From an uncultured Zetaproteobacteria bacterium (GTDB lineage: Bacteria > Pseudomonadota > Zetaproteobacteria > Mariprofundales > Mariprofundaceae), in assembly GCA_964503475.1 (NCBI GenBank), contig CAZCZU010000006.1:18610-82609 (forward strand): DNA of 64,000 nucleotides, read 5' to 3'. This document shows positions 1 through 64,000 of the stretch, piece after piece. The translations under genes were made by a program, and so were the position numbers. The notes beneath the pieces are model-generated. The model was not told where the DNA came from. It did not search any database and worked only from the letters and a program-made list of their open reading frames with translations. How positions within the stretch are numbered: position 1 is the stretch's first letter; each line of letters begins with the position of its first letter.

Positions 1-695
1 TCGGCCTGGCCATGTTGCTGTTGCTGCTGCAGCCCGATTTCGGCAATGCCGTGTTACTGATCGCCGCCTGCACCTGCATGTGGTTCGTCGGTGGTGTGCC
101 GCTGCGTCATCTGACCGGCCTGGTGATCGCCGTCGTGCCGATCGGCATCATCGGCATCGTCGCCGAGCCCTACCGTATCAAGCGCCTGATCAGTTTCACC
201 GATCCGTGGGCCGATCCCTTCGGCAGCGGCTACCAGCTGGTGCAATCGATGATCGCCTTCGGCTCCGGCGGTATCTCCGGTGCCGGCCTCGGACAGGGCA
301 TCCAGAAGCTCTTCTATCTGCCGGAGGCCTTCACCGATTTCATCGCCGCTGTCATGGCCGAGGAGCTGGGCCTGGGCGGCACCATGGCCCTGATCGCGAT
401 CTTCGCCATCCTGGTCTGGCGCGGCCTGCAACTGGCCGGGCGCGCCAAAAAGCCGTTCGAGCGCCTGCTGGCCGTCGGCTGCACACTGCTGATCGCCTTC
501 AGCTTCATGATCAATCTGGGCGCCGTCATGGGCCTGATCCCGACCAAGGGCATGCCGATCCCGTTCGTCTCCTACGGCGGCAGTGCCCTGTTCGGCAACT
601 GCATCCTGGCCGGCCTGTTGCTGGCCATCCAGCGCCACCAGCCGGAGAACCGGGTATCCCGGCGCGTGCAGCGGCACGAGGAGGCGACGGCATGA
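1..695 (+). CDS. ftsW: FtsW (SEDS family) cell-division protein, C-terminal part; the 5' end lies outside the window
   Basis: ORF 12..695 is a multi-pass membrane protein with the SEDS C-terminal motif (GLIPTKGMPIPFVSYGGSA). It sits directly upstream of murG in a dcw cluster, and its stop overlaps the murG ATG (ATGA at 692-695). Confidence 0.9.
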   Translation, partial: GLAMLLLLLQPDFGNAVLLIAACTCMWFVGGVPLRHLTGLVIAVVPIGIIGIVAEPYRIKRLISFTDPWADPFGSGYQLVQSMIAFGSGGISGAGLGQGIQKLFYLPEAFTDFIAAVMAEELGLGGTMALIAIFAILVWRGLQLAGRAKKPFERLLAVGCTLLIAFSFMINLGAVMGLIPTKGMPIPFVSYGGSALFGNCILAGLLLAIQRHQPENRVSRRVQRHEEATA

Positions 696-1786
696 GCAAC
701 ACCCCCATGCTCTGCATCGCCGGCGGCGGCACGGGCGGGCACGTGATGCCGGCCCTGGCACTGGCCGATGCCGCGCGCGCCCGCTGGCCGGAGCTTAAGG
801 TCGAGTTCATTGGTGCCGAACGGGGCCTGGAAGCACGCCTGCTGCCCGAACGCGGTGAAGAGGTGCTGCTGCTCTCCATGCATGCCGTGCAGGGAGCGGG
901 CCTTCTCCAGCGCCTGAATGTACTGCTGCGCGAACTGCCGAAAGCGGTGCTGCGCATCCGTCGCCACTGGCGCGGACACAAGCCGACCGTGCTGGTCGGT
1001 GTCGGCGGCTATGCCAGTGTCACCGGTGTTGTCGCGGCCCTGATCGGCCGCATCCCGGTGATGCTTTACGAACAGAATGCCGTGCCGGGCCTGGTCAACC
1101 GCACCCTGGCCCGCTTCTGCCGCCATATCATGCTCGGCTTCTCCGAAGCGGGCAGCCGCCTGCCGGCCGGCAGGAGTGTGCACACCGGTAACATCATCCG
1201 TCGCGATATCGTCGCCGGTCACTGGCAGGCGCATACCCCGCCCTGCCTGCTGGTGCTTGGCGGCTCGCAGGGGGCACGCTTTTTGAACGAGACCGTGCCG
1301 GCCGCCTGCCGGCAGCTCGCCGGGCAGGGTATCGCATTCAGCGTACGCCATGTCTGCGGCAAGCACGGCGATGCCGGAGCCCTGGCCGCCGCATACCGCG
1401 ATGCCGGCATCACGGCCGAAGTCGTGCCGTTCTGTGACGATATGCCCGGCTTCTATGCCAGCGGCGACCTGATGATTGCCCGCGCCGGTGCCATGACCGT
1501 CGGTGAGGTGGCGGCCTTCGGCATGCCGACCATTTTCGTGCCGCTGCCGAGTGCTGCCGACAACCATCAGTTCCACAATGCCAAAGCCCTGGTCGACCGC
1601 GATGCAGCCCTGATGGCCGAGCAGGCCTCGATCAGTGCGGCGCAACTGGCCGACAGCATCGCAGGCCTGTTCCGCGAGCCCGAACGGCTGGCAACCATGA
1701 GCGCAGCGGCCCGTACAGCCTTTGTCGGCGATGCCGACCAGCGTCAGCTGGCCCTGCTCGCGCCCTATCTCGGAGGTACGGCATGA
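692..1786 (+). CDS. murG: UDP-GlcNAc:lipid I N-acetylglucosaminyltransferase MurG
   Basis: Start placed at ATG 692 (MSNTPMLCIAGGGTGGHVMPALALA, the MurG G-loop). ORF-track entry 80..1786 is an in-frame upstream extension that overlaps ftsW. dcw synteny supports the call. Confidence 0.95.
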   Translation: MSNTPMLCIAGGGTGGHVMPALALADAARARWPELKVEFIGAERGLEARLLPERGEEVLLLSMHAVQGAGLLQRLNVLLRELPKAVLRIRRHWRGHKPTVLVGVGGYASVTGVVAALIGRIPVMLYEQNAVPGLVNRTLARFCRHIMLGFSEAGSRLPAGRSVHTGNIIRRDIVAGHWQAHTPPCLLVLGGSQGARFLNETVPAACRQLAGQGIAFSVRHVCGKHGDAGALAAAYRDAGITAEVVPFCDDMPGFYASGDLMIARAGAMTVGEVAAFGMPTIFVPLPSAADNHQFHNAKALVDRDAALMAEQASISAAQLADSIAGLFREPERLATMSAAARTAFVGDADQRQLALLAPYLGGTA

Positions 1787-3165
1787 AAGCCCGAATCCAG
1801 CGCATCCACTTCACCGGCATCGGTGGTATCGGCATGAGCGGCATTGCCGAAGTGCTGCACAACCAGGGCTTTGTCGTGCAGGGCTCGGATGCAGCCGAGA
1901 GCAACAACGTGAAGCGCCTGCGCGAACTCGGCATCCCTATCGATATCGGTCATGCGGCGGAGAACCTGCGCAATGCCGAAGTGGTGGTCGTCTCCTCGGC
2001 CATCGCCCGGGAAAACCCGGAGATCGCCGCTGCCTTTGAGCGCGGTATCCCGGTCATTCCGCGCGCCGAGATGCTGGCCGAGCTGATGCGTATGAAACAG
2101 GGCATCGCCATCGCCGGCAGCCACGGCAAGACGACCATCACCTCGATGATCGCCCACGGCATGGAGGTGGCGGGACTCGATCCGACCTACGTCATCGGCG
2201 GACGCCTGATGGCCAGCGGCAGCAATGCCAAGCTGGGCGGCAGCCCGTGGCTGGTGGCCGAGGCCGACGAGAGCGACGGCTCCTTCCTGCGCCTGACCCC
2301 GACCATCACCGTGGTCAGCAACATCGATCCGGAGCATCTCGACCACTACGGCGACTTCGATCACCTGATGGGTGCTTTCCGCCACTTTGTCGGGCTGACC
2401 CCCTTCTACGGACGGGTGGTGCTGCACCATGAGCATCCGAATGTCGCCGCCCTGCGCGAAGGGCTGCACCGGCCGCTGACCACCTACGGCAGCAGCCCGC
2501 AGGCCGACATTCACCTGATCGATGCGGAGCCGGCCGGCAATGCCCAGAAGCTGACCGTCGGCCTGCGCGAGCAGGGCGACACCGTGACGCTGCGCCTGCC
2601 CATGCCCGGTCGTCACAACGCCGAAAACGGTTTGGCCGCCATGGCGGTACTGCTTGACCTGGGAGTCGACATGGCCCTGATCCGGGAGGCGATGGAGAGC
2701 TTTGCCGGCATCCAGCGCCGCTTCCAGTGCGTTAAGCAAGGCGACGGCGTGCTGGTCGATGACTACGCCCACCATCCGAAGGAGATCATCGCCACCCTGC
2801 AGGCCGCACGCGAATGCTGGCCGGAGAAGCAGCTCAGCGTGATCTTCCAGCCGCATCGCTACAGCCGCACCCGCGACCTGATGGACGATTTCCTCGGTGC
2901 ATTCGACGAGGCGCATCGGGTGCACCTGTTGCCCATCTATGCCGCCAGCGAAGCGCCGATCGAAGGCGTGGATTCGGAGGCCCTGATGCAGGGCATGCGC
3001 CGGCGCGGCCATCGCCAGGTCGAACTCTGTGCCGATCTCGATGCGGCCCGCGAACTGGCGTTGCAGGAGCTCGACAGTGGCCATATCGTGCTGCTCATCG
3101 GAGCAGGCTCCATCGGCACGCTGGCCCAGCAATTACGAGAAGCCATTGCCGGAGGCCCGGCATGA
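1783..3165 (+). CDS. murC: UDP-N-acetylmuramate--L-alanine ligase MurC
   Basis: 460 aa with the Mur ligase N-terminus (IHFTGIGGIGMSGIAEVL) and P-loop GSHGKTT. ATGA overlap with the murG stop. Confidence 0.95.
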   Translation: MKARIQRIHFTGIGGIGMSGIAEVLHNQGFVVQGSDAAESNNVKRLRELGIPIDIGHAAENLRNAEVVVVSSAIARENPEIAAAFERGIPVIPRAEMLAELMRMKQGIAIAGSHGKTTITSMIAHGMEVAGLDPTYVIGGRLMASGSNAKLGGSPWLVAEADESDGSFLRLTPTITVVSNIDPEHLDHYGDFDHLMGAFRHFVGLTPFYGRVVLHHEHPNVAALREGLHRPLTTYGSSPQADIHLIDAEPAGNAQKLTVGLREQGDTVTLRLPMPGRHNAENGLAAMAVLLDLGVDMALIREAMESFAGIQRRFQCVKQGDGVLVDDYAHHPKEIIATLQAARECWPEKQLSVIFQPHRYSRTRDLMDDFLGAFDEAHRVHLLPIYAASEAPIEGVDSEALMQGMRRRGHRQVELCADLDAARELALQELDSGHIVLLIGAGSIGTLAQQLREAIAGGPA

Positions 3166-4052
3166 ACTGGCAGCAGCAACTGATGCAGCAGGGCAGCCTA
3201 AGCGAGCAGGAGCCGCTGGCGCCACGTACCACCTTCGGTATCGGCGGACCGGCCCGCTGGTTCTTTGCCCCCGTCTCCATCGAGGCGCTGGCCGAGGCCA
3301 TGCCATCGCTTCCGGCCGATATGCCGCGCCTGGTCCTGGGTCGCGGCAGCAACCTGCTGGTATCCGATGACGGTTTCGACGGCCTAGTGGTCGATCTTTC
3401 GGCCATCAACGCCATCCGCGTGGAAGGACAGAAGCTTTATGCCGAGGCAGGCGCCCGCATGAGTAAAATCGCCCAGCATGCCGCCAGTGCCGGACTGGCC
3501 GGGCTTGAGTTCATGGCCACGGTGCCGGGCGATCTCGGTGGTGGCGTGGCCATGAATGCCGGCGCCTTCGGTCAGCAGGTCTCCGACACCCTGACCCATA
3601 TCGAGGTGGTGCTCACCGATGGCAGCCGCCAGCAACTGGAACGCGATCAGCTGGCCATGCGCTACCGTCATACCGAACTGCCGGCTGGCGCCATCATCGT
3701 CAGTGCCACCTTCGCCCTGGCAACGGGGGATGTGGAAGCGCTGCGCGAGCGCATGCGCAGCATGCGCCAGCAACGCAGCGATACGCAGCCGCTGGCCATG
3801 CCCAACTGCGGCTCGGTATTCAAGAACCCGCCCGGCGATCATGCCGCCCGCCTGATCGAGGCGGTCGGCCTGAAAGGACTGCGCCATGGCCAGGCCTGCA
3901 TCTCCAGCCGCCATGCCAACTTCATCGTCAACGAGGGGCATGCCAGTGCCGCCGATGTGCTGGCCCTGATCCGGGCGGCACGGGCGGCGGTGAAGGAGCA
4001 GTTCGGCGTGGAGCTTGAGCCGGAAGTTCGCATCCTGGGAGAGCAGCCATGA
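3162..4052 (+). CDS. murB: UDP-N-acetylenolpyruvoylglucosamine reductase MurB
   Basis: Start at ATG 3162 (MNWQQQL...). FAD-binding motifs TTFGIGGPARWF and GRGSNLLVSD are present. ATGA overlap with the murC stop. ORF-track start 2814 is an extension inside murC. Confidence 0.93.
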   Translation: MNWQQQLMQQGSLSEQEPLAPRTTFGIGGPARWFFAPVSIEALAEAMPSLPADMPRLVLGRGSNLLVSDDGFDGLVVDLSAINAIRVEGQKLYAEAGARMSKIAQHAASAGLAGLEFMATVPGDLGGGVAMNAGAFGQQVSDTLTHIEVVLTDGSRQQLERDQLAMRYRHTELPAGAIIVSATFALATGDVEALRERMRSMRQQRSDTQPLAMPNCGSVFKNPPGDHAARLIEAVGLKGLRHGQACISSRHANFIVNEGHASAADVLALIRAARAAVKEQFGVELEPEVRILGEQP

Positions 4053-4966
4053 GTACCATGCCAGCCATCCCCTTTGCCAAAGTCGGCGTACTGATGGGCG
4101 GCAGCTCCAGCGAGCGCGAGATCTCGCTGCGCTCCGGTAATGCTGTGCTGAAAGCACTGCAGGGTGCCGGCGTGCATGCCGTCGGCATCGACCTGAACGG
4201 CGACTGGGCGGCCCAGATCCGCGAAGCCGGTATCGATGCCGCCTTCATCGCCCTGCACGGCACACTGGGTGAAGACGGCTGCATCCAGGGCATGCTGGAG
4301 ATCATGCAGATTCCCTACACCGGCTCCGATGTGCTCGCCTCGGCCCTGTGCATGGACAAACGCCTGACCAAGGCCGTGCTGCACGATCATGGCCTGAAGG
4401 CACCGGTCGATATCCCGATCAGGGAAGATGGTCCGATCCGCTATCCGGTCATCCTCAAGCCGGTGGCCGAAGGCTCCAGTGTCGGGCTGCACCGCCTGCA
4501 CGAGAAGGCCGACTGGCTGGCCCTGCAGATCGACAATCGGGAGCGCTGGATGGCCGAGCTGCCGGTCACAGGCGTGGAGATCGCCGTGGCCGTGCTCGAA
4601 GGCGAGGCTCTGCCGCCGGTCGAGGTCGCCCCCAAATCGGGCGTCTACGACTACGCCTCCAAGTACACGGCCGGTGCCACCGAATACTATTGCCCGGCCC
4701 GTATTCCGCCGGAAATCCTGCGCCACTGCATGGAGGTGGCCGAAAAGGCGGTCGCGGCGACCGGCTGCAAGGGAGCACCGCGCGTGGACATGATCGTCGC
4801 TGATGGCGGTGAGCCGGCTATCCTGGAGGTGAACACCATCCCCGGCATGACCGAGACCAGCCTGCTACCCAAATCGGCAGCAAGCTCCGGCATCGATTTC
4901 CCCGAGCTTTGCCTGCGCATTCTGGCGAAGGCCGCCTGTCACCTGCGTGCGGGAGGAACGGCATGA
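4049..4966 (+). CDS. ddl: D-alanine--D-alanine ligase
   Basis: 305 aa ATP-grasp protein with motifs GGSSSEREISLRSG, HGTLGEDGCIQGMLE and EVNTIPGMT. Overlaps the murB stop. Confidence 0.95.
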   Translation: MSTMPAIPFAKVGVLMGGSSSEREISLRSGNAVLKALQGAGVHAVGIDLNGDWAAQIREAGIDAAFIALHGTLGEDGCIQGMLEIMQIPYTGSDVLASALCMDKRLTKAVLHDHGLKAPVDIPIREDGPIRYPVILKPVAEGSSVGLHRLHEKADWLALQIDNRERWMAELPVTGVEIAVAVLEGEALPPVEVAPKSGVYDYASKYTAGATEYYCPARIPPEILRHCMEVAEKAVAATGCKGAPRVDMIVADGGEPAILEVNTIPGMTETSLLPKSAASSGIDFPELCLRILAKAACHLRAGGTA

Positions 4967-5724
4967 CCACGCGACCGAATCAGCGCCGCATCCAGGACGA
5001 AGTGCGTCAGCAGCGGCGGGCCCTCATCCGTAGCCGTCTCGCCTCGACCGGCATGGGCGTTCTGGGCCTTGCCCTGCTGGGCGGCGGGCTGTGGTCGCTG
5101 AATCACATGCTCGGTATCGATCAGTGGCAGATTTCGGCCAGCAGCAGCCTGAAGCGCCAGATCGACCGCGAACTGAGCGGCATGGGCCCGCTCGATTTCT
5201 GGCATTCGCAACCGGATGCACTGCGCCGCCAGCTGAGCGCAGCCCTGCCGGATATCGCCAGCATCCGTATCCAGCGCCAGCTGCCGAACCGCCTAGTCAT
5301 CGAGGCGGAGGCACGCATACCGGTCGCCCTGTGGCAGCAGGAGGATGAGCATATCTGGCTGGTTGATAAACAGGGCGAGGCATACCGGCCCATGCGTCGC
5401 AACGAGGCCTATAACCTGCCGCTGCTGCGCATGCCGCGCCGGCAACTGGCCGCGGCCAGCCGCCTGCTGACCAGCATGGCCCAAACCGACCCGGCCCGTC
5501 TCGCTCAGCTGAGCGAACTGATCGATGACGGCAACGGCTGGAAACTGAACCTGGCCCGTGGCCAGCAGTGGCGCCTCTCCTATGGCACAACGGCCATCCG
5601 CCAGCTGGCGCGCCTGGAGGCGCTGCTTGCGCAGCCACGCTGGCGCAGCGGCCACTGGCGAATCAACACACGACTGGGATCGCGCTGGTTTTTACGGCCT
5701 GCCGATCCGCAGGGGGTGATATAA
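4963..5724 (+). CDS. ftsQ: Cell-division protein FtsQ
   Basis: Start ATG 4963 overlaps the ddl stop. Basic N-terminus, one TM helix (GVLGLALLGGGLWSL) and a POTRA-like region. Located between ddl and ftsA. Confidence 0.85.
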   Translation: MTTRPNQRRIQDEVRQQRRALIRSRLASTGMGVLGLALLGGGLWSLNHMLGIDQWQISASSSLKRQIDRELSGMGPLDFWHSQPDALRRQLSAALPDIASIRIQRQLPNRLVIEAEARIPVALWQQEDEHIWLVDKQGEAYRPMRRNEAYNLPLLRMPRRQLAAASRLLTSMAQTDPARLAQLSELIDDGNGWKLNLARGQQWRLSYGTTAIRQLARLEALLAQPRWRSGHWRINTRLGSRWFLRPADPQGVI

Positions 5725-6957
5725 ATGTCGAAGCATGATCAGCTACTCGTCGGACTCGATATCGGCACCAGCAAGATCGCCTGCGTGGTGGCCGAATCGG
5801 CGCCCGACGGCAAGCTGGATGTCATCGGGATCGGCACGCATCCGTCGCGCGGCCTGCGCAAGGGTGTGGTCGTCAATATCGAGAGTACGGTCGAATCGAT
5901 CCGTCTGGCCATCGAGGAGGCGGAGCTGATGGCCGGCGTCGATATCCAGAACGTCTATGTCGGCATTGCCGGCAGCCATATCCGCGGCTGCAACTCGCAT
6001 GGCGTCGTCGCCACCAAGGCGGGTGAAGTGACGCAGGAGGATGTGTCGCGCGCCATCGATGCGGCCAGCGCGATGAATATCCCGGCCGACCAGAAGATCC
6101 TGCATATCCTGCCGCAGGAATACATCATCGATAACCAGGATGGTATCCGCGAGCCGGTGGGCATGAGCGGCGTACGCCTGGAGGCGAAGGTGCACATGGT
6201 GACCGGGGCCGTCTCCTCGGCCCAGAACATCATCAAGTGCTGCAACCGCTGCGATCTCGATGTGGCCGACATGGTGCTGGAGCAGGTTGCCTCCAGTGAA
6301 GCGGTACTGAGCCAGGACGAGAAGGATATCGGTGTGGTACTGGTCGACATCGGCGGCGGCACCACCGATATCGCCATCTTCATCGACGGCGCTATCCGCC
6401 ATACGGCGGTTATCCCCATCGGCGGTGATCACCTGACCAACGACCTGGTGGTCGGCCTGCGCACCTCGGCCCGCGAGGCGGATCAGCTGAAGAAGAAGTA
6501 CGGCAGCTGCATGGTCGAACTGGTCGCTCCGGAAGACCAGGTCGAGGTACCGAGCGTCGGCGGTCGCGCCCCGCGCCCGATGCCACGCCAGGTGATGGCC
6601 CAGATTCTGGAGCCGCGCGTGCAGGAGCTGTTCGAGCTGATCAAGGCCGAACTGCAGCGCTCCGGCTACCGCGAGCTGATCGCGGCAGGCGTGGTCCTGA
6701 CCGGAGGCAGTGCCCTGCTGCAGGGCATGGTGGAGCTCGCCGAGGAGACATTCGACGGATTGCCGGTCCGGCTCGGACGCTCGCAGGGCGTGGGCGGACT
6801 GGTCGATGTGGTATCAAGCCCGATCTACGCCACCGGCGTGGGCCTGATTCTCTACGGCCAGCGCTACCGGCAACACACTCCGATCCAACGATCGGAGGGT
6901 CACGTATTCGCAAAGGTATGGAAACTGATGCGAGGCTGGTTCGGAGATCCAGCATGA
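5725..6957 (+). CDS. ftsA: Cell-division protein FtsA (actin-like ATPase)
   Basis: 410 aa with LVGLDIGTSKIACVV and VDIGGGTTDIAIF phosphate-binding motifs. Starts immediately after the ftsQ stop. Confidence 0.95.
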   Translation: MSKHDQLLVGLDIGTSKIACVVAESAPDGKLDVIGIGTHPSRGLRKGVVVNIESTVESIRLAIEEAELMAGVDIQNVYVGIAGSHIRGCNSHGVVATKAGEVTQEDVSRAIDAASAMNIPADQKILHILPQEYIIDNQDGIREPVGMSGVRLEAKVHMVTGAVSSAQNIIKCCNRCDLDVADMVLEQVASSEAVLSQDEKDIGVVLVDIGGGTTDIAIFIDGAIRHTAVIPIGGDHLTNDLVVGLRTSAREADQLKKKYGSCMVELVAPEDQVEVPSVGGRAPRPMPRQVMAQILEPRVQELFELIKAELQRSGYRELIAAGVVLTGGSALLQGMVELAEETFDGLPVRLGRSQGVGGLVDVVSSPIYATGVGLILYGQRYRQHTPIQRSEGHVFAKVWKLMRGWFGDPA

Positions 6958-7018
6958 GGAAGAGAGCGGAGGACAGGATGTACACAACAACAGAGGAAAA
7001 AGGTTAAGGAGGAAAACC

Positions 7019-8188
7019 ATGGCAATGTTATACACACTGGAAGACACCAGCGCCCAGTCAGCCAAGATCAAGGTGATTGGCGTCGGTGGCGGCGGCGGCA
7101 ACGCCCTCAACAACATGATTGATCAACAGCTGCGCGGCGTCGACTTCATCGTCGCCAATACCGATGCGCAGGCCATCGAGCAGAGCAAGGCGGAGACCCG
7201 CCTGCAACTGGGTGCCGACATCACCCGCGGCCTCGGTGCCGGCGCCAGCCCGAATGTCGGGCGCGAGGCGGCGGAAGTCGAGCGTGAGCGTCTGCGCGAA
7301 TTCTTCCTCGACACCGACATGGTGTTCATCACTGCCGGCATGGGCGGCGGCACCGGTACCGGTGCGGCTCCGGTCATCGCCGAAGTGGCACACGAGATGG
7401 GCGTACTGACGGTGGCCGTGGTCACCAAGCCGTTCAACTTCGAGGGCAAGCGTCGCCTGCGTCAGGCGGAAGCGGGTATCGAGGAGCTGCGCAAGCATGT
7501 CGATACGCTGATCACCATCCCGAACCAGAAGCTGATCGGGGCGGTAGGCAAGAACACCTCGATGCTGGAGGCGTTCCGCAAGGCCGATGACGTATTGTTG
7601 CAGGCCGTACGTGGTATCTCCGAGCTGATCACCCACACCGGCTACATGAATGTCGACTTTGCCGATGTGAAGGCGGTAATGAGCGAGACACGCGGCATGG
7701 CCATGATGGGCTCGGGCCTGTCGGGCGGCGAGAACCGTGCCTGCGAAGCAGCCGAACACGCCATCTCCTCGCCGCTGCTGGAGGACGTCGATATCCACGG
7801 TGCCCGCGGCATCCTGGTCAACGTCACCGGTAACGAGGACATGACCCTGGCCGAGTACGACGAAGCCGTCTCGATTATCCAGAACATGGCCGATGAAGAT
7901 GCGAACATCATCTGCGGCATGGTCTACGACAAGGATGTCGGCGACGAGATCCGTGTCACCGTCGTGGCCACCGGCCTGAATGCTGCCGCATCGCCGAAGG
8001 TGACTCTGGTCGCCTCGGCCGGCGACAGCTTCAAGCTGCCGTCGGCTCCCGGCATCCAGCAGCCGATGTTCGCCCAGAGCGAACAGGCCAGCCCTGCGTC
8101 ACCGATGCCCAAGCCGTTCGGTCAGGAGAACCTGTACGACGAGGAGGCCCTCGCCGTACCGACCTGGATCCGCCGACAGGCGGATTGA
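7019..8188 (+). CDS. ftsZ: Cell-division GTPase FtsZ
   Basis: 389 aa with tubulin signature GGGTGTGAAPVIA and C-terminal conserved peptide VPTWIRRQAD. An AAGGAGG Shine-Dalgarno lies upstream. Confidence 0.97.
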   Translation: MAMLYTLEDTSAQSAKIKVIGVGGGGGNALNNMIDQQLRGVDFIVANTDAQAIEQSKAETRLQLGADITRGLGAGASPNVGREAAEVERERLREFFLDTDMVFITAGMGGGTGTGAAPVIAEVAHEMGVLTVAVVTKPFNFEGKRRLRQAEAGIEELRKHVDTLITIPNQKLIGAVGKNTSMLEAFRKADDVLLQAVRGISELITHTGYMNVDFADVKAVMSETRGMAMMGSGLSGGENRACEAAEHAISSPLLEDVDIHGARGILVNVTGNEDMTLAEYDEAVSIIQNMADEDANIICGMVYDKDVGDEIRVTVVATGLNAAASPKVTLVASAGDSFKLPSAPGIQQPMFAQSEQASPASPMPKPFGQENLYDEEALAVPTWIRRQAD

Positions 8189-8460
8189 TCCTTAGCCGGC
8201 GGCCCGGATCGGGCCGCCCGGGAGGGTGGAATCGTTCCATCCATCCCCTTCGGCAGTGACCGCATCGTGCGGCCGCTGCCAGCACCCTCCGCCAGGGCAC
8301 AGGTTGGCCATGCTTTGCAGCCATGGTCAAAACATGGCAACCTGTGCCCTTCCTCTGGCCTGGGTGTGCCGGGTATCACAGTACGCTGTGTATTCCGGCC
8401 TTACGGTTTGCTTGCCGCTTGAAGCGGCGAATGACGGAGAGACGTGGGAGAGCGTTGCCT

Positions 8461-9366
8461 ATGATTCCACAACGTACACTGGACCATTCGATCCGCTGCA
8501 GCGGCATCGGACTCCATTCCGGTAAGAAGATTCAGCTTGTTCTGCATCCTGCGGAAGAGGATCATGGCATCACGTTCAGTCGCTCCGACCTCGGCACCGT
8601 CATTCCCGCCAAAGCCAAATACGTCACCGATACCCGTCTCTGCACCACCATCGGCAAGGATGGCGCCCATATCTCCACCGTCGAACACCTGCTTTCCGCC
8701 CTGGCCGGACTCGGTATCGACAATGCCCATATTGAAGTAAGCGGCCCGGAAGTCCCCGTCATGGACGGCTCCTCCGCCCCCTTCGTATTCCTGATCCAGT
8801 GCGCCGGCGTGCGCGAACAGAAAAAGGCCAAGAAGGTGATGCGCATCCTCAAGCGCGTCAGCGTCGAAGAGGACAACAAGAAGTGCGCCCTTTACCCGGC
8901 TGCCGGTTTCTCGGTCTCCTATCTGGTCGACTACGATCACCCGCTGCTGCGCCAGCGCGCCATCACCATCGATTTTGCCCGTCACGCCTACACCCGTGAG
9001 GTGAGCCGGGCACGCACCTTCGGCTTCCTGCATGAGATCGAATCGCTGCAGAAGGCGGGTCTGGCCCTGGGCGGCTCTCTGGAAAATGCCATCGTTCTCG
9101 ACCAGTACCGCGTCATCAACGAGAGTGGGCTGCGCTACGAGGACGAGTGCGTACGCCACAAGATTCTCGACACCATCGGCGACCTGTCGCTGGCCGGCCT
9201 GCCGATTGTCGGCGCCTTCGAGGGCGAGCGTACCGGCCATGAGATGAACCACCGCCTGGTCACGGCCCTCCTGGCCGACGAATCGGCCTGGCGCATCGAG
9301 GAGCTGCAACAGGCCCCGATGGTCGAGGAGGAGCAGGCAGCGGCCCTGAAACCGCAGCAGGCCTGA
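8461..9366 (+). CDS. lpxC: UDP-3-O-acyl-N-acetylglucosamine deacetylase LpxC
   Basis: Start at ATG 8461 (MIPQRTLDHSIRCSGIGLHSGKK), the typical LpxC N-terminus. Classical position after ftsZ. The ORF-track start at 8323 adds an unlikely 46-aa extension. Confidence 0.95.
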   Translation: MIPQRTLDHSIRCSGIGLHSGKKIQLVLHPAEEDHGITFSRSDLGTVIPAKAKYVTDTRLCTTIGKDGAHISTVEHLLSALAGLGIDNAHIEVSGPEVPVMDGSSAPFVFLIQCAGVREQKKAKKVMRILKRVSVEEDNKKCALYPAAGFSVSYLVDYDHPLLRQRAITIDFARHAYTREVSRARTFGFLHEIESLQKAGLALGGSLENAIVLDQYRVINESGLRYEDECVRHKILDTIGDLSLAGLPIVGAFEGERTGHEMNHRLVTALLADESAWRIEELQQAPMVEEEQAAALKPQQA

Positions 9367-9385
9367 TCCGCTTTATCCACACAAA

Positions 9386-9420
9386 CAAAAAAAGGCAGGC
9401 CAATCGGCCTGCCTTTTTTA
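9386..9420. terminator. Bidirectional rho-independent terminator between the convergent genes lpxC and nagZ
   Basis: GGCAGGCC (9393-9400), loop AATC, GGCCTGCC (9405-9412). An A-run lies on the left and a T-run on the right, so it can terminate both strands. Confidence 0.8.
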
Positions 9421-9438
9421 TTGCCCGCCGCTGGCGGC

Positions 9439-10323
9439 TTACAGGTCGTAAAAGAGGCGCACACCCGCCGGCTCGCAAACCAGCAGCACATCGCAGCCGG
9501 CCGCACGAGCAGCATCGGCAGCACTGCGCGGGTCATTGCCCACCCCCTTCATGCAGAGGTCATCGCTCCAGATACGTCCCTCGTAGCCGAACTCGTCACG
9601 CAACACATCCTGCAACCAGTAGGGCGAAAGGGTCGCCACCTCCTCATCCACGGCGGTGTAACGGACATGGGCTGTCATGATGTGTTCAAGGCCACCCGCA
9701 ATCGCGAGTATCTTGAATGGATCCATCTCGATAACCAGCTCATCCCTGTCAATGTCAACCTCGGGGATGGCCACATGCGAATCGGCATTGGCACGCCCAT
9801 GCCCCGGAAAATGCTTGCCGACTGCGGCAATGCCGGCCGCCTGCAGCCCCTGCACACAGGCGCCACCCAGAGCCGTGACCATCGGCATGGAATCGCTGTA
9901 GGCGCGCTCGCCGATAATGGCATCACCACTCTCGTGATAGACATCCAGCACCGGCGCGCAGTTGTGGGTGAAGCCGAGCGCCTTCAGCGCCTCGCCCGTG
10001 GTATAGGCATCGTCGTAGACCTGTTGGATTGCATCGGCGGGGTCAGACCGGAAAAGGCGCCCGTACTCCGCCGCCTGCTTGCGGTTGTTGAACGGCGCCC
10101 ATGGCATGCGGTTGACCCGGCCACCCTCCTCATCGATGGCGGCCCAGGTCTGCTCGCCGGTGGCGGCACGCACCTCGTCCAGCAGGGCCTTTACCTGCCC
10201 GGGGCTCTCGATGTTGCGGGCAAAGAGAATGACCCCCAGCGGCGGCCGCGATTGCAGCCAGTCTCTCTCTTCGTCGGTCAGGGTCAGTCCCTGCAGACCT
10301 ATAATCATTTGCTTATACATCAC
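9439..10323 (-). CDS. nagZ: Beta-N-acetylhexosaminidase NagZ (GH3), peptidoglycan recycling
   Basis: 294 aa with GH3 motifs (IDEEGGRVNR, KHFPGHG). Last gene of a minus-strand operon. Confidence 0.85.
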   Translation of the reverse strand: MMYKQMIIGLQGLTLTDEERDWLQSRPPLGVILFARNIESPGQVKALLDEVRAATGEQTWAAIDEEGGRVNRMPWAPFNNRKQAAEYGRLFRSDPADAIQQVYDDAYTTGEALKALGFTHNCAPVLDVYHESGDAIIGERAYSDSMPMVTALGGACVQGLQAAGIAAVGKHFPGHGRANADSHVAIPEVDIDRDELVIEMDPFKILAIAGGLEHIMTAHVRYTAVDEEVATLSPYWLQDVLRDEFGYEGRIWSDDLCMKGVGNDPRSAADAARAAGCDVLLVCEPAGVRLFYDL

Positions 10324-10378
10324 TGTAACCTAACCCGCCCCAACTGAAAAAACACCTGCGAAACGCAAACGGCCGCAA

Positions 10379-11188
10379 TCACCCCTCCTGCTGCCTGCGC
10401 ACATCCAAATGATCGCGCAGCGCATCGCCGAGCAGATTGACCGCCATCACCAGCGCAAACAGCACCAGCCCCGGCCAGATCACCAGTTGCGGCGAGACCA
10501 GCATCAGACGCGAACCTTCACGGATCATGGTCCCGAGCGAGGCATCCGGCGGCTGCACACCCACTCCGAGGAAAGAGAGGCCCGCCTCACCGATCACGAC
10601 GGCCGCCAGGCCGAAGCTCGCCTCGACCAGCAAGGGGGCCGCGATATTGGGCAGCAGGTGACGCACGGCGATATAGGGAAATCCGAGGCCATTGGCACGC
10701 GCCGCCTCGACAAAGGGAACGCCCTTGAGCGACAGCACCTGCGCCCGGGTCAGGCGAGCAAAGCCGACCCAGCCGACCACGACCAGGGCCAGAATCAGGT
10801 TGTCGACCCCGGGCCCCAGCATCGCCGCCATGGCGATGGCCAGCAGGATACCGGGAAAGGAGAGCACGATATCGGCCAGGCGCATCAGCAGTGCATCGAT
10901 ACGCCCGCCCATCCAGCCGGAAATCAGGCCGATCGAGATGCCAACCATGCCGCCGAAGCAGATCACGCTCACACCCACCATCAGCGAAAGGCGCAACCCC
11001 TCCGACAAGCGTGCCAGCACGTCGCGCCCCAGTGCGTCGCAGCCCAGCGGATGCGCCAGCGTGGCGGAGGCCAGCACGGCATCGAGGTTCACGGCATGGC
11101 CGTCCAGCCCATAGAGGGCGGATGCGATGAGCACCAGCAACGGCAGGGCCAGGCAGAGCATGACCAGTACAAGGCTGGTTCTAGACAT
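10379..11188 (-). CDS. ABC transporter permease, DppC/OppC type
   Basis: Start taken at ATG 11188 (MSRTSLVLVMLCL...), which overlaps the upstream permease stop. BPD-transporter EAA-like loop (VEAARANGLGFPYIAVRHLLPN). Confidence 0.85.
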   Translation of the reverse strand: MSRTSLVLVMLCLALPLLVLIASALYGLDGHAVNLDAVLASATLAHPLGCDALGRDVLARLSEGLRLSLMVGVSVICFGGMVGISIGLISGWMGGRIDALLMRLADIVLSFPGILLAIAMAAMLGPGVDNLILALVVVGWVGFARLTRAQVLSLKGVPFVEAARANGLGFPYIAVRHLLPNIAAPLLVEASFGLAAVVIGEAGLSFLGVGVQPPDASLGTMIREGSRLMLVSPQLVIWPGLVLFALVMAVNLLGDALRDHLDVRRQQEG

Positions 11189-12104
11189 TGCGCTGCCTCG
11201 GATCGAGCCACAGCCCCAGCAGATCGGCCAGCAGGTTGGCCAGCACATAGAAGCTGGCGATGATCAGTACACAGCCCTGCACCAGGGGATAATCGCGCCG
11301 CTGGATCGCCTCGATGGTGAGCAACCCCAGCCCCGGCCAGTCGAATACGGTCTCGGTGATCACCGCCCCGCCCAGCACAGCCCCCATCTGCAGGGCAAAC
11401 ATGGTGATGACCGGAATGGCGGCGATACGGGCGGCATGCCGCCACCAGATGGTGCGCTCGGCGACACCGAAGGCGCGCGCCGTACGCACCGCATCCATGC
11501 CCATCGCCTCCAGCCAGCTGGAGCGGGCCATGCGCGACAAAACGGCGGCCAGTGCCGTGCCCAGCGTGATGGCCGGCAACACGATACTGCCGGGCTGTTC
11601 CATGCCCGAGACCGGCAGCCAGCCAAGGAAAACGGCAAAAACAAGCATCAGCACCGGGCCGAGCCAGAAATTGGGAATCGAAACCCCGAGCAGCGAAAAG
11701 GCCATCGCCCCCGCATCCTGGGCATGGCCCGCATGGCGGGCGGCCCAATAGCCGAGTGGCAGGGCCAGGAGCAGGGCCAGAATCAGGCTGACGATGGCAA
11801 GCCTGGCCGTGGCGGGCAGCCGCTCCATGATCAGCTCCAGTACACCGCGGTGGTCGACAAGGCTCGTGCCCCAGTCGCCACTCACCAGGCCAGCGAGATA
11901 GTGGATATACTGGGTCGGAAGCGGTTCATCAAGATGCAGGGCGCTGCGCAAGGCCTCACGATCGGCCGGCATCGCCGTCTCGCCCAACAGCGCATCGACC
12001 GGATCGCCCGGCACCATGTGCAGCAGGAAAAAAACCAGTGTGGCCACACCCAGCAGTGTCGGCACCGCCTGCACGATTCGGATCAGGATCACTCGCCCCA
12101 GCAT
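11181..12104 (-). CDS. ABC transporter permease, DppB/OppB type
   Basis: 307 aa. N-terminus (ILIRIVQAVPTLLGVATLVFFLLHMVPGDP) is typical of DppB/OppB permeases. Confidence 0.85.
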   Translation of the reverse strand: MLGRVILIRIVQAVPTLLGVATLVFFLLHMVPGDPVDALLGETAMPADREALRSALHLDEPLPTQYIHYLAGLVSGDWGTSLVDHRGVLELIMERLPATARLAIVSLILALLLALPLGYWAARHAGHAQDAGAMAFSLLGVSIPNFWLGPVLMLVFAVFLGWLPVSGMEQPGSIVLPAITLGTALAAVLSRMARSSWLEAMGMDAVRTARAFGVAERTIWWRHAARIAAIPVITMFALQMGAVLGGAVITETVFDWPGLGLLTIEAIQRRDYPLVQGCVLIIASFYVLANLLADLLGLWLDPRQRNV

Positions 12105-12180
12105 GCGAGCAGACTAGGCGCTGTGCGGGGGAATATCGAGCGCTTGCCATCGGGGCCTGCGCACCGCAGCTTTACCGGTC

Positions 12181-12885
12181 ATGGTTGCCCAGCATTTTGA
12201 CCCCGAAGAGATTGCAAAATTCGAAGCCATTGCCGCCGAATGGTGGGATCCGCACGGCCGTTTCAAACCGTTGCACCGGATCAACCCGATCCGGCTCGAT
12301 TACATCGGCCGGCAGATGAAGCTGGAAGGCGCTTCGGTGCTCGACGTCGGCTGTGGCGGCGGCCTGCTGGCCGAAGGTATGGCCGGACGCGGCGCCGTGG
12401 TTACCGGCATCGACCGTTCGCCGAAGGCGCTGGGTGTGGCTCGCCTGCATGCCGAACAGAGCGGCACGGCTGTCGACTATGTCGAGAACGATGCCATCCA
12501 CTGGGCCGGCGAGCATGCCGGGGCTTACGATGCCGTCACCTGCCTGGAGGTGCTGGAGCATGTGCCGGATGTCGAGGCAACCGTGGCCGCCTGTGCGGAC
12601 CTGATCAAGCCGGGCGGTCACTTCTTCTTCGCCACCCTGAACCGCACCCCTGTATCTTACCTGAAGGCGATCATCGGCGCCGAATACATCATGGGCTGGC
12701 TGCCGAAGGGCACGCATCAATATGCCAAGTTCATTCGCCCTTCCGAGCTGGTCTCGGCCATGAACCATGCCGGCCTTGAGACCCGCGAACTGACCGGCAT
12801 GTCCTATCGCCTGCTGTCGGACGATTTCGTTCTATCCAAAGACCTGTCGGTCAACTACCTGGGCTACGCCGTCAAACCGGCCTGA
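12181..12885 (+). CDS. ubiG: Ubiquinone biosynthesis O-methyltransferase UbiG
   Basis: 234 aa with EIAKFEAIAAEWWDPHGRFKPLHRINPIRLDYI and the SAM motif VLDVGCGGGLLAE. Confidence 0.9.
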   Translation: MVAQHFDPEEIAKFEAIAAEWWDPHGRFKPLHRINPIRLDYIGRQMKLEGASVLDVGCGGGLLAEGMAGRGAVVTGIDRSPKALGVARLHAEQSGTAVDYVENDAIHWAGEHAGAYDAVTCLEVLEHVPDVEATVAACADLIKPGGHFFFATLNRTPVSYLKAIIGAEYIMGWLPKGTHQYAKFIRPSELVSAMNHAGLETRELTGMSYRLLSDDFVLSKDLSVNYLGYAVKPA

Positions 12886-12926
12886 TTCCGTAGACGCCGA
12901 CCGCACGCAAGCTAGAGTCCGCCGCC

Positions 12927-14999
12927 ATGCGACGTATTACCGTTCCCGTTCTGGCCACTGCCCTTTGCACCGCCAGTACCGTCTGGGCTGCCGGCACCGA
13001 TATCGCTGCCGATACGCTGACCCGTCGCAGCGATGGCGTGGTCGTGGCCGAAGGCAATGTCATCATCCATCGCAAAGGCGAAACCCTGAAAGCGGACGAG
13101 ATTCGTTATGATGCCGCCAACAAGCAGCTTGAGGCCGAAGGGCATGTAAAGATCGAATCGAATTCGGCCGAAATCTCGGCCGAATCGGGCACCCTGCATA
13201 CCGAAGACAAAACCGGTGAGCTGCACAAGGCCACAGCGATCCTGAAAAACGGCGAACGCCTCTCCGCCGATCGTTTCCGACGCATCGACGATAACCACTT
13301 TTCGGTCGAGGGGGTCACCTTCACCACCTGTCCGCCCGACGCCCAGACCTGGCTTCTGCGCGCCTCCCGTGCCGACGTCGACCAGGAGGAAGGGGTGATG
13401 AAGGCACGCAATGTCCGTTTCGAACTGGCCGGCCTGCCGGTCTTCTACAGCCCCTACATGAGCCAGCCCCTGCGCCGCAAGTCCGGCCTGCTGCTTCCCT
13501 TTGCCGGCACCAGCAAACAGCGCGGCACCGAACTGGCCCTGCCGCTCTATCTTGCCCCGGCCCCGAACTGGGATGCCACCATTACGCCCCACTCGATGAC
13601 GGCACGCGGCACCATGGCCGAAACCGAGATTCGCCATGCGTCAGACAAGGGCTATGAAGAGCTGCAGTGGGATAGCATCCACGACCGTCAGACTGCCTAC
13701 AATCGCCAGCGCCTGCGTGCGAAAGTTACGCATGCCCTTCCGGGTAACTGGCAACTCAACAGCAATATCGACCATGTCAGCGATCACCAGTACCTGACCG
13801 ATTTCTCGACCCGCCCGGAAGATGTGGCGGCACGCTTTTTGACCAGCACGGCCGGCCTGAACTGGCAGGGTGATCTGGGCACGGCCAGCCTCTTTGGTCA
13901 GACCCAGCAGGATCTGGCGCTCCCCAGCGATGCCACAACCCTGCAGATCCTGCCGCGCCTGCAGAGTGACCTGGTCATGCAGGGGCAGCACCTCGACCTT
14001 CACTTCGAGCAGCAGAGCACCCGCTTTGCCCGCAATAGCGGCCTCGACGGCTGGCGCGTCGTGCTTCACCCTTGGCTCGAACTGCCCTGGCAGAGCGAAA
14101 CAGGAGCGGCCACAACGACGCTGCGCCTCGGTGCCCGCCATACCCGCTACTGGCTGAACGGCATGACCGCCGGCAATCCCGCGATTGCCAAACAGACCAA
14201 TTATGAGGCCAGCCTGACCAGCCGTGTCGATTTCGAACGCATCAGCGCCAATCGTCACTGGCGGCACACCATCTCACCGGTGCTACGCTACGATTATGCG
14301 ACCGCCCCGGCCCAGGCTGCCCTGCCCAATTTCGACTCCGCCTTCGGCAACCTGACCATCCAGAACCTGATGAACGGCAACCGCTTCAGCGGCCAGGATC
14401 GATTCGAACGCATGCACCGCATCAGCGCCCTGCTGGAAACCGCTCTGCAAAACAAAGCGAAGGCGAATCAGCCGGTGCGCGAGGTACTGCAGATGCGTTT
14501 TGGCGCCGCTTACAATATCCGGCGCCAGACGGTCGACCCAAACCTGAAACAGGTGGCCACACGCCCCTTCTCCAACCTGGTCGGAGATATGATGCTCTCA
14601 CCGCTGGACGGCATCCGCCTCTCCGGCGGCGGCCAATACAACCCCGTCGACCATTACTGGGCCACGGCGCATGCCGACCTGATGCTCTCCCACCCTTACG
14701 GGCACCGGCTCGATGTGCACTGGCAGCAGACCGACCGCCGCTATGCCACCGCCTCGAAGCTGATCAGCACCAACGCCCTGATCCAGCTTGCCCAACGCTG
14801 GCAGGCCACCGGCCGCTGGCAATACGATCCGCGGCTGAAACTGACCCAGCAGGCCAGCGCCGGCATCCACTACCAGCACCCCTGCTGGGATTTAACCATC
14901 GAGGGCTATCGCATCCATCGTACCGGCACTGTGAACTCGAGCGACAGCGGCTACCGTTTCTTGCTCGGCTTCAAGGGGCTGGGTAGCGTCGGTTCATAA
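12927..14999 (+). CDS. lptD: LPS-assembly outer-membrane protein LptD (OstA)
   Basis: 690 aa with a signal peptide, an OstA N-terminal domain and a large beta-barrel. lptD-surA-pdxA synteny. Confidence 0.9.
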   Translation: MRRITVPVLATALCTASTVWAAGTDIAADTLTRRSDGVVVAEGNVIIHRKGETLKADEIRYDAANKQLEAEGHVKIESNSAEISAESGTLHTEDKTGELHKATAILKNGERLSADRFRRIDDNHFSVEGVTFTTCPPDAQTWLLRASRADVDQEEGVMKARNVRFELAGLPVFYSPYMSQPLRRKSGLLLPFAGTSKQRGTELALPLYLAPAPNWDATITPHSMTARGTMAETEIRHASDKGYEELQWDSIHDRQTAYNRQRLRAKVTHALPGNWQLNSNIDHVSDHQYLTDFSTRPEDVAARFLTSTAGLNWQGDLGTASLFGQTQQDLALPSDATTLQILPRLQSDLVMQGQHLDLHFEQQSTRFARNSGLDGWRVVLHPWLELPWQSETGAATTTLRLGARHTRYWLNGMTAGNPAIAKQTNYEASLTSRVDFERISANRHWRHTISPVLRYDYATAPAQAALPNFDSAFGNLTIQNLMNGNRFSGQDRFERMHRISALLETALQNKAKANQPVREVLQMRFGAAYNIRRQTVDPNLKQVATRPFSNLVGDMMLSPLDGIRLSGGGQYNPVDHYWATAHADLMLSHPYGHRLDVHWQQTDRRYATASKLISTNALIQLAQRWQATGRWQYDPRLKLTQQASAGIHYQHPCWDLTIEGYRIHRTGTVNSSDSGYRFLLGFKGLGSVGS

Positions 15000-15073
15000 T
15001 GCCGCTTTGCCGCTGTTCCCGGCGCACGCCGGCATCCCATCCCCTTTGCGCCAATCCCGTTTCCGGAGGCTTC

Positions 15074-16387
15074 ATGCACATCCTGCTCACACCGCTCATG
15101 CTTATCCTGCTGCTGCCTGCCATGGCTCATGCCACGGAGCAGCTCGATTCGGTCGCGGCCGTCGTCAACGGCCAGGCCATCACCTGCTACCAGGTGGAAC
15201 AGGACAAGGATCAGCTGGTACAGCAGATTCGCCAGGCAGGCGTCAGCACGCTGCCGGAAAACAAGACCCTGCTGAAACGTGCCCTCGACAGCCGTATCAC
15301 CCATACGCTTGAGGAGCAGGAGGCGCACAAGCTCGGTATCCATATCAGCGATGACGATATCGACCAGGCCATCAGCAACATCGAAACCCAGAACAATATC
15401 CCGGCCGGTCGCCTTAAGGATGTCCTGAAAGCACGCGGCCTCGACTACGATACCTATCGTGAAAACCTCAGGGAGCGCCTGCTGACCGGCAAAGTGGTCA
15501 ACCTGGCCGTACGCAGCAAACTGAAGGTGAGCGAGGAGTCGATGCGCGAGTACTACCGCAAATACCTCAAGGATCCGAAGCCGATCCGCGAGGTGCGCCT
15601 CTCCCAGATCTTCGTGGCCCTGCCTCAGGCTCCGACCCCGGCCCAGGTGAGCAAGGCCCAGCAGAAAGCCGAACGCATTTATGCCCGCCTGCAGAACGGA
15701 GCCGACTTCAATCACCTGGTCACCATCCTCTCGGACGGCCCCAACGCCAGTCAGGGTGGCGGTATCGGCTGGTTCGCCCCCGGCGGCATCTCCCAGGTCT
15801 TCGCATCGGTGTTCGGGCTGAAAAAAGGCCAATACACCCGGCCGATCCGTTCACCGGCCGGCTTCCATATCATGAAGGTGACGGACGAACGCCTGCAGAA
15901 GCCGGATGTCGGCAAAAGCTACGATGAGGTGAAGGCAAGCCATATCCTGATCCAGATTCCGGAAAGTGCGGATGAGCACACCCGCGCCAAGATCATGCTG
16001 CGCGCCAAGAACATCGCCCGCGACATGCAGGATGCCAGCAATGAGGAGTTCGCCAACCGTGCCAAGGAGATTTCGCAGGGACCAAGCGCTTCCCGCGGCG
16101 GCGATCTTGGCTGGTTCAAGCATGGCCAGATGCTGCCCGCCTTCGAAAAGGCAGCCTTTGCCCTCGAGCCTGGCCAGACCAGCGGCGTGGTGCAGTCGCA
16201 GTACGGCCTGCATATCATTCGTGTCACCGGCAAACGCCATATCGATCCGAATGCCTTCGAGGCACACCGCGATCAGATCGAACAGATCCTGATCAACTCC
16301 GAGATGCAGCAGCAGGTACCACGCTGGCTCAACGGCCTGCGCAGCAAGGCCACAATCACCGAATTCGGCTGCACCTCCGACCAGTGA
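15074..16387 (+). CDS. surA: Periplasmic chaperone / peptidyl-prolyl isomerase SurA
   Basis: Start at ATG 15074 (MHILLTPLMLILLLPAMAHA signal peptide). Two parvulin PPIase domains (HILI..., GGDLGWF twice). Confidence 0.9.
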   Translation: MHILLTPLMLILLLPAMAHATEQLDSVAAVVNGQAITCYQVEQDKDQLVQQIRQAGVSTLPENKTLLKRALDSRITHTLEEQEAHKLGIHISDDDIDQAISNIETQNNIPAGRLKDVLKARGLDYDTYRENLRERLLTGKVVNLAVRSKLKVSEESMREYYRKYLKDPKPIREVRLSQIFVALPQAPTPAQVSKAQQKAERIYARLQNGADFNHLVTILSDGPNASQGGGIGWFAPGGISQVFASVFGLKKGQYTRPIRSPAGFHIMKVTDERLQKPDVGKSYDEVKASHILIQIPESADEHTRAKIMLRAKNIARDMQDASNEEFANRAKEISQGPSASRGGDLGWFKHGQMLPAFEKAAFALEPGQTSGVVQSQYGLHIIRVTGKRHIDPNAFEAHRDQIEQILINSEMQQQVPRWLNGLRSKATITEFGCTSDQ

Positions 16388-17370
16388 CCCGTCCCCTGCT
16401 GATTACGGTCGGCGAGCCGGCCGGCATCGGCCCCGACTGCGTCCTGCTCACCTGGCGTGCCGCATCCGATCTGTTTCGCGATGCCCGCATCGTCTGCCCG
16501 CCGCTATGGCTTGAGCAGCGCGCGGCCGAGCTCGGTATCGAGGTCGTCATTCACGATTCCGCACTGCAATCGGATACCCATGCCCCCGGCCTGCACTGCT
16601 GGAACCCGCTGAACGAAGCGGCTGCCCCAGCCACGGCCGGCACCCCCTCCGCCTCGACCGCGGCCCAGGTGGTCGCCTGCATCGAGGCGGCTGCGCGCGC
16701 CTGCCTGGCCGGTGAAGCTGCCGCCATGGTCACCGGCCCGATCGAGAAAGCGATCCTGCGCAACTGCGGCTTTGCCTGGCCGGGACACACCGAGTTTCTC
16801 GCCCATCTGGCCTCCGACAGCGATTTTGTCATGATGCTCGCCTCCGACCAGCTGCGCGTGGCCCTGCTGACCACGCACCTGGCCATCGCCGATGTGCCGG
16901 CGGCGCTATCGACGGAGGCGACACTTGCCTGCCTGCGCATCACCCACCGCGACCTGCGTGAGCGCTTCGGTATCGCATCGCCGAAGCTCGGGCTCTGCGG
17001 TCTCAACCCGCATGCCGGCGAACAGGGCCACTTCGGCCGCGAGGAGATCGACATTCTCGCTCCGGCCGCAGCACAGTCCATGGCCGAAGGGATCGATATC
17101 GAGGGGCCGTTGCCGGCCGACACCCTCTTCGCCACCGGTATGCGCCAGCGCTTCGATGCCATCGTCTGCTGTTACCACGACCAGGGACTGATTCCATTGA
17201 AAACCCTCAGCTTCGGCGATGCGGTCAACGTCACCCTGGGCCTGCCCTTCATCCGCACCAGCGTCGACCACGGCACGGCCCTGACCCGTGCAGGCACCGG
17301 CGATGTGTCCTACAGTAGTTTTATGAATGCCATCGACCTGGCCGCCGCCATGCGCAGGAGGGCCGTATGA
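16384..17370 (+). CDS. pdxA: 4-hydroxythreonine-4-phosphate dehydrogenase PdxA
   Basis: 328 aa. GTG start overlaps the surA stop. Motifs ITVGEPAGIGPD, GLNPHAGE and HGTA. Confidence 0.92.
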   Translation: MTRPLLITVGEPAGIGPDCVLLTWRAASDLFRDARIVCPPLWLEQRAAELGIEVVIHDSALQSDTHAPGLHCWNPLNEAAAPATAGTPSASTAAQVVACIEAAARACLAGEAAAMVTGPIEKAILRNCGFAWPGHTEFLAHLASDSDFVMMLASDQLRVALLTTHLAIADVPAALSTEATLACLRITHRDLRERFGIASPKLGLCGLNPHAGEQGHFGREEIDILAPAAAQSMAEGIDIEGPLPADTLFATGMRQRFDAIVCCYHDQGLIPLKTLSFGDAVNVTLGLPFIRTSVDHGTALTRAGTGDVSYSSFMNAIDLAAAMRRRAV

Positions 17371-17942
17371 TCGTCAACAGCCTTGCCGGCCAGATTCTGC
17401 TGGCCACCCCCTCCCTGCAGGATCGCAACTTCAAGGATTCCGTCGTACTGCTCTGCCATCACGATGCCGAGGGCAGCATGGGCCTGATCATCAACCGTCC
17501 GCAGGAGATCATGGTGCGCGATGTGCTCGAGGATCTCGATCTGAAGGTGAACGACAGCTTGCTTGCGATGCTGCCGGAGCACCGCCTGCACTGTTACGAA
17601 GGCGGGCCGATCGATCCGTTCCGCGGCTTTGTGCTGCACGACAGCTGGCATATGTTTGAGTCGACCATGCAGGTCACCCCGGAGCTGCACCTGACCACCT
17701 CGCGCGACGTGCTGGAACAGATTGCGGCAGGTACAGGCCCCGAACACTTCCTGCTCATCCTCGGCTATGCCGGCTGGGACGGCGGCCAGCTGGAGCAGGA
17801 GCTGACCGACAACGACTGGCTGATTGCCGGCGTGAATCCGCATCTCGTCTTCGAAACCCCGCCCGAACACCGCTGGGCGCTGGGCGCACGCAGCATGGGG
17901 ATCGACAAGGCCCAGCTCACCACCCAGATTGGGCATGCGTGA
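17367..17942 (+). CDS. YqgE/AlgH family (UPF0301) protein
   Basis: 191 aa. LLATPSLQDRNFKDSVVLLCHHDAEGSMGLIINRP is the family N-terminal signature. Confidence 0.85.
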   Translation: MIVNSLAGQILLATPSLQDRNFKDSVVLLCHHDAEGSMGLIINRPQEIMVRDVLEDLDLKVNDSLLAMLPEHRLHCYEGGPIDPFRGFVLHDSWHMFESTMQVTPELHLTTSRDVLEQIAAGTGPEHFLLILGYAGWDGGQLEQELTDNDWLIAGVNPHLVFETPPEHRWALGARSMGIDKAQLTTQIGHA

Positions 17943-17951
17943 CGGGTACAA

Positions 17952-18048
17952 CTGATCGAAAGGCATCCTGCCTTTGATCAGTAACGCTTGGGCAAAAGTG
18001 TCATTTTACCCAAGCTCACAAAATCGGGTGGATGACCGCCCGATTTTG
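17952..18048 (+). terminator. Three consecutive ~30-nt hairpins downstream of the yqgE-like gene
   Basis: Hairpins at 17952-17981 (13 bp, one bulge), 17986-18015 (11 bp, one mismatch) and 18019-18048 (10 bp). Only the last is followed by a short T-containing tract. Function as terminators is inferred. Confidence 0.4.
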
Positions 18049-18120
18049 GCGGACCATGCATGGCCCGCACCTGGAGCAGAGCCCCGGTCACCCTGAAATT
18101 TTCACGGCAAGGATGCACGC

Positions 18121-18666
18121 ATGCAGATTCTGATCGCCTACCACTCCGATTACGGTGCCACAGAAAAGATGGCCCAGGCCATCGCGGCCGGCGCCAGGGT
18201 GGCCGACCCCGCCGTCGAAATCGTCTGCAAGCAGGCTCTGGAGACAACGCTGGAGGATCTCACATCGGCCGATGTCATCTTCTTCGGCACCCCGGTGCAC
18301 ATGGGGGCCATGGCCTGGCAGATGAAGAAACTGATCGATACCGGCGCCAAGCTGTGGATGGAAGGAGCCCTGGAGGGCAAGGTCGGCGGTGTCTTTGCCA
18401 GCGGCGGCGGCTTCGGCGGTGCCGGCGGCGGCGCCGAACAGGTACTGATCTCGCTCTATGCCAACTTCCTCGAGCATGGCATGCATGTCGTCGGCTTCCC
18501 TAAGAGTCTGCCCGGTTACTCGGGCGGCGGCCTGCACTGGGGCCCCTACGGGCGCACCGGCAACGACGAGGGCATGCCGGCCGGTATCGATGATGCGGCC
18601 CTGGCGGCCGCACGCAGCTACGGCACCCATGTCATCGAAGTGGCCGAGCGTCTGCTGGAGTCATGA
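18121..18666 (+). CDS. WrbA-type flavodoxin-like NAD(P)H:quinone oxidoreductase
   Basis: 181 aa with MQILIAYHSDYGATEKMAQAIA and FGTPVHMGAMAWQMK, indicating a flavodoxin-like fold. Confidence 0.8.
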   Translation: MQILIAYHSDYGATEKMAQAIAAGARVADPAVEIVCKQALETTLEDLTSADVIFFGTPVHMGAMAWQMKKLIDTGAKLWMEGALEGKVGGVFASGGGFGGAGGGAEQVLISLYANFLEHGMHVVGFPKSLPGYSGGGLHWGPYGRTGNDEGMPAGIDDAALAAARSYGTHVIEVAERLLES

Positions 18667-19082
18667 AGACAAACTTTTCGTTTCACCATGTGGCACTGAG
18701 TGTCAGTGACCTCGGGCTTGCGCAGGCGTTCTATCGTCGCTTCGGTTTCCATACGCTGCTGGAGTGGCAATCGGAGGATGGCGATCTGGCCATTGCCCAG
18801 ATGAAACTGGGAGAGATGATCCTGGAACTCTTCTGCTTTGCCGCTAACCACGGTCGCATGCCGGCCACCGAACCGCTATGGGACAACCTCCAGCAGACCG
18901 GGCCGCGCCACTTCGCCCTGCAGGTCGATGATCTGGAAGCAGCCCTGGATGAACTGATCGTCGAAGGGCTTGCCCCCACCGATGCCACGATCACAGAGGG
19001 CAAGACCGGCATCCGTTATCTCTTTATCCGCGATCCGGACGGCAACTTCATCGAGATCGCCGAGGATCGGCGCTTCACCTGA
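18663..19082 (+). CDS. VOC (glyoxalase/bleomycin-resistance/dioxygenase) family protein
   Basis: 139 aa. FHHVALSVSDLGLAQAFY and a HFALQV...FIRDPDGNFIEI pattern. Overlaps the wrbA-like stop. Confidence 0.75.
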   Translation: MKTNFSFHHVALSVSDLGLAQAFYRRFGFHTLLEWQSEDGDLAIAQMKLGEMILELFCFAANHGRMPATEPLWDNLQQTGPRHFALQVDDLEAALDELIVEGLAPTDATITEGKTGIRYLFIRDPDGNFIEIAEDRRFT

Positions 19083-19109
19083 CCCGTCTCACATCTCACA
19101 TGCTACGTC

Positions 19110-19697
19110 TTACGCTTCCCGGTTCATGAACTCGACCACCTGCTCATCGCCGTTGACAACGATGCGGCTCCAGCAGGCATAGGGCATCCCGACCCGGCGT
19201 GTCGCGGCAATCGGTGCATCCATCACATGCGCCAGCAGCATACGCAGGCTTCCGGAATGACCGACCACCAGCAGATGCCGGCCATCGTAGCGGCTGCACA
19301 CCTCATCCCACCACTCGCCGATACGCGCCTTCAGCTCCTCCGGGCTCTCACCGTTCGGCGGCCGCTTGCCGGTCGGATCCTGCCGCCACGGCCCCAGTTG
19401 CCCCGGGAATCGCTGTTCGATCTCCGCTTTGGTCAACCCCTCCCAGTCGCCGTAGGCCATCTCGGCGATGCGGGACTCGATGATGCATTCGATGCCGGCC
19501 TCGGCTGCCCAGTCGCGCGCCGGCCGGGCACAACGACTGCGCGGTGAACTGATGATCAGATCGCAATCCCTGCGCAACTGCTGCCATACGGCATCCATCA
19601 CCTGACGCCCTTCCGGCGTAAGCGCCTCCTCCATGGAGCCGCGATATTTGACGCCACCTTCAAGCGCACCGTGGCGCAGCAGATCGACTGTGATCAT
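19110..19697 (-). CDS. Histidine phosphatase family protein (phosphoglycerate mutase / CobC-like)
   Basis: 195 aa with the RHG motif (LLRHGALEG) and a second catalytic His context (VVGHSGSLR). Confidence 0.8.
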   Translation of the reverse strand: MITVDLLRHGALEGGVKYRGSMEEALTPEGRQVMDAVWQQLRRDCDLIISSPRSRCARPARDWAAEAGIECIIESRIAEMAYGDWEGLTKAEIEQRFPGQLGPWRQDPTGKRPPNGESPEELKARIGEWWDEVCSRYDGRHLLVVGHSGSLRMLLAHVMDAPIAATRRVGMPYACWSRIVVNGDEQVVEFMNREA

Positions 19698-19789
19698 CCT
19701 CTTTCTCCTTCAACCCCACGCATCGAGGGTGTTGCCATTTGGCCAAATCGGCTAACCTTTCCTGATCCGATGTCCAAAGGCAGGCCAAC

Positions 19790-20392
19790 GTGACCAACGA
19801 ATTCGACCCGAACAATCCGAAAAATGCAGCCGCCATGCAGCATGTGCAGGCGCTGCTGGAATATATCGGCGAGGACCCGTCCCGCGAAGGGTTGATCGAG
19901 ACCCCGGCCCGTGTCCTCTCGGCCATGCAGGAGCATTTCGCCGGCTATCGCGAAGACCCGCGCGACCATCTCTCCAAGACCTTCGAAGAGGTCGAGGGTT
20001 ACGATGAGGTGGTACTGGTCTCCGATATCGACATCCACAGCCACTGCGAACATCACATGGTCCCCTTCGTCGGCAAGGCGCACATCGCCTATATCCCCAA
20101 CGGCCGTGTTGTCGGCCTCTCGAAGCTGGCCCGGGTCACCGAAGGCTACGCCAAGCGCCTGCAGGTGCAGGAGAAGCTGACCATGCAGATCGCCAACGCC
20201 ATCGAGGAGGAGCTTCAGCCGGCCGGTGTTGCGGTCATCATCCAGTGCCAGCACTTCTGCATGTGCCACCGCGGCATCCACAAGCCCAACTCCTGGACCA
20301 CCACCTCCAAGCTGACCGGCGCCTTTTTGAACAACCCCTCTTCACGCACCGAACTGTTCCAGCTGATCGGCATGAAGAAGAGCTGGGACTAG
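19790..20392 (+). CDS. folE: GTP cyclohydrolase I FolE
   Basis: 200 aa, GTG start. Motifs [18 protein letters not shown] and QERLT-like QEKLT. Confidence 0.93.
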
Positions 20393-20401
20393 GCGCCCGG
20401 C

Positions 20402-23400
20402 TCAACCACCTTCCGCAGCCGCATCCCGTTCCGCCTGCGGCTGTTTGGAGCGATCGAGAGCAATCAGCATGTAAACAGCCGGCACCACCAGCAGGGTGAA
20501 GATGGTGCCGATCGAGATGCCGGAGGCGATCACCAGCCCCATATCGAAGCGGGAGACCGCTCCCGCGCCGCTGGAGGTGATCAGCGGCACCACGCCCAGC
20601 ACCATCGCCGCCGTGGTCATCAGAATCGGACGCAGACGGATGGCAGCCGCCGCCTCGACCGCTTCGCGTTTGGATTTGCCGGCCAGCTGCAGGTTGTTGG
20701 CGAACTCGACAATCAGAATACCGTGCTTACTGATCAGGCCCATCAGGGTCACCAGCCCCACCTGGGTGTAGATGTTCAGTGTCGCACCACCCACGCCGAG
20801 ATAGATAAAGGCCAGCGCACCTGCGATCGACATCGGCACCGACACCAGAATGATCAGCGGATCGCGAAAACTCTCGAACTGGGCCGACAGCGCCAGGAAG
20901 ATGATGATCAGGGCGAAGGCAAAAGTGACCACGAAACCGCTCGACTCCTGCTCGAACTGGCGCGACTGCCCGGCATAACCGACCGAATAGCCGCTTGGCA
21001 GCGTGCGGTCGGCCAGGCCTTTCAGATAACCCAGCGCCTCGCCCAGCGTCACGCCCGGCATCGGCACCCCCTGGATGGTGGCAGCATTGAGCTGCTGGAA
21101 ATGGTTCAGCGACTCCGGCCTGGTCTGGTGGCTCAGATGCACCAGCGTGGCCAGCGGCACCGATGCACCGCTGGCCGTACGGATGTAGTAGTGCCTGAGC
21201 TGCTCCGGGTTGAGTCGATGGCGCTGCTCCACCTGCGGAATGACCTTGTAGGAGCGGCCGGAGAGACTGAAATAATTCACATAGCCGCCACCCAGCATCG
21301 CGGCGATGGCGTTGCCGACATCCTGCATGGTCAGCCCGAGCAGTGCCGCCTTGTCGCGGTCGATCTCGATGGTCGACTGCGGCAGATCGATGCGCAGATC
21401 CGAATCAATGAACATGAACCGGCCGCTCTTCTGCGCCTCCTGCAGGAAGGACTGGCTGATGGTATTCAGCTTACCGAACGGGTCGGTGGTACCGATGACG
21501 AACTGCACCGGCAGGCCGCGACTACCGGGCAGCGACGGTGGCTGGAAGGTCACCGTGCGTACCCCGGCCACCTGGTCGAGCTGCTGTTGTACCCCCGGCT
21601 GCAGTTCGCCGGCCGTCTTGTCCCGCTCATCCCATGGCGTAAGCACCATACCGGAGATCAGGCGCCCCGGCACATCGAGCTGGAAGACGTGATCGGTCTG
21701 AGGAAAGCCGGCATAGATCCGATAGATGCGGTCCATATAAGGCTGGCGCTGCTGCAGTGTCGAGTCGGGCGCCGAAGTCGAGGAAGCGATGATCACTCCC
21801 TGATCCTCCTGCGGGGCCAGCTCGTGCTTGGAGCCTGCATAGAAGAACCCGATGCTGAGCAGCACGATGACGGCGAAGGTGGCCGTCACCGGTACGTAAT
21901 CGAGCGAAGCGTGCAGGCTGCGGCTGTAGATACTGCGTACCATCTCGAAGCGGGCATCGATGAAGCGGATCAGGCGCGCTTCCCGGCCGGAATCGTCATC
22001 GTGATGCGGCTTGAGCAGGCGCGAGCACATCATCGGCGACAGCGTCAGGGCGATGATCGCCGACATCGCCACCGTACCGACCAGCGTGAAGGCGAACTCG
22101 GTGAACAACGCCCCGGTCAGGCCGCCCTGGAATCCGATCGGGATATAGACCGAAATCAGCACCGCCGTCATGGCCAGGATCGGCGTGGCCAGCTCACGCG
22201 CCCCCTGCAGGGCGGCATCCATCGGCTTCATCCCCTCTTCCAGGTGACGATTGACGTTCTCGACCACGATGATGGCATCGTCGACCACCAGGCCGATGGC
22301 CAGCACGAAGGCGAGCAGCGACAACAGATTGATTGAGAAGCCGAAAATCAGCATCACCGTGAAGGTGCCAACCAGCGACAAGGGAATGGCAACGATCGGG
22401 ATCAGCACCGAGCGCGGCGAGCCGAGAAAGACGAAGACCACCAGCACGATAATCACCATCGCCTCGCTCAGCGTCTTGACCACCTCATGGATGGAGCTGT
22501 TCACGAACTTGGTCGAGTCGTAGACGATCTTGCCATGGATACCCTGCGGCAGCTGCTCGGCAATCGAGGGGAAGACATCGCGCACCCCCTTCACCACATC
22601 GAGCAGGTTGGCCGCCGGCGCCACCTTGATACCGATATAGACCGCCTTTTTGCCGTCGAAAGCGACCTGCGACTGGTAATCATCAGCACCGAGCGTCACC
22701 CGCGCCACATCCTTGAGGCGGACAATGGCGCCGCCCTGCTGCTTGACGACCAGGTTCCGGAACTCATCCACCGAGTGCAGGTTGGTCGCGGCATTGAGGT
22801 TAATCCGGATCATCTGTCCCTTGGTGTTGCCGACACCGGAGAGGAAATTGTTCTGCGCCAGCGCGGCACTGATATCGGCCCCGGTCAGACCGTAGGCGGC
22901 CATCTTCTCCGGATCGAGCCAGGCACGCAGGGCGAAGTGCTTGCTGCCGAGGATCTCGGCCGTCTGCACGCCGTCCACCGCCTGCAGCTTCGGCTGCACA
23001 TTGCGCAGCAGATAGTCGGTGATGGCGTTGGAGGCAAGCACATCGCTGTAGAAGCCGATGTACATCGAATCGATCGACTGGCCGATACTGATCGTCATCA
23101 CCGGTTTCTGCGCCTGCGGCGGCAGCTGGTTGAGTACGGCGCTGATCTGGGCATTCATCTCGGTCAGCGCCTTGTCGGAGTCGTAGTTGAGTTTCAGCTT
23201 GGCGGTGATGGTGCTGGTGCTGTTGGTGCTCATGCTGGTCATGTAGTCGATGCCGTTGACCTGGGCGATGGCATTCTCCAGCGGCGTGGTGATGAAGCCG
23301 GCCACCAGATCGGGGTCGGCACCGTAATAGGTGGTGCTGACGGTGATCTCGGCGTTCTCGGTGCGCGGGAACTGCAGCACCGGCAGGATGCCGAACGAAC

Positions 23401-23479
23401 GCAGCCCCAGCACCAGCAGCAGCAGACTCAACACCGTGGCCAGCACCGGGCGGCGGATGAAAATATCGGTAAACTTCAT
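20402..23479 (-). CDS. RND-family efflux pump, inner-membrane transporter (AcrB/MdtB-like)
   Basis: 1025 aa. MKFTDIFIRRPVLATVLSLLLLVLG N-terminus and the 12-TM / two-large-loop architecture typical of HAE1 RND pumps. Confidence 0.95.
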   Translation of the reverse strand: MKFTDIFIRRPVLATVLSLLLLVLGLRSFGILPVLQFPRTENAEITVSTTYYGADPDLVAGFITTPLENAIAQVNGIDYMTSMSTNSTSTITAKLKLNYDSDKALTEMNAQISAVLNQLPPQAQKPVMTISIGQSIDSMYIGFYSDVLASNAITDYLLRNVQPKLQAVDGVQTAEILGSKHFALRAWLDPEKMAAYGLTGADISAALAQNNFLSGVGNTKGQMIRINLNAATNLHSVDEFRNLVVKQQGGAIVRLKDVARVTLGADDYQSQVAFDGKKAVYIGIKVAPAANLLDVVKGVRDVFPSIAEQLPQGIHGKIVYDSTKFVNSSIHEVVKTLSEAMVIIVLVVFVFLGSPRSVLIPIVAIPLSLVGTFTVMLIFGFSINLLSLLAFVLAIGLVVDDAIIVVENVNRHLEEGMKPMDAALQGARELATPILAMTAVLISVYIPIGFQGGLTGALFTEFAFTLVGTVAMSAIIALTLSPMMCSRLLKPHHDDDSGREARLIRFIDARFEMVRSIYSRSLHASLDYVPVTATFAVIVLLSIGFFYAGSKHELAPQEDQGVIIASSTSAPDSTLQQRQPYMDRIYRIYAGFPQTDHVFQLDVPGRLISGMVLTPWDERDKTAGELQPGVQQQLDQVAGVRTVTFQPPSLPGSRGLPVQFVIGTTDPFGKLNTISQSFLQEAQKSGRFMFIDSDLRIDLPQSTIEIDRDKAALLGLTMQDVGNAIAAMLGGGYVNYFSLSGRSYKVIPQVEQRHRLNPEQLRHYYIRTASGASVPLATLVHLSHQTRPESLNHFQQLNAATIQGVPMPGVTLGEALGYLKGLADRTLPSGYSVGYAGQSRQFEQESSGFVVTFAFALIIIFLALSAQFESFRDPLIILVSVPMSIAGALAFIYLGVGGATLNIYTQVGLVTLMGLISKHGILIVEFANNLQLAGKSKREAVEAAAAIRLRPILMTTAAMVLGVVPLITSSGAGAVSRFDMGLVIASGISIGTIFTLLVVPAVYMLIALDRSKQPQAERDAAAEGG

Positions 23480-23488
23480 GACACGTCC

Positions 23489-24619
23489 CTAATCCTCGCT
23501 CGGCGTCGGATTGGGATCGTTGGCCGGCTGGATAGCATTGTTCACCTTGATCACCGAGCCGTTGTGCAGCTTGATCTGGCCGCTGGTCACCACGGTATCG
23601 CCCTCGTTCAGCCCCTTGAGGATCGCCACCTGATCGCCACGCCTGTCACCGGTGGTAACGAACACCTGCTTCGCCACCCGTTTCGGCTCGCCCTTACCAT
23701 CGCTGCCCGCCGTCTCGACCCGGTAGACGATGGTGCCGAAGGGATGGTAGGTGACCGCCGTCTGCGGCAGTGTGACATGGCGCTCGGGCTTACCGGTGAC
23801 CACCTCGACATGGGCGTACATCCCCGGCAGCAGTGCCTTGTCGGGATTGGCCAGCCGGGCGCGCACCTTGATGTTGCGGGTGGCCGTATCGACCTTGGGA
23901 TCGATCACCTCGATGGTGCCTTCGAAGCTGCGCTCCGGCCAGGCATCGGTGGTCACCGTCACCGTCTGATCGATATGCAGCCGGGCCAGCACTTGTTGCG
24001 GCACCAGAAAATCGACATAGATCGGATCGAGTGCCTGCAGCGTCACCAGCACATCGCCGGCCCGCACATACTGGCCGAGATCGACGGCTCGCACGCCGAC
24101 GCGCCCGTCGAACGGGGCGCGAATCCGCTTCTTGTCGACCACGGCCTGCTGCTCGTCCACATTGGCCCGCGCCTGCTTCAGCTGGGCCCGGTCGGCATCG
24201 ACCGTCTGCTGGCTGACCGCCTGCACCTTCAGTTGCTCCCGGTCGCGGTCGTAGGTGACCTTCGCCAGCTCCGCCACGGCCTGCAGCGCATGCAGGCGGG
24301 CGATATCGCTGCTGGCATCGATATCGAACAGCGGCGTGCCTGCCCTGATATCGTCACCCTGTTTAAAATGGATGCCGGTGACGGTACCCGGCAGTTCGGA
24401 GCTGAGATCGGCACCGCGCATGGCGCTGATACTGCCGACCGCCTGCAGGCTCGGCTGCCACTGGTCGAAGGCCGCCTGCATCGTCGACACCGTCTGCACC
24501 GGTGCACCGCGCTTGGCCATCTGCTGGCCCATCATGTAGCCCTGCCAGAACTTGAAGCCGAAGATAGCGCCGAAAACCAGCGCCACCACGGCAAGCATGA
24601 TAATCATCCGTTTTGTCAT
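23489..24619 (-). CDS. RND efflux periplasmic adaptor (membrane fusion protein)
   Basis: Start chosen at ATG 24619 (MTKRMIIMLAVVALVF, TM anchor). The ORF-track start at 25030 would run antisense-free into the upstream OMF gene and is rejected. HlyD/biotinyl-lipoyl-like motifs present. Confidence 0.9.
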   Translation of the reverse strand: MTKRMIIMLAVVALVFGAIFGFKFWQGYMMGQQMAKRGAPVQTVSTMQAAFDQWQPSLQAVGSISAMRGADLSSELPGTVTGIHFKQGDDIRAGTPLFDIDASSDIARLHALQAVAELAKVTYDRDREQLKVQAVSQQTVDADRAQLKQARANVDEQQAVVDKKRIRAPFDGRVGVRAVDLGQYVRAGDVLVTLQALDPIYVDFLVPQQVLARLHIDQTVTVTTDAWPERSFEGTIEVIDPKVDTATRNIKVRARLANPDKALLPGMYAHVEVVTGKPERHVTLPQTAVTYHPFGTIVYRVETAGSDGKGEPKRVAKQVFVTTGDRRGDQVAILKGLNEGDTVVTSGQIKLHNGSVIKVNNAIQPANDPNPTPSED

Positions 24620-24650
24620 GGCTCTCTTCTCCCCGGCCGGCGAAGCTGCA

Positions 24651-26114
24651 TCACGGTTGCTTCTCCACCGCCTTGTCTCGATTCCACCAGCCGCCGCCCA
24701 GGGCCTGGAACAGGGCCGCCGTATCGGCATAACGATCGGCCCTCGCCTGCACGAAGGCGATGCGGGCCTGCTGATAGACGCGCTCGGCATCGAGCCGCGC
24801 CAGGTAGCTGATCGCCCCCACCCTGAACTGCCGTTGCGCCAGGTCGCGGCTGCGCTGTGCCGCCTGCCGGGCCGCATCGCGAGCGGCCAGTGTCTCGGTA
24901 TCGGACTCCAGCACCCGCAGCACATCGGCCACGTTGCGGAAGGCGGCCAGCACCGTACTGCGGTAGCGGGCCGCCGCCTCGTCGAAGGCTGCGATGGCCG
25001 CCTTGCGCCGGTGCTGAAGCTCGCCGCCACGGAACAGCGGCTGCACCAGCCCCGCCCCCATGTTCCAGATCATGCTGTCGGCGGTGAACAGCTGCCCCGG
25101 CTGGGTGCCGACGGTGCCGTAGGAGCCGGTCAGGGTCAGTTGCGGCAGCATATTGGCCGTCGCCACACCCACCTCGGCGCTGGCCGCATGCAGCCGGGCT
25201 TCCGCTGCCCGGATATCGGGGCGCTGGGCGACCAGGCTCGATGGCAGGGAGAGCGGCAACTCCCCCGGCAACTGCAGCGCCGACAGATCGAAGCGTTCAT
25301 CCGTATCATCGCTGCCGGCAATGCGGCCGGTCAGTGCCGCCAGCTGGTTACGGATCAGTGCCAGCTGCTTTTTCAGCTCCGGCAGGGCGGCACGGGTATC
25401 GGCCAGGCGTGCTTCACCGGCAAGAAGATCGGAGCGGCTGGCACCGCCCAGCTCCAGCTGCCGTCGCAGCATCTTCAGCTGCGCCTCGTCGGCGGCAATC
25501 ATCGCGCGGGTCGCATCGATGCGGGCGCGCAGCGAGGCCTCCTGCAGTGCCGCCGTTACCACATTGGCAGTGACGGTCAGCCAGGCGGCCTCCAACTGTT
25601 CATGGCGCAAATCGGCCTCTGCCTGCAGCAACTCGATCTGCCGACGGGTGCCGCCGAACAGGTCGATACCGTAGGAGACATCGACCGAGGCGTTGTAGAG
25701 CGTGTAACGGGAACTGCCGTTACCGGGCTGACCGAACTGGGCGAACGAGACCTTCTGGCGCCGGGCACCGGCGGCAGCATCGATTTCGGGCAGCAGCCGG
25801 CCACCGGCTGCGGCGACATTCTCGCGCGCCTGTCGCAACGACGCCTCGGCGGCCTGCAGATCCGGATTGTGTTCGATGGCCCGGCGGACCAGGACATTGA
25901 GGGCCGGCGAGTGGAACAGCTGCCACCAGCGGGCCGGAATATCGCCCCCCTTCACCCACTGCTGGCTTTCGCCATCGGCGATCAGGGGCTGCGGCAACCG
26001 GCTATCGGTTTTCGGCGCTTTCGGAGGCTGAAAATCGGGGCCGACGGCACAGCCGGCCGGCAACAGTATCAGCACTGTCAGCCAGATAATGCCTATGGAA
26101 CTCCTCACCGGCAT
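24651..26114 (-). CDS. RND efflux outer-membrane factor lipoprotein (NodT/OprM family)
   Basis: 487 aa. Lipobox LLPAGC followed by AVGPDFQPP, the typical NodT-family N-terminus. First gene of an OMF-MFP-RND operon. Confidence 0.9.
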   Translation of the reverse strand: MPVRSSIGIIWLTVLILLPAGCAVGPDFQPPKAPKTDSRLPQPLIADGESQQWVKGGDIPARWWQLFHSPALNVLVRRAIEHNPDLQAAEASLRQARENVAAAGGRLLPEIDAAAGARRQKVSFAQFGQPGNGSSRYTLYNASVDVSYGIDLFGGTRRQIELLQAEADLRHEQLEAAWLTVTANVVTAALQEASLRARIDATRAMIAADEAQLKMLRRQLELGGASRSDLLAGEARLADTRAALPELKKQLALIRNQLAALTGRIAGSDDTDERFDLSALQLPGELPLSLPSSLVAQRPDIRAAEARLHAASAEVGVATANMLPQLTLTGSYGTVGTQPGQLFTADSMIWNMGAGLVQPLFRGGELQHRRKAAIAAFDEAAARYRSTVLAAFRNVADVLRVLESDTETLAARDAARQAAQRSRDLAQRQFRVGAISYLARLDAERVYQQARIAFVQARADRYADTAALFQALGGGWWNRDKAVEKQP

Positions 26115-26324
26115 GACACTCCTTCTCCGGTGCGGGGCGAAGGGCCTTGGCCATCACCAGGCGAACCGGAATGCCCCCAGCAGTATAGACGACTGAAAAA
26201 ACAAGGAGGTGTCGGCCTGCGGACAGCGCCGGATCACCCTGTCGGAAGCGGGGAACAGCTGCTCCCGCTCCGGTATTGCTGCCAAAAGCAGTCGAATGAA
26301 ACGGCTGAAAAGAGAGACGGAGCG

Positions 26325-26768
26325 CTATTCGGAAAAGCGGATACGATCCTCGATGGCGTCCATGTCGACATCCTTCTCGGAGATCACCTCGTCCCGCATG
26401 CTGATCCCTGCCTCGACCACGCTCTCCGAGGAGCCTGAGATGAGCGGATGCCACGCCTCCAGCGGGCTACCCTCGTAGCGCAGCCGGTAGGCGCAGGTGC
26501 TCGGTAACAGCGGGAACACCGCTTCGTTCTCCAGCGAGATGATCAGGCAGTCGGGCACCTTGGCCTTGCGGTTGGTGTAATCGCTGCAACGGCAGGTGGC
26601 AACATCGAGCAGGCGGCAGGCGACATCGGTGTAGAGGATCTCATCCGTCTCTTCATCCTGAAACTTGTGCAGACAGCAGCGACCGCATCCGTCGCAGAGT
26701 GCCTCCCACTCCGCGTGGGTCAGTTCATTCAGCGGCAACTCCCAGAATTGCTTTCTCAATTCACTCAT
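26325..26768 (-). CDS. YcgN-family (UPF0260) cysteine-cluster protein
   Basis: 147 aa with the [11 protein letters not shown] and CRLLD...CRCSDY cysteine pattern. Overlaps the uup stop. Confidence 0.8.
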
Positions 26769-28666
26769 GCTGCCAACTCCGCCTGCTTGGCCTCCAGCGC
26801 ATCCCAGCGCTCGTAGGCCTCGCTTAACTCTTTCTCCAGCGCATTCAACCGCTGCTGGTCTTTCTGGAATGCTTCCGCATCACGGGTGAAGTAGTCCGGA
26901 TCGCAGAAGCGCTCTTCGATCCCGGCCTTCTCCGCCTCCAGTTTCTCGATCAGCTCCGGCAGTCCGTCCAGTTCGCGCTGCTCTTTATAGGAGAGCTTGG
27001 TCTGCACCTTGGCGGCTTTCGGCTTCTCCACCGGCTTCGCCTTCCCGGTCGGCTGCTCCACCACCTGCTTCGCCTTCCAGATGGCATAGTCGGACCAGCC
27101 GCCCTCGATCGGCACGATCCGGCCCTCGCCCTCGAAGGCGAGCACGCGCGAGACGACACGATCCATGAAGGCACGATCATGCGACACCAGGATGACGGTG
27201 CCATCGTATTTGGCCAGCGCACCCTCGAGCACGGCCAGGGTGCCGATATCGAGATCGTTGGTCGGCTCATCGAGTACCAGGAGATTGGCCGGCTCCAGCA
27301 GCAGGCGTGCCAGGAGCAGGCGCCCGCGCTCGCCACCGGAGAGGGCCGCCACCGGCGCATTGAGCCGCTCCTTGTCGAACAGGAAATCCTGCAGGTAGCT
27401 GACGATATGGCGCGGCTCGACACCGGCAATATGCACATAGTTGCCGCCCTGCGGCAGCAGCACATCCTTGATCCGCTTCTTCGGATCGAGCTCGCGCATC
27501 TGGGTCAGGAAAGCGGGTTGCAGGCGCACACCATGCCGGATGCGCCCCGCTTCGGGCTGCAGGTCACCCAGCATGATTTTCAGGATCGTCGTCTTGCCGA
27601 TGCCGTTGGGGCCGACCAGGCCGATGCGGTCGCCGGCCATGATTTTGGTGTTGAAGTGATCGGCGATTACCTTGTCGCCAAACGTATGACCGACATCGAC
27701 CGCCTCGATCAGCATCTTGCCCAGCTTGATGCCGGAGGCGACGCGCAGTTCGACGTCACCCGAACGCAGGCGACGCTCGGATCGCTGCCTGCGCAGGTCT
27801 TCCAGAGCCCGTACACGCCCTTCGTTGCGGGTACGGCGGGCGGGAATCCCCTGCCGGATCCAGCGCTCCTCGCCGGCCAGTACGCGGTCAAACTTGCGGT
27901 GCTGCCGCTCCTCGATGGCCAGTATCTCAGCCTTCTTCTCCAGATACTCGGCATAGCCGCAATAAAAATGCGCCACCTTGCCGCGGTCGAGCTCGACGAT
28001 CTCCTCGGCCACGGCATCGAGGAAGTAGCGGTCATGGGTAATGAACAGCACCGCGCCCGGGAAACCGGCCACGAACTCCTCCAGCCATTCGATGGAGGCG
28101 ATATCGAGATGGTTGGTCGGCTCATCGAGCAGCAACACGTCCGGCTCGGCAACCACGGCACGGGCAAGCGCCACCCGGCGCTGCCAGCCGCCGGAGAGCT
28201 GGCCGACATCGAGGTCGGCATCGAGTCCCAATTTGGAGATCGCCGTCTCGATCCGGGCCGTGTAGCGCCAGGCATCCATGCGCTCCAGCTCCGACTGCAA
28301 GGTATCGAGCCTTTTGAGCGCCGCCTCGCTGGCATCCGCCTGCACGGCCTGCATGGCGGCGTGATACGCCTCAAGGGCTGCCGCCACCTCGCCCAACCCT
28401 TCGGCCACGACATGAAACACCGTCTGGCCCGGTTCGAAACGCGGCTCCTGCGGCAGGTAGGCGATGGAGGCGCCGCTTCTCAGGGTGGTCTCGCCACTGT
28501 CGGCCTCGACGATCCCGGCCATGATCTTGAGCAGGGTCGATTTGCCCTCGCCGTTGCGGCCGATAAGCCCGATACGCGCTCCCCGGCCGACCGTCAGGCC
28601 GACGTCGTCGAGCAGTACCTGCGGGCCGAAGGCCTTGGATAAATGGTTGAGGATCATCAGTGGCAT
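26765..28666 (-). CDS. uup: ABC-F family ATPase (Uup-like)
   Basis: 633 aa with two ABC cassettes ([12 protein letters not shown] and [12 protein letters not shown] Walker A; two LSGG signatures) plus a C-terminal coiled-coil tail. No TM domains. Confidence 0.85.
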
Positions 28667-28744
28667 GGCGGCATCCTACAGATGCCGCACCCTTCCGGCG
28701 ATGCATCAGCGTAATGGCCCCGCATCGTCTATGCTCCTATCATC

Positions 28745-30130
28745 ATGAGAACGGGGTCCATGCGCATCACCATCAGCCTGTTTCTGCTGCTCTGCGGGGC
28801 GGCTGTGGCCATATCCGCCGGCGCACGTAACGAAGTACGTCTGCTCGATATCCATGGAGCCATCGGCCCTGCCGTGGCCGATTACGTCGACCGGGGACTA
28901 AACGATGCCAGCAAGGCCAACGATGCAGCGGTGATCCTGCGCCTCGACACCCCCGGCGGCCTGGATGCCTCGATGCGCGACATCATCCGCAACATCCTGG
29001 CCTCCGATGTACCGGTGATCGCCTGGGTGGCCCCGAACGGGGCACGCGCCGCCAGCGCCGGCACCTATATTCTTTATGCCTCCCATATCGCCGCCATGAG
29101 CCCCGCCTCCAATCTGGGTGCGGCCACGCCGGTGCAGATCGGCGGCATGCCGGAAGCACCGAAGCCGGGCAACGCCCCGCAAGTGGATAACAAAGCGAAA
29201 AAATCGGCGGACGACGGCAACACCATGCATCGCAAGATGACCAACGATGCCGTCGCCTATATCCGGGGACTGGCCGACATGCGCGGGCGCAATGCCGACT
29301 GGGCCGAGAAAGCGGTGCGCGAAGCGGCCAGTCTCTCGGCCACGGCAGCCGTGAAGCAACATGTCGTCGACCTGATCGCCGCCGATATCCCCGCCCTGCT
29401 CAAGGCGGTGGACGGACGCACGGTGGATACGGCCGCCGGGCCGCGCACGCTGCATACAAAAGATGCACAGATCATCCATGCCGAGCCCGACTGGCGCAGC
29501 GAACTTCTGGCTGTCATCACCGACCCGAACATCGCCTACCTGTTGATGCTGCTCGGCTTCTACGGCCTCTTCTTCGAAATGATGAATCCCGGCTTCATCC
29601 TGCCGGGGGTGGTGGGCGCCATCTGCCTGCTGCTGGCCATGTTCGCCTTCCAGGTGCTGCCGATCAATTACGCCGGCCTGGGGCTGATCCTGCTCGGCAT
29701 CGCCTTCATGGTGGCCGAGGTGTTCGTGCCCAGCTTCGGTGCGCTCGGCATCGGCGGGCTGACCGCCTTCGTCATCGGCTCGATCATCCTGCTCGACACC
29801 GATGCCCCCGGCTATTCGATCTCGCTCGGCCTCATCGCGGGGCTGGGCCTGGCCAGCGCCCTCTTCTTCATCACCGTGGCCGGCATGGTGCTCAAGGCAC
29901 GCCGTAACCCGGTGATCAGCGGGCCTGAGGAGATGATCGGCCTGACCGGGCGGGCGGTGGATGATTTCAGCGACGGGCATGGCCACGTGCATGTGCATGG
30001 CGAGATATGGCAGGCCGTCGCCGCTCAAACCGTCGCAAAAGATATGCCCGTCCGGGTCACGGCCATGCACGACCTGACCCTGAGCATCGAACCTGTCAGC
30101 CAATCCACTTCAGAGGAGCCACCGTCATGA
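28745..30130 (+). CDS. NfeD-family membrane-bound ClpP-class serine protease
   Basis: 461 aa: signal peptide, ClpP-like domain, several TM helices and a C-terminal OB-like NfeD domain. Paired with a downstream SPFH gene. Confidence 0.85.
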
Positions 30131-30885
30131 GCTACTTTTTGCTATTCACCCTCGTCTTCATCGCCATCATTATCATCTCCGCCTTCCGGGTGCTGCGCGA
30201 ATACGAGCGCGGCGTCGTATTCATGCTCGGACGCTTCTGGAAGGTGAAGGGCCCGGGCCTGATCCTGATCATCCCGGTGATCCAGCAGATGGTGCGCGTC
30301 GACATGCGCACCTTCGTCTTCGACGTGCCGACCCAGGATGTGATCAGCCGCGACAATGTCTCGGTCAAGGTCAATGCCGTGCTCTACTTCCGGGTCGTCG
30401 ACTCGCAGAAGGCGATCATCCATGTCGAGAATTTCTTCGATGCCACAAGCCAGCTGGCACAGACGACGCTGCGCAGCGTACTGGGCCAGCACGAGCTGGA
30501 CGAGATGCTGGCCGAGCGCGACAAGCTCAATGCCGACATCCAGAAGATTCTCGATGCCCAGACCGATGCCTGGGGCATCAAGGTGGCCAATGTCGAGATC
30601 AAGCATGTCGACCTGGACGAAAGCATGATCCGGGCCATCGCCCGCCAGGCCGAGGCCGAACGCGAACGGCGCGCCAAGGTGATCCATGCCGAGGGCGAGC
30701 AGCAGGCCTCGGCAAGGCTGCTGGAGGCGGCCCAGACCCTGGCTAAACAACCGCAAAGCCTGCAGCTGCGTTACCTGCAGACCCTGACCGAGATCGCAGC
30801 CGAAAAGAACTCGACCATCGTCTTCCCGCTGCCGATGGACATGATCCAGCCGCTGCTCGATCTCGCCTCACGGGCGAAGCGCTGA
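30127..30885 (+). CDS. SPFH/stomatin-family protein (QmcA/YbbK-like)
   Basis: Start ATG 30127 overlaps the NfeD stop (ATGA). An N-terminal TM helix is followed by [17 protein letters not shown], the prohibitin-homology signature. Confidence 0.9.
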
Positions 30886-30964
30886 TCGCCCTGCCGCGTC
30901 GGCAAGCCGCATCAACGGACGTTGCGGTGTCGACTCGCCCCGCCGCGCTGTTACACTCCGGCGG

Positions 30965-31531
30965 ATGACCTTTTCGGCCTGCGTGCAGCCAGTCAACCGG
31001 CAGCTCCGCCATCTTGCGGCGGCGGCACTGCTGCTGCTGTGCCAGAACGGGCAGGCGGTGGCCGACGATATACCGCTGCTGCAGATCGATCACTCAGGCC
31101 CCGTCATCTACTGCGATGTCGGCCCGATCGCCGACCGCAAGCAGTTTGTGCGCATCCTCAACGAGGGTACGCCGCTGACCATCACCTGGAAACTGACCAT
31201 CGAGCGGGTACGCAACTACCTGCCCGACGAGGAGATCGGTACGGTCACCCTGATTCGTCAGGCGATCCCGGACCTGGTGACACGCAGCTGGCAGGTGACC
31301 GACAGCAACAGCGATATCAGCCGCAGGGTCGCCAGTGCCGGGGATGCTGCCGACTTCCTGGCCACCATCAGCCACTTTCCGGTCATCGACCGCAGTCTAT
31401 TGAAGGCGGATGAGACCTACGTCATCACCGCCACCGTCCACATCGACGAAGGCATCACCGAAGCATCGTGGTGGCGTGATCTGATCCGCTTCGGCAAAAC
31501 CGTCGCCAGCGGGGAACTGCAACTGCCATGA
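30965..31531 (+). CDS. DUF4390-like periplasmic protein preceding ntrY
   Basis: 188 aa with a signal-like N-terminus. Called mainly from the conserved position immediately upstream of, and overlapping, an ntrY-type kinase gene. Confidence 0.55.
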   Translation: MTFSACVQPVNRQLRHLAAAALLLLCQNGQAVADDIPLLQIDHSGPVIYCDVGPIADRKQFVRILNEGTPLTITWKLTIERVRNYLPDEEIGTVTLIRQAIPDLVTRSWQVTDSNSDISRRVASAGDAADFLATISHFPVIDRSLLKADETYVITATVHIDEGITEASWWRDLIRFGKTVASGELQLP

Positions 31532-33680
31532 GCCGCACGCTGCGGTGGCTCCCCATCCTGCTCTGCCTGGCCTTGTGGGGGGTCATCTATCTACTCTGGC
31601 CGCAATCGGCCGGCAACGACTCCAACCTGATTGCCTGGGTCAACATCGCCCTGCTCTTCCTGCTGTCATTGCTGTTGCTGCGCTACGGCCTGCGCCTGCT
31701 AAACGAGAGCGAGGAGCGCCGTCCGGGCTCGCGCCTGCGTGCCAAGCTGGTGATGGCCCTGGTCGGCATGTTGCTGATCCCGACGGGCCTTGTGCAGATC
31801 ACCGCCAACCAGATGGTCGAGCGCGGCATGAACATCTGGTTCGATGTGCGCGTCGATACGCTGCTCGATCGGGCCCTGAACCTGGCCCAGGGCTTCTATG
31901 CCCGCATCGACCAGGATCTGCAGCAGGGGCTGGCCTCGGCCATGAACGACGACCTGCTGCTCTCCCGCGTCTCGGTGATGCCGCTCAGCTACACGGCCCT
32001 GATCGGGCGCATGAACGAGATTCTCGATCATGAGGGGTGGCAGAGCCTGCAGCTTTACGATGTCAACGAACGCCTGATCGCCAGCGTGCAGGCGGAGGGG
32101 CTGGCCGGGCTTGATTCCGGTTCCCTGAGTGAGCAGGCCCGCATGTCGATGGTGCTCGGGCGCGTCACCACCGAACTGATCACCCGCGATGGCGAGGAGC
32201 TGGCCGTCGGCTATGCACCGCTGAAGGTGCACCAGAACACCGTCGGCCTGCTCAAGGCCGAGATGCGTCTGCCGATTGGTATCGTACAGAATGCGCGTGC
32301 GGTCGAGACCGACTACCGCACCTACAAGGAGCTGGAGCGGCATCGTCAGTCGATCCGTCAGGCCTTCACGCACGTGATGCTGATTGTCACCCTGTTGATC
32401 ATCCTGACCGCCGGCATTGTCGCCATCGCCTTCGCCCGCCGCCTCACGGCCCCGATCGGCGATCTTGCCCATGCCCTGCAGCGCGTCACCGAGGGCGATC
32501 TCAATGTCTCGATTCCCGCCGCCCCGGACGATGAACTCGGTTCGCTGGTCCACTTCTTCAACCGCATGACCCTGCGCCTGAAGCAGAATATGGAGGCACT
32601 GGAGAAGGCGCAGGTGGACCTGACCAATGCGCTGGGCAGCAGCCGCCAGCGCCAGTACGTGCTGGAGACACTGCTGGCCAACCTGCAGACCGGCGTACTG
32701 CTGCTCAATGCCGACGGCAGCATCCGCCTGATCAACGAATCGTTGCGCCAGCTGTTGCACCTCTCCGGCGACTGGATGGTCGGCCGTAATATCCAGGCCC
32801 TGACCGGCGGCCGCCTGCACCAGGTCGGCCACTTCTTCGACGAGCTGCAACACCAGCAGGCCGATCATCTGCAGCACGAACTGGAGCTGACCATCGAGCA
32901 TCGCAAGCTGCAGATCCTGATTCGTGGTGCCCGCCTCAGCGAATCGGGCGAATCCGGCTTCTCCGGCTACCTGCTGGTACTCGATGACGTCAGCCAGCTG
33001 GCCGAGGCACAACGCCACCGCGCCTGGGCCGAGGTGGCGCAGAGGCTGGCGCACGAGATCAAGAACCCGCTCACCCCGATCAAGCTGGCCGCCGAACGGC
33101 TGCAGCGCCGCTTCCGCAAGCAGGCGGATGACCCGGTCGTATTCGATACCTGCACGCATGCCATCATCGGCCAGGTGGAACGGCTGCAGCGCCTGATCGC
33201 CGACTTCTCCACCCTGGCACGCATGCCCAAGCCGAAGTGCAGCGAAACCCGGGTCGAAATCTTCACGCACGAGATCGAGGAGCTCTACAACGCCTACCGC
33301 CGCGTCGATGTGCAGAGCCCCGAAGATGCGCTCACCTGCTTCTGCGATGCCGACCAGATCCGCCAGATCCTGATCAACCTGATGGACAATGCCCTGGCCG
33401 CCACCGAGGCGGAAAACCGGCCGGTACGCCTCTACGTCAGCAATGACGAGAACGAGGTGCAGATTCATGTCGAGGATGAGGGTCCAGGTATCCCGAGCGA
33501 GATACGGAGCCATATCTTCGATGCCTACTACTCGACCAAGGAGCAGGGCTCGGGCCTCGGCCTCTCGATCGCCAAGCGTATCGCCGACGAACATAGCGGC
33601 GCGCTGGAGCTGGTATCGGCCGCCAAACCGACGCACTTCTGCTTGCGCCTGCCCAGGCAAAACCCCAACATGGAGCGCCC

Positions 33681-33684
<4 letters not shown>
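31528..33684 (+). CDS. ntrY: NtrY-like sensor histidine kinase (TM-HAMP-PAS-HisKA-HATPase)
   Basis: 718 aa. N-terminal TM helices, a HAMP region, H-box LAHEIKNPLTPI, and the N/G boxes of HATPase_c. Confidence 0.85.
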
Positions 33685-35062
<1,378 letters not shown>

Positions 35063-35066
<4 letters not shown>

Positions 35067-36439
35067 ACGTCCTGATCCTCGGTGCCGGCGAAGTCGGCTT
35101 CCACATCGCCCAGCGCCTGGCCACCGAGGGCAACGATGTCGCCGTCATCGACAACGATGCCGAACGCCTGCAGCGCGTCGCCGATACCATGGATGTGCGC
35201 ACCGTCCTCGGCCACGCCTCGCATCCGCATGTGCTGGCGCAGGCGGGAGCGGAGAATGTCGAGCTGCTGATCGCCGCCACCATGAGCGACGAGACCAACA
35301 TGCTCGCCTGCCAGGTGGCGCATACGCTGTTCAAGGTGACCACCAAGATGGCCCGCATCCGCGAGCCGAGCTATGTGAACCATCCCCAGCTTTTCGGTCG
35401 CGACGAGCTGCCGATCGATCTGATCATCTCGCCGGAGCGCGAGGCGGCCCGCTCGATCATCAAGCGTTTCCAGGTCTCCTCCGCCGTCGATGCGCAGGAG
35501 TTCGCCGACGGCAAGGTGCAGCTGCTCGGCATGCGCGTACCGCCCAAGGGAATCCTGGCCGGCATCGCGCTCAATGAGCTGGGCGAGGTACTGGGCGATC
35601 TGCGCGCCTATGTGGTGGCGCACGAGCACAACCACATCTGGAAAGTGCCGGGGCCGGATACGGTATTGCTGGCCGGTGACAGCGTCTATATCGCCGTACC
35701 GGGCGACCAGGTAGATGCCCTGCTGAAGACGATCGGCAGCGAGATCAGCATCGGCCTGCCGCGCCAGCGCCATGCCATGCTGGTCGGCGGCGGTCATGTC
35801 GGCTTCATCGTCGCCCAGGAGCTGGAGCGGCTCGGCGTGTCGCTGAAGGTGATCGAGTTCAATCCCCACCGTGCCGCCTGGCTGGCCGAGAACCTGCACA
35901 AGAGTGTGGTCATCCAGGGCGATGCCCTGGACCGCGACCTGCTCGAGGAGGAGGGGATCGATGGCATGGAGGATTTCCTGGCCCTGACCAACGACGATGA
36001 GACCAACATCCTGGTCAGCCTGATCGCCAAGAAGTACGAGGTGCCGCACATTGTCACCCTGGTCAACCGCGGCATGTACACCGAGCTGGTGCGCCAGGTG
36101 GGGCTCGATATCACCGTATCGCCGCGCCTGACCACCGCTGCCGCCATCCTGCGCCATGTGCGCAAGGGCCGGATCATCGGCATGTCCTCGCTGGGGGACG
36201 GCACGCTGGAGGTGCTGGAGGCGGAAGCGCTGAAGACCTCGAGCATCCTGCATACGCCGCTGAAGGCACTCGAGCTGCCGGCCGGCACCGCCATCGCCGC
36301 CATCGTGCGCGACGACAAGGTGATCATCCCGGACGGCAACTCGCGCGTACTTCCCAACGACCACGTCGTCCTGGTCACCCACAGCAACACACTGCGCGAG
36401 GTGGAACGCCTCTTCGAAGTGCGGCTGGAATTCTTCTAA
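35063..36439 (+). CDS. trkA: Trk potassium uptake system NAD-binding protein TrkA
   Basis: 458 aa with duplicated RCK N/C domains (ILGAGEVG and LVGGGHVG Rossmann motifs). Confidence 0.93.
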
Positions 36440-36457
36440 CAGGGCCGGCCGGAAACG

Positions 36458-37897
36458 ATGCACTGGAGGGGAGTATTCTGGACACTGGGTGTGCTTACGG
36501 CGCTGTTCGGCGTCGGCATGCTGTTTCCGGCCATCATCTCGCTCTACTACCACACCGGCCATGCCGACCATTTCGTGCTGGCGGGATCGCTGGTCTCGCT
36601 GCTGGGGCTGACCATGATGCGCAGCATCGGCGGCGCCCCGGAGCAGCTGACCCACAAGGATGGCTTCCTGATCGTCGCTCTGGCCTGGATTTTCCTTTCC
36701 ATGCTGGGGGCGGTCCCCTTCTGGACCACCGGCGTCTGCAGCAGTGTCATCGACGGCCTGTTCGAATCGACCTCGGGGCTGACCACCACCGGAGCAACCA
36801 TCCTCTCGGGGCTGGATAACCAGCCGCCATCGATCCTTTTCTGGCGCTCGATGCAGGAGTGGCTGGGCGGCATGGGTATCATCGTCCTGGCCGTGGCCGT
36901 GATGCCGCTGCTCGGTGTGGGCGGCATGCAGCTGTTCCGGGCCGAAACGCCGGGACCGGTGAAAGACAAGCTGACCGCCCGCGTTACCGAAACGGCCAAG
37001 GCACTCTGGTACATCTATCTGGGCATGACCATCGTCACCACCTTCGCCCTGTGGCTGGCCGGCATGACGCTGTTCGATGCCATCAACCACGCCATGTGCA
37101 CCATCGCCATCGGCGGCTTCTCCACCCACGATGCCAGCATCGGCTACTACGACTCGCCGCTGATCAACATGGTCATCGTCGTGTTCATGCTGATGGCCGG
37201 TGTCAATTTCACCCTCCACTTCGCATCGCTTCGGCGCGGCTTCTCGCCCTTCATCTATTTCCGCGATGATGAGTTCCGCACCTACCTGAAGTGGGTCATC
37301 ACCCTGATTGTGCTGGTCGGCCTGCTGGCGCTCACCTCCGGCAAGGGGAGCTGGGATCAGGTGATCTTCAATACCGTCTCGATCGCCACCACCACCGGCT
37401 TCGCCGTCAGCGACTACGCCCTGTGGCCGCCGGGAACGACGATGCTGCTGCTGATGGCGATGTTCGTCGGTGCCTGTGCCGGCTCCACCGGCGGCGGCAT
37501 CAAGGTGGTACGCGTACTGCTGCTCTTCCGCCAGGGCATGCGCGAGCTCTACCGCCTGATTCATCCGCACGCGGTGGCCCGCATCAAGCTGGGGCGCCAG
37601 AGTGTATCGGAGCCGGTCGTGCAGGCGCTGTGGGGCTTCTTCGTGCTCTACATGGTCAGCTATGCGGTGATCTGTGTGCTGCTCGCCTTCACCGGCGTCG
37701 ACCTGGCCACCACCCTGACCGCCACCGCTGCCTGCCTGACCAACACCGGCCCCGGCTTCGGCGATGTCGGCCCCGCCTCCAACTACGCCACCCTGCCGGA
37801 TACGGCCAAGGGGGTCTTGATGTTCGGCATGGTGCTCGGGCGTCTGGAGATCTTCACCTTCTTCGTCATGCTGATTCCGGAGTTCTGGAAGCGCTAA
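36458..37897 (+). CDS. trkH: Trk potassium uptake membrane protein TrkH
   Basis: 479 aa polytopic protein with the typical TrkH selectivity-loop repeats (TTTG, GFSTH, TTTGF, NTGPG). Confidence 0.93.
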   Translation: MHWRGVFWTLGVLTALFGVGMLFPAIISLYYHTGHADHFVLAGSLVSLLGLTMMRSIGGAPEQLTHKDGFLIVALAWIFLSMLGAVPFWTTGVCSSVIDGLFESTSGLTTTGATILSGLDNQPPSILFWRSMQEWLGGMGIIVLAVAVMPLLGVGGMQLFRAETPGPVKDKLTARVTETAKALWYIYLGMTIVTTFALWLAGMTLFDAINHAMCTIAIGGFSTHDASIGYYDSPLINMVIVVFMLMAGVNFTLHFASLRRGFSPFIYFRDDEFRTYLKWVITLIVLVGLLALTSGKGSWDQVIFNTVSIATTTGFAVSDYALWPPGTTMLLLMAMFVGACAGSTGGGIKVVRVLLLFRQGMRELYRLIHPHAVARIKLGRQSVSEPVVQALWGFFVLYMVSYAVICVLLAFTGVDLATTLTATAACLTNTGPGFGDVGPASNYATLPDTAKGVLMFGMVLGRLEIFTFFVMLIPEFWKR

Positions 37898-38015
37898 GCG
37901 GAATTGCCCGGGAAGGCATTCCTACCGAGCCCTCTTCTTTATCCACACCCAACGCCCCGACAAGCAACTGAGGTATAAACGTGCTGCTAACGGGGGATCA
38001 AAATCAGGATACTGA

Positions 38016-40319
38016 TTAGCGCTTGCGCCGGCGCGGCGGTTTGCCGCCCCCCTTTCCGTCACGGGCATGCTTACCCCGCCGCGGGCGATCCCCGTCGCGT
38101 TTGGGGCGCGAAGTGCGCAGCGGCTTGTGTTCGGCGATCGGGGCCGGATGCTCCACCGTCTCACCGACCAGCGTCACATTGATCATGCCGCGCACCGGAT
38201 CGGTCGACTCGATCGTCACCTCCACCTTGTCGCCCAGGGCGAAGGTGATACCGCCCCGGCGCGACACCAGGCGGTGGTGCACTTCGTCATGCGAAAAGCT
38301 GCCGGAGAGCAGATCAACATTGAGCGAACCCTCGGCCAATGAGGGCTGCAGCTCGAAGAAAATCCTGCGCTTGGTCAGCCCGGCAATGATGGCCGGCATC
38401 GTCTGCCCCACATCCTTCTTATGATAAAGGGCGGCCAGCATCGCCTGCGTATCCCATTCGGCCCGCTGCTGCTTGCGCTCCTGGGTTGAGGTCTGCTCAC
38501 CGATGGCGGCAAGCGTATCGGCCGGCTGTACATCGTCCGGATTGGCGCCGTTGACCAATGCCTTCAGTCGCCGGTGCACGGTCAGATCGGCATAGCGACG
38601 GATCGGGCTGGTGAAGTGGCAGTAAGAGCGGTAGGCGAGACCGAAGTGGCCGTCGTTGTTGGTCGTGTAACGTGCCTGCTGCATCGAACGCAGGATCAGG
38701 CGATGCAGCACATGCGCAAAGGGGCGCCCCTCCGACTGCTCCAGTACCCGCTGCACATCCCCCGGCTTCGGCGCCTGCCCCTCGCGATGGCGGATGGCGA
38801 TACCGAACGGCTCCAGAAAGGCATTGAGCTTGTCGATCGCGGTGGCCTCCGGTGCCGGATGCACACGGTAAAGCAATGGCGAACCCTTGCTCTCGAAGTA
38901 TTCGGCCACGGCCGTATTGGCGGCCAACATCATCTCCTCGATCAGCTTATGAGCCGTGTTGCGGTCACGCGACTGCATACCGGAGATGCCATCCTCGTCG
39001 AGCATGGCCCGCACCTCGGGCAGGTCGAGATCCAGAGCCCCACGCTGCTCGCGCCCCTGCTCCAGCTTGGCGAACAGTTGATTGGCATCGTTCAGCATGG
39101 CGCGGATGGCGGGCTTCGCCACCGCCTGCTCATCATGATCCTCCAGCCAGGCGGCCACCTGCGTGTAGGTGAGGCGCGCCTGCGAATGGATCAGCGCCTC
39201 ATGGATACGGATCGAACGACGGATGCCGGCAGCATCGAAACGCATGCGCACCGCCATCGCCAGGCGCGGCACATCCGGATTGAGCGAGCAGAGGCCATTG
39301 GAGAGCTTCTCCGGCAGCATCGGAATGACGCGATCGGGAAAATAGAAGGAGTTGGAGCGGCTCAGGGCCTCCTCATCGAGGGCCGAGCCGGGCTTCACGT
39401 AGTGCGCCACATCGGCAATGGCCACCCACGCCTCGAAGCCCTCGCCGCGCGACTGCACGCAGATGGCATCATCGAAATCGCGCGCATCCTCGCCGTCGAT
39501 GGTGACGAACGGCAGATGCGTCAGGTCGGTACGCCCCGCCTTGTCGGCATGGGCCACCTGGTCGGGGATGACGGCCGTCTCCTTCAGCACCGCATCGGGG
39601 AACTCATCCGGCAGCTCCTGCTCGGCAACGATCACCTCGATCAGGTCGGCGGGCTTCAGGGAGTCGCCGAGTACGCTGACCACACGACCGCGCAGCGGAT
39701 CGGAATCGCGCTCGATCTCGATGCGTACCCAGTCGCCGTCGTGCGCGCCGTTGGCATCCTTTTTGGCCACCAGCACCGCAAACGGGAAACGACGGGAACG
39801 GGGTTCGGCCAGGGCGATGCCGCCATCGATGCGCAACTGGGCCGTAATCGTCGTCTGCGCCTGCTTCACGACGCGGATCAGTTCGCCCGCCTCGCGGCCA
39901 CGCCGGCGGATGACCCGCACCTCGACCATATCGCCGTGCATCACCCCGCGCATCTGCTCCGGCGGCAGGAAGATATCCTCAGCCCTCCCGGGCACGGCCA
40001 CAAAGCCGAAGCCATCCGGATGGGCCGAGACCGTGCCCTGCCAGCTCGGCCCGTGCCCGCCCCGAAGGCGCACAGCCCTCAGGCGTTTGCCGTGGCGCTT
40101 GATCTCGCCCGCCTCCAGCATGGCATGCAGCTGCTCGTCCAGTTCGCGGTGCGAACGTGCCGTGCGCAGGTGCAGCATTTTGGCTATTTCGCCGGCACTA
40201 ACGCCCCCCTGCTGCTCCTGCAGCAGCTGCAAAAGCTCAGCCCGGCCAACGCCGGATGGGCGCCGCTCGGGTCGTTTGCCGCCGTCGTGTGCGTGCGGTC
40301 GTGTTTTCTTTCTTGACAC
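38016..40319 (-). CDS. rnr: Ribonuclease R
   Basis: 767 aa with cold-shock-like domains, an RNB catalytic domain (FVTIDGEDARDFDDA), an S1 domain and a basic Lys/Arg-rich C-terminal tail. Confidence 0.93.
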   Translation of the reverse strand: MSRKKTRPHAHDGGKRPERRPSGVGRAELLQLLQEQQGGVSAGEIAKMLHLRTARSHRELDEQLHAMLEAGEIKRHGKRLRAVRLRGGHGPSWQGTVSAHPDGFGFVAVPGRAEDIFLPPEQMRGVMHGDMVEVRVIRRRGREAGELIRVVKQAQTTITAQLRIDGGIALAEPRSRRFPFAVLVAKKDANGAHDGDWVRIEIERDSDPLRGRVVSVLGDSLKPADLIEVIVAEQELPDEFPDAVLKETAVIPDQVAHADKAGRTDLTHLPFVTIDGEDARDFDDAICVQSRGEGFEAWVAIADVAHYVKPGSALDEEALSRSNSFYFPDRVIPMLPEKLSNGLCSLNPDVPRLAMAVRMRFDAAGIRRSIRIHEALIHSQARLTYTQVAAWLEDHDEQAVAKPAIRAMLNDANQLFAKLEQGREQRGALDLDLPEVRAMLDEDGISGMQSRDRNTAHKLIEEMMLAANTAVAEYFESKGSPLLYRVHPAPEATAIDKLNAFLEPFGIAIRHREGQAPKPGDVQRVLEQSEGRPFAHVLHRLILRSMQQARYTTNNDGHFGLAYRSYCHFTSPIRRYADLTVHRRLKALVNGANPDDVQPADTLAAIGEQTSTQERKQQRAEWDTQAMLAALYHKKDVGQTMPAIIAGLTKRRIFFELQPSLAEGSLNVDLLSGSFSHDEVHHRLVSRRGGITFALGDKVEVTIESTDPVRGMINVTLVGETVEHPAPIAEHKPLRTSRPKRDGDRPRRGKHARDGKGGGKPPRRRKR

Positions 40320-40351
40320 TTAATCACTCCAACTTACTATTCGCGCCACTT

Positions 40352-40438
<87 letters not shown>

Positions 40439-40553
40439 CATGAATAAGGTCCGGCATACTGCCGGGCCTTTTCTTTTTAAGCCACCTGATTCGTCAAACT
40501 TCTTTTCTCAAGTATATACTTGGCCTTGTGTCCATCTCTTCGAGTATAGTCGC

Positions 40554-41450
40554 ATGAGCGTACAAACGGATATCGAGGCCGCCGAAGGGCTGTTGCAGCG
40601 CCTCTCCATGCTGCGCGGCTGGTCGCGCCAGACGCTCGCCGCCTACCGCAGCGACATCATCCATGCCGCCACCTGGCTGGCCGGGCATGGCCACACCACC
40701 ATTTTCAAAGCCGGGCAGGAGCAGCTTGCCCGCTACCTTGCCAGCCTTGCCAGGCAAGGGCTGAAGGAGTCGAGCATCCAGCGCCGGCGCAGTACGCTCT
40801 CCACCTGGTATACGCTGCTGCAGCAGGAGGATATCCGCGAGGATCATCCGGTGCGTGCCCTGCCCAAGGCACGGCGCAGCCGCAGGCTGCCCAAGGAGAT
40901 GAGCGAGCAGGATGTCGAACGACTGCTGGCCGCGCCCGACATTGCCACCCCCGCCGGCCTGCGCGATCGCTGTATGCTGGAAGTGATGTACGCCACAGGT
41001 TTGCGTGTTTCCGAGTTGATAGCGTTGACGCCGGGTAACCTGGACATGCAGGCTGGCCTGATCCGTGTCGTCGGCAAGGGGAACAAGGAGCGTCTGGTTC
41101 CCTTTGGCGATGAAGCGGCAAATTGGTTGCGGCAATGGCAGCGGCAACGGCCGAAAAATGCCGGCGCCTATCTGTTTCCGGGCCGGGGAGGGCACGCCAT
41201 GACACGCCAGAACTTCTGGCAGCGCATCAAGCTGCATGCTGCTGCTGCCGGCATTGCGCCGCTACCCTCGCCGCATACGCTGCGCCACGCCTTCGCCACC
41301 CACCTGCTCAACCACGGCGCCGATCTGCGCACGGTGCAGATGCTGCTGGGTCATACCAACATCACCACCACCGAGATCTACACCCATATCTCGCGCGTGC
41401 GCCTGCATGAGCTGGTCAACCGCTCGCATCCGCTGGGAGCAGGAAGATGA
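40554..41450 (+). CDS. xerD: Tyrosine site-specific recombinase XerD
   Basis: Start at ATG 40554. Motifs LRDRCMLEVMYATGLRVSELIAL and HTLRHAFATHLLNHGADLRTVQMLLGHTNITTTEIYTH are XerD-type catalytic R..HxxR..Y motifs. ORF-track start 40389 runs through the tRNA and is rejected. Confidence 0.9.
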   Translation: MSVQTDIEAAEGLLQRLSMLRGWSRQTLAAYRSDIIHAATWLAGHGHTTIFKAGQEQLARYLASLARQGLKESSIQRRRSTLSTWYTLLQQEDIREDHPVRALPKARRSRRLPKEMSEQDVERLLAAPDIATPAGLRDRCMLEVMYATGLRVSELIALTPGNLDMQAGLIRVVGKGNKERLVPFGDEAANWLRQWQRQRPKNAGAYLFPGRGGHAMTRQNFWQRIKLHAAAAGIAPLPSPHTLRHAFATHLLNHGADLRTVQMLLGHTNITTTEIYTHISRVRLHELVNRSHPLGAGR

Positions 41451-42631
41451 GCGAGCTGGCAGCCCTCTACAAACAGGCTCGCAAGGCGGTGCTGGGCGAG
41501 CGTTTCGACGAAGCCGCCGACGCCTATCGCCAGATTCTGGAGCAGACCGATCAGCAGGACGATCTCGATCTGCGCCTGCGCCTGGCCCGCTGCCTGGAGC
41601 AGGCCGGCAAGATGGAAGAGGCCGGCAACATCTATCACGAGATCGTCGATATCTATCAGGTGCGTGGCGAGACGGGTGCCGCCCACTCGCTGAAAGAGAT
41701 TATCGAGCGGCTGCGCGAGAGCGATGCGGCTGCCAGCGCGGAAGCCGAGGAGGAGGGCGAGGCGCCGGCCGAAATCCCGGAGCTCGACGAGACGGAACTG
41801 ATCGCCATGCTGCGCGACATGGGTATCGAGCAGCATGCCGATCCGGAAAGCTACATCTGCCATACCGGCGATACCCCGCATGCCCTGTGGCTGCTCGCCG
41901 AGGGCACGGTACAGGTCACCCTGCCCGATTATGATGAGCCGGACGTGGTCATGGCCCGCGACGGTGCCCTGGCCCTGCTCGGCGAGCAGGGACTCTTCAC
42001 CCACCAGCGGCAGCCGGCCGATATCCAGGCCGTCGATGCCTGCACCTACTACAGCATCCCGACCGAGACGATCTACGCCCGCCAGAAGACGGACCCCGCC
42101 TTCCATGCCGCCATGGAGCGGCTGCTGCGCCAGAAGTGGGTCGAGCCGGTCTTGCGCCGGCATGTGGTGTTCGAGCGCATCAACGACATCGACCGCATGC
42201 GCCTGGCCGGCGCCTTCGAGCGCATTCGCCTGGAGCCGGGCGAGGTGCTGCTGCATGCCAGGGAGGAGCACGACGGCGCCTACCTGCTGCAATCCGGCTG
42301 CCTCTTCTTCATGCACGACGAGGATGCCCCGGCCAGCGATGCCAGCGAATCCGAGGATGCACTGCTGACCAGCGTACTGCCCGGCGACATGATCCACCTG
42401 GGCGGCCTGCTGGACGGCTTCCGCAGCGAATACCGCATCATCGCCGCCACCCCGGTGGAACTGCTGCACCTGTCGCGCGAACGTTTCGAGCCCTTCACCC
42501 TGCGTCGGCCATGGATCATCCAGGCCCTGGTACGCTACTCGCGCCGGCCGGTGCACCTGCAGGTGCTGCGCCCGGAGGACGACTACCTCTGGACCACCCA
42601 GCGTCATATTACCCTGCGCAAGGTGCGCTAA
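41447..42631 (+). CDS. Hypothetical protein: TPR-like N-terminus, acidic linker, two cyclic-nucleotide-binding-like (CAP effector) domains
   Basis: 394 aa. Two repeats of a cNMP-binding-like beta-barrel pattern (HTGDTPHALWLLAEGTVQV...GEQGLF and REEHDGAYLLQSGCLFF...PGDMIHLGGLL). ATGA overlap with the xerD stop. Confidence 0.55.
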   Translation: MSELAALYKQARKAVLGERFDEAADAYRQILEQTDQQDDLDLRLRLARCLEQAGKMEEAGNIYHEIVDIYQVRGETGAAHSLKEIIERLRESDAAASAEAEEEGEAPAEIPELDETELIAMLRDMGIEQHADPESYICHTGDTPHALWLLAEGTVQVTLPDYDEPDVVMARDGALALLGEQGLFTHQRQPADIQAVDACTYYSIPTETIYARQKTDPAFHAAMERLLRQKWVEPVLRRHVVFERINDIDRMRLAGAFERIRLEPGEVLLHAREEHDGAYLLQSGCLFFMHDEDAPASDASESEDALLTSVLPGDMIHLGGLLDGFRSEYRIIAATPVELLHLSRERFEPFTLRRPWIIQALVRYSRRPVHLQVLRPEDDYLWTTQRHITLRKVR

Positions 42632-42759
42632 ACCCGTATTGACAGCCCTGCAACCGCTGGCGCAGCCTCAATGGCCCCACAGGTGCGCACGGGGGGCGGG
42701 AAATTTTCCTTCGCCTTTGCTATATTGCCGCGCCTGTAATCAATGGAGGTGATGTTGCC

Positions 42760-43911
42760 ATGTCCAGGAACGACGAAATAGCCTGCTACTCCCCGGGGCT
42801 CGCCGGCATTCCGGTCGCCAAGTCGGCCATCTCCTATGTCGATGGTCAGAAGGGGCATCTCGAATACCGCGGCATCGATATCGAGGAGCTGGCCGAGAAA
42901 TCCTCGTTCGAGGAGACCGCCTACCTGTTGCTCAACGGCAAGCTGCCCAACAAGGAGGAGCTGAAGGCGTTCGACGAGGGGCTTCGCCACCATCGCCGCA
43001 TCAAGTTCCGTATCCGCGACATCATGAAACACTTCCCCGAATCGGCCCACCCGATGGACTCGCTGCAGGCGACCGTGGCCGTGCTCGGCATGTTCTATCC
43101 GCTGCCCAACAAGCTGAACGAGCAGCAGGTGCACGAGGTGTGCCTGCGCCTGATCGCCAAGCTGCCGACCCTGGTGGCGGCACATGCGCGCATGCGCAAC
43201 GGCGACGACCCGATCCCGCCGCGCGACGACCTGTCGCACGCGGCCAACTTCTACTACATGCTCACCGGCCAGGAGCCGTATGCCCTGACCGAGCGCATCA
43301 TGGATGTGGCCCTGATCGTGCATGCCGAGCACACGATGAATGCCTCCACCTTCTCGACCCTGGTCACCGCCTCGACCGAGGCCGATGCCTACACGGCGAT
43401 CAGTGCCGCCATCGGCTCGCTCTCCGGCCCCCTGCACGGCGGTGCCAACGAGGATGTGCTGCACATGCTGGATGAGATTGGTTCGGTCGAGAACGTCGAG
43501 GCCTACCTGGAGCGTAAGCTGGCCAACAAGGAGAAGATCGCAGGCCTGGGCCACCGCATCTACAAGACCAAGGATCCGCGCGCCACGCTGCTGCAGAAGC
43601 TCTACGTGCAGCTGACCGAGCGCATGGGTACCGACCCCACCTATGAGGTCGCCAGCCGCATCGAGGAGCTCTCCAAGAGCACGCTGGGTGCCAAGGGCGT
43701 GTGCCCGAATGTCGATTTCTACTCCGGCATCGTCTACCGCAAGATCGGCATCCCGACCGACATCTTCACGCCGGTCTTCGCCATCGCGCGCGTGGCCGGC
43801 TGGCTGGCGCACTGGAAAGAGCAGCTGGCCGACAACCGCATCTACCGCCCGATGCAGATCTACACCGGCGAGCACGGCACCAGCTACACCCCGATCGACC
43901 GCCGCGTCTGA
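42760..43911 (+). CDS. Citrate synthase family enzyme (short ~380-aa type; citrate or 2-methylcitrate synthase)
   Basis: 383 aa. Motifs GLAGIPVAKSAISYVDG, HAEHTMNASTF, GPLHGGANE and GHRIYKTKDPRA. Confidence 0.9.
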   Translation: MSRNDEIACYSPGLAGIPVAKSAISYVDGQKGHLEYRGIDIEELAEKSSFEETAYLLLNGKLPNKEELKAFDEGLRHHRRIKFRIRDIMKHFPESAHPMDSLQATVAVLGMFYPLPNKLNEQQVHEVCLRLIAKLPTLVAAHARMRNGDDPIPPRDDLSHAANFYYMLTGQEPYALTERIMDVALIVHAEHTMNASTFSTLVTASTEADAYTAISAAIGSLSGPLHGGANEDVLHMLDEIGSVENVEAYLERKLANKEKIAGLGHRIYKTKDPRATLLQKLYVQLTERMGTDPTYEVASRIEELSKSTLGAKGVCPNVDFYSGIVYRKIGIPTDIFTPVFAIARVAGWLAHWKEQLADNRIYRPMQIYTGEHGTSYTPIDRRV

Positions 43912-43928
43912 TCATCCAAACAAAGCGT

Positions 43929-43944
43929 GGCCCGGCAACGGGCC
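43929..43944 (+). terminator. Short GC hairpin after citrate synthase
   Basis: GGCCCG-GCAA-CGGGCC, 18 nt after the stop. The T-tract is weak, hence low confidence. Confidence 0.35.
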
Positions 43945-43981
43945 TCTGCATTTCCTGACTTCAATCCCCGCTAGCAGTCTG

Positions 43982-44050
43982 CCGATTTAGCACCTTTCAA
44001 ACCGGCAAAGAGCAGCAACGTCGCGACCGGTTTTAAAGGTGCTAAATCGG
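43982..44050. repeat. Long inverted repeat (24-nt arms, 23/24 complementary, 21-nt spacer)
   Basis: CCGATTTAGCACCTTTCAAACCGG (43982-44005) against CCGGTTTTAAAGGTGCTAAATCGG (44027-44050). Further hairpins follow, e.g. GTCCTTTCTT/AAGAAAGGAC at 44092-44119. Confidence 0.85.
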
Positions 44051-44243
44051 AACCCCGTAGGGCAGGCTGGTTTCCGGGGTGCCCTTCTTTGGTCCTTTCT
44101 TGGGCACGCAAGAAAGGACGCACACCAGAGTTCGATTCATTCTGCTCAAGCTCCCTTTACGAAGGTACTATTAACTGCGTTGAATTGTATTCCCTTTGGC
44201 AAGAAGCAAGCGGCGCTGTCCCGCCGCGCGATAGCTGTATCAA

Positions 44244-44630
44244 TTAGCGATTGAAGAAGCGCGCCGCGACAACAGCGCCAATAACCCCACCGATACTATC
44301 GGCCAGCCAGTCGGCCACCTCCACCATGCGCCCCGGCACAAAGGATTGGTGCCACTCGTCACTCGCTCCGTACAGCGAGCAGAAGACCATCGCCAGCCCA
44401 AGCGTCGCGGCAGCCTGGAGCCCGGCATGGCGAAAGGCGCGTCAGGCCAGCCACCCCATCAGGGCATAGCCCATCCCGTGCACCAGCTTGTCGATATGGG
44501 GAAAGAGCTGCGGCATCGGCACGCTCGGCTGGGCCGAGAGGATAAAGATCACCGCACACCAGATGGTGAGCAGAGTGCTGTCTCGCCAGACGGGCAGATT
44601 CACGGCTTGAAGAGATCGGGAAAGGGACAT
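44244..44630 (-). pseudogene. VanZ-family membrane protein gene interrupted by an in-frame TGA (44442-44444)
   Basis: ORF 44442..44630 ends ...HIDKLVHGMGYALMGWLA-TGA. The same frame continues RAFRHAGLQAAATLGLAMVFCSLYGASDEWHQSFVPGRMVEVADWLADSIGGVIGAVVAARFFNR-TAA (stop 44244-44246), which carries the VanZ DE.HQ.F.PGR signature. Confidence 0.75.
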
Positions 44631-44704
44631 GGGCTTATTCTACGGCGGGCGGTGCGATGCACCACCCTGCCGTAGCATCAGTGAGTCACATGATCAGGCG
44701 TGGA

Positions 44705-45730
44705 TCAGGAACGGGCCCAGCGCGCCTTGTAGCCGCGCACGTCGACATGCACGAAGGGGCCATGCGCACGGGTGGCCCGGTATTTGCCCAGGCCACCGAC
44801 CAGCGGCGCGGCATCGGGCTCGACATGCAGGCGGTCGGCCACACTGTAGAGGGTGGCGGCATCGTCGTAATCGACATGGCCGTCGGCATTCAGGTCATCC
44901 ATGGCACCTGAATGGCTGCCATCGATGTAGACATCGGCGGCCATACCGTACTGGTGGGCACTGAACTTCACGTTGCCCAGGCCACGGTTGTAGGCCGGGG
45001 TACGGTAGCCGCTCATCACCGTGAAGGTATTGGCACGGAATTCCGGCTCATTCACCCGGGCCAGCAGCAGCTCCAGCTTCAGCAGCAGCTTCTCCTGCAG
45101 CACGACGTACTTCGGATAGCCGCCCGCCTGCTTGCAGAGGAACTGCTTGAGCCTGAAATGCGGCGCGATCAGGGTGTTCTCGTTCTCGCGCGTTACCTCG
45201 ATGAAGCCGCGCGGCTTCCGGTAGACCTTGGCATGACGGGCCGGTGCCGTGTCCGGGTAGGCACCGATGCGGTAGCCGTTGATGGCGCCATGCTGCATCC
45301 GGCTGTAGGGCACCATGACGAACACATTCAGCGTGATCGCATCTTCGCTCCCGGCACGACGGATCGTGACAGGGTAGAGGCCGCTCTTTTCAGGTGCCTG
45401 CCAGGCCCACTCGGCCGGGGCACGCATGACGAGCTTGCCGGCCTGGGCGGCAAAACGGTAGTCGCCAGCCTTACCCAAGGCTGCCAGATGCAGCGTTTCA
45501 CCCGGCATCACGTAGGTGGCCATCACCTTGTAGGGGGTGGTCATCGTGTTGAAACGCAGCGAAAATCCGGCCCGCTCCTGCGAGAAGCCGGCCACCTTGG
45601 CGGAAGTTTCAGCTTGCGGAACGGTCGTCCCGGCCAGGGCCAGCGGCATCGGTGCACCGATCAGGGTGGCGCACAGCAGCAGCGCTTTCAGTCTGGTATT
45701 CGGCAGCTTGGTTTCAGGCAGGGTCTTCAT
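44705..45730 (-). CDS. Secreted peptidase M15A-type (YcbK/MepK-like, DUF882-like) zinc peptidoglycan peptidase
   Basis: 341 aa with a signal peptide. The C-terminal domain has FTVMSGYRTPAYN, SAHQYGMAADVYI and FVHVDVR metal-ligand contexts. Lies directly downstream of an LdtD-like gene, as ycbK does with ycbB in E. coli. Confidence 0.7.
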   Translation of the reverse strand: MKTLPETKLPNTRLKALLLCATLIGAPMPLALAGTTVPQAETSAKVAGFSQERAGFSLRFNTMTTPYKVMATYVMPGETLHLAALGKAGDYRFAAQAGKLVMRAPAEWAWQAPEKSGLYPVTIRRAGSEDAITLNVFVMVPYSRMQHGAINGYRIGAYPDTAPARHAKVYRKPRGFIEVTRENENTLIAPHFRLKQFLCKQAGGYPKYVVLQEKLLLKLELLLARVNEPEFRANTFTVMSGYRTPAYNRGLGNVKFSAHQYGMAADVYIDGSHSGAMDDLNADGHVDYDDAATLYSVADRLHVEPDAAPLVGGLGKYRATRAHGPFVHVDVRGYKARWARS

Positions 45731-45776
45731 GCCCTAAACCATACCAAATCGGTCCGTTAAATGAGTATGACGCCCG

Positions 45777-47422
45777 TCACAACAGTGCCGCGGTCAGCAG
45801 GGCATCGCGGTGGTAGATATCGTGGCGAAAATGCACCCCTTCCCCGTCGGCCCAGGCGGTCAGGTAGAGGAAATAGACCGGCAGCGGCCGTTTGAGCACC
45901 ACGATCTGCTCCGCACCTTTGGCAATGGCCTTTTTGATATGCGCCGCATCCCAGTCGGGCTCCTCCTTGAGCAGATATTCGGCCAGGACAAGCGGCTTTT
46001 CGATGCGCACACAGCCATGGCTGAAGCTGCGCACGCTGGCATCGAACAGGTACTTGTGCGGCGTATCGTGCAGGTAGACGCTGTACTTGTTGGGGAACAT
46101 GAATTTGAGCACCCCCAGCTCGTTGTCCGGGCCGGGATCCTGGCGCAGGTAGTAGGGAAAGTTCGCCTCGTTGACCTTGGCCCAGTCGAGGCTGGCCGGA
46201 TCAATCTCACGCCCGTTGTCCCCCCAGTTGCTGAGGATGCGGATATGCTTGCGGGCCAGCAGCTGCGGATCGTTGCGCAGGCGCGGCAAAAGCTCGCGGA
46301 AGAAGAGCGCCCGCGGCACATTCCAGGCCGGATTGATGACCAAATACTCCATCCTGTTGGCAAACACCGGCGTGGAGTGGAACAGCTTGCCGACAATGGC
46401 GCGCATCCTGAGCACCGGTGCGTCATCCTCCACCACCTTCAGCGAGAAGGCGGCGATATTGACCTGCAGATAACGCTGGCCAAGCTCACGGGGCAGCCAG
46501 CGCAGCCGCTCCATGTTGATGATGATCTGGCGGATACGCTGTGCGACCGGCACATTCATCGACCGCAGCGTCCGGCCGCCGACAATGCCATCCTCCAGAG
46601 CCCCATGCGCCGCTGGTAGTGGCGCACCGCCGCCTCAAGGGCCGCATCGAAGGCATCGCCTCCCGCATCTGTGGCGGCAAGATCGCCGCTGATCTTCAGG
46701 CGATGGCGCAGTACTGCCACCCGCTTGCCACTGGCGCCCGGCGTAAGCCTGGGGCCGTCGGGGATCGTCGGCCAGCCTCCGGATGCGGCGATAGCGCGAT
46801 AGTGGGCCAGCGCCTCGTGCAGGTGAAAATAGCCGTTCTTGGCCGGCAGCAGCCCGCGCAGACTCTTGCCAATACGGTTCTTCGCCAGCGCCTGCTGCAG
46901 CAGCCTGATCGGGTCGACATCGGCGGGATAGAGCTGCCAGTTGGGGAAGATCTTTTCCGGATCGACCCGCCCCCTGGCCAGGTGCGAGCCGTAGGTGATA
47001 AAGGCATCGGTGAGCAGCAGGTCCAGCCTCGCCGCCGCCTCGCCCCTGCCCTCCCCATCGGTGGCGGCAGGCTTGCGCAGCGTGGCCAGCAGGGTGCGGA
47101 TGGCGGCCAGGTGGTAATCGGCCGGCCTCAGCCCCTCGCTGTCGGCGGCGGCAATCGCCTTCACCAGCGCATCGGCCTGCGGCAACGGCCCCTTGTCACT
47201 GCTCCAGGCAGGCCGGAACTGACGCGGGGCATAGAAGGAGGCGACCAGCAGCAGGGCATGCACCGGTTCGCCGGCCACGCGGGCATCGGGGAAGCTGGCC
47301 AGGGCATCGAGTTGCAGGGCGATGCGCGTCTGCACCGACAACGGGGCAGCCGGCAGGGGCAAGGCACTGCCCAGCCACACACAGCAGGCCATAATGACGA
47401 TCAACCACTGCCGGTAACGCAT
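45777..47422 (-). pseudogene. YcbB/LdtD-like L,D-transpeptidase split by a single frameshift near 46601-46612
   Basis: ORF 46556..47422 encodes the signal peptide, scaffold and start of the PG-binding domain (...FDAALEAAVRHYQRR). ORF 45777..46559 encodes the rest (NMERLRWLP and the YkuD catalytic SHGCVR). The downstream frame reads HGALEDGIVGGRTLRSMNVPVAQR upstream of its first Met. Adding one base in CGGCGCATGGGG restores RRHGALEDGIVG. Confidence 0.8.
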
Positions 47423-47527
47423 CCATTTACCCTAGCATGGCCATCGCTGTCATGCAGCGGCCCTGTATGCATAAACAGCTGATCGCCAGAGGGGCGTCGC
47501 GAGCAGACGCGACATGCCCTATGGTGA

Positions 47528-48469
47528 TCAGACGGCGGCGATGGCCTGTGAGCGCTTATGCAGCCAGCGGGTCATCCCCGCCGCCGTCAGGATGGCCCAG
47601 ACGGCGAACAGGGCGCCGGGCAGGGCCGCCACCGGCTCGAAGTGTTTCAGGGCCAGCATCACCCCCAGCCCCGCATTCTGCATGCCGATCTCGATGGTCA
47701 TGGTCACCTTGTGGGCGTAGTCGAACCTGCACAATCGGGCGATGGCGAAGCCGCCGAGATAGCCCAGCGTGCTGATGGCCACCACCAGCAAGAGAACAGA
47801 AACCGAGACCGAGGCAATGCGATCGGCATTGGCGGCGGTGACAAAGCCGACGATGAGCAGGATGGCCAGGGCCGCCACGCCGGGAGCGATCTGCTCCACC
47901 TGCGCCTGGTAGCGGGCTAACAGAGGCCTGAGCGCCATGCCGGCGATCAATGGGAGGACGACGGTGAGCAGGATGGTCTGCATCATCGGCCAGAAGGGGA
48001 TATGCAAAAAGGCGCCGCCAAGATACTTGACCAGCAGCGGAGTCAGCAGCGGCGAGAGCATCGTCGCCACCATGGTCATGGCGATCGAGAAGGCGACGGC
48101 CCCGCCGGCCAGATAGGTGATCACATTCGAGGCCATCGCCCCCGGCGCGCAGCCGACGATGACAAAGCCGAGTGCCAGGGCCGGCGGATAGCCAAGCGCC
48201 ACGACAATGGAGCCCGCAGCAAAGCCGAGCAGCGGCATGACGGTGAACTGGGTGGTCACCCCGATAGCGATGCGCCCCGGCTTTTTCAGTGCCGCTTTCG
48301 CCTCTTCCGGATGCAGCACCAGGCCGAGGGCAAACATCGTCGCCGCAAAGGCCCATTGAATGGCTGATTTGCTGAAGACCATAAACAGCGGCGGATAGAG
48401 GTAGGCCGCCACGGCCGCCACGATGGTGAGGAGAGCGAGATTGCCCGATAAAAAGCGCCATATATTCAT
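47528..48469 (-). CDS. Bile acid:sodium symporter (BASS/SBF) family transporter
   Basis: 313 aa polytopic protein. Pattern FALGLVLHPEE...GVTTQFTVMPLLGF...GCAPGAMASNVITYLAGG is typical of SBF-like carriers. Confidence 0.85.
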   Translation of the reverse strand: MNIWRFLSGNLALLTIVAAVAAYLYPPLFMVFSKSAIQWAFAATMFALGLVLHPEEAKAALKKPGRIAIGVTTQFTVMPLLGFAAGSIVVALGYPPALALGFVIVGCAPGAMASNVITYLAGGAVAFSIAMTMVATMLSPLLTPLLVKYLGGAFLHIPFWPMMQTILLTVVLPLIAGMALRPLLARYQAQVEQIAPGVAALAILLIVGFVTAANADRIASVSVSVLLLVVAISTLGYLGGFAIARLCRFDYAHKVTMTIEIGMQNAGLGVMLALKHFEPVAALPGALFAVWAILTAAGMTRWLHKRSQAIAAV

Positions 48470-48612
48470 GGGGGTGAATATCTACCCTACCCCACCCTTG
48501 CAGGCCATGGTCCATCGCTTTCATCGACTTGCAGTGATGGTATGTTTACCGCCTCAACAGGCAGGAAGGGTCAGTGACTTCCGTCATTCGTTTTCAAGGA
48601 TCAGCAGCACGC

Positions 48613-50085
48613 ATGTTTGAACAGACATTCCGCAATATCGATGACGTACTCTGGAAAGAGGCCGGCTGCACTACCGAGCTCGACTACACCGAGCAGACCT
48701 CATGGATGCTGTTTCTCAAGTACCTCGACGATCTGGAGCAGGAGAAGGCACAGCTCGCCGAACTGCACGGCAAGCCTTACACCTTTATCATCGACGAAGC
48801 GCACCGCTGGTCCAGCTGGGCGGCCCCGAAAACGGCCGACGGCAAATTCGATCACAACAAGGCGCTCACCGGCCCCGATCTGATCGACTACGTGGACAGC
48901 GAACTCTTCCCCTATCTCAAAGGCTTCAAGCAGCGGGCCACCGGGCCGGACACCATCGAATACAAGATCGGCGAGATTTTCGGCGAGATCAAAAACAGGT
49001 TCACCAGCGGCTATTCACTCAGAGATGCGCTGGAGCATATCGACGGCCTGCGCTTCCGCTCGCAGAAGGAGAAGCACGAGCTCTCCCACATCTACGAGGC
49101 GAAGATCAAAAACATGGGCAATGCCGGGCGCAACGGCGGCGAGTACTACACGCCGCGCCCGCTGATTCGCGCCATCATCCGGGCGGTTGATCCCAAAATC
49201 GGCGAGCGCATCTATGACGGCGCCTGCGGCTCGGCGGGCTTCCTCTGTGAGGCCCACGACTTTCTGAAATACGATGAACACGGAAAAGTACGCAACGGTT
49301 TAACCACCAGCGATCTGAAAACACTTCAGGCATCCACCTTCTACGGCAAGGAGAAGAAGAGCCTCGCCTACGTGATTGCCATCATGAACATGATCCTGCA
49401 CGGCATCGAAGCGCCCAATATCATTCACACCAACACCCTGGCCGAGAACATTGCCGATATTCAGGAGAAGGATCGCTTCGACGTGGTGCTCGCCAATCCG
49501 CCATTCGGCGGCAAGGAGCGCAAGGAGGTGCAGCAGAATTTCCCGATCAAGACGGGCGAAACCGCCTTCCTCTTCCTGCAGCATTTCATCAAGACCCTGA
49601 AGGCGGGCGGCCGCGCCGGCATCGTCATCAAAAACACCTTCCTGAGTAACACTGACAATGCCTCGGTGAGTCTGCGCCGCGAGCTGCTGGAATCCTGTAA
49701 TTTACATTCCATCCTCGATTGTCCGCAGGGCACCTTCCAGGGCGCGGGCGTGAAAACGGTGGTTCTGTTTTTCGACAAGGGCAGTGCCACGCGCAAGGTG
49801 TGGTACTACCAGCTCGATCCCGGAAGAAGCCTCGGCAAAACCAACCCGCTCAACGATGCCGACCTGGCCGAGTTCGTGGAGCTACAGAAATCGAAAGCCG
49901 ACTCCGACAAATCGTGGTTGGTGGACATCGCCGCTATCGATCCGTCCACCTTCGATCTTTCGGTGAAGAATCCGAACGGCGGTGAGGAAATCGACCACCG
50001 CGACCCGGCCGAGATCATGGCCGAGATCGCCGCCCTCGACAAAGAGAGCTCCGATATCCTGAACTCCATTAAGGCGCTGCTGTGA
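48613..50085 (+). CDS. hsdM: Type I restriction-modification system, DNA methyltransferase subunit HsdM
   Basis: HsdM_N-like N-terminus (FRNIDDVLWKEAGCTTELDYTEQTSWMLFLKYLDD). SAM motif IYDGACGSAGFL and catalytic NPPF (VLANPPFGG). An alternative GTG start at 48574 is possible. Confidence 0.92.
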   Translation: MFEQTFRNIDDVLWKEAGCTTELDYTEQTSWMLFLKYLDDLEQEKAQLAELHGKPYTFIIDEAHRWSSWAAPKTADGKFDHNKALTGPDLIDYVDSELFPYLKGFKQRATGPDTIEYKIGEIFGEIKNRFTSGYSLRDALEHIDGLRFRSQKEKHELSHIYEAKIKNMGNAGRNGGEYYTPRPLIRAIIRAVDPKIGERIYDGACGSAGFLCEAHDFLKYDEHGKVRNGLTTSDLKTLQASTFYGKEKKSLAYVIAIMNMILHGIEAPNIIHTNTLAENIADIQEKDRFDVVLANPPFGGKERKEVQQNFPIKTGETAFLFLQHFIKTLKAGGRAGIVIKNTFLSNTDNASVSLRRELLESCNLHSILDCPQGTFQGAGVKTVVLFFDKGSATRKVWYYQLDPGRSLGKTNPLNDADLAEFVELQKSKADSDKSWLVDIAAIDPSTFDLSVKNPNGGEEIDHRDPAEIMAEIAALDKESSDILNSIKALL

Positions 50086-51308
50086 AAGCTGGTTGGCAAG
50101 TTAAGCCGCTGGGTGATATGAGTCAGTTCCAGCGTGGTCTAACTTACTCAAAAAAAGACGAGGCTGACGCATCGGACAACGTTGTGGTGCGAGCTACGAA
50201 TATTGATTTGGAAACAAACCAACTCGATTTTTCAGAGTTGAAATATATCAGTGAAAAAATTGTCGTTCCTGTGGCTAAGAAGCTTAAAAAAGGGTCTTTG
50301 CTCATATGCACGGCGAGTGGCAGCAAAAGCCATTTGGGCAAGGTAGCTTTCATTGATGATGACTATGATTACTCCTTTGGTGGATTCATGGGGATGCTTA
50401 CCCCAAATGAAGACCTACTGCCAAGATACCTGTTTCACCTGATGACATCAGGGGGCTACAAGGATTTTATCGGGCAGCTTGCTGATGGTGCAAATATTAA
50501 TAATTTAAAGTTTGACGACCTGAAGCGATTTCATGTCCCATTCCCACCTATTGCCGAACAGCGGCGGATTGTGGGGATTCTGGATGAGGCATTCGAGGGC
50601 ATTGCCAAGGCGGTGGCCAATGCCGAAGCCAATCTGAAAAACGCCCGCGAACTCTTCGAAAGCCACCTCAACGCTATCTTCTCCAACCCCGGCCCCGACT
50701 GGACGGAGAATAAGTTCGGAGATATTTGCGACATCAAACACGGCTTTGCATTCAAGAGCGAATTCTTCGTCTCCAATAGCAAGCATGTCCTGCTTACTCC
50801 CGGCAATTTCTTTGAAGCTGGTGGATACCGTGATCGAGGTGATAAACAGAAGTTTTATGACGGGCCTATCCCCGATGGTTTTGTCTTGGAAAAAGGCGAT
50901 CTGTTAATTGCTATGACGGAGCAAGCTGCCGGTTTGTTGGGTAGCTCAATCATTATCCCTGAATCGGGTGTTTTTCTTCATAACCAGCGACTCGGATTAG
51001 TTGTGCCAAAAGAAGGTGTGCCTTGGGACAATAAGTTTTTCGCTCTCGTTTTTAATACTAAAGCGATAAGAAAAGCCATTCATGACGGTGCTTCGGGCGT
51101 AAAGGTCAGACACACATCACCCAAAAAGATTGCCAATATTTCGGTTTCGTTCCCTACATCAGTTGACGAACAACAAGCCATTGTCGCCAAGCTCGATAAA
51201 CTGGCTGCGGAGACGAAGCGGCTGGAGGCGATCTACCGGCAGAAGCTGGCGCTGCTGGCCGAGCTGAAGCAATCACTGCTGCACAAGGCTTTCAGCGGGG
51301 AGTTGTAA
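50082..51308 (+). CDS. hsdS: Type I restriction-modification system, specificity subunit HsdS
   Basis: 408 aa with two target-recognition domains separated by a conserved helix (PPIAEQRRIVGILDEAFEGIAKA) and a C-terminal conserved helix (EQQAIVAKLDKLAAE...LKQSLLHKAFSGEL). Overlaps the hsdM stop. Visibly lower GC. Confidence 0.9.
   Translation: MKAGWQVKPLGDMSQFQRGLTYSKKDEADASDNVVVRATNIDLETNQLDFSELKYISEKIVVPVAKKLKKGSLLICTASGSKSHLGKVAFIDDDYDYSFGGFMGMLTPNEDLLPRYLFHLMTSGGYKDFIGQLADGANINNLKFDDLKRFHVPFPPIAEQRRIVGILDEAFEGIAKAVANAEANLKNARELFESHLNAIFSNPGPDWTENKFGDICDIKHGFAFKSEFFVSNSKHVLLTPGNFFEAGGYRDRGDKQKFYDGPIPDGFVLEKGDLLIAMTEQAAGLLGSSIIIPESGVFLHNQRLGLVVPKEGVPWDNKFFALVFNTKAIRKAIHDGASGVKVRHTSPKKIANISVSFPTSVDEQQAIVAKLDKLAAETKRLEAIYRQKLALLAELKQSLLHKAFSGEL
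51264..51308 (+). repeat. Direct repeat copy 1 (the authentic hsdS 3' end)
   Basis: CTGAAGCAATCACTGCTGCACAAGGCTTTCAGCGGGGAGTTGTAA. It matches 52810-52854 with 2 mismatches, and the last 33 nt are identical. Confidence 0.9.
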
Positions 51309-51402
51309 ACCGTCAGTCCGAATTTTCATCCGACGGAAAAGCACAGTTGACGCAAAAAAAAGTATTTACCCGATTGGTAAATGCATTTAATGTACGCACA
51401 CG

Positions 51403-51732
51403 GTGGATGTATTCTTTTCAACCAATGACTTGAAGAAGCTATGCGAGAACAGGCGGGCAATGGAGCGTCAGTTTGGTAGCCCCTGTGCGAAGAAGCTGCG
51501 GCAACGGTTGTCCGATTTGTGCGCTGCCGAAACGCTGACTGATGTAGTGGCAGGCAGGCCACATCCACTGAAAAGAGATCGGCTGGGGCAGTTCGCACTG
51601 GATTTGCATGGCGGAACCCGGCTGGTGTTTGAGAGTGCGGATGATCCGATTCCGCATTTGGATGATGGAAGCATTGCGTGGCATGAGGTTACAAAAGTGC
51701 GCATCGTGTTTATTGGAGATTACCATGACTGA
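51403..51732 (+). CDS. higB: HigB-like (COG3549, plasmid maintenance killer) RelE-fold toxin
   Basis: 109 aa, GTG start. HPLKRDRLGQFALDLHGGTRLVFE...VRIVFIGDYHD matches the HigB-like pattern (HPLKG.R.G.WS.R...WR..F...V....DYH). The toxin-first order and 8-nt overlap with a HigA-type HTH gene also fit. Confidence 0.72.
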   Translation: MDVFFSTNDLKKLCENRRAMERQFGSPCAKKLRQRLSDLCAAETLTDVVAGRPHPLKRDRLGQFALDLHGGTRLVFESADDPIPHLDDGSIAWHEVTKVRIVFIGDYHD

Positions 51733-52807
51733 ACAAGTTGCAACCTTTGCGCCGGATTGGGTTTCCCCTCCCGGCGATACCATTCTGGACTTGCTGGAAG
51801 AGCGCGGCTGGAAGCAGACCGAGTTTGCCGAGCGCATCGGCTTCACCACCAAGCATGTAAATCAGATCATCAACGGCAAATCGGCGATCACTGAAGATGC
51901 GGCCATCCGGCTGGAGCGTGTGCTCGGTAGTACAGCTCGTTTCTGGATGAACCGCGAAAGCCAGTATCGTGAAGCCTTGGCCAGAGAGGCCGAACTGGAA
52001 GCGCTGGAAAACGATGTGGAATGGCTTACGGAAATCCCTGTCACGCACATGGTGAAGTGCGGATGGATGGCCAAATGCAAAAGCAAGCCTGCGCAGGTGG
52101 CCGAGGCGCTGAAGTTTTTCGGTGTTGCTTCGGTTCCTGCCTGGCGCAATCAGTATGCCGCACCACTTGCTGCGTTTCGTGCGAGCGACAAGTTCGAAAA
52201 AAAACCAGGCTATGTTGCAGCATGGCTTCGGTATGGCGAACGCTGTGCCGATGAAATTCGGACAGCGCCTTTCGACAAAGCCAAATTCAGAGCTGCTCTT
52301 GAAGAGCTGCGCGCATTGACCATCGAGTCCGATCCCGATGTGTTCATCCCAGCTTTGGTGGAAAAATGTGCGGCGGCTGGTGTAGCTGTCGTGTTTGCCC
52401 CCGCGCCGACTGGCTGTCCGGCTTCGGGCGCCACCAAGTGGGTCGATTCCGACAAGGCCTTGTTGATGCTCAGCCTGCGTCATAAGACGAATGACCACCT
52501 CTGGTTCTCATTCTTTCACGAGGCTGGGCATTTGCTGATGCATGGAAAGAAGATGCTGTTTATTGAGGGTAATGGTCTGGATGGTAAACAGGAAGATGAA
52601 GCCAATCAGTTTGCCGCCAATCTGCTGATCCCCAAACAATTCGAAGAACGATTGATGTTCGTGGGGCATACAGCGACTGCGATCCGGGCTTTTGCCAAAG
52701 AAGTAGGTGTGGCACCCGGCATTATCGTGGGCCGGATGCAAAACGATGGCCTTCTTGGATGGGGAACACCACTTAACAAATTGAAAGTTAGTTATCAATG
52801 GGCTTGA
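51725..52807 (+). CDS. HigA-type Xre HTH antitoxin domain fused to an ImmA/IrrE (COG2856, peptidase M78) metalloprotease domain
   Basis: Start ATG 51725. The N-terminus PPGDTILDLLEERGWKQTEFAERIGFTTKHVNQIINGKSAITEDAAIRLERVLGSTARFWMN is a HigA-family HTH. The C-terminal part carries HEXXH (FFHEAGHLLMH, codons at 52517-52531). Confidence 0.8.
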   Translation: MTEQVATFAPDWVSPPGDTILDLLEERGWKQTEFAERIGFTTKHVNQIINGKSAITEDAAIRLERVLGSTARFWMNRESQYREALAREAELEALENDVEWLTEIPVTHMVKCGWMAKCKSKPAQVAEALKFFGVASVPAWRNQYAAPLAAFRASDKFEKKPGYVAAWLRYGERCADEIRTAPFDKAKFRAALEELRALTIESDPDVFIPALVEKCAAAGVAVVFAPAPTGCPASGATKWVDSDKALLMLSLRHKTNDHLWFSFFHEAGHLLMHGKKMLFIEGNGLDGKQEDEANQFAANLLIPKQFEERLMFVGHTATAIRAFAKEVGVAPGIIVGRMQNDGLLGWGTPLNKLKVSYQWA

Positions 52808-52809
52808 GA

Positions 52810-52854
52810 CTGAAACAATCCCTGCTGCACAAGGCTTTCAGCGGGGAGTTGTAA
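52810..52854 (+). repeat. Direct repeat copy 2: an orphan duplicate of the hsdS 3' end (encodes LKQSLLHKAFSGEL-stop with no hsdS body upstream)
   Basis: CTGAAACAATCCCTGCTGCACAAGGCTTTCAGCGGGGAGTTGTAA begins 3 nt after the stop of the HTH-ImmA gene. The downstream flank also partly resembles the flank after the real hsdS stop (CCGTCA..GCACAGTT). Confidence 0.9.
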
Positions 52855-52944
52855 GCCCCGTCAAGCAGGCGCACAGTTCGCGGCAAGAAACCCCGCCTCA
52901 GGCCATGCGCCCCATGCGTACCCTCGGCGGGTTACTTTTTATCC

Positions 52945-53001
52945 AGCCCCCGGCACTACGCCCGCCACCCATCCGGCCCGGCCGAACCCGGGGGCGTTTT
53001 T
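52945..53001 (+). terminator. Possible rho-independent terminator after the orphan hsdS 3' end
   Basis: GCCCCCGG (52945-52952) pairs with CCGGGGGC (52988-52995) and is followed by GTTTTT. The loop is long, so confidence is low. Confidence 0.3.
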
Positions 53002-53109
53002 CACTCAGTTTATGTTCTGCCGAATTGATAAACCGTGAGTTGCTTTTCCCTCCGAAAAACAAACCGGTTATGGTGGTCATATTGAAGAATCGGGTGCTAT
53101 AGTTCTGCC

Positions 53110-54267
53110 ATGGAAAGGGTCGAGGCGATCAATCCCGATCGCTTGAAATGGTGTAGTGAGCAATACGGTATCGCGCTGGATGATCTGGCGCGGCAACTTC
53201 GTATCGCGCCTGAAACCATGGAAAAGGCCGTGAACGGCGAACCTGCCCTCACCTTCAACCAGCTCGAAAAAATCGCCAAATGCTTTAATCGCGGCATTCT
53301 GTTCTTTCTGGAAGAGGCACCCGTGAGCGAAGAGCAAGTCTTCTCTCCCCAGTTCCGTACGCTCTCCAGCCAGAAGACCGAGCTGACGCCCAATCTGAAA
53401 AACATCATTCAGCGCTTCGAAAAGCAGCGCGAAGGCTATATCGGACTGCTGGAGGATCTGGACGAACCAATCGACCGCCCCTGGCTGCCCGAAGGCATGC
53501 CCGACACAGGCAGAGGCAACATCAAGGAGACGGCCGCCTTTATTCGCTCCTGGCTCGGCATCGGGTCTCGTACCTCTTTCGAAGAGCTGCGCAGCGCCGT
53601 GGAGAGCAAAGGCATCCTAGTGTTCGTCTCCAATGGCTATCAGGGGCAGTGGAAGATCGCCAAGGAAAACCCGGTGCGCGGCTTCTCCATGTATTACGAC
53701 CACTATCCGGTGATCGTGATCAAAAAGCTGGATGCCAGGGCGGCCCAGACCTTCACGATGATTCACGAGCTCGGCCATCTGCTGCTGCACCGGGAAACCA
53801 TGCTCGATGAAGCAGACGATTTTTACAGCCATCAGGGGAAAGAGCGCGAGGCGAATGCCTTTGCCGGAAACCTGCTTGTCCCCGATGCATTTGTTCACAC
53901 CATCAACATGCGGGACTTTCCGTACGATACCGTCAGCGGCTATGACAATTACCTCAAAAGCCATGCAAGGCAGTGGGGTGTCAGTGTCGAGGTGGTTCTG
54001 CGGCGGTTGATGGATGAGGGGAGACTGGCTTCCGAGCATTACGAAGCCTATCGACAATGGAGGGCCGAACAGCCGGCGCAGGAAGCGGGTGGCGCTATGC
54101 GCTATCGCTACCAGGAACCGACCAATATGTTTGGTGACACATTCGTGCGCACCGTGCTCGACGCATACCACAGCGATCACATCACGCTCGCCAGAGCCAG
54201 CTCCTACCTCGACAACCTGAAGGTGGATTATATCCACGAGCTGGAAGCGAGATATGCACGCCTTTGA
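53110..54267 (+). CDS. HTH domain fused to an ImmA/IrrE (COG2856, peptidase M78 / DUF955) metalloprotease
   Basis: 385 aa. The N-terminus (LKWCSEQYGIALDDLARQLRIAPETMEKAVNGEPALTFNQLEKIAKCF) is Xre-like. HEXXH occurs as MIHELGHLLLH (53764-53778), with a downstream EREANAFAGNLLVP typical of ImmA/IrrE. Confidence 0.8.
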   Translation: MERVEAINPDRLKWCSEQYGIALDDLARQLRIAPETMEKAVNGEPALTFNQLEKIAKCFNRGILFFLEEAPVSEEQVFSPQFRTLSSQKTELTPNLKNIIQRFEKQREGYIGLLEDLDEPIDRPWLPEGMPDTGRGNIKETAAFIRSWLGIGSRTSFEELRSAVESKGILVFVSNGYQGQWKIAKENPVRGFSMYYDHYPVIVIKKLDARAAQTFTMIHELGHLLLHRETMLDEADDFYSHQGKEREANAFAGNLLVPDAFVHTINMRDFPYDTVSGYDNYLKSHARQWGVSVEVVLRRLMDEGRLASEHYEAYRQWRAEQPAQEAGGAMRYRYQEPTNMFGDTFVRTVLDAYHSDHITLARASSYLDNLKVDYIHELEARYARL

Positions 54268-54736
54268 TGCCTCATCGCTGATTCACGCTTGGGATAATTA
54301 TCCGATCGACAAATTCCCGCCGCTCTGGGAGTGGATGGCCGGGCAAATTCAGAGTGGAGACTTTGTCGTTTCAGAGGTCGCGTTGAAAGAGATCGGCAAC
54401 AAGGCACCCGAATGTGCTACCTGGCTCAAAGAGCAGGAAATCCAGAGGCTTCCTATGTCCAACGCGATTGCGCAGGAGGCCTTACGCATCAAAAGGCTGC
54501 TCGGCATCGAAGACGACCGGTATCATCCCAAGGGTGTGGGAGAAAACGATATCCTGATCATCGCCACCGCCAAAGTGCATGACCATACGCTTGTCACGGA
54601 GGAGGGATTTCAGGCTGTATTCCCCGCCGTGCCCGCCAAGAGTCGAATCCCGACCGTTTGCAACATGGGGGAGGTCCGTGTGGAGTGGTGCAAATTTATC
54701 GATCTTATCAAGGCAAGCGATGCCGTATTTTCCTGA
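54254..54736 (+). CDS. DUF4411-family protein (predicted PIN-like nuclease fold)
   Basis: 160 aa. The N-terminus FDASSLIHAWDNYPIDKFPPLWEWM and ENDILIIATAKVHDHTLVTEE match my recollection of DUF4411/PIN-like acidic motifs. 14-nt overlap with the preceding ImmA gene. Confidence 0.65.
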   Translation: MHAFDASSLIHAWDNYPIDKFPPLWEWMAGQIQSGDFVVSEVALKEIGNKAPECATWLKEQEIQRLPMSNAIAQEALRIKRLLGIEDDRYHPKGVGENDILIIATAKVHDHTLVTEEGFQAVFPAVPAKSRIPTVCNMGEVRVEWCKFIDLIKASDAVFS

Positions 54737-54790
54737 CCGATTTTTGATGGATACCACCCTCAACATGACCAAAGGCCTGCGAACGGTCGT

Positions 54791-54826
54791 TTTGTGTAAG
54801 GTGAAATCGAAAATACTTTACACAAA
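54791..54826 (+). promoter_or_regulatory. 9-bp inverted repeat upstream of hsdR (candidate operator or RNA hairpin)
   Basis: TTTGTGTAA (54791-54799) and TTACACAAA (54818-54826) are separated by 18 nt, 60 nt upstream of the hsdR ATG. Confidence 0.3.
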
Positions 54827-54886
54827 CGCCCTTGTGACTGGCGTACTTGATACAAACGTACAGATCGTTTCGGACTGCTCTGCCTC

Positions 54887-57247
54887 ATGTTGAACGAAGC
54901 CGAGACCCGAGCCGAACTGATCGACCCTGCCCTGCGCGAGGCGGGCTGGGGTGTGGTCGACGCAAGCCGTGTGCGCCGGGAATACATCACGCCGGGCCGC
55001 TTACAGGGAGCAGGAAGGCGCGCCAAGCCGGAGATTGCCGATTACGTATTGGTCTATCGCAATCGTAAGCTGGCGGTGATCGAGGCGAAGAAGCAGGCGC
55101 TGCCCTATACCGAGGGCGTACAGCAGGCCAAGACCTACGCCGACAAGCTGAATATCCGTTTTACCTACTCCACCAATGGCGAACGCATCTACGGCATCGA
55201 CATGGATACGGGGGAAGAGGGTGAAATCGAGCGCTACCCTTCACCGGAAGAGCTGTGGCGCATGACCTTCCCCGAAGAGAGCTCATGGCGCGATCGCTTT
55301 GCCGATGTGCCATTCGAGGACAAGGGTGGCACCTGGGAGGCGCGCTACTATCAGGAGAACGCCATCAATGCCGTGCTCAAGGCGGTCGCCGATGAGAAAG
55401 AGCGCATCCTGCTCACACTGGCGACAGGCACCGGCAAAACCTTCATCGCCTTCCAGCTGGCATGGAAACTGTTCCAGAGCCGCTGGAACCTGAGCAGGGA
55501 ACCATCGCGCCGCCCGCGCATTCTCTTTCTGGCCGACCGCAACATTCTCGCCGATCAGGCCTACAACGCCTTCTCGGCCTTTCCCGAGGATGCACTGGTT
55601 CGCATCGCGCCGGACGATATCCGCAAGAAGGGGCGCGTTCCCAAGAACGGCAGCATCTTCTTCACCATCTTCCAGACCTTCATGAGCGGCACGGATGAGC
55701 AGGGTGAACCGAGCCCCTACTTCGGCGAATATCCTCCCGACTTCTTCGATTTCATTGTCATCGACGAATGCCATCGCGGCGGGGCCAACGACGAATCCAC
55801 CTGGCGCGGCATTCTCGAATACTTCTCTCCTGCCGTACAACTCGGCCTGACCACCACACCGAAACGCAAGGACAACACCGACACCTACGCCTATTTCGGC
55901 GAGCCGGTTTATGTCTATTCGCTGAAAGAAGGCATCAACGACGGCTTCCTGACCCCGTTCCGGGTACGCCAGATCGCCACCACGCTGGATGAGTATACCT
56001 ACACCTCGGACGACACTTTGGTGGAGGGCGAGCTTGAGACCGGAAAGGTATACGAAGAGAAAGATTTCAACCGCACCATCGAGATCGAGGAGCGGGAGCT
56101 GTACCGCGTGCAGACCTTCATGCAGATGATCGATCAGCGCGAGAAGACGCTGGTGTTCTGCGCCAATCAGGGCCATGCAGCTCTGGTGCGCGATCTGATC
56201 AACCAGGCAAAGAGCCATAGCGATCCGAACTACTGTGTACGCGTGACCGCCAATGATGGTGAGCGAGGGGAAGAATATCTGCGTTTGTTCCAGGATAACG
56301 ACAAATCGATCCCGACCATCCTCACCACCTCGCAAAAACTCTCCACGGGCGTGGATGCACGCAATGTGCGCAATATCGTGCTGATGCGGCCGGTCAATTC
56401 GATGATCGAGTTCAAACAGATTATCGGGCGCGGCACTCGCCTGTTTGACGGCAAGGATTACTTCACCATTTTCGATTTTGTAAAAGCCCACAAACATTTC
56501 AGCGACCCGGACTGGGATGGTGAGCCTGATGATCCGGAGAACTGTCCTAAGTGCGGATGCAGGCCATGCCAGTGTGAAAAGCCGGAACCGAAACCATGCA
56601 AAATATGTGGAGCACAGCCTTGCATCTGTGTAAAGGAACCGCCAAGGAAGAAGGCGCGGGTGAAGTTGCGCGATGGTAAAGAGCGCTCCATCCAGCATAT
56701 CTCGATCACCACCTTCTGGGGGGCGGATGGCAAACCGCTCTCGGCATCGGAATTCCTTGAACTGCTGTTCGGGCAACTGCCGGAGTTTTTCAGGGATGAG
56801 GACGAACTGCGTGCGATCTGGTCGATGCCGGATACGCGCCACAAGTTGCTCGACGGGCTGGCCGAGAAAGGCTTCGGCAGAGAGCAGCTGCTGGAGATGC
56901 GCAAGGTGATCGATGCTGAGGACAGCGACCTGTTCGATGTGTTAGCGCATGTCGCCTACGCGCTACAGCCGCTGGCGAGGGTTGAACGAGCCGCCAACGC
57001 CAAGGAGAAAATCCACTCATCATTCGATGAAAAGCAGCAGGCATTTCTTGAGTTTGTGCTGAACCAGTATGTTTCCCTTGGCGTGGATGAGTTGGACCAG
57101 GAGAAGCTCGGAACGCTTCTGGAACTCAGATATCACTCGCTGGCTGATGCCATTGAGGAGCTCGGAAGGCCCGAAGAAATCAGGTCGATGTTTATCGGAT
57201 TCCAGAAATTCCTGTATGCCGAAGCATCTTCTTTGAACTCAAACTAG
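54887..57247 (+). CDS. hsdR: Type I restriction enzyme R subunit HsdR, type IB (EcoEI/EcoAI-like) architecture
   Basis: 786 aa. N-terminal PD-(D/E)xK nuclease (ADYVLV...VIEAKK), SF2 helicase motifs (LATGTGKT, VIDECHRG) and an EcoEI_R_C-like C-terminal domain (FWGADGKPLSASEFLELLFGQLPEFF...DLFDVLAHVAY). Confidence 0.9.
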   Translation: MLNEAETRAELIDPALREAGWGVVDASRVRREYITPGRLQGAGRRAKPEIADYVLVYRNRKLAVIEAKKQALPYTEGVQQAKTYADKLNIRFTYSTNGERIYGIDMDTGEEGEIERYPSPEELWRMTFPEESSWRDRFADVPFEDKGGTWEARYYQENAINAVLKAVADEKERILLTLATGTGKTFIAFQLAWKLFQSRWNLSREPSRRPRILFLADRNILADQAYNAFSAFPEDALVRIAPDDIRKKGRVPKNGSIFFTIFQTFMSGTDEQGEPSPYFGEYPPDFFDFIVIDECHRGGANDESTWRGILEYFSPAVQLGLTTTPKRKDNTDTYAYFGEPVYVYSLKEGINDGFLTPFRVRQIATTLDEYTYTSDDTLVEGELETGKVYEEKDFNRTIEIEERELYRVQTFMQMIDQREKTLVFCANQGHAALVRDLINQAKSHSDPNYCVRVTANDGERGEEYLRLFQDNDKSIPTILTTSQKLSTGVDARNVRNIVLMRPVNSMIEFKQIIGRGTRLFDGKDYFTIFDFVKAHKHFSDPDWDGEPDDPENCPKCGCRPCQCEKPEPKPCKICGAQPCICVKEPPRKKARVKLRDGKERSIQHISITTFWGADGKPLSASEFLELLFGQLPEFFRDEDELRAIWSMPDTRHKLLDGLAEKGFGREQLLEMRKVIDAEDSDLFDVLAHVAYALQPLARVERAANAKEKIHSSFDEKQQAFLEFVLNQYVSLGVDELDQEKLGTLLELRYHSLADAIEELGRPEEIRSMFIGFQKFLYAEASSLNSN

Positions 57248-57492
57248 CTAGGTACTGAAAAGGTCTCCTTCATCCAAGTGTAGAGCTGGACTGTGGTGAG
57301 CTCTTCGAGCGGGATATCCTCGAACGCATCGTGCGGATCCTGATCTCTTAAGCAGAACTGGTAGGTGACCACCTCGGGGGCATGATCGTGCATGATCAGC
57401 ATGGTGTAAGTCCCGGGGACATCATACTTAATTGGCCGCCAGCTTTGCATGGGGTATATCCCGGTATATACTTTCATCATGTTTGTCTGCAA
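57244..57492 (-). CDS. Hypothetical 82-aa protein; the C-terminal ~50 aa are paralogous to the ORF at 60009..60341 (copy A, chimeric N-terminus)
   Basis: LIMHDHAPEVVTYQFCLRDQDPHDAFEDIPLEELTTVQLYTWMKETF compared with LIMHDQAPEVVTYQFCLRDQDPFDEFEDMPLDELTTARLYTWMKETF. Its stop overlaps the hsdR stop through the CTAG palindrome at 57244-57247. It may be a pseudogene remnant. Confidence 0.4.
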   Translation of the reverse strand: MQTNMMKVYTGIYPMQSWRPIKYDVPGTYTMLIMHDHAPEVVTYQFCLRDQDPHDAFEDIPLEELTTVQLYTWMKETFSVPS

Positions 57493-57940
57493 GGTGATCG
57501 ATGCACTGGACCGGAATGATGTGCCCTACACCCTGGTCGGCGGCTATGCGCTGGTGCTGCATGGCGTGGTTCGCGGTACGGTCGACATCGATATCGCCAT
57601 CTCCCTTAATGCCGAGGTATTCAAGCGCTGTGAATCGGCGCTGCAATCGATCGGTCTTGCCCCCCGCCTGCCGGTGACCGCCGAAGAGCTGTTTCACTTC
57701 AGGGAGGAGTACATCGCCAGACGCAATCTGAAGGCGTGGTCGTTTCACAATCCCGCCAATCCGCTGGAGGTGGTCGACATCCTGATCACCGAAGATGCCG
57801 AAGCGATTGAAAGCGTCGATAAGCAGGCCTTCGGCAGGCATATCCATGTGGCGGCCGTGCCTGAACTGATCGCCATGAAACAGAAAGCGGGCCGGCCGCA
57901 GGACATCGAAGATATCAAGGCGCTGGAGCGACTGCTGTGA
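57479..57940 (+). CDS. Minimal Pol-beta-fold nucleotidyltransferase family protein
   Basis: Start taken at ATG 57479 (MFVCKVIDALDRNDVPYTLVGGYALVLHGVVRGTVDIDIAI, a GG..(n)..DxD NTase motif). The C-terminal LIAMKQKAGRPQDIEDIKAL motif is common in small NTase TA components. Confidence 0.65.
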   Translation: MFVCKVIDALDRNDVPYTLVGGYALVLHGVVRGTVDIDIAISLNAEVFKRCESALQSIGLAPRLPVTAEELFHFREEYIARRNLKAWSFHNPANPLEVVDILITEDAEAIESVDKQAFGRHIHVAAVPELIAMKQKAGRPQDIEDIKALERLL

Positions 57941-58191
57941 GGCCGGTGCAATACTTTTCCGACGCATACCTTGAGCAGTGCAGGCATGTAACGCCTGAGC
58001 AGGCGCTCACCTTTCTGGAAGAGTTTCGCCTGCTGCAGCAGCCCGGCAAAGCAGCCCCATCCAAGCTGATCAGCCTGAAGGTGCCCGAACCGCTGCTGGC
58101 CGCCTTCCGCCAACGCTGCGACAACGAAGGAATCAAATACCAGACCCAAATCAAACAGCTGATGCAGGAGTGGCTGATCACGCCCCTCTGA
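57937..58191 (+). CDS. Small ribbon-helix-helix / BrnA-like (CopG-type) protein
   Basis: 84 aa. GTG start overlaps the NTase stop (GTGA). The C-terminal KLISLKVPEPLLAAFRQRCDNEGIKYQTQIKQLMQEWL resembles the BrnA/CopG-like antitoxin pattern (I.L..P..LL..FK......G..YQT.I). Confidence 0.5.
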   Translation: MRPVQYFSDAYLEQCRHVTPEQALTFLEEFRLLQQPGKAAPSKLISLKVPEPLLAAFRQRCDNEGIKYQTQIKQLMQEWLITPL

Positions 58192-58208
58192 ATGCCTGGC
58201 ACGCCACC

Positions 58209-58404
58209 TTAATCGGCAGCTGAGAAGCGCTCCTTCATCCAGGTGTAGAGCCGGGCGGTGGTGAGCTCATCCAGCGGCATATCCTCGAATTCGTCGAAGG
58301 GATCCTGATCTCTGAGGCAGAACTGGTAGGTGACCACCTCGGGGGCCTGATCGTGCATGATCAACAGGATGCGCTTGCCCGTTTTCAGGCAGTCGATGGT
58401 GATG
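58209..58404 (-). pseudogene. 3' fragment (copy B) of the small ORF found intact at 60009..60341
   Basis: 58231-58404 is identical by eye to 60030-60203 (174 nt), and homology ends abruptly at 58404. Reading upstream in frame reaches a TAA with no start codon, so the fragment is non-coding. Confidence 0.85.
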
Positions 58405-58460
58405 ATCGGTGAATTTCGCCGAAATATGGCAGCTTGTTAAACCGACAGGGGCTCCGGGGC

Positions 58461-58489
58461 TTGAATAAACGTCTCACCTGTTCCAATAT
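58461..58489 (+). promoter_or_regulatory. Sigma-70-like promoter candidate for abiEi
   Basis: TTGAAT (58461-58466), a 17-nt spacer, then CAATAT (58484-58489). It lies 30 nt upstream of the abiEi ATG. Confidence 0.4.
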
Positions 58490-58518
58490 GTAGGTACTTA
58501 TGCATAAAGGCCGACGTT

Positions 58519-59139
58519 ATGGAACATGGTGGCGATACAAAAAGCGCAACTGAACAGATCTTTGCCCTGCTGAAAAAAGAGGGTGTGCTGCGCCCTCGCG
58601 ATCTTGAGAAGCATCAGATTCCACGCCAATACCTGAGTCTCCTGTACCGGCGCGGTCTGCTGGAGCGCACGGCACGTGGTCTCTATATCGCGGCCCATGC
58701 TGAACTATCCGAAAAGCAAACGATTGCCGAAGTGAGCAAGCGCATTCCCAAGGGGCGCATCTGCCTGCTCTCTGCACTCGTGGTGCATGAAATCACTACC
58801 CAATCACCGTTTGAGGTGTGGATAGCCATTGATAAGAAGGCGCGTCTGCCGCAGGTGAAGGACCTGCCGGTCAGGATTGTGCGCTTCTCCGGGGTGGCGC
58901 TTGATGAGGGCTTTGATTACCGGAACATCGATGGGGTGAAGGTGCCTGTTTATAACGCAGCCAAGACCGTGGCCGACTGCTTCAAATACCGGAACAAGAT
59001 TGGTCTGGATGTGGCTATCGAAGCACTGAAAGATGGATGGCGTGAGAAGAAGTTCACCATGAGCGAACTATCGAAATATGCTGAGGTCTGCCGGGTAAAG
59101 AAGGTGATGCAGCCCTATCTGGAGTCGCTGGCGCTATGA
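58519..59139 (+). CDS. abiEi: AbiEi-family type IV toxin-antitoxin antitoxin / transcriptional regulator
   Basis: 206 aa with an N-terminal wHTH (IFALLKKEGVLRPRDLEKHQIPRQYLSLLYRRGLLERTARGLY) and an AbiEi C-terminal domain. 4-nt overlap with abiEii. Confidence 0.85.
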   Translation: MEHGGDTKSATEQIFALLKKEGVLRPRDLEKHQIPRQYLSLLYRRGLLERTARGLYIAAHAELSEKQTIAEVSKRIPKGRICLLSALVVHEITTQSPFEVWIAIDKKARLPQVKDLPVRIVRFSGVALDEGFDYRNIDGVKVPVYNAAKTVADCFKYRNKIGLDVAIEALKDGWREKKFTMSELSKYAEVCRVKKVMQPYLESLAL

Positions 59140-60005
59140 GTCAGCAATCAAATATCACTGCATCCATCCGCGCCAGGTTGCTCAACCGGTCACGACAAGA
59201 GAGAACAGATTTTCAGCGAATGCTTACCAGTTACGGGCTGGAGCGATTGCTCTATCGCCTTTCGGTTTCTGCATACCGGGATGAGTTTGTGCTCAAGGGA
59301 GCGATGCTCTTCTCCTGCTGGAGTGGCGATCTCTATCGCGCCACCAGGGATGTCGATTTTCTCAAGATGGGTGAGGCGTCCATGGCCTATCTTGGGCAGG
59401 TGTTTGCTGATCTGTGTGAGCAGGCCGTCGAGCCTGATGATGGATTAGTGTTCGACAAGGCATCGATCAAGGTGGCCGAGATCAGGGAAGAGGACTCCTA
59501 CGGCGGTATCCGGGTGACGATGAAGGCCACGCTGGGGAATGCGCGAATGCCGATTCAGGCGGATATCAGCATCGGCGATGCCATCACTCCGGCAGCAGGG
59601 GAGATCGAGTTCCCTACCCTGCTTGAAATGCCGGCACCGAAACTGCGCGCCTACCCGGTGGAAACCGTGATTGCCGAGAAATTTGAGGCCATGGTCTCTC
59701 TGGATATGGCCAATAGCCGGATGAAAGACTTTTACGATATTTGGGCCATCCGGAAGTTTATGCAGCCTGATCCGAAACTGCTGGCCGAAGCAGTTGCCAA
59801 TACATTCAGGAGAAGAGGAACAGAGCTTCCCTCTGATGTTCCCACGGCTTTGACGGATGCTTTTTCCAAAGATGAAAGCAAACAGAAACAGTGGGAGGCT
59901 TTTGTGAAGCGCGCAGGAGTCAGCCATAGTGCAACTTCGACACTGCATGAAACGGTTGAAGCGATCAGGCCATTCTTGATGGATGCGGCAGTTCCGGGGA
60001 CATAA
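59136..60005 (+). CDS. abiEii: AbiEii/AbiGii-family nucleotidyltransferase toxin (DUF1814)
   Basis: 289 aa. N-terminus SIRARLLNRSRQERTDFQRMLTSYGLERLLYRL, then FVLKGAMLF...TRDVDFL (NTase motif) and DFYDIW. Confidence 0.88.
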   Translation: MSQQSNITASIRARLLNRSRQERTDFQRMLTSYGLERLLYRLSVSAYRDEFVLKGAMLFSCWSGDLYRATRDVDFLKMGEASMAYLGQVFADLCEQAVEPDDGLVFDKASIKVAEIREEDSYGGIRVTMKATLGNARMPIQADISIGDAITPAAGEIEFPTLLEMPAPKLRAYPVETVIAEKFEAMVSLDMANSRMKDFYDIWAIRKFMQPDPKLLAEAVANTFRRRGTELPSDVPTALTDAFSKDESKQKQWEAFVKRAGVSHSATSTLHETVEAIRPFLMDAAVPGT

Positions 60006-60008
60006 TAC

Positions 60009-60341
60009 TTAATTCGCTGCTGAGAAGGTCTCCTTCATCCAGGTGTAGAGCCGGGCGGTGGTGAGCTCATCCAGCGGCATATCCTCGAATTCGTCGAAGG
60101 GATCCTGATCTCTGAGGCAGAACTGGTAGGTGACCACCTCGGGGGCCTGATCGTGCATGATCAACAGGATGCGCTTGCCCGTTTTCAGGCAGTCGATGGT
60201 GATGGCATCGGCCGGGATGCCGCGCTTGCGCATATGCTTGTTCACCCCGATCAACGGATCGATCTTCTCGAAATCGCGCTGGATATCGGCCTGGGCTGCG
60301 GTGGCCCGCTCGTAGACCTGGGTTAACGGTGTCTGCGTCAT
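60009..60341 (-). CDS. Hypothetical 110-aa protein of unknown family (copy C, intact)
   Basis: Intact ORF whose stop lies 3 nt from the abiEii stop. Two further partial copies in the island (57244.. and 58209..) share its C-terminal half. I recognised no family motifs. Confidence 0.6.
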   Translation of the reverse strand: MTQTPLTQVYERATAAQADIQRDFEKIDPLIGVNKHMRKRGIPADAITIDCLKTGKRILLIMHDQAPEVVTYQFCLRDQDPFDEFEDMPLDELTTARLYTWMKETFSAAN

Positions 60342-60467
60342 GCCAGCTCCCCCTTTCGATAAGCCCCGAACATAACAGCCCCCCTCCCCCGGACAAGTGA
60401 CGGCCTGCGATTGTATCCATACTTATTTTATGGCTAAACTTACCTCAAGGAGTGAGGGGAGGATGCC

Positions 60468-60623
60468 ATGGAAACAGAAGAGCAGCAGAAACGGGGCATG
60501 CCCCTGGGCGCCAAGGTGTTTATCGGGGTGCTGATCCTCGTCTTTATCCTGGTCGGCCTCGAGATGGTGGTGACCACCATGTTCATCGACAAATTCGCCC
60601 CGGCCGCCAGGCACAGCCACTAA
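60468..60623 (+). CDS. Candidate 51-aa single-TM small membrane protein
   Basis: ATG 60468 is preceded by GGAGG (60458-60462). Translation: METEEQQKRGMPLGAKVFIGVLILVFILVGLEMVVTTMFIDKFAPAARHSH-TAA, with one clear hydrophobic helix. Below the ORF-track length cutoff. Confidence 0.35.
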   Translation: METEEQQKRGMPLGAKVFIGVLILVFILVGLEMVVTTMFIDKFAPAARHSH

Positions 60624-60655
60624 CCCCCTGCCATCCATACCTCCTCTCACCAACT

Positions 60656-60691
60656 TTGACATTCCTTATTCCGGAATCCAGAATAAGGAAT
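60656..60691 (+). promoter_or_regulatory. Promoter with an embedded palindromic operator upstream of the wHTH gene
   Basis: TTGACA (60656-60661), a 17-nt spacer, then CAGAAT (60679-60684). A perfect 11-bp inverted repeat ATTCCTTATTC (60661-60671) / GAATAAGGAAT (60681-60691) spans the spacer and the -10. A GAGGTG SD precedes GTG 60706. Confidence 0.5.
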
Positions 60692-60705
60692 TATCGAGGT
60701 GTGAT

Positions 60706-61215
60706 GTGGAACTCAAGGCTCTGGATCTTTATGTGGCACTGAAACTGGTCGTTCTCAGAAACGAACCATGCGCCATGCAATCGATCGGCGAAGCTCTGGG
60801 CATGAGTGCCTCCAGGGTACACGCCTCCATCCACCGGCTGATCAAGGCCAGGCTGGTACGCAAGGACAAGGGCTACAAACCCATTCTGGCCAATCTTAAA
60901 GAGTTTATCGTGCATGGTGCCGCCTTCGCCTTTGTACCGGAAATTGGTGAGCCGACACGTGGGCTGCCGACGGCATCGTTTGCCCCACCTCTTGAGCAGG
61001 CATTTGTCGATTCGGGAGCGCTGCCGCATGTCTGGCCCGACCCCGAAGGAGAGGTGCGCGGCATCTCCTTTTCGCCACTGCACAAGGCCGCTCCCAAGGC
61101 AGCCCGCAAAGACCGGGAACTGTACGAACTGCTGGCCCTGGTGGATGCCATCCGCGGTGGCCGGGCCCGGGAGAAGCGGATGGCAATCGAGATCATCAGC
61201 CAAAGGCTCACCTGA
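60706..61215 (+). CDS. Winged-helix (MarR/AbiEi-like) DNA-binding protein, putative antitoxin/regulator
   Basis: 169 aa, GTG start. The N-terminal ALDLYVALKLVVLRNEPCAMQSIGEALGMSASRVHASIHRLIKARLV is wHTH-like. Its stop is 1 nt before the ATG of the NTase gene. Confidence 0.55.
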   Translation: MELKALDLYVALKLVVLRNEPCAMQSIGEALGMSASRVHASIHRLIKARLVRKDKGYKPILANLKEFIVHGAAFAFVPEIGEPTRGLPTASFAPPLEQAFVDSGALPHVWPDPEGEVRGISFSPLHKAAPKAARKDRELYELLALVDAIRGGRAREKRMAIEIISQRLT

Positions 61216-61216
61216 G

Positions 61217-61919
61217 ATGATCGCGCACGATCCGAACATCGACATACTGGAGATGGCCGTCGGGGGCTCGGCCCGCTCATCCACGAGGTGGTCTTTCTCG
61301 GCGGCTGTGCGACGGGCCGCTGATCACCGATCCGGCCGCCCCTCTCATTCGCGAGACCAACGATGTGGATGTGATTGTCGAGATTGCCAGCCGTCACGAT
61401 TATCACCTGCTGGCGGAGAAGCTGCGCCGGCTTGGTTTGAAGGAGGACACGCGCGAAGGGGCTCCGCTCTGCCGTTGGCTGTACCGCCGGGTCGCTGTCG
61501 ATGTGATGCCAACAGATAGTGCCATCCTGGGCTTCAGCAATCGCTGGTATGGCGATGCCATGCGCAGCGCAACGCCTGTTCGGTTACCCGGTGGCGCAGA
61601 GATACAGCTTGTCGCCGCGCCCTATTTTCTGGCCACCAAACTGGAAGCCTTTCATGGCCGGGGAAGGGGTGACTACATCATCAGCCATGACCTGGAAGAC
61701 CTGATCGCCGTCGTCGATGGCAGGGCTACGATCTCAGAAGAGGTGCAGGCTGCCCCGGAGGCGCTGCAGGCATACCTGGCGGAAGCATTCGCACATCTGT
61801 TGGCCAACGACACCTTTCAGGATGCCATTCCAGGCTATCTGCCGGGAGATGCCGCCAACCAGGCACGGGTCCCAACGCTCCTTGAGCGTATGGGGCGGAT
61901 TGCAAACCTGAACGGATAA
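61217..61919 (+). pseudogene. Pol-beta-fold nucleotidyltransferase gene with two frameshifts in its first ~35 codons
   Basis: Three frames join to give MIAHDPNIDILEMAVGG / GLGPLIHEVVFLGGCATG / LLITDPAAPLIRETNDVDVIVEIASRHDY... The first shift lies in the G5 run at 61262-61266, the second near 61317-61320. The GG...DVD NTase motif straddles the shifts. The long ORF 61365..61919 is the remainder. Confidence 0.7.
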
Positions 61920-61920
61920 C

Positions 61921-62265
61921 TCAACAGGTGAGATGGATGGCGGCGACGAGACCCGGCGTATCCGGCGCCAACTCGTTATAAAGCCGGACCGCCTCGCGCG
62001 AGCGGGCCACATGCACCGCCATCCCTTCGGCCTCAAGCAAGCCGACCACCCGATCGGGCACCCACATCGCCCCGGCAAAGCCGTGGCCGATGATCAGTAT
62101 CGCCGGGGGCGCCTCAAGCACGGCGGCCAGATCCTCGATATGCAGGTAGTGCCCCTCGCGCCGCCACCAGTGGGCCTGGACACGGTCCGGGAAGAGGATG
62201 ACATCCTCGCTATATTCGCGCCCGTCAATGACGATACGGCCGAATTCGTAGGCATCGATATGCAT
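61921..62265 (-). CDS. Mth938-like (DUF498) domain protein
   Basis: Start at ATG 62265 (MHIDAYEFGRIVIDGREYSEDVILFPDRVQAHWWRREGHYLHIEDL), the family pattern. An alternative ATG is at 62277. Its stop is 1 nt from the stop of the NTase pseudogene. Confidence 0.75.
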   Translation of the reverse strand: MHIDAYEFGRIVIDGREYSEDVILFPDRVQAHWWRREGHYLHIEDLAAVLEAPPAILIIGHGFAGAMWVPDRVVGLLEAEGMAVHVARSREAVRLYNELAPDTPGLVAAIHLTC

Positions 62266-62339
62266 GCCCACGAGCATAGCAGGCGAGATGGGGTCGCGAG
62301 TCTGCTTTAATGCATGACAACACCCCATGGGAGGAGACC

Positions 62340-62936
62340 ATGCCCCTGATCCGCCTTGCCACCCTGTGCGCCGCAACCCTGCTGCTCGCCGCCTGTGCGC
62401 CGCGTATGACCGAGCTGCCGCAGCCGCCCGAGCGCCTGAGCCAGTACGGCTACTCCTTCATGCCGCTGGATGAGCCGGGCTGGAAGGTGGGAGGCCGCGA
62501 CGGCCAGCGGATCATCCTGGGGCGTATCGGCCAAAGCCCTGATGCGACGGTGGTGATCATGGCCGGCAATGCCCCCATCCCCCATTTCACCAGCCGCGCC
62601 GGGTTCGAATCCTATGTGCGCGACAAAATACACAGCGACAACCACGCCGGCGGCCGCTTTACCGTGCAGACGGAGGAGATACAGCCCATGCACCATGACG
62701 GCGCCGACTGTATGCAGGCGCATGTGGTCAGCATCGACCACCAGGCGAAGAAACGCTCGGGCAGGAAGGGCGCCATGAGCCTCGAACTGCTGCAGCTCAC
62801 CTGCCGCCACCCGCATGACGACGGCACCGCAACCTTCCTCGGCTACTCGCAACGCGCCTACCCGGAGAGGCGCGATCCTGACTTCATGCACAAGGGAGAG
62901 CGGCTGATCGACAGCCTGCGCTTCTCGAAGTTCTAA
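62340..62936 (+). CDS. Hypothetical lipoprotein
   Basis: Start at ATG 62340 (MPLIRLATLCAATLLLAAC, lipobox LAAC). I recognised no family. Confidence 0.55.
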   Translation: MPLIRLATLCAATLLLAACAPRMTELPQPPERLSQYGYSFMPLDEPGWKVGGRDGQRIILGRIGQSPDATVVIMAGNAPIPHFTSRAGFESYVRDKIHSDNHAGGRFTVQTEEIQPMHHDGADCMQAHVVSIDHQAKKRSGRKGAMSLELLQLTCRHPHDDGTATFLGYSQRAYPERRDPDFMHKGERLIDSLRFSKF

Positions 62937-63622
62937 TCCGCCTGCTCGCGCCAGGCGCGGATCGTGGCCAGCGAACGGCCGTAGTGATAGCGGATCTGGG
63001 CATCCGAATAACGATGCGCAGCCCCCACCGGGCAGGCATTGCGCGCCAGGCACTGGTGGCTGCAGGGGGATGCCTCCTGCAGGCGATAATCGATGCAGCG
63101 CGTCAGCCTGCTCGCCTCGTCGACCAACGCCCCGGCCGGGCAGGCCGCCACACACGGCTTGTCGATGCAGGAGGCGCAGACATCCGGCCACTCCGCTTTG
63201 GGTGTGGCCGGCATTGCGCTATCGGCCAGGGCCACGGCCCGGTAGGCGTACCAGGAGCCCCACTGCCCGTTCACCCCGACCATGAACGGGGAGCGATGAT
63301 GCCAGCCGGCCAGCTCACCCAGGGCCTGCAACGGCAGCCGGGGCTGCCCGAACGGAAAAAGCAGCCGGTGACGCACCCCCTGCCCCGCAAACCAGTCCGC
63401 CACGACGGCGGCCGAATAGGCATCGACCGGATCCGCATCCGTCACATAATCGGAGGCCTGCAACGCCTGCCACATACAGGGCCCGGCATGGCCGAAGAGG
63501 TGCAGCTGGCGATACGACTCGTCACCCGCTGCCTCCAGCAGGGGTACACGGATCGAATCGGGCAGTGCCGCCACATCGATGATGGCGTGCAGGTTCAGGC
63601 CGGAATCGCCGGGATCAGGCAT
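62933..63622 (-). CDS. 4Fe-4S cluster-binding (ferredoxin-type) domain protein of unknown function
   Basis: 229 aa. C-terminal cysteine motifs CASCIDKPCVAACP and CSHQCLARNACP resemble two CxxCxxCxxxCP-type clusters. Confidence 0.5.
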   Translation of the reverse strand: MPDPGDSGLNLHAIIDVAALPDSIRVPLLEAAGDESYRQLHLFGHAGPCMWQALQASDYVTDADPVDAYSAAVVADWFAGQGVRHRLLFPFGQPRLPLQALGELAGWHHRSPFMVGVNGQWGSWYAYRAVALADSAMPATPKAEWPDVCASCIDKPCVAACPAGALVDEASRLTRCIDYRLQEASPCSHQCLARNACPVGAAHRYSDAQIRYHYGRSLATIRAWREQAD

Positions 63623-64000
63623 CGCTGGCGCGTGTATCGAGCATGGCGCGAATCATTGCCGCCAGCTCACCGAAATGAAACGGCTTGTTGATCACCTGGC
63701 AAAAGGCATCCCCATTGGAAGGGTCGAGCACATGATCCTTATCATATCCGGTGGCCAGGATCACCGGCAGGGTCGCATCGATGCCACGCAGCTCGCTTAG
63801 CAGCTCCGCCCCGCCCATGCGCGGCATGATCACATCGCTGATCACCAGGGCCACCGGCTCCTCACTCCGGCGCAGCATCTCCAGCGCCTCGATACCATCG
63901 TTCGCCACCTGCACCCGATAGCCCATCTTGCCGAGCACCTGGCGCCCCACTTCGCGCAGGCTCGCCTCATCATCGACCAGCAGCAGTGTCTCGCCCCGGC
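63615..64000 (-). CDS. Response-regulator receiver domain protein (or the C-terminal receiver of a hybrid kinase); the 5' end lies outside the window
   Basis: The reverse frame continues to the window edge (GETLLLVDDEASLREVGRQVLGKMGYRV...VISDVIMPRMGG...NKPF), with the CheY-like DD/D/K residues. Confidence 0.8.
   Translation of the reverse strand, partial: RGETLLLVDDEASLREVGRQVLGKMGYRVQVANDGIEALEMLRRSEEPVALVISDVIMPRMGGAELLSELRGIDATLPVILATGYDKDHVLDPSNGDAFCQVINKPFHFGELAAMIRAMLDTRASDA

Follow-up and report, generated by a model that had tools for sequence, protein, structure and literature searches.

An orphan copy of the last 45 nt of hsdS lies inside a type I restriction–modification (R-M) operon of a Zetaproteobacteria bacterium, and on balance it probably is a scar left when two related type I R-M loci recombined. 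The operon was found in the window, which is the whole 64-kb stretch of DNA that was analyzed. Its genes follow the order hsdM, hsdS, a higB-like/HTH-M78 cassette, an ImmA-DUF4411 pair, and hsdR. All features whose coordinates are given below are located on the + strand.

Genes of the type I R-M operon

The methyltransferase gene hsdM (48574–50085) matches Pfam N6_Mtase (1.4e-63) and HsdM_N, and its product is 75%–80% identical to the HsdM proteins of 80 loci from many phyla. The gene for the specificity subunit, hsdS (50082–51308), is intact and encodes 408 amino acids that match Pfam Methylase_S in two stretches (5.6e-26). Its central and C-terminal conserved regions share 86%–88% DNA identity with the hsdS gene of locus L106, which is the closest relative found. 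The hsdR gene (54887–57247) is of the EcoEI_R_C type (ResIII, 2e-36; EcoEI_R_C, 3.5e-29), and its product is 79% identical to the HsdR protein of L106.

The pair located upstream of hsdR consists of an RmrA-like gene for an ImmA/IrrE M78 peptidase-HTH antitoxin-like protein (53110–54267; Peptidase_M78, 7.2e-19; PADLOC RmrA, 1.2e-22) and a DUF4411/PIN-like toxin-like gene (54254–54736; DUF4411, 8.4e-20; PIN, 6.3e-6). A promoter-like site, TGGTCA-18-TATAGT (53074–53103), is positioned 6 nt ahead of the ImmA start codon, and either GTGCTATAGTT or GTGCTATAATT is kept upstream of the homologs in two related loci (L017 and L019). The cargo between hsdS and hsdR shares the strand of these genes, as is characteristic of embedded cargo.

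A duplicated hsdS 3′ end

The initial annotation had reported a 45-nt direct repeat of the hsdS 3′ end on both sides of the cassette, and this repeat was confirmed. Copy 1 (51264–51308; CTGAAGCAATCACTGCTGCACAAGGCTTTCAGCGGGGAGTTGTAA) is the end of the intact hsdS gene and comprises the last 14 codons plus TAA, which encode the peptide LKQSLLHKAFSGEL and the stop. Copy 2, the orphan (52810–52854; CTGAAACAATCCCTGCTGCACAAGGCTTTCAGCGGGGAGTTGTAA), lacks an hsdS body and is identical to copy 1 at 43 of the 45 positions, including all of the final 33. Both mismatches are synonymous, third-position changes, and the two copies specify the same 14 residues.

The repeat is far outside chance expectation. 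Its 33-mer occurs exactly twice in the 64-kb window, and none of 100 dinucleotide-preserving shuffles contains any 33-mer match. When the hsdS tail was compared with the hsdS–hsdR interval by the Smith–Waterman method, the orphan match gave z = 27.9; the non-hits in 66 related loci all have z < 6.

An assembly artifact would require that the true chromosome is an empty site, with the cassette and one tail existing separately and being threaded in via the shared 33-mer. A unitig graph at k = 31 does collapse the 33-nt repeat to one node of ~2× depth and allows both paths. However, four independent JGI metagenome assemblies follow the same path in contigs of 8–79 kb and keep the two 45-nt copies apart at the two differing positions. 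In addition, the depth of the cassette matches that of its flanks in two runs (18.4 versus 19.6/16.9 and ~70 versus 74/54), and an artifact of this kind is therefore scarcely credible. Six contigs carry this HigA protein, and they display one arrangement wherever they reach past the cassette; two short Logan contigs end within the repeats.

The higB-like/HigA-M78 cassette

The insert is 1.5 kb in length and holds two genes. The larger (51725–52807) is full length and encodes a HigA-like protein of 360 amino acids with an HTH_3 domain (4.7e-11) and an M78 (ImmA/IrrE) peptidase domain (Peptidase_M78, 5.9e-9). The HTH is of the HigA type: The protein scores 53.1 bits against TIGR02607 HigA, for which the cut-off is 47.7, and solved HigA chains match it at E values of ~1e-9 to 1e-10. 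A match to PADLOC PD-Lambda-2_B (5.5e-28) also was observed. Unlike classical HigA, this protein has an extra C-terminal M78 peptidase domain.

The higB-like gene (51403–51732) is the conserved partner of the HTH-M78 gene and encodes a putative toxin of 109 amino acids. This protein is 69%–76% identical to the partners present in L007, L100, L102, L103, and L105, and it has no sequence match in Pfam, NCBIfam, PADLOC, or PDB. The fold comparison did not confirm a HigB identity: The AF2 model has low confidence (pLDDT 61), and its top Foldseek matches, which are to ParE toxins, are nonsignificant (E = 0.47). Ahead of the gene is the promoter/operator region of the cassette (51354–51402), which carries the palindrome TTTACC-CGATT-GGTAAA at 51365–51381. 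The form TTTACC-N5-GGTAAA is conserved upstream of the higB-like gene in all relatives.

The cassette encodes no transposase or integrase, and no recombinase domain is present among the genes of 48.5–57.3 kb. The repeat search revealed no terminal inverted repeats at the cassette ends, and the base composition of the cassette does not depart from that of its neighbors. A transposon with target duplication was rejected because inverted repeats and a transposase are lacking and because the duplication spans 45 nt, compared with the 2–15 bp expected. A phase-variable multi-hsdS shufflon was likewise rejected, since both copies have the same orientation, no target-recognition domain (TRD) accompanies the orphan, and a recombinase is lacking.

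Junctions and flanking spacers

A spacer of 45 nt (51309–51353) separates hsdS from the cassette. It has no homology to hsdS or the cassette and is weakly similar to the flank that follows the orphan. Homology between the cassette and its relatives starts at 51354–51358 and ends at ~52801–52808 in both DNA and protein, and the CTTGAG at the right end is common to L102 and L103. The C terminus of the HTH-M78 protein is native and aligns with those of its relatives, which bears out the earlier view that no hsdS body precedes copy 2. A remnant of an hsdS TRD upstream of the orphan was sought in this genome, and none was found.

The right junction is blunt. Homology to cassette relatives ends at 52808 and homology to the hsdS tail starts at 52810, with the dinucleotide GA (52808–52809) at the join; copy 2 begins 2 nt past the TGA (52805–52807) of the HTH_3 + Peptidase_M78 gene. 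Microhomology at the join (52808–52810) amounts to at most 1–3 nt and is ambiguous. In the closest relatives (80%–83% identity), the gene next after higA is DEAD-like and encodes ~681–696 amino acids, and in all relative loci that extend so far, the DEAD-like gene is followed by T5orf172. Both downstream genes are absent here, which indicates a breakpoint at the right end instead of the natural limit of a cassette. Given a blunt join 1–2 nt past higA, outside homology and with two genes lost, the right join looks illegitimate.

The tight boundary also could be explained if the locus was once hsdS1-higBA-hsdS2 and a deletion spared only the last 45 nt of hsdS2, halting at the higA stop codon because antitoxin loss would be lethal. 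Selection against antitoxin damage could account for the position of the join, orphan tails are present amid the gene debris of three degraded loci (L080, L097, and L099), and multi-hsdS loci are described as common in the literature passages searched. Against this history, the hsdS2 body leaves no trace, a deletion that ends exactly 1–2 nt past a stop codon is a coincidence, and a full second hsdS in this slot was seen in none of the related loci examined. We therefore consider decay of a tandem hsdS gene to be unlikely.

The sequences beyond the two copies had been described as partly similar (CCGTCA, GCACAGTT). This similarity is present but weak (local alignment p ~0.012 versus shuffles): The tails share 96% identity, but the spacers after their stop codons are only weakly alike and differ by an 18-nt indel. 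The spacer that follows the orphan (52855–53000) contains a terminator-like hairpin by pattern match, with its stem at 52946–52995 and its T-run at 52996–53000. As had been stated, the G+C-rich stem and TTTTT are found after copy 2 only, but the folding energy is no better than that of shuffled sequences. Past copy 1, the only terminator-like match is to the palindrome that is conserved in the cassette promoter.

Comparison of hsdS tails

The orphan shares A6, C12, and G+1 (the first base after the stop) with the hsdS tail of L106, and copy 1 differs at all three positions. When 3 nt after the stop are counted, 46 of 48 positions are identical between the orphan and the L106 tail. The two tails therefore resemble separate alleles of hsdS more than a single target that was duplicated, an allelic origin suggested by just two to three informative positions. 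The final 33 nt are the same in copy 1, the orphan, and the L106 tail, and thus their identity reflects conservation at the level of the lineage. For the same reason, we dropped the proposal that the 33-nt block is a crossover or gene-conversion tract, since this block is invariant in the sub-lineage.

The same tails could have arisen in situ if a nonmobile cassette had been put into or just past a single hsdS end, with ~45–90 nt copied on both sides and slight divergence thereafter. Direct repeats longer than 30 bp without mobility genes fit a published class of insertions with long target duplication, among whose members are 46-bp repeats that overlap the 3′ ends of genes (PMC2853133). Moreover, the two copies, with 43 of 45 positions identical and a 33-nt run, are closer than any of 741 pairs formed from 39 family tails (maxima of 42/45 and a run of 30), and weak similarity extends beyond the stop codons. 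In contrast, divergence is much greater in the intergenic part, which includes the 18-nt indel, than in the coding part. The copies differ only by synonymous changes, and at these positions the orphan agrees with the L106 allele. The presence of the same 33 nt in L106 also makes a recent duplication needless, and an empty site was not found in the collections searched. In situ duplication combined with allelic replacement of hsdS would generate the same pattern as two alleles, as would in situ duplication plus two synonymous substitutions in copy 1 (our estimate, p ~0.04). Overall, we give insertion with duplication of a single target a real but minor chance of being correct.

Insertion with long target duplication nevertheless is the closest described precedent. 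In that class, R-M units form inserts of a few kilobases that lack a transposase or integrase and have direct repeats of more than 30 bp on both sides (Furuta et al. 2010; PMC2853133). This paper cites Nobusato et al. (2000) for the class and extends it (PMC2853133). The repeats often overlap a neighboring gene at its 3′ end, as in the 46-bp examples from Haemophilus; cases also are known in Helicobacter and other bacteria, and the mechanism, although unknown, has been tied to recombination or natural competence (PMC2853133). The locus examined here likewise has repeats longer than 30 bp, no mobility gene, and an insert smaller than 20 kb. However, the insert in the published cases is the R-M system itself, whereas here it is a toxin–antitoxin-like pair inside an R-M operon and carries no R and M genes of its own. 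The published cases also have an empty site with one copy of the target, whereas here the two copies look allelic.

Searches for an empty site

Neither an empty site nor a donor locus was found in genome contigs, metagenome contigs, or the protein collection. An ImmA protein search and an exact 33-mer search of genome contigs gave no match. Identical ImmA and HigA proteins in the protein collection come only from contigs with the same arrangement. The next ImmA relatives, at 76% and 63% identity, reside in other contexts, and none in the collections exceeds 76%. A metagenome scan for a 24-mer of the tail returned L106 and L107 only. The repeat had been put forward as direct evidence that the hsdS 3′ end is a docking site for defense cargo, but this wording is too strong given that an empty site was not found. 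A single joint reported as a possible deletion or circle product was rejected after it was traced to a diverged higBA homolog of another organism.

Scars in related type I loci

Comparable scars were identified in ~11 of the 80 loci that had been retrieved with HsdM, and also in L106 and L107, which were added by the 24-mer scan of metagenomes. These scars consist of short duplicates of hsdS tails, hsdM tails, or hsdR heads that adjoin embedded cargo. Duplicated hsdS tails are found in L035, L047, L056, L080, L106, and L107; in L035, tails of 109 nt bracket an ImmA-DUF4411 pair. Tails of hsdM are located directly ahead of hsdS in L051, L054, L055, L061, L076, and L095, and hsdR heads occur in L036, L056, and L098. 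The seam of an hsdR head and an hsdS tail in L056 shows that a segment was spliced in from a different locus. Not every count in the census is independent, as the KilA-N cases (L051, L055, and L061) may share one ancestral event. The recurrence of the hsdS 3′ end as a cargo boundary in related loci agrees with the initial proposal, but hsdM 3′ ends and hsdR 5′ ends are scarred likewise.

Gaps between hsdS and hsdR in related loci range from −7 to ~4000 nt. The cargo in this slot includes Fic, RhuM, ImmA-DUF4411, and others, and L019 and L106 hold other content there. Close relatives of the cassette are found in unrelated contexts without an hsdS tail. The remnants measure 28–123 nt, all below 125 nt, and their positions differ among loci (hsdM, hsdS, and hsdR ends). 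Uniformly short remnants are not an obvious prediction of random illegitimate joins, unless long ones were lost or selected against.

Prophage e14 integrates into icd by means of an element-encoded integrase and a fixed att core, and leaves a displaced gene-tail pseudogene. Site-specific integration here would make the 33-nt block an att core, with a recombinase acting in trans and the cassette bringing a replacement tail. The topology fits: The intact gene has a functional tail on one side, a displaced tail with an identical core lies beyond the insert, and the gene end is restored. A similar three-copy gene-tail pattern also exists 5 kb downstream in the same island. However, the cassette and the R-M locus have no recombinase gene, and remnants of 28–123 nt at the ends of three different genes are inconsistent with a single att site. 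That close cassette relatives occur in unrelated contexts without an hsdS tail also argues against this route, which is very unlikely.

A model for the origin of the orphan tail

The initial annotation had proposed that the cassette entered by recombination at the conserved hsdS end and duplicated it. A recombination or insertion scar at this conserved 3′ end is retained in our reading, but the tails look like two alleles and the right join is outside homology. If the orphan is the scar of recombination between two type I R-M loci, then one locus would have supplied hsdS with its own tail, the 45-nt spacer, and the higB-like/HigA-M78 cassette (50082–52808). The resident locus would have contributed the final 45 nt of the hsdS allele that it carried, the spacer with the terminator-like hairpin, the ImmA-DUF4411 pair, and hsdR (52810 onward). 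The left exchange may have used homology within the type I family, in hsdM, hsdS, or the tail itself. The right end would have been joined illegitimately, 1–2 nt past the higA stop codon, to position −45 of the resident hsdS.

Two routes could yield this product. The first is homology-facilitated illegitimate recombination of incoming linear DNA, and the second is single-crossover (Campbell-type) integration of a circular fragment that carries the tail and the cassette. Both fit, and we infer a recombination route without choosing between them. In homology-facilitated illegitimate recombination, one homologous anchor and one illegitimate join place foreign DNA beside the anchor. The process reportedly was described by de Vries and Wackernagel in 2002 in naturally transformable bacteria. 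It predicts an intact incoming gene, cargo, and a truncated resident gene, and the same order is read here from the sequence alone.

TRD swapping within type I families relies on homologous recombination between conserved regions of hsdS. Crossovers take place in the conserved central and C-terminal hsdS DNA, and the same C-terminal segment is duplicated here. Unlike the present case, TRD swapping exchanges one sequence for another, so that nothing is duplicated and no additional genes are brought along.

A more speculative idea, which we rather doubt, is that the conserved gene ends of this type I R-M family (hsdS tails, hsdM tails, and hsdR heads) serve as portable homology handles. Cassettes would move as a handle plus cargo, be inserted beside the intact gene by a RecA single crossover, and stack with the newest nearest hsdS; they could depart as circles when the repeated handles recombine with each other. 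If true, this would be a recombinase-free, integron-like exchange of cassettes inside R-M operons.

The orphan has no evident function at this locus. A role as supplier of a ribosome-binding site was rejected, as the next gene here starts 255 nt downstream. The same idea does fit L106, where a tail fragment (GGGGAG) is located 7 nt before the Fic start, and the hsdM tails before hsdS. In principle, the identical 33-nt block might permit rare RecA-dependent deletion of the cassette. The hybrid tail left by such a deletion would encode the same residues, and hsdS would thus be restored.

Implications for cargo embedding in R-M operons

Defense genes frequently are embedded in other defense operons, and "guilt by embedding" is used to find new systems. 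One example is PrrC, which is embedded in the hsdS–hsdR slot of EcoprrI. To our knowledge, the entry route of embedded defense genes has not been described. DarTG2 is nested between hsdS and hsdR within the RRDM island of EPEC, and the slot was called a potential recombination hotspot in the passages searched (PMC12255303). Guilt-by-embedding of cargo in type I R-M operons is likewise presented in the searched passages of a preprint (Payne et al., 10.1101/2024.01.29.577857). As in those systems, the cargo here is on the same strand and the slot contents vary among related loci. In the passages searched, both sources describe embedding but not duplicated gene ends at cargo boundaries (PMC12255303; Payne et al.). 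The present locus differs from these examples in that two cassettes are stacked and a tail scar separates them.

The finding is largely descriptive as far as this one locus is concerned, and the scar is informative yet fairly ordinary, as its kind recurs in related operons. Read as a scar, the orphan tail would mean that the ImmA-DUF4411 pair is the older one and that a higBA-type cassette was put in ahead of it with no dedicated mobility enzyme, through a join that used the conserved hsdS end. Scars like this one may constitute a fossil record of cargo embedding. The comparable scars at hsdM, hsdS, and hsdR boundaries elsewhere suggest that recombination-driven turnover of cargo is general in these operons.

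Organization of the locus

The host locus of the repeat is a type I restriction–modification operon encoded on the + strand. On this strand, hsdM (48574-50085) and hsdS (50082-51308) are followed by a gene for a 109-aa protein (51403-51732), a gene for a 360-aa protein carrying HTH_3 and Peptidase_M78 (ImmA/IrrE) domains (51725-52807), a second M78-HTH gene (53110-54267), a DUF4411/PIN gene (54254-54736), and hsdR (54887-57247), whose product has an EcoEI_R_C domain. The N terminus of the 360-aa protein scores above the NCBIfam HigA cut-off (53.1 bits vs 47.7) and matches solved HigA structures. PADLOC relates this protein to PD-Lambda-2_B, and the downstream M78 protein to RmrA of RosmerTA. 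Family and PDB sequence searches with the 109-aa partner returned no match, its structure model is of low confidence, and the matches to ParE-like folds are non-significant. "HigB" is therefore a positional name for a protein of putative identity.

Repetition of the hsdS tail

As described in the initial annotation, the last 45 nt of hsdS (51264-51308) recur as a direct repeat at 52810-52854, with two mismatches and with the last 33 nt identical. Exactly two occurrences of the 33-mer are present in the window, and none in 100 shuffles. The tail match against the hsdS–hsdR interval has a z value of 27.9, and the non-matches in 66 related loci all have z < 6. Similarity was also claimed for the sequence that follows each copy; this is real but weak (p about 0.012). 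A G+C-rich stem with a T-run is present after the second, orphan copy only, as had been reported.

The repeat could be a product of assembly or the remnant of a decayed tandem hsdS, and both explanations are less likely. An assembly artefact is unlikely because the arrangement is the same in four independent metagenome contigs and unitig depth is even across it. For a tandem hsdS, the difficulty is one of space. The orphan tail begins 2 nt past the TGA of the HTH-M78 gene, which is complete: its C terminus (…KLKVSYQWA) aligns with those of relatives (…LKIRYQWQ, …RYQWSLEAE), and DNA homology to these relatives extends to about 52808. There is thus no space for a decayed hsdS body, in agreement with the earlier observation that none lies upstream of the orphan.

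An 18-codon open reading frame (52798-52854; MGLRLKQSLLHKAFSGEL*), whose ATG overlaps the higA stop, encodes the orphan tail. It is probably without meaning; no comparable reading frame accompanies the orphan tails of other loci. Separately, an apparent joint at 51736/52376 in sequencing run X2, a microbial-mat sample, was rejected as spurious. It is produced by a second, diverged higBA-type homologue, whose 2.5-kb contig belongs to another organism.

A single duplicated target versus two alleles

The main rival to an exchange between loci is in-situ insertion in which a long stretch of target, the hsdS end, was duplicated. Such a class has been described for restriction–modification units, and its members have 46-bp repeats overlapping gene ends and arise by an unknown mechanism (PMC2853133).

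Both mismatches between the tails are synonymous (CTGAAG/CTGAAA; TCA/TCC), and the peptide encoded by the orphan therefore remains LKQSLLHKAFSGEL*. Scanning metagenomes with the last 24 nt of the tail identified the closest relative of the restriction–modification system, L106, whose HsdR is 79% identical and whose hsdS conserved regions have 86-88% DNA identity. The hsdS tail of this relative ends in the same 33 nt as the tails of the window, is identical to the orphan at 46/48 positions, and carries the states of the orphan, not those of copy 1, at both mismatches and at the base immediately following the stop. Because the relative shares these features, the 33-nt identity reflects conservation at the level of the lineage, and the differences in the orphan are variants found in functional alleles. 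By our count, neutral drift of the orphan from copy 1 onto those exact states has a probability on the order of 1e-3. If copy 1 had changed instead, 2 of about 12 synonymous sites would have been altered, against 0 of 45 neutral sites in the orphan (p about 0.04). In addition, the spacers after the stop are far more diverged than the tails. The synonymous mismatches, the states in the relative, the drift odds, and the diverged spacers together favor two alleles, albeit thinly, given that the comparison turns on two to three sites. The interpretation in the initial annotation thus holds for a recombination scar, whereas two alleles are favored over its single duplicated target.

Relatives and ends of the cassette

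The genes for the 109-aa and 360-aa proteins constitute a module that is conserved. The relatives nearest to it (80-83% protein and about 74% DNA identity) are on Zetaproteobacteria-type metagenome contigs, and none adjoins hsdS. In these loci (L007-L016, L100-L105), a DEAD-like gene (about 681-696 aa) follows the pair, with a T5orf172/MUG113 gene (about 404 aa) after it wherever the locus reaches that far. Frequent neighbors of the set are an MmeI-type enzyme and a gene for RT or Abi. The four genes are possibly a defense unit, of which the window carries just the first two.

DNA homology to the cassette relatives is restricted to 51354-52808, and therefore the 45 nt after hsdS (51309-51353) are part of neither hsdS nor the cassette. 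On the right, the cassette ends in a blunt breakpoint directly after higA, where the relatives run into another gene. This has the look of an illegitimate join and not of a boundary natural to the cassette. The homologous segment includes, in the promoter region that precedes the 109-aa gene, a TTTACC-N5-GGTAAA palindrome (51365-51381), which is kept in all the relatives (L007, L100, L102, L103, L105) and probably serves the HTH-M78 protein as its operator.

A -10-like motif (TATAGT/TATAAT, within GTGCTATAGTT or GTGCTATAATT) precedes the start codon of the RmrA-like ImmA gene by about 6-10 nt in three distant loci (window 53093-53112; L017 630-650; L019 9985-10003). Its conservation so close to the start suggests a leaderless or very short-leader transcript. 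TAATGT lies about 9 nt before the higB-like gene start, and this gene may have a similar leader arrangement.

Probable recombination between related loci

The best-supported explanation for the orphan tail is that it is a scar left when related type I loci recombined. Shared homology would have served one side of the exchange and an untidy join the other, so that the tail of the hsdS allele that was displaced stayed behind. The observed product does not discriminate between two routes that would both yield it: homology-facilitated illegitimate recombination, with linear DNA coming in, and Campbell-type integration of a circular fragment comprising the tail and cassette. An integrase acting in trans is a less likely agent. 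Among the related loci and contigs searched, we found no empty site and no donor locus. Precise excision through the repeats, as proposed earlier, would be reasonable in principle since 33 nt are identical and a hybrid tail would encode the same residues. In unitigs from the public runs, the repeat is collapsed.

Gene-end scars in related loci

We conducted a census of 80 loci with HsdM proteins 74-80% identical, using a regular expression, self-BLAST, and Smith–Waterman alignment with shuffles. Cargo is present in many of them, in the hsdM–hsdS or the hsdS–hsdR interval, and a short duplicated gene end is retained at a clear minority of cargo-bearing junctions. Orphan hsdS tails were found in L035, L047, L056, and L080, but the phenomenon is not specific to hsdS. 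Orphan hsdR heads begin exactly at the start codon in L036, L056, and L098, and orphan hsdM tails directly precede hsdS in L051, L054, L055, L061, L076, and L095. All remnants are <125 nt and 83-98% identical to their intact counterparts. The cargo they bracket is of the kinds usually embedded (Fic, RhuM, KilA-N, DUF1016/YhcG, ImmA-DUF4411); one locus has 23S-rRNA-IVP-like cargo, a weak match below the Pfam cut-off. A single event may be ancestral to some of the scar cases, the three KilA-N loci among them.

In L035, an ImmA-DUF4411 pair lies between two 109-nt hsdS-tail copies whose last 48 nt are identical. This locus (11592-15525) is from a Gallionellaceae MAG. Its hsdS is interrupted by about 3 kb of inserted DNA before the tail is duplicated around the pair; a small gene between hsdM and hsdS is GIY-YIG-like and a pair before hsdR is Phd/PIN-like, both judged by eye. 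In L056, an hsdS tail comes after an hsdR head midway through the slot, a seam that is a direct sign of a piece spliced from another locus.

The same theme reappears within the island of the window. A downstream three-copy repeat was confirmed as 197-nt direct copies at 57243-57439, 58208-58404, and 60008-60204 (72-97% identity). The segment is the end of a small minus-strand open reading frame adjoining hsdR, and the copies lie between downstream TA/Abi cassettes.

Defense genes embedded between hsdS and hsdR are known (PMC12255303; Payne et al. preprint 10.1101/2024.01.29.577857), and the former calls this slot a potential recombination hotspot. The cassette in the window occupies the same slot, and here a tail scar marks the cargo boundary. 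In the searchable portion of the literature on embedding, we found no discussion of duplicated gene ends at such boundaries.

Two further loci carry short tail fragments. In L107 (reverse complement, 380-470), from an A+T-rich genome, the resident hsdS tail (…KSAFAGKL*) is followed by 18 nt and then by a G+C-rich orphan 24-mer that is identical to the hsdS tail of the window and lies ahead of a gene that may be of Fic type, as its sequence was judged by eye. This 24-mer is a foreign piece of tail that has been carried between genomes of very different kinds. In L106 (reverse complement, 1335-1365), a 24-nt hsdS-tail fragment (AAGGCTTTAAGCGGGGAGATT) sits 95 nt past the real hsdS stop, just upstream of the ATG of a Fic gene. 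It contains GGGGAG, a predicted Shine–Dalgarno-like motif that would serve Fic translation. Such fragments of the tail may accompany cargo in its movement, acting as translation-initiation regions. The orphan tail in the window is itself a genuine scar of recombination, and its kind recurs.

Follow-up and report, generated by a model that had tools for sequence, protein, structure and literature searches.

In the 64,000-nucleotide window analyzed here, which derives from an uncultured Zetaproteobacteria bacterium, two overlapping genes lie within a type I restriction-modification (R-M) operon. The first, gene A, encodes an ImmA/IrrE-type zinc peptidase preceded by an HTH domain, and the second, gene B, a small protein of the DUF4411 family. 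What does this pair do, and does it have any part in the restriction system that surrounds it? A preliminary description had presented it as a candidate stand-alone toxin or abortive-infection module, with nuclease activity controlled by proteolysis of an HTH-containing inhibitory state, and had held that the pairing of DUF4411 with COG2856 proteins lacked a published mechanism. The pairing had indeed been predicted to be a toxin-antitoxin (TA) system, in the form DUF4411 + HTH-DUF955 (Matelska 2017, PMC5499597), and ImmA antitoxins have been linked with PIN toxins, as a prediction only (Ernits 2023, PMC10440598). A mechanism, however, has now been published for a homolog, VapBC52 (Rv2515c/Rv2514c; PDB 9vzy, 9vzz) of Mycobacterium tuberculosis (Singh et al., NAR 2026, PMC13273310, June 2026), in which control by proteolysis of just this kind was demonstrated experimentally. 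The window pair belongs to a known kind, and its mechanism is mostly explained by this distant homolog; the less ordinary point is its frequent siting within the type I R-M operon.

In VapBC52, the toxin VapC52 is a PIN tRNase and VapB52 is a three-domain antitoxin (PMC13273310). Mutants of VapC52 residues D6, E48, D99, and E117 are inactive, with tRNA cleavage abolished, and direct binding of the two proteins is documented by a crystal structure, ITC (Kd 267 nM), and pull-downs (PMC13273310). The N-terminal domain of VapB52, whose closest structural relative is the R-M controller protein C.Csp231I, is essential to toxin binding, while the C-terminal domain occludes the VapC52 active site, in a complex of 1:2 stoichiometry with an "open" toxin dimer (PMC13273310). 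In response to ssDNA, VapB52 cuts itself, the proposed site being an "FR motif", and thereby loses its N-terminal toxin-binding domain (PMC13273310).

Architecture of the two proteins and their junction

All the described elements of the overlapping gene pair are found in the window (Table 1). Gene A matches Pfam Peptidase_M78 (E=7e-19) and HTH_26 (E=1e-4), and its AF2 model (pLDDT 83) has CapP (7t5t) and IrrE/PprI (IrrE 3dti, PprI-ssDNA 8sln) as best Foldseek matches, which bears out the Xre-like HTH, the HELGH motif, and the downstream ImmA/IrrE signature previously read in its sequence. Fifteen RmrA models of PADLOC also match A (best E=1.2e-22, residues 7-376), as does NCBIfam antitox_spr1629, the latter below its cut-off. 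HELGH occupies residues 219-223, and the stretch EREANAFAGNLLVP begins at E245; residues H219, E220, H223, and E245, as well as D233, are invariant in 193/193 homologs. In all homologs one ORF encodes both the HTH and the peptidase, and no separate small HTH gene lies beside the pair in the window.

Table 1. Coordinates of the gene pair, its functional elements, and the surrounding hsd genes in the window.
Feature	Position	Strand	Description
hsdM	48574-50085	+	With hsdS: Pfam N6_Mtase, HsdM_N, Methylase_S; PADLOC MTase_I E=1e-161
hsdS	50082-51308	+	Type I R-M operon hosting the pair
Promoter-like site	53074..53103	+	TGGTCA-18 nt-TATAGT, TG 5' of -10
Gene A	53110..54267	+	385 aa; predicted VapB52-type / RmrA-like antitoxin: HTH, IrrE/CapP-like Zn peptidase, helical C-terminal domain
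A residues 1-67, Xre/Cro-type HTH N-terminal domain	53110..53310	+	HTH_26 at residues 18-60; model helices within 9-67; aligns to VapB52 N-terminal domain
F82-R83 codons, "FR motif"	53353..53358	+	Probable self-cleavage site; N-terminal/middle domain junction; aligns to VapB52 F75-R76
Zn-peptidase active site	53764..53844	+	H219-E220-x-x-H223 (53764-53778), third ligand E245 (53842-53844)
A residues ~333-382, four-helix C-terminal domain	54106..54255	+	Model helices 333-341, 343-354, 360-366, 372-382; aligns to VapB52 C-terminus
Translational-coupling junction	54242..54267	+	SD-like TGGAAG (A codons L378-E379), 7-12 nt 5' of B ATG
Gene B	54254..54736	+	160 aa; DUF4411 / VapC52-type PIN toxin, predicted tRNase
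B catalytic codons	D5 54266-54268, E46 54389-54391, D99 54548-54550, E117 54602-54604	+	Invariant tetrad
hsdR (EcoEI_R_C-type C-terminus)	54887..57247	+	Pfam ResIII, EcoEI_R_C, HSDR_N; PADLOC REase_I E=3e-138

The protein encoded by gene B matches Pfam DUF4411 over its full length (E=8e-20; 71.6 bits, cut-off 23.5) and Pfam PIN with E=6e-6. Its AF2 model (pLDDT 94.9) was searched with Foldseek for a PIN fold, and the best 47 matches are all VapC/PIN proteins at probability 1.0, with TM values of 0.6-0.7 to VapC3, the plasmid-borne VapC (MvpT), and VapC11. The motifs FDASSLI (residues 4-10), ENDILIIA (97-104), and LVTEE (113-117) hold three members of an acidic tetrad, D5/E46/D99/E117, that is invariant in 38 homologs, so that the PIN-like acidic nuclease proposed earlier is recovered both as a VapC-type fold and as an acidic site. 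No PADLOC model matches B at E<=0.01, which leaves it without an RmrT assignment, and NCBIfam has no model for it; automated defence finders would therefore miss the pair.

Homology to VapBC52 extends over both proteins. A profile of A matches the VapB52 chain 9vzy_A with E=1.8e-32 (hmmsearch; profile positions 10-380, chain residues 5-385), and a profile of B matches 9vzy_D, annotated as "DUF4411 family protein", with E=1.6e-5 among newer PDB sequences; 9vzy and 9vzz are not among the best 50 Foldseek PDB matches of B in a library reaching to April 2026. The two systems share the two-gene layout, the DUF4411 PIN toxin, and the catalytic tetrad, which corresponds to D6/E48/D99/E117 of VapC52. 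A and VapB52 have in common a length of about 385-415 aa, three domains, the HExxH + Glu zinc site, the FR motif, and the helical C-terminal domain. The FR motif of A sits in a linker (residues 75-90) that is conserved in sequence, has low pLDDT, and is disordered, with F82 conserved in 192/193 homologs and R83 in all 193.

There are also clear differences. Identity amounts to 31% between A and VapB52 (BLASTP E=5e-35) and to 26% between B and VapC52, and at this level substrate and trigger cannot be transferred from VapBC52 with certainty. B contains an invariant WDNYP motif and invariant C54 and C136, all lacking in the aligned VapC52. VapB52 has a "cysteine switch loop" with C229, whereas the present clade has I, V, or L in every homolog at this position (L232 in A, which adjoins the invariant D233), and a Cys occurs in none of the 193 homologs anywhere in the loop between the zinc ligands (residues 224-245). 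Since the whole clade lacks the switch by which VapB52 and CapP are auto-inhibited, regulation of the peptidase may differ as well. Finally, PMC13273310 makes no mention of a type I R-M operon, within which the window pair is sited.

The linkage between the two genes is very strict. At E<=1e-3, 490 homologs of B and 1396 of A were found. Disappearance of the neighbourhood in other genomes had been set beforehand as a refutation test, and A was found directly upstream of B in 93/93 loci, that is, 80 genomic loci (the closest relatives of an hsd-embedded query), 12 viral contigs, and one plasmid. The TGA stop of A falls within B, and the resulting 14-nt overlap is exact in 80/80 genomic loci and in the Pseudomonas plasmid copy, with a GGAG-like sequence lying in conserved Leu-Glu codons. 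The two proteins also co-diverge among related loci (r=0.79-0.83). Strict translational coupling and co-divergence together point to a physical complex of A and B. In one natural locus (L089), an IS interrupts A and leaves B intact, which suggests that B is possibly not always lethal without full-length A.

Predicted promoter and genomic setting

The predicted -10 element upstream of A ends 7 nt before the ATG. A TANNNT hexamer ending 6-15 nt before the ATG of A occurs in 60/73 loci, compared to 4/73 in a control window, and an SD-like motif precedes A in only 1/73. From this conserved -10 abutting the ATG, combined with the lack of a Shine-Dalgarno sequence, the A mRNA is probably leaderless or nearly so, and the A-B pair seems to be served by a promoter of its own. 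The mRNAs of C.PvuII and lambda cI are likewise leaderless. A search of related loci for a conserved operator-like inverted repeat near the A promoter gave none: the best arm (45 nt upstream of A) averages 4.23, which does not differ from 4.08 for shuffles or 3.96 for a control window. The idea of such an operator was dropped on this ground, along with the apparent compensatory pairs GCGGG/CCCGC and CTGAG/CTCAG. A 12-nt palindrome at 54791-54826, in the gap between B and hsdR, is significant within the window, but was rejected as a family feature since it occurs in this organism's locus only. No Rfam match was found in the 47-61 kb portion of the window.

The gene order in the window is hsdM, hsdS, two modules, and hsdR, with the A-B pair adjoining a second HTH-peptidase module and hsdR beginning 150 nt downstream of B. 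This arrangement recurs: with one type I R-M family searched for, hsdS and hsdR flank the pair in 39/70 classifiable related loci, which are scattered over the tree, and among the 65 related loci with 3 kb or more of sequence beyond the pair, 33 have an hsdR homolog following in the same orientation. The distance from the B stop to the hsdR start is 4-80 nt in 10/27 embedded loci, implying co-transcription, and the histories of A and HsdR are partly correlated (r=0.48, Mantel p=0.001). Other cargo lies between B and hsdR in 10/27 embedded loci, and hsd genes are absent nearby in at least 22 close relatives, in 12/12 viral contigs, and in the plasmid copy. The term "stand-alone" consequently fits the pair in part: its own promoter is apparent, but the window copy, like about half of the close relatives, sits within a type I R-M operon. 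In the Payne 2024 supplements, DUF4411, PF14367, Peptidase_M78, and PF06114 are absent, and no earlier listing of the pair as embedded cargo was found there.

The wider surroundings are those of mobile DNA and defence. The island hosting the pair is low in GC and was thus acquired horizontally, and neighbourhoods are defence-rich, with AbiE, a PD-Lambda-2-like module, and helicases. On a conjugative Pseudomonas plasmid, the pair stands immediately beside rep and HU genes. Homologs of B are further present on 12 IMG/VR predicted viral contigs, and none were found in GenBank phages (INPHARED).

Proposed mechanism and alternative explanations

In our view, the pair probably represents a type II toxin-antitoxin or abortive-infection module of the VapBC52 type (Rosmer-like), working as follows. 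By analogy with VapC52, B would be a PIN endoribonuclease dependent on Mg2+, most probably a tRNase that cuts anticodon or variable loops. A would bind a B dimer, presumably in a 1:2 complex, with its HTH-like N-terminal domain clamping the exterior of the toxin and its C-terminal four-helix domain plugging the active site, and its central zinc peptidase would serve as a built-in trigger. A stress signal, which in the homolog is ssDNA and might arise from phage replication or DNA damage, would cause A to cut itself at F82-R83; removal of the N-terminal domain would release B and bring about translation arrest. The two genes would form their own transcription unit, with the -10 directly before A and B translationally coupled through the overlap. 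The cassette seems to be mobile, occurring on plasmids, on predicted viral contigs, and in chromosomal islands and very often occupying the cargo slot between hsdS and hsdR of one type I R-M family, where it would probably constitute a second layer of defence beside restriction. The possibility that B supplies the hsd complex with an alternative DNA nuclease was rejected, given that A always accompanies B, hsd genes are often absent, and the homolog is a tRNase.

The same mechanics could also serve a different end. As an addiction module, the pair would stabilize its carrier DNA, be it hsd island, plasmid, or prophage, by post-segregational killing and have no dedicated antiphage role, an explanation that is possible but in our opinion rather doubtful. 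It would account well for the plasmid copy beside rep and HU, the 12 predicted viral contigs, and the horizontally acquired low-GC island, and the stabilization of defence islands by TA systems has been raised before (Matelska 2017, PMC5499597). Furthermore, phage protection was obtained only by toxin overexpression, whereas co-expression of the intact VapB52 and VapC52 pair gave none (PMC13273310), so that phage defence by an intact pair is a tentative proposal even for VapBC52. Nevertheless, the repeated use of a single slot in a defence operon and the defence-rich neighbourhoods fit the "guilt by embedding" principle with its high validation rate, a protease that senses ssDNA is naturally suited to detecting infection, and the related Rosmer systems do protect against phage, all of which argue for the defence role. 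Less probable still is a purely regulatory switch, in which A would be a fused repressor-antirepressor that derepresses by self-cleavage and B an induced nuclease rather than a toxin held by contact, in line with the expression-control model of Matelska 2017. ImmA, IrrE, and CapP do all cleave HTH repressors, and A combines an Xre-type HTH with a probable autoregulated, cI-like leaderless promoter. We nonetheless regard this as very unlikely, because VapB52 binds VapC52 directly and occludes its active site with the C-terminal domain (PMC13273310), A aligns to VapB52 over all three domains, and strict translational coupling and co-divergence point to a physical complex.

The recurrent position between hsdS and hsdR could instead reflect coupling to restriction, with A acting as a C-protein-like controller that drives or represses an A-B-hsdR transcript from the internal promoter, such that one signal would govern both HsdR expression and toxin release, or the pair as a PrrC-like backup when restriction is blocked. 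The frequency of the embedding, the short gaps between B and hsdR, and the partly correlated histories of A and HsdR are consistent with such coupling, as are the conserved promoter-like -10 just upstream of A and its parallel in the leaderless mRNAs of C.PvuII and lambda cI. The resemblance of the VapB52 N-terminal domain to an R-M controller (C.Csp231I; PMC13273310) points in the same direction. However, the pair is found without nearby hsd genes in many close relatives, in all 12 viral contigs, and on the plasmid, and so should work without Hsd proteins, which makes Hsd dependence unlikely; in addition, the promoter lacks a conserved operator-like inverted repeat, the palindrome preceding hsdR is peculiar to this organism's locus, and other cargo separates B from hsdR in 10/27 embedded loci, as a generic cargo hotspot would lead one to expect. 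Coupling of this kind is accordingly quite unlikely. A more elaborate arrangement, which we rate as unlikely, has the HTH domain of the embedded A autoregulating a leaderless A-B-hsdR transcript from the internal promoter, such that signal-triggered self-cleavage frees the toxin and alters HsdR, or the module fires when restriction is disabled, with the peptidase gated by something other than a Cys switch, for example D233. If this were true, type I restriction and a TA pair would be joined in a single regulated unit.

Under the VapBC52-type reading that we favor, the mechanism known from M. tuberculosis would also hold for a large clade of environmental bacteria that spans phyla. A clade without the cysteine switch provides a direct test of whether the switch is necessary for activation, and the recurrent residence between hsdS and hsdR makes a tractable case for asking whether embedded cargo is merely co-located or functionally coupled. 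The leaderless-type promoter and the fixed 14-nt junction offer clear experimental handles.

Relationship to known systems

Several known systems resemble the pair in part. RosmerTA (RmrA/RmrT; Millman 2022), along with RmrTA of Gordonia phage Kita (Ernits 2023) and RipAB of S. pneumoniae (2025), shares the HTH + ImmA/IrrE antitoxin and, as predicted for the window pair, is a two-gene TA-type defence module. The toxins differ: RmrT-D5 is membrane-depolarising and RipA targets DnaN, whereas B is a PIN protein without an RmrT match. CapH/CapP of CBASS, ImmR/ImmA of ICEBs1, and DdrO/IrrE of Deinococcus have the same peptidase fold as A and follow the same logic, by which a DNA-damage or ssDNA signal leads to cleavage of an Xre-type HTH. 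In these systems, however, the substrate is a separate HTH repressor, whereas A unites substrate and protease in one chain and is predicted to be cleaved in cis; unlike that group, A also has neither a GAF domain nor a Cys switch. The output of ImmR/ImmA-type systems is transcriptional derepression, and that predicted for A is release of a bound toxin.

Same-strand insertion among hsd genes is shared with PrrC-EcoprrI, with TgvAB of Vibrio cholerae VPI-2, and with the "guilt by embedding" cases of Payne 2024. PrrC is a tRNA anticodon-loop nuclease that acts as a suicide backup, and the predicted role of B is similar, but the A-B pair is homologous neither to PrrC, an anticodon nuclease of ABC-ATPase-like type, nor to GmrSD. 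Hsd proteins silence PrrC through direct contact, whereas the A-B pair carries its own antitoxin and occurs also without hsd genes. With canonical VapBC, lastly, the pair shares the PIN fold of VapC and the upstream, overlapping antitoxin gene. A canonical VapB is a protein of 8-13 kDa (about 70-110 aa) of the RHH, AbrB, Phd, or MerR type, whereas A has 385 residues and contains an enzymatic domain; VapBC52 itself departs from the canonical systems in its 1:2 stoichiometry and "open" toxin dimer.

Conserved architecture of the A/B gene pair

Coordinates and Pfam matches bear out both open reading frames of the preliminary description, together with their overlap and every motif quoted there. 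The overlap of gene A (HTH and zinc peptidase, the putative antitoxin) with gene B (DUF4411, the putative toxin) spans 14 nt, from 54254 (ATG of B) to 54267 (end of the TGA of A). A contains HELGH (residues 219-223) and EREANAFAGNLLVP, and B contains FDASSLI, ENDILIIA, and LVTEE; the DUF4411 match of B scores 71.6 bits, against a Pfam cut-off of 23.5.

Features of the locus (window coordinates) and of protein A (residues)
Feature	Position	Strand	Details
hsdM	48574-50085	+	
hsdS	50082-51308	+	
Small ORF	51403-51732	+	109 aa; faint YoeB/RelE-like hint, E=0.11
HigA-type HTH fused to second M78 peptidase	51725-52807	+	360 aa; PADLOC PD-Lambda-2_B E=5.5e-28; TIGR02607 HigA
Terminator-like hairpin	52977-52992		5' of promoter-like site
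Promoter-like site of the pair	53074-53103		TGGTCA-18 nt-TATAGT
Gene A	53110-54267	+	385 aa; Pfam Peptidase_M78 (E=7e-19), HTH_26
Gene B	54254-54736	+	160 aa; full-length DUF4411 (E=8e-20), weaker PIN match
hsdR	54887-57247	+	EcoEI_R_C C-terminus
DUF6036 nucleotidyltransferase/CopG-BrnA-like gene pair	57449-58191		
AbiEi/AbiEii	58519-60005		AbiEii E=2e-48
A, N-terminal HTH domain	residues 1-67		Predicted model
A, linker	residues 75-90		Low model confidence yet sequence-conserved; F82, R83, K89 invariant
A, helical region, then peptidase core	core about residues 170-262		Predicted model
A, C-terminal helical region	residues 277-382		Predicted model; four-helix bundle at end, 333-382

The 490 homologs of B are nearly all exactly 160 residues long, with 53-69% identity. 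Invariant in an alignment of 38 homologs are the acidic residues D5, E46, D99, and E117 of the PIN tetrad and, as extra invariants of the clade, E97, WDNYP (residues 13-17), C54, C136, and a KIPxVC motif. The AlphaFold model of B is confident (pLDDT 94.9, pTM 0.90), and its best 47 Foldseek matches in the PDB are all VapC/PIN proteins (probability 1.0, TM 0.6-0.7), including Rv0301, a plasmid-borne VapC, VapC11, FitB, and PAE2754. The PIN-like acidic site previously proposed for B is thus found in a VapC/PIN fold with invariant acidic residues. A has 1396 homologs; its residues H219, E220, H223, and E245 are invariant. In the model of A (pLDDT 83), the nearest structural matches of the peptidase core are CapP (7t5t), IrrE/PprI (3dti, 8sln), and Mtb PrpR, and the N-terminus resembles CapH, HipB, and SinR. 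In PADLOC, A matches the Rosmer antitoxin RmrA over its full length (best E=1.2e-22), and B matches neither RmrT nor any other model.

Conservation of the two genes as neighbors, on which the proposal of a functional pair depended, was examined in 80 genome loci from Pseudomonadota, Chlorobiota, Planctomycetota, Nitrospirota, Bacteroidota, Chloroflexota, Firmicutes, Acidobacteriota, and other phyla. A lies directly 5' of B in all of them, as well as in 12/12 IMG/VR contigs and on one conjugative Pseudomonas plasmid. None of the 80 genome loci departs from the overlap of exactly 14 nt. The invariant codons for Leu378-Glu379 of A supply B with a GGAG-like Shine-Dalgarno sequence, and pairwise distances of A and B are correlated (r=0.79-0.83), indicating co-divergence. 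In 60 of 73 loci the ATG of A is preceded by a TANNNT hexamer whose end lies 6-15 nt away (mode 8), compared with 4/73 in a control window, and a Shine-Dalgarno-like motif precedes A in only 1/73. By these features the pair appears to be autonomous, with a probably leaderless A mRNA.

Two relatives deserve separate mention. On the conjugative Pseudomonas tremae plasmid p2 (NZ_CP066272.1), the pair (2078-3692, with the identical 14-nt overlap) directly follows the replication initiator (rep) and an HU gene; PGAP gives its two genes just the labels "XRE family transcriptional regulator" and "DUF4411 family protein". In a Lacipirellulaceae MAG (locus L089, the same as L006; 2227-5528), an insertion sequence (DDE_Tnp_1) splits A at about residue 258. 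B is intact there and remains overlapped by a 112-aa ORF, the C-terminal remnant of A. Three explanations are available: the cell tolerates B in the absence of complete A, the C-terminal domain is enough to neutralize B, or the locus is in decay.

A restriction operon within a defence island

Since the pair lies between hsdS and hsdR on the same strand, it is inside a type I restriction-modification (R-M) operon, in the order hsdM, hsdS, small ORF, HigA-HTH-M78 gene, A/B, hsdR. The small ORF overlaps the HigA-HTH-M78 gene, giving a second toxin-antitoxin (TA)-like module (51403-52807, +) in the hsdS-hsdR slot, and two different HTH-peptidase "antitoxins" thus adjoin within one restriction operon. 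Beyond hsdR lie the DUF6036 nucleotidyltransferase with its CopG/BrnA-like partner and AbiEi/AbiEii. The block at about 48.5-61 kb has a GC content of 51-57%, compared with 62-65% in its flanks, which marks it as a horizontally acquired defence island. Its content (about 48500-61000) comprises the type I R-M system, the two embedded TA-like modules, the DUF6036/CopG-like genes, and AbiEi/AbiEii. Neither an integrase nor a flanking tRNA was detected at the island, the sole tRNA in the window being tRNA-Leu (40352-40438). The locus occurs in identical form on four JGI contigs.

Two repeats were also observed. A 12-nt inverted repeat (TTTGTGTAAGGT / ACTTTACACAAA, 12-nt spacer) at 54791-54826, 60-95 nt 5' of hsdR, had 0 matches in 100 shuffles of the window; sought in related loci, it was found in none and is confined to this organism's locus, where it may act locally in the regulation of hsdR. 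The DUF6036/CopG-BrnA-like pair is flanked by a direct repeat of 152 nt (57255-57406 and 58220-58371; copies 86% identical). Both copies contain a small ORF on the minus strand, of 82 and 51 aa, and the two ORFs are similar. The repeat resembles the boundary of a cassette, or a small gene that was duplicated.

The 80 loci surveyed for embedding are the nearest relatives of a query pair that is embedded too. Of the 65 that extend 3 kb or more beyond B, 33 carry a same-strand hsdR homolog 3' of B, and hsdM upstream is combined with hsdR downstream in 16 of 36 with ample flanks; these counts cover one hsd family, so that other R-M types near "non-embedded" copies would be missed. Embedded and non-embedded loci are interspersed in the A+B tree. 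HsdM and HsdR co-diverge with r=0.81, whereas the correlation between A and HsdR is just r=0.48 (Mantel p=0.001). The pair and its hsd neighbors have therefore moved as a unit in part and been reshuffled in part.

Candidate functions of the pair

The best-supported reading of our analysis is a VapBC52-type (Rosmer-like) TA or abortive-infection cassette, named after the VapB52 antitoxin and VapC52 toxin of Mycobacterium tuberculosis. A would be a self-cleaving protease-antitoxin and B a PIN tRNase toxin, released when a stress or infection signal induces A self-cleavage. The cassette is mobile, with the hsdS-hsdR cargo slot as a frequent lodging site; embedded defence genes are well documented in this slot (PrrC, TgvAB, Payne 2024). 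The earlier functional interpretation is supported.

The rivals differ chiefly in the selected function. The pair could possibly serve in addiction, stabilizing an island or plasmid, a tentative proposal compatible with the VapBC52-type reading. Functional coupling to restriction, with A-B-hsdR transcription controlled in C-protein-like fashion or the pair acting as a PrrC-like backup, appears unlikely. The distance from the B stop to the hsdR start is indeed short (4-80 nt) in 10 of 27 loci, with 117-246 nt in 7 more, a promoter-like site is internal to the operon, and the controller protein C.Csp231I reportedly resembles the N-terminal domain of VapB52 (PMC13273310). However, in 10 of the 27 the gap exceeds 700 nt and holds other cargo, many A/B copies have no hsd genes nearby, and no conserved operator was found around the A promoter. 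Less probable still is a purely transcriptional switch of the ImmR/ImmA type.

Relation to VapBC52

Matelska et al. 2017 (PMC5499597) placed DUF4411 in the PIN superfamily, observed that DUF4411.1 genes are preceded by genes encoding HTH-DUF955 fusions, and suggested a TA system under protease control in which the HTH part is removed by self-cleavage. Zinc-peptidase-antitoxin systems were later named RosmerTA (Millman 2022), and an association of PIN-like toxins with an ImmA antitoxin node was noted as a prediction (Ernits 2023, PMC10440598). Our profile search of a 2026 PDB copy matched 9vzy and 9vzz, a "DUF4411 family protein" complexed with a 393-aa "HTH cro/C1-type domain-containing protein" (A profile against the HTH chain, E=1.8e-32, full length; B profile against the DUF4411 chain, E=1.6e-5). 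These entries are VapBC52 (Rv2515c/Rv2514c; Singh et al., NAR, June 2026, PMC13273310). According to that study, VapC52 is a PIN tRNase that cleaves anticodon or variable loops and is inactivated by each of D6A, E48A, D99A, and E117A. VapB52 and VapC52 form a 1:2 complex with the toxin as a dimer, in which binding requires the HTH-like N-terminal domain of VapB52 and the C-terminal four-helix domain occludes the toxin active site. Between these two lies the middle domain, a zinc peptidase of the IrrE/CapP type (H216, H220, E245) that is auto-inhibited via a "cysteine switch" (C229). In response to ssDNA, VapB52 cleaves itself and loses the N-terminal domain; the probable cleavage site is the conserved FR motif F75-R76. 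Overexpressed VapC52 protected M. smegmatis from phage D29, whose tRNAs were cut, and co-expression with VapB52 gave no protection.

The preliminary description's statement that no mechanism had been published is therefore out of date, and its claim of novelty was overstated, although its idea of a nuclease controlled by proteolysis coincides with what was found experimentally for VapBC52. With this pair, a kind of system predicted in 2017 and characterized mechanistically in 2026 gains a new, distant member. In the literature searched, we found no earlier report of three features of the A/B clade and its relatives: absence of the cysteine switch, a leaderless-type promoter combined with the fixed 14-nt coupling junction, and type I R-M embedding of roughly half the relatives.

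Sequence identity is 31% between A and VapB52 (E=5e-35) and 26% between B and VapC52 (E=3.5e-10). The VapC52 tetrad D6/E48/D99/E117 corresponds to D5/E46/D99/E117 of B; the aligned VapC52 sequence has RIPDVC at the KIPxVC position and shows neither WDNYP nor a Cys at the C54 position. The FR motif, which is the conserved, disordered linker of A singled out independently of the VapBC52 paper, is retained across 193 clade members (F in 192/193, R in 193/193), as are HExxH and E245 (193/193 each). In contrast, the cysteine-switch position is always I, V, or L in these 193 members, none of which has any Cys within residues 224-245; the neighboring D233 is invariant in the clade and shared with VapB52. 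With the FR motif, HExxH/E245, and the PIN tetrad in common and the cysteine switch absent, A/B is, judged by these residues, a distant member of the VapBC52 kind, whose protease gate possibly differs from that of VapB52.

Follow-up and report, generated by a model that had tools for sequence, protein, structure and literature searches.

Partial copies of a conserved gene end lie at the seams between small defence cassettes in a zetaproteobacterial island

Downstream of hsdR in the DNA analysed here (64,000 nucleotides, hereafter the window), the 3' end of one small gene occurs three times, each time at the end of a defence module. The question raised by this arrangement is whether the repeated gene, which we call X, contributes to the work of its neighbours or whether its copies record how those neighbours arrived. 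The original prediction left room for both, proposing a cassette boundary or recombination substrate and, failing that, a shared accessory factor. Our analysis identifies X as a conserved chromosomal gene and not a defence factor. In the explanation we favour, which we judge about evenly balanced between right and wrong, the partial copies A and B are non-functional 3' scars of X, left by the serial insertion of TA/Abi cassettes through host homologous recombination.

Copies of X within the island

Self-comparison of the window aligns copy B with the 3' part of intact copy C as a gapless direct repeat of 197 nt at 97% identity, far above chance level, of which 174 nt are exactly identical (58231-58404 and 60030-60203). 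The homology breaks off sharply at 58404/60204, between codons 46 and 47 of X, and the only start codon left in copy B is an internal TTG. Copy A is more diverged: over 144-147 nt, the stretch at 57255-57401 matches C at 87-88% identity and B at 86-87%. The three-copy repeat first noticed by eye is thereby borne out, with its numbers slightly corrected (the identity of copy A had been put at about 85%). X is the target gene, and its segment x3C is the part that has been duplicated (Table 1).

Table 1. Features of the island and its flanks (positions in the window)
Feature	Position	Strand	Description
SBF-family symporter gene	47528-48469	minus	PF01758; orthologue in L088; conserved far flank
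Inserted defence island	48493-60008		between X 3' end and SBF gene
x3A (copy A)	57244-~57403	minus	older 3' X fragment; codons ~59-110; stop overlaps hsdR stop
A'	57409-57439	minus	31 nt: last 3 codons and stop of X, with d19 flank
NTase-RHH cassette	57479-58191	plus	DUF6036-type NTase 57479 or 57449-57940; RHH/CopG-like 57937-58191
x3B (copy B)	58208-58404	minus	displaced 3' X fragment; codons 47-110; pseudogene fragment or scar; repeat family D1
u region	58405-58518		copy B to abiEi; hairpin-like motif, promoter-like segment, palindrome
AbiE cassette	58519-60005	plus	abiEi (AbiEi_4) 58519-59139; abiEii 59136-60005; 4-nt overlap
d19	59990-60008		native 3' flank of X; abiEii last 4 codons and stop read from the other strand
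x3C	60008-60204	minus	3' part of X repeated as copy B; codons 47-110 and stop; repeat family D1
X (copy C)	60009-60341	minus	intact 110-aa ORF

Each copy abuts a plus-strand gene tail to tail, as originally described. The hsdR gene ends at 57247 and its stop overlaps that of copy A in the sequence CTAG, the RHH gene ends at 58191, 17 nt from copy B (from 58209), and abiEii ends at 60005, 3 nt from copy C. Both fragments lie in direct orientation to X and retain 4-19 nt of its own downstream flank, after which the end of the adjoining gene is reached. We regard d19 as the native flank of X because the same flank follows the X stop in a relative (L087) that shows no abiEii homology there, and because AbiEii C-termini vary beyond IRPFLM.

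Copy A closes an 82-codon ORF (57244-57492), the first ~30 codons of which are unrelated to X and overlap the 5' region of the NTase gene. Beside it lies the remnant A', 87% identical over 31 nt to 59990-60020 (repeat family D2); this is the junction motif reported earlier as 21 nt, which proves real and longer. A' and copy A meet at a microhomology, CGGG, seen by direct reading of the junction. Under the serial insertion proposed below, the history of A' would need extra deletions, which counts against that explanation. A second microhomology, CCGAT..CAT, was read from the sequence at the joint between the u region and x3B.

The inserted units are small (0.8-1.6 kb), and each holds only a TA or Abi pair. 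In the first, preceded by a promoter-like site at 57444-57472, the NTase matches Pfam PF19502 at 5e-7, and the RHH gene has CopG and BrnA antitoxin matches beneath the curated cut-off. The second matches PF13338 (6e-8) and PF08843 (2e-48) and consists of a wHTH antitoxin gene, abiEi, followed in one operon by the AbiEii nucleotidyltransferase gene, the organisation that identifies an AbiE system. The u region ahead of it contains a hairpin-like motif, CGGCGAAATTCACCG, at 58407-58421, a promoter-like segment at 58458-58486 and a palindrome (I1, 58479-58526) that runs across the abiEi start, a candidate for the autoregulatory inverted repeats of AbiE promoters, and bears weak similarity to the upstream regions of the L090 and L091 homologues. 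Only one of the two ends of the type I R-M block carries an X fragment.

The target gene and its unoccupied site

X has homologues among marine Gamma- and Zetaproteobacteria, in at least 245 species. Of the 80 species loci examined, 78 have a single copy, the exceptions being L015, described below, and L014, with a partial 5' duplication; most of these loci have non-defence surroundings. Searches of PADLOC, Pfam and NCBIfam returned zero matches, and neither membership of a defence or TA family in those collections nor steady linkage to defence genes among the species loci was found. The AlphaFold2 model (pLDDT 90) has an alpha/beta fold with no convincing match in the PDB. X was not found in plasmid and phage records, and two metagenome DNA scans gave no matches. 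Downstream of X is a variable spot in the family: zetaproteobacterial loci often have defence genes there (L006, L009, L016, L045).

An unoccupied site is present in the relative L088, where X (75% aa identical) is separated from the SBF symporter gene by a spacer of 138 nt. Positions 822-1167 of that locus match 48492-48147 of the window at 85% nucleotide and 92% amino-acid identity. As X lies directly beside the SBF gene in L088 and 11.5 kb from it in the window, the DNA between them is an inserted island. Its GC content is 0.48-0.58, against 0.61-0.67 in the flanks, and it contains hsdM, hsdS, two HTH-M78 peptidase genes, a PIN/DUF4411 gene, hsdR and the two cassettes. We found no genome that lacks the AbiE cassette alone or the NTase-RHH cassette alone, and the individual cassettes are therefore at most putatively mobile. 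No recombinase gene was found between 48.5 and 62 kb. The sole recombinase of the window, 7 kb beyond the island, is a XerD/XerC-like tyrosine recombinase that scores 321-332 bits against XerD/tyrosine-recombinase models and 125 bits against the integron integrase model, for which the cut-off is 265.

Allelic tails and X fragments in other genomes

Differences between copies B and C are unevenly placed, with none in the 135 nt of codons 59-103 and five in the 21 nt of codons 104-110. The tail and flank of copy B resemble the L088 allele (stop followed by GGTG..GCATTC), and the tail of copy C is L087-like, ending in AAN and the stop followed by GTATT. The two tails match different natural alleles of X. 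Because they adjoin a body that is identical in both copies, the B/C pattern is a recombination mosaic and not the random decay of a duplicate formed in situ. No break in divergence relative to L087 and L088 separates the 5' part of X from the repeated part, so the import of a foreign x3C is not visible outside the last 7 codons, a point against our preferred explanation.

A parallel and independent architecture is found in another genus. In Mariprofundus sp. KV (L015, an isolate genome), X is followed by convergent AbiEii and AbiEi_3 genes and then by a 206-nt X fragment (codons 40-108, 91% identical), although these AbiE proteins are barely related to those of the window. The non-coding segments beside the two fragments are significantly similar and have the motif CGGCGAAAWWCRCCG in common; their local alignment score was reached in 0-1 of 2000 shuffles. 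The motif CGGCGAAATTCACCG occurs once in the window and, among 88 loci, only in L001, L015 and L086, the last being a third case of a u element adjacent to a fragment. The u regions of L015 and L086 are homologous and their X homology begins 15 nt apart, an offset in keeping with gene conversion acting on X and its fragment; such conversion would explain the 174-nt identity in the window. Further metagenomes carry X fragments joined to unrelated upstream DNA (L084 from codon ~43, L085 from codon 58). The 5' limits of the fragments fall at codons 46/47 (window copy B), 39/40 (L015), 43/44 (L084) and 44/45 (L086), and at ~58 in both window copy A and L085. N-terminal-only pieces of X stop at codon 47 (P0068, P0069), and ORF callers begin at Met47, which inflates the apparent clustering of breakpoints in protein data.

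The full pattern recurs in 1 of ~80 other species loci, that of Mariprofundus sp. KV. AbiE homologues at 65-77% identity are common in the Mariprofundaceae, where they lie within type I R-M operons or integrase islands, and no X fragment was found near any of these close homologues. An X tail is not a regular companion of the window's AbiE lineage. The proposal that X acts as a boundary or recombination substrate therefore holds in part: the empty site, the Mariprofundus locus and the allelic tails speak for scars at module seams. X is not a general cassette-boundary element, given these AbiE homologues with no X fragment nearby and an R-M block bounded on one side only.

Possible origins of the array

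In the history that we propose, the stretch from X to the SBF gene is a hotspot for defence islands, bounded on one side by the 3' end of X. An incoming cassette would bring its own last ~160-200 nt of X, and a single crossover within the shared segment would place it behind an intact X while displacing the previous X tail outward. Repetition of this step would yield the observed order: X, AbiE, x3B, RHH-NTase, A'/x3A, hsdR. The crossover may have been made by host homologous recombination, either as a Campbell-type insertion or through the transfer, from a related strain, of a segment already duplicated; the first joints between X tails and cassettes would have come from illegitimate recombination. 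The lack of an integrase, the microhomology at the junctions and the apparent exchange of sequence between copies lead us to prefer the host machinery. RecA-dependent Campbell-type insertion of non-replicating circles is a plausible, if undocumented, route for such cassettes in these bacteria.

Several known systems resemble this layout. The duplicated icd segment of Escherichia coli e14 is ~165 nt long, near the 160-206 nt of the X fragments. With e14 and phage 21 in icd, as in the window, an insert in the 3' part of a protein-coding gene supplies a replacement 3' end that keeps the gene intact, and the displaced C-terminal fragment, the pseudogene icdC, remains as a direct repeat at the far end. 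However, e14 is a 15-kb prophage that encodes an integrase of its own and is excised on SOS induction, in contrast to integrase-free units of 0.8-1.6 kb, and it has two copies in series where the window has three. Recombination or excision between the icd copies gives rise to chimeric alleles (PMC13626634, which also relays the e14/icd work of Hill et al. 1989). The ssrA islands of Dehalococcoides and the CIMEs of streptococcal ICEs/IMEs are likewise arrays behind a single-copy gene with direct repeats of its 3' end; in these, newer inserts lie beside the intact gene and units without integration genes have been read as CIMEs (PMC3146451, PMC5704250). Their repeats are only ~20-30 bp and at least some units have a matching integrase, whereas the window has repeats of 160-200 nt with unequal limits between units, no unit with an integrase, and a protein gene as target.

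As in defence-island hotspots between core genes, among them type I R-M loci with embedded defence or TA modules, a variable low-GC block (here type I R-M, HTH-M78/PIN, NTase TA, AbiE and PDC-M21) lies between two conserved genes and is missing in a close relative. Such hotspots are, to our knowledge, usually described without duplicated flank fragments between systems; in the window, the seams are marked by incomplete copies of a flanking gene. Integron cassettes, including the TA cassettes of chromosomal integrons, are also small units, with or without a promoter, in one orientation on a fixed platform, with TA cargo common. They have attC ends together with an IntI integrase and its attI site, whereas the boundaries here are copies of a host-gene 3' end and no IntI is present in the window.

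The likenesses to tandem accretion give some weight to a site-specific origin, which we consider rather unlikely. Here the cassettes would be integrase-less, cis-mobilizable elements whose attL and attR contain the X 3' end, with a core in the conserved GIPADxxTIDCLK-coding stretch, accreted in tandem and moved by an integrase from another part of the genome or from an element since lost. Elements accreting in tandem behind a target gene's 3' end have exactly this layout (PMC5704250, PMC3146451), as does e14 in icd (PMC13626634), with direct 3'-end repeats (x3B, x3A) and an intact gene at one end. Four of the fragment limits fall within 8 codons and two more coincide near codon 58, the N-terminal-only pieces end within the same range, and the hairpin-like motif is conserved beside the fragment in both otherwise unrelated AbiE cassettes. 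Nonetheless, we found no integrase gene in the island or next to it, and the one tyrosine recombinase of the window is XerD-like; the limits differ even between the related L015 and L086; and the junctions carry microhomology with no common core. As the junctions of window copy B, L015 and L086 may all descend from a single one, about two independent breakpoints would remain and the clustering is not statistically compelling, the Met47 ORF starts exaggerating it further in protein data.

Less likely still is an origin in situ, in which replication slippage or unequal exchange at microhomologies beside a recombination-prone island, followed by gene conversion, duplicated the end of X among cassettes that never carried an X tail, the fragments having no role in cassette movement. 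The complete identity of B and C across 174 nt, the microhomologies, the lack of an empty site for either cassette and the AbiE homologues found elsewhere without X fragments all agree with it. Against it, B and C end in tails and flanks that match two natural alleles, L088-like and L087-like, and are not mutated copies of each other, and Mariprofundus sp. KV has the same order of X, AbiE and fragment, with a similar non-coding segment next to the fragment, although its AbiE genes belong to a different subfamily. Copies A and C also differ more often at third codon positions than at the others (4, 4 and 10 at the first, second and third), suggesting divergence under selection, a count that is not significant.

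The linear order of B and C rests on the assembler's resolution of an exact repeat that is probably longer than short-read assembly k-mers, and contigs break there: L094, from another sample and 100% identical to 49220-60204, stops exactly at the repeat end, and L002 begins within copy B. The B/C part of the array could accordingly be an artefact, with X straight after the RHH gene and AbiE plus an X tail on a separate ~1.8-kb circle, excised or extrachromosomal, or a mixture of the two in the population, and we regard this as quite improbable. The full order is also present in L001/L093 and, as far as its end at 60204, in L094, a contig that reads without a break from the RHH gene across copy B to AbiE. 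The Mariprofundus array, whose repeats are 91% identical in an isolate genome at nominal ~240x coverage, is unambiguous, and copy A is too diverged to be affected.

Finally, we give hardly any credence to the fragments being truncated paralogues or antisense elements that aid or regulate the modules: copy A does lie in an ORF annotated by gene callers (P0019) with partly conservative substitutions, and all fragments are convergent with the last gene of a module, but copy B has no usable start codon, the predicted fold is a compact single domain of which the fragments miss the N-terminal helix (5-23) and two strands, the added N-terminal codons of copy A share their DNA with the NTase promoter and 5' region, Rfam gives no match, and the predominantly non-defence, non-repeated neighbourhoods of X homologues (unlinked to defence in 78 of 80 species loci) count against the accessory factor first suggested and not against a recombination scar.

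We therefore return to serial insertion by host recombination as our preferred reading. Insertion scars of this kind are familiar; this case stands out only for the very small size of its cassettes and the lack of a recombinase gene close by. As the original prediction recognised, the 174-nt direct repeats are an obvious substrate for homologous recombination, and they would render the AbiE module both deletable and exchangeable.

Repeated 3' ends of one gene at the seams of a defence island

The original prediction held that three same-orientation copies of one small ORF delimit the defence modules downstream of hsdR. These copies are present: an intact 110-aa gene on the minus strand, here called X (copy C), and two partial copies, A and B. 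Copy B aligns to X without gaps over 197 nt (58208-58404 against 60008-60204, 97% identity), and both the predicted 174-nt identity (58231-58404 and 60030-60203) and the abrupt end of homology, at 58404/60204 or codon 46/47 of X, are borne out by the repeat finder and sequence comparison. The five differences between B and C all fall within the last 7 codons of X. Copy A, put by eye at about 85% identity, proved to be 87-88% identical to copy C over 57255-57401. It lies inside an ORF of 82 codons, of which the first ~30 bear no relation to X and overlap the 5' region of the adjoining NTase gene. Differences between A and C number 4, 4 and 10 by codon position, a skew that is suggestive of divergence under selection and is not statistically significant.

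Each copy also meets a plus-strand gene tail to tail, as had been described: the stops of hsdR and copy A overlap, 17 nt lie between the RHH gene and copy B, and 3 nt between abiEii and X. The recurring junction motif is longer than the 21 nt first noted, extending over 31 nt at 87% identity (57409-57439 against 59990-60020). This motif makes a doubtful dif/Xer-like site: by eye its XerC-arm-like half alone matches, and weakly. Structured RNAs, terminators and tRNAs were sought at the repeats and none was found. The possibility that the non-coding u regions beside the fragments are a diverged continuation of the X 5' part was likewise rejected, local alignments to X 5' parts being no better than shuffles.

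Features of the defence island and its flanks, in plus-strand reading order
Feature	Position	Strand	Context
SBF symporter gene	47528-48469	minus	flank of the island
Island	48493-60008		between SBF gene and X
hsdM and hsdS			after SBF gene
HigA-like HTH and M78 peptidase			after hsdS
RmrA-like HTH-M78 protein and PIN/DUF4411 protein			before hsdR
hsdR	ends 57247		then copy A
Copy A	57244 to ~57403		3' fragment of X
A'	57409-57439		31-nt remnant
DUF6036-type NTase and RHH protein	57479-58191	plus	between copies A and B
Copy B	58208-58404		3' fragment of X
u segment	58405-58518		non-coding, between copy B and abiEi
AbiEi_4 and AbiEii	58519-60005	plus	between copy B and X
X (copy C)	60009-60341	minus	intact, 110 aa
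51-aa membrane ORF	60468-60623		divergent from X
PDC-M21A/B pair	60706-61919		5' side of X
DUF498 gene			after PDC-M21A/B

Gene X and the variable spot behind it

X has no match in Pfam, NCBIfam or PADLOC. A word-indexed search of 5.8 billion proteins returned just 19 clusters and a full profile search 69 representative clusters, while scanning a single genome for each species turned up relatives in 245 of them. Its hosts are marine Gammaproteobacteria (Neptuniibacter, Neptunomonas, Reinekea, Porticoccus, Kangiella and others) and Zetaproteobacteria (Mariprofundus, Ghiorsea). Across 80 fetched species loci the neighbours of X vary and are for the most part ordinary genes, and X is single-copy in all but two, namely L015 (Mariprofundus sp. 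KV) and L014, which carries a partial 5' duplication; nor does X occur in plasmid or phage collections. X is therefore a conserved chromosomal gene and not a defence-associated protein, and the suggestion that it serves its neighbouring modules as a shared accessory factor is not upheld.

Structure prediction, one of the checks proposed earlier, gave a confident AlphaFold2 model (pLDDT 90) of a compact alpha/beta domain with a helix at 5-23, five strands and a helix at 95-107, but no convincing analogue: nothing in the PDB matched below E = 0.03, the best partial likeness being to a Mediator subunit domain. Because fragments covering codons 47-110 or ~59-110 are missing the N-terminal helix and two strands of this model, they are unlikely to fold.

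Partial copies of another kind also exist. The L014 locus, from a Cellvibrionales MAG, has a second copy of the X 5' UTR and of the ~30 initial codons, placed ~1.5 kb upstream of the gene (1241-1368 against 2843-2970, 128 nt, 77% identical). Two proteins from other metagenomes, P0068 and P0069, match X at residues 1-47 only; what follows is unrelated, and in one of these proteins looks by eye like a histidine-kinase ATPase domain. Their breakpoint lies near the same codon as the limit of copy B. The sole viral-collection match, L095 (IMG/VR UViG_2571042360_000001, 1-9228), has full-length X at the contig edge, without X fragment or AbiE, after a filamentous-phage-like region (Zot-like ATPase and replication-initiator-like protein, by eye) and an ATP-dependent DNA ligase-like gene. 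With no plasmid or phage match and this one fragment-free IMG/VR match, we rejected such contigs as vectors of X or its tail.

In L088, a short contig from a close relative, X (75% amino-acid identity) is followed after 138 nt by an SBF gene that is 92% identical to that of the window in protein and 85% in nucleotides, with homology resuming at window position 48492. Relative to L088, the island is thus an 11.5-kb insertion between the X 3' end and the SBF gene. It has a GC content of 0.48-0.58, lower than the 0.61-0.67 of its flanks. Behind X in other Zetaproteobacteria lie hsdR and DUF262 (L016), a HigA-M78 gene (71% identical) and hsdR (L045), NERD and DpnI-like genes (L006) or a PDC-M21 pair with a C-terminal portion of hsdR (L009); in several others a housekeeping aminopeptidase gene directly follows X. 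Judged by these comparisons the DNA behind X is often defence-related, so the spot is variable within the family.

Several further features of the spot were recorded. Within the type I R-M operon, between hsdS and hsdR (51608-54736), are embedded two HTH and M78 (ImmA/IrrE-type) peptidase genes, one PD-Lambda-2_B-like (6e-28) and the other RmrA-like (1e-22), and the PIN/DUF4411 gene. The 51-aa ORF beside X has one predicted hydrophobic helix and no family match, and is gene-called in a JGI contig. PDC-M21A/B, a candidate defence pair of a wHTH protein and an AbiEii-like NTase (PADLOC, 1e-39 and 3e-52), has homologues (72% and 58%) on the 3' side of X in the Ghiorsea MAG L009 (10579-11861), where the X copy begins near codon 15 and lacks any start codon before Met37 (codon 37 of window X). 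NTase-type two-gene modules around X thus number three in the window, and a fourth kind (AbiEi_3/AbiEii) occupies the same position in L015. Just upstream of PDC-M21A, a 15-nt inverted repeat (60656-60691, ATTCCTTATTCCGGA / TCCAGAATAAGGAAT, 93% complementary) overlaps a promoter-like site, TTGACA-17-CAGAAT, and is probably an autoregulatory operator. In L010 (Mariprofundus sp. OFTM13), a 336-aa gene convergently downstream of X, which clusters with a Fic-like ORF of L015 (assigned by eye), is bounded by ~30-50-nt direct repeats of the X downstream flank (628-720 and 1922-1975), and may be another repeat-bounded cassette in this spot.

A parallel locus and the fine structure of the probable scars

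The isolate genome L015 provides a parallel case, with X (10001-10348), convergent AbiEii (10400-11335), AbiEi_3 (11322-12098) and an X fragment (12287-12492) of 206 nt, 91% identical to X over codons 40-108. Its AbiE proteins are barely alignable with those of the window and the antitoxin is of another Pfam subfamily, yet the non-coding stretch from abiEi to the X fragment is similar in both: the score of a shared 29-32-nt promoter-like segment was reached in 0-1 of 2000 shuffles. A hairpin-like 15-nt motif, CGGCGAAAWWCRCCG (also given as CGGCGAAATTCACCG), occurs once in the window, at 58407-58421, and among 88 loci only in L001 (a contig with the linear order of the window), L015 and L086, at the equivalent place; the motif was derived from the same sequences that were scanned, and its significance lies in the absence of matches elsewhere. 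L086 is a third example of the element and is related to L015. Motif and promoter-like segment sit directly beside the displaced fragment (window 58407-58421 and 58458-58486; L015 12221-12235; L086 130-144), and may serve as an operator, insulator or site related to recombination. A separate 28-nt imperfect palindrome across the abiEi start codon (58479-58526), weakly like regions upstream of the AbiEi_4 homologues L090 and L091, is probably the operator of AbiEi.

Fragments limited to the 3' part of X, preceded by unrelated DNA, also occur on other metagenome contigs, beginning at codon ~43 in L084 and at codon 58, beside rne, in L085, and several of the representative clusters in the profile search are of this kind. 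Fragment limits cluster at codons 40-47 and ~58, as might be expected of a site-specific integrase acting in trans. This clustering is weakened because several examples share ancestry and because ORF callers start at Met47, and we down-weighted it as proof of a site-specific core; such an integrase is a serious rival explanation, though we consider it rather unlikely. The only recombinase in the 64-kb window scores as XerD/XerC and was rejected as the island integrase, lying beside a tRNA-Leu 7 kb beyond the island. That tRNA-Leu(CAG) (40352-40438) overlaps the first ~50 nt (~17 codons) of a ~60-codon 5' extension of the XerD-like tyrosine recombinase ORF (40389-41450), whose true start is probably downstream because the family match begins at residue ~63.

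The ends of the copies are informative. The last codons and flank of copy C (...AAN-stop GTATTATGTCCCCGGAA) match the X allele of another relative, L087 (...GN-stop GTATTGAGTCCTTGGAA), which has no abiEii homology past the X flank. The 17-19-nt flank is thus native to X, and the last four abiEii codons and stop are read from it; AbiEii homologues vary after IRPFLM. Copy B's tail and flank (...AAD-stop GGTG...GCATTC) resemble the L088 allele. Since codons 47-103 are identical in B and C while the tails differ, each like a natural allele, the pair is a recombination mosaic rather than a product of random decay. In-situ duplication of X fragments would have to accommodate these allelic tails and the parallel arrangement of L015, and seems to us improbable. 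The A' remnant has the L087-type tail and flank and is joined to copy A at CGGG microhomology; the junction of the u segment with copy B also shows microhomology. The L015 and L086 spacers are homologous, yet their X homology begins 15 nt apart, an offset consistent with exchange of sequence by gene conversion between X and its fragment; such conversion would likewise account for the 174 nt identical in B and C. No mosaic break was seen within intact X against L087 and L088, save in the last 7 codons. The 174-nt exact repeat makes the B-C order assembly-dependent, with one overlapping contig (L094) ending exactly at 60204 and another (L002) beginning inside copy B, but L015, an isolate genome with 91%-identical repeats, has no such ambiguity. 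The other way of resolving the repeat, in which AbiE would be missing from the chromosome and form a 1.8-kb circle, seems improbable.

A proposed carried gene tail and turnover of small defence modules

The layout resembles that of elements which insert in the 3' part of a gene and bring a replacement 3' end. Classical footprints of this type include the icd/icdC pair of prophage e14 (PMC13626634), the direct-repeat arrays at ssrA (PMC3146451) and the accretion of integrase-less cis-mobilizable elements (PMC5704250). Here, in contrast to these examples, no unit in the window has a recombinase. We propose that host homologous recombination would act on the carried X tail, the original joints having arisen by illegitimate recombination, an account to which we give roughly an even chance. 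Homologous recombination is favoured because of the long repeats, the non-identical fragment limits, the junction microhomologies and the signs of gene conversion, taken together. Since the newest insertion would adjoin the intact gene, the likely order of acquisition is the type I R-M block, NTase-RHH and then AbiE.

The view of the repeats as cassette boundaries and recombination substrates is partly supported: they fit scars at cassette seams from which the AbiE module could be deleted or exchanged, but they are not a universal boundary. Close homologues of the window AbiE pair (L089-L092) have no X fragment, so that an X tail invariably carried by such homologues was rejected, and among 80 species just one other shows the full pattern. 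We found no genome from which a single cassette is missing, and degenerate and exact DNA scans of metagenome_contigs yielded no population variants or excised form; the contigs that other samples supplied show no differences from the window and are broken at the repeats.

More speculatively, and in our judgement unlikely, AbiE and NTase TA cassettes could be integrase-free mobile units, each carrying as its "portable homology arm" ~200 nt from the 3' end of a conserved host gene, together with a conserved adjacent non-coding segment, which host recombination would insert behind the gene, stack, delete or swap for other cargo. The target gene would then be an integron-like platform without an integrase, and the fragment-adjacent segment shared by two genera with unrelated AbiE its conserved frame.

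Target-gene 3'-end duplication is known; what is new is its occurrence with very small integrase-less TA/Abi cassettes, at a target gene not noted before. If our reading is wrong, the copies are pseudogene fragments of an ordinary kind, in a region prone to recombination. Most turnover of defence islands is put down to elements with an integrase or to double crossovers in the core genes on either side, and a carried copy of the target-gene tail would be a modest but useful added route. If the reading is right, the seams between systems, and the order in which the R-M block, NTase-RHH and AbiE were acquired, would be readable from leftover pieces of the flanking gene. X itself, a small gene widely conserved in marine Proteobacteria, marks an island-flanking site in Zetaproteobacteria, a fixed chromosomal position at which very small TA/Abi modules would be added, removed and exchanged without a recombinase of their own.
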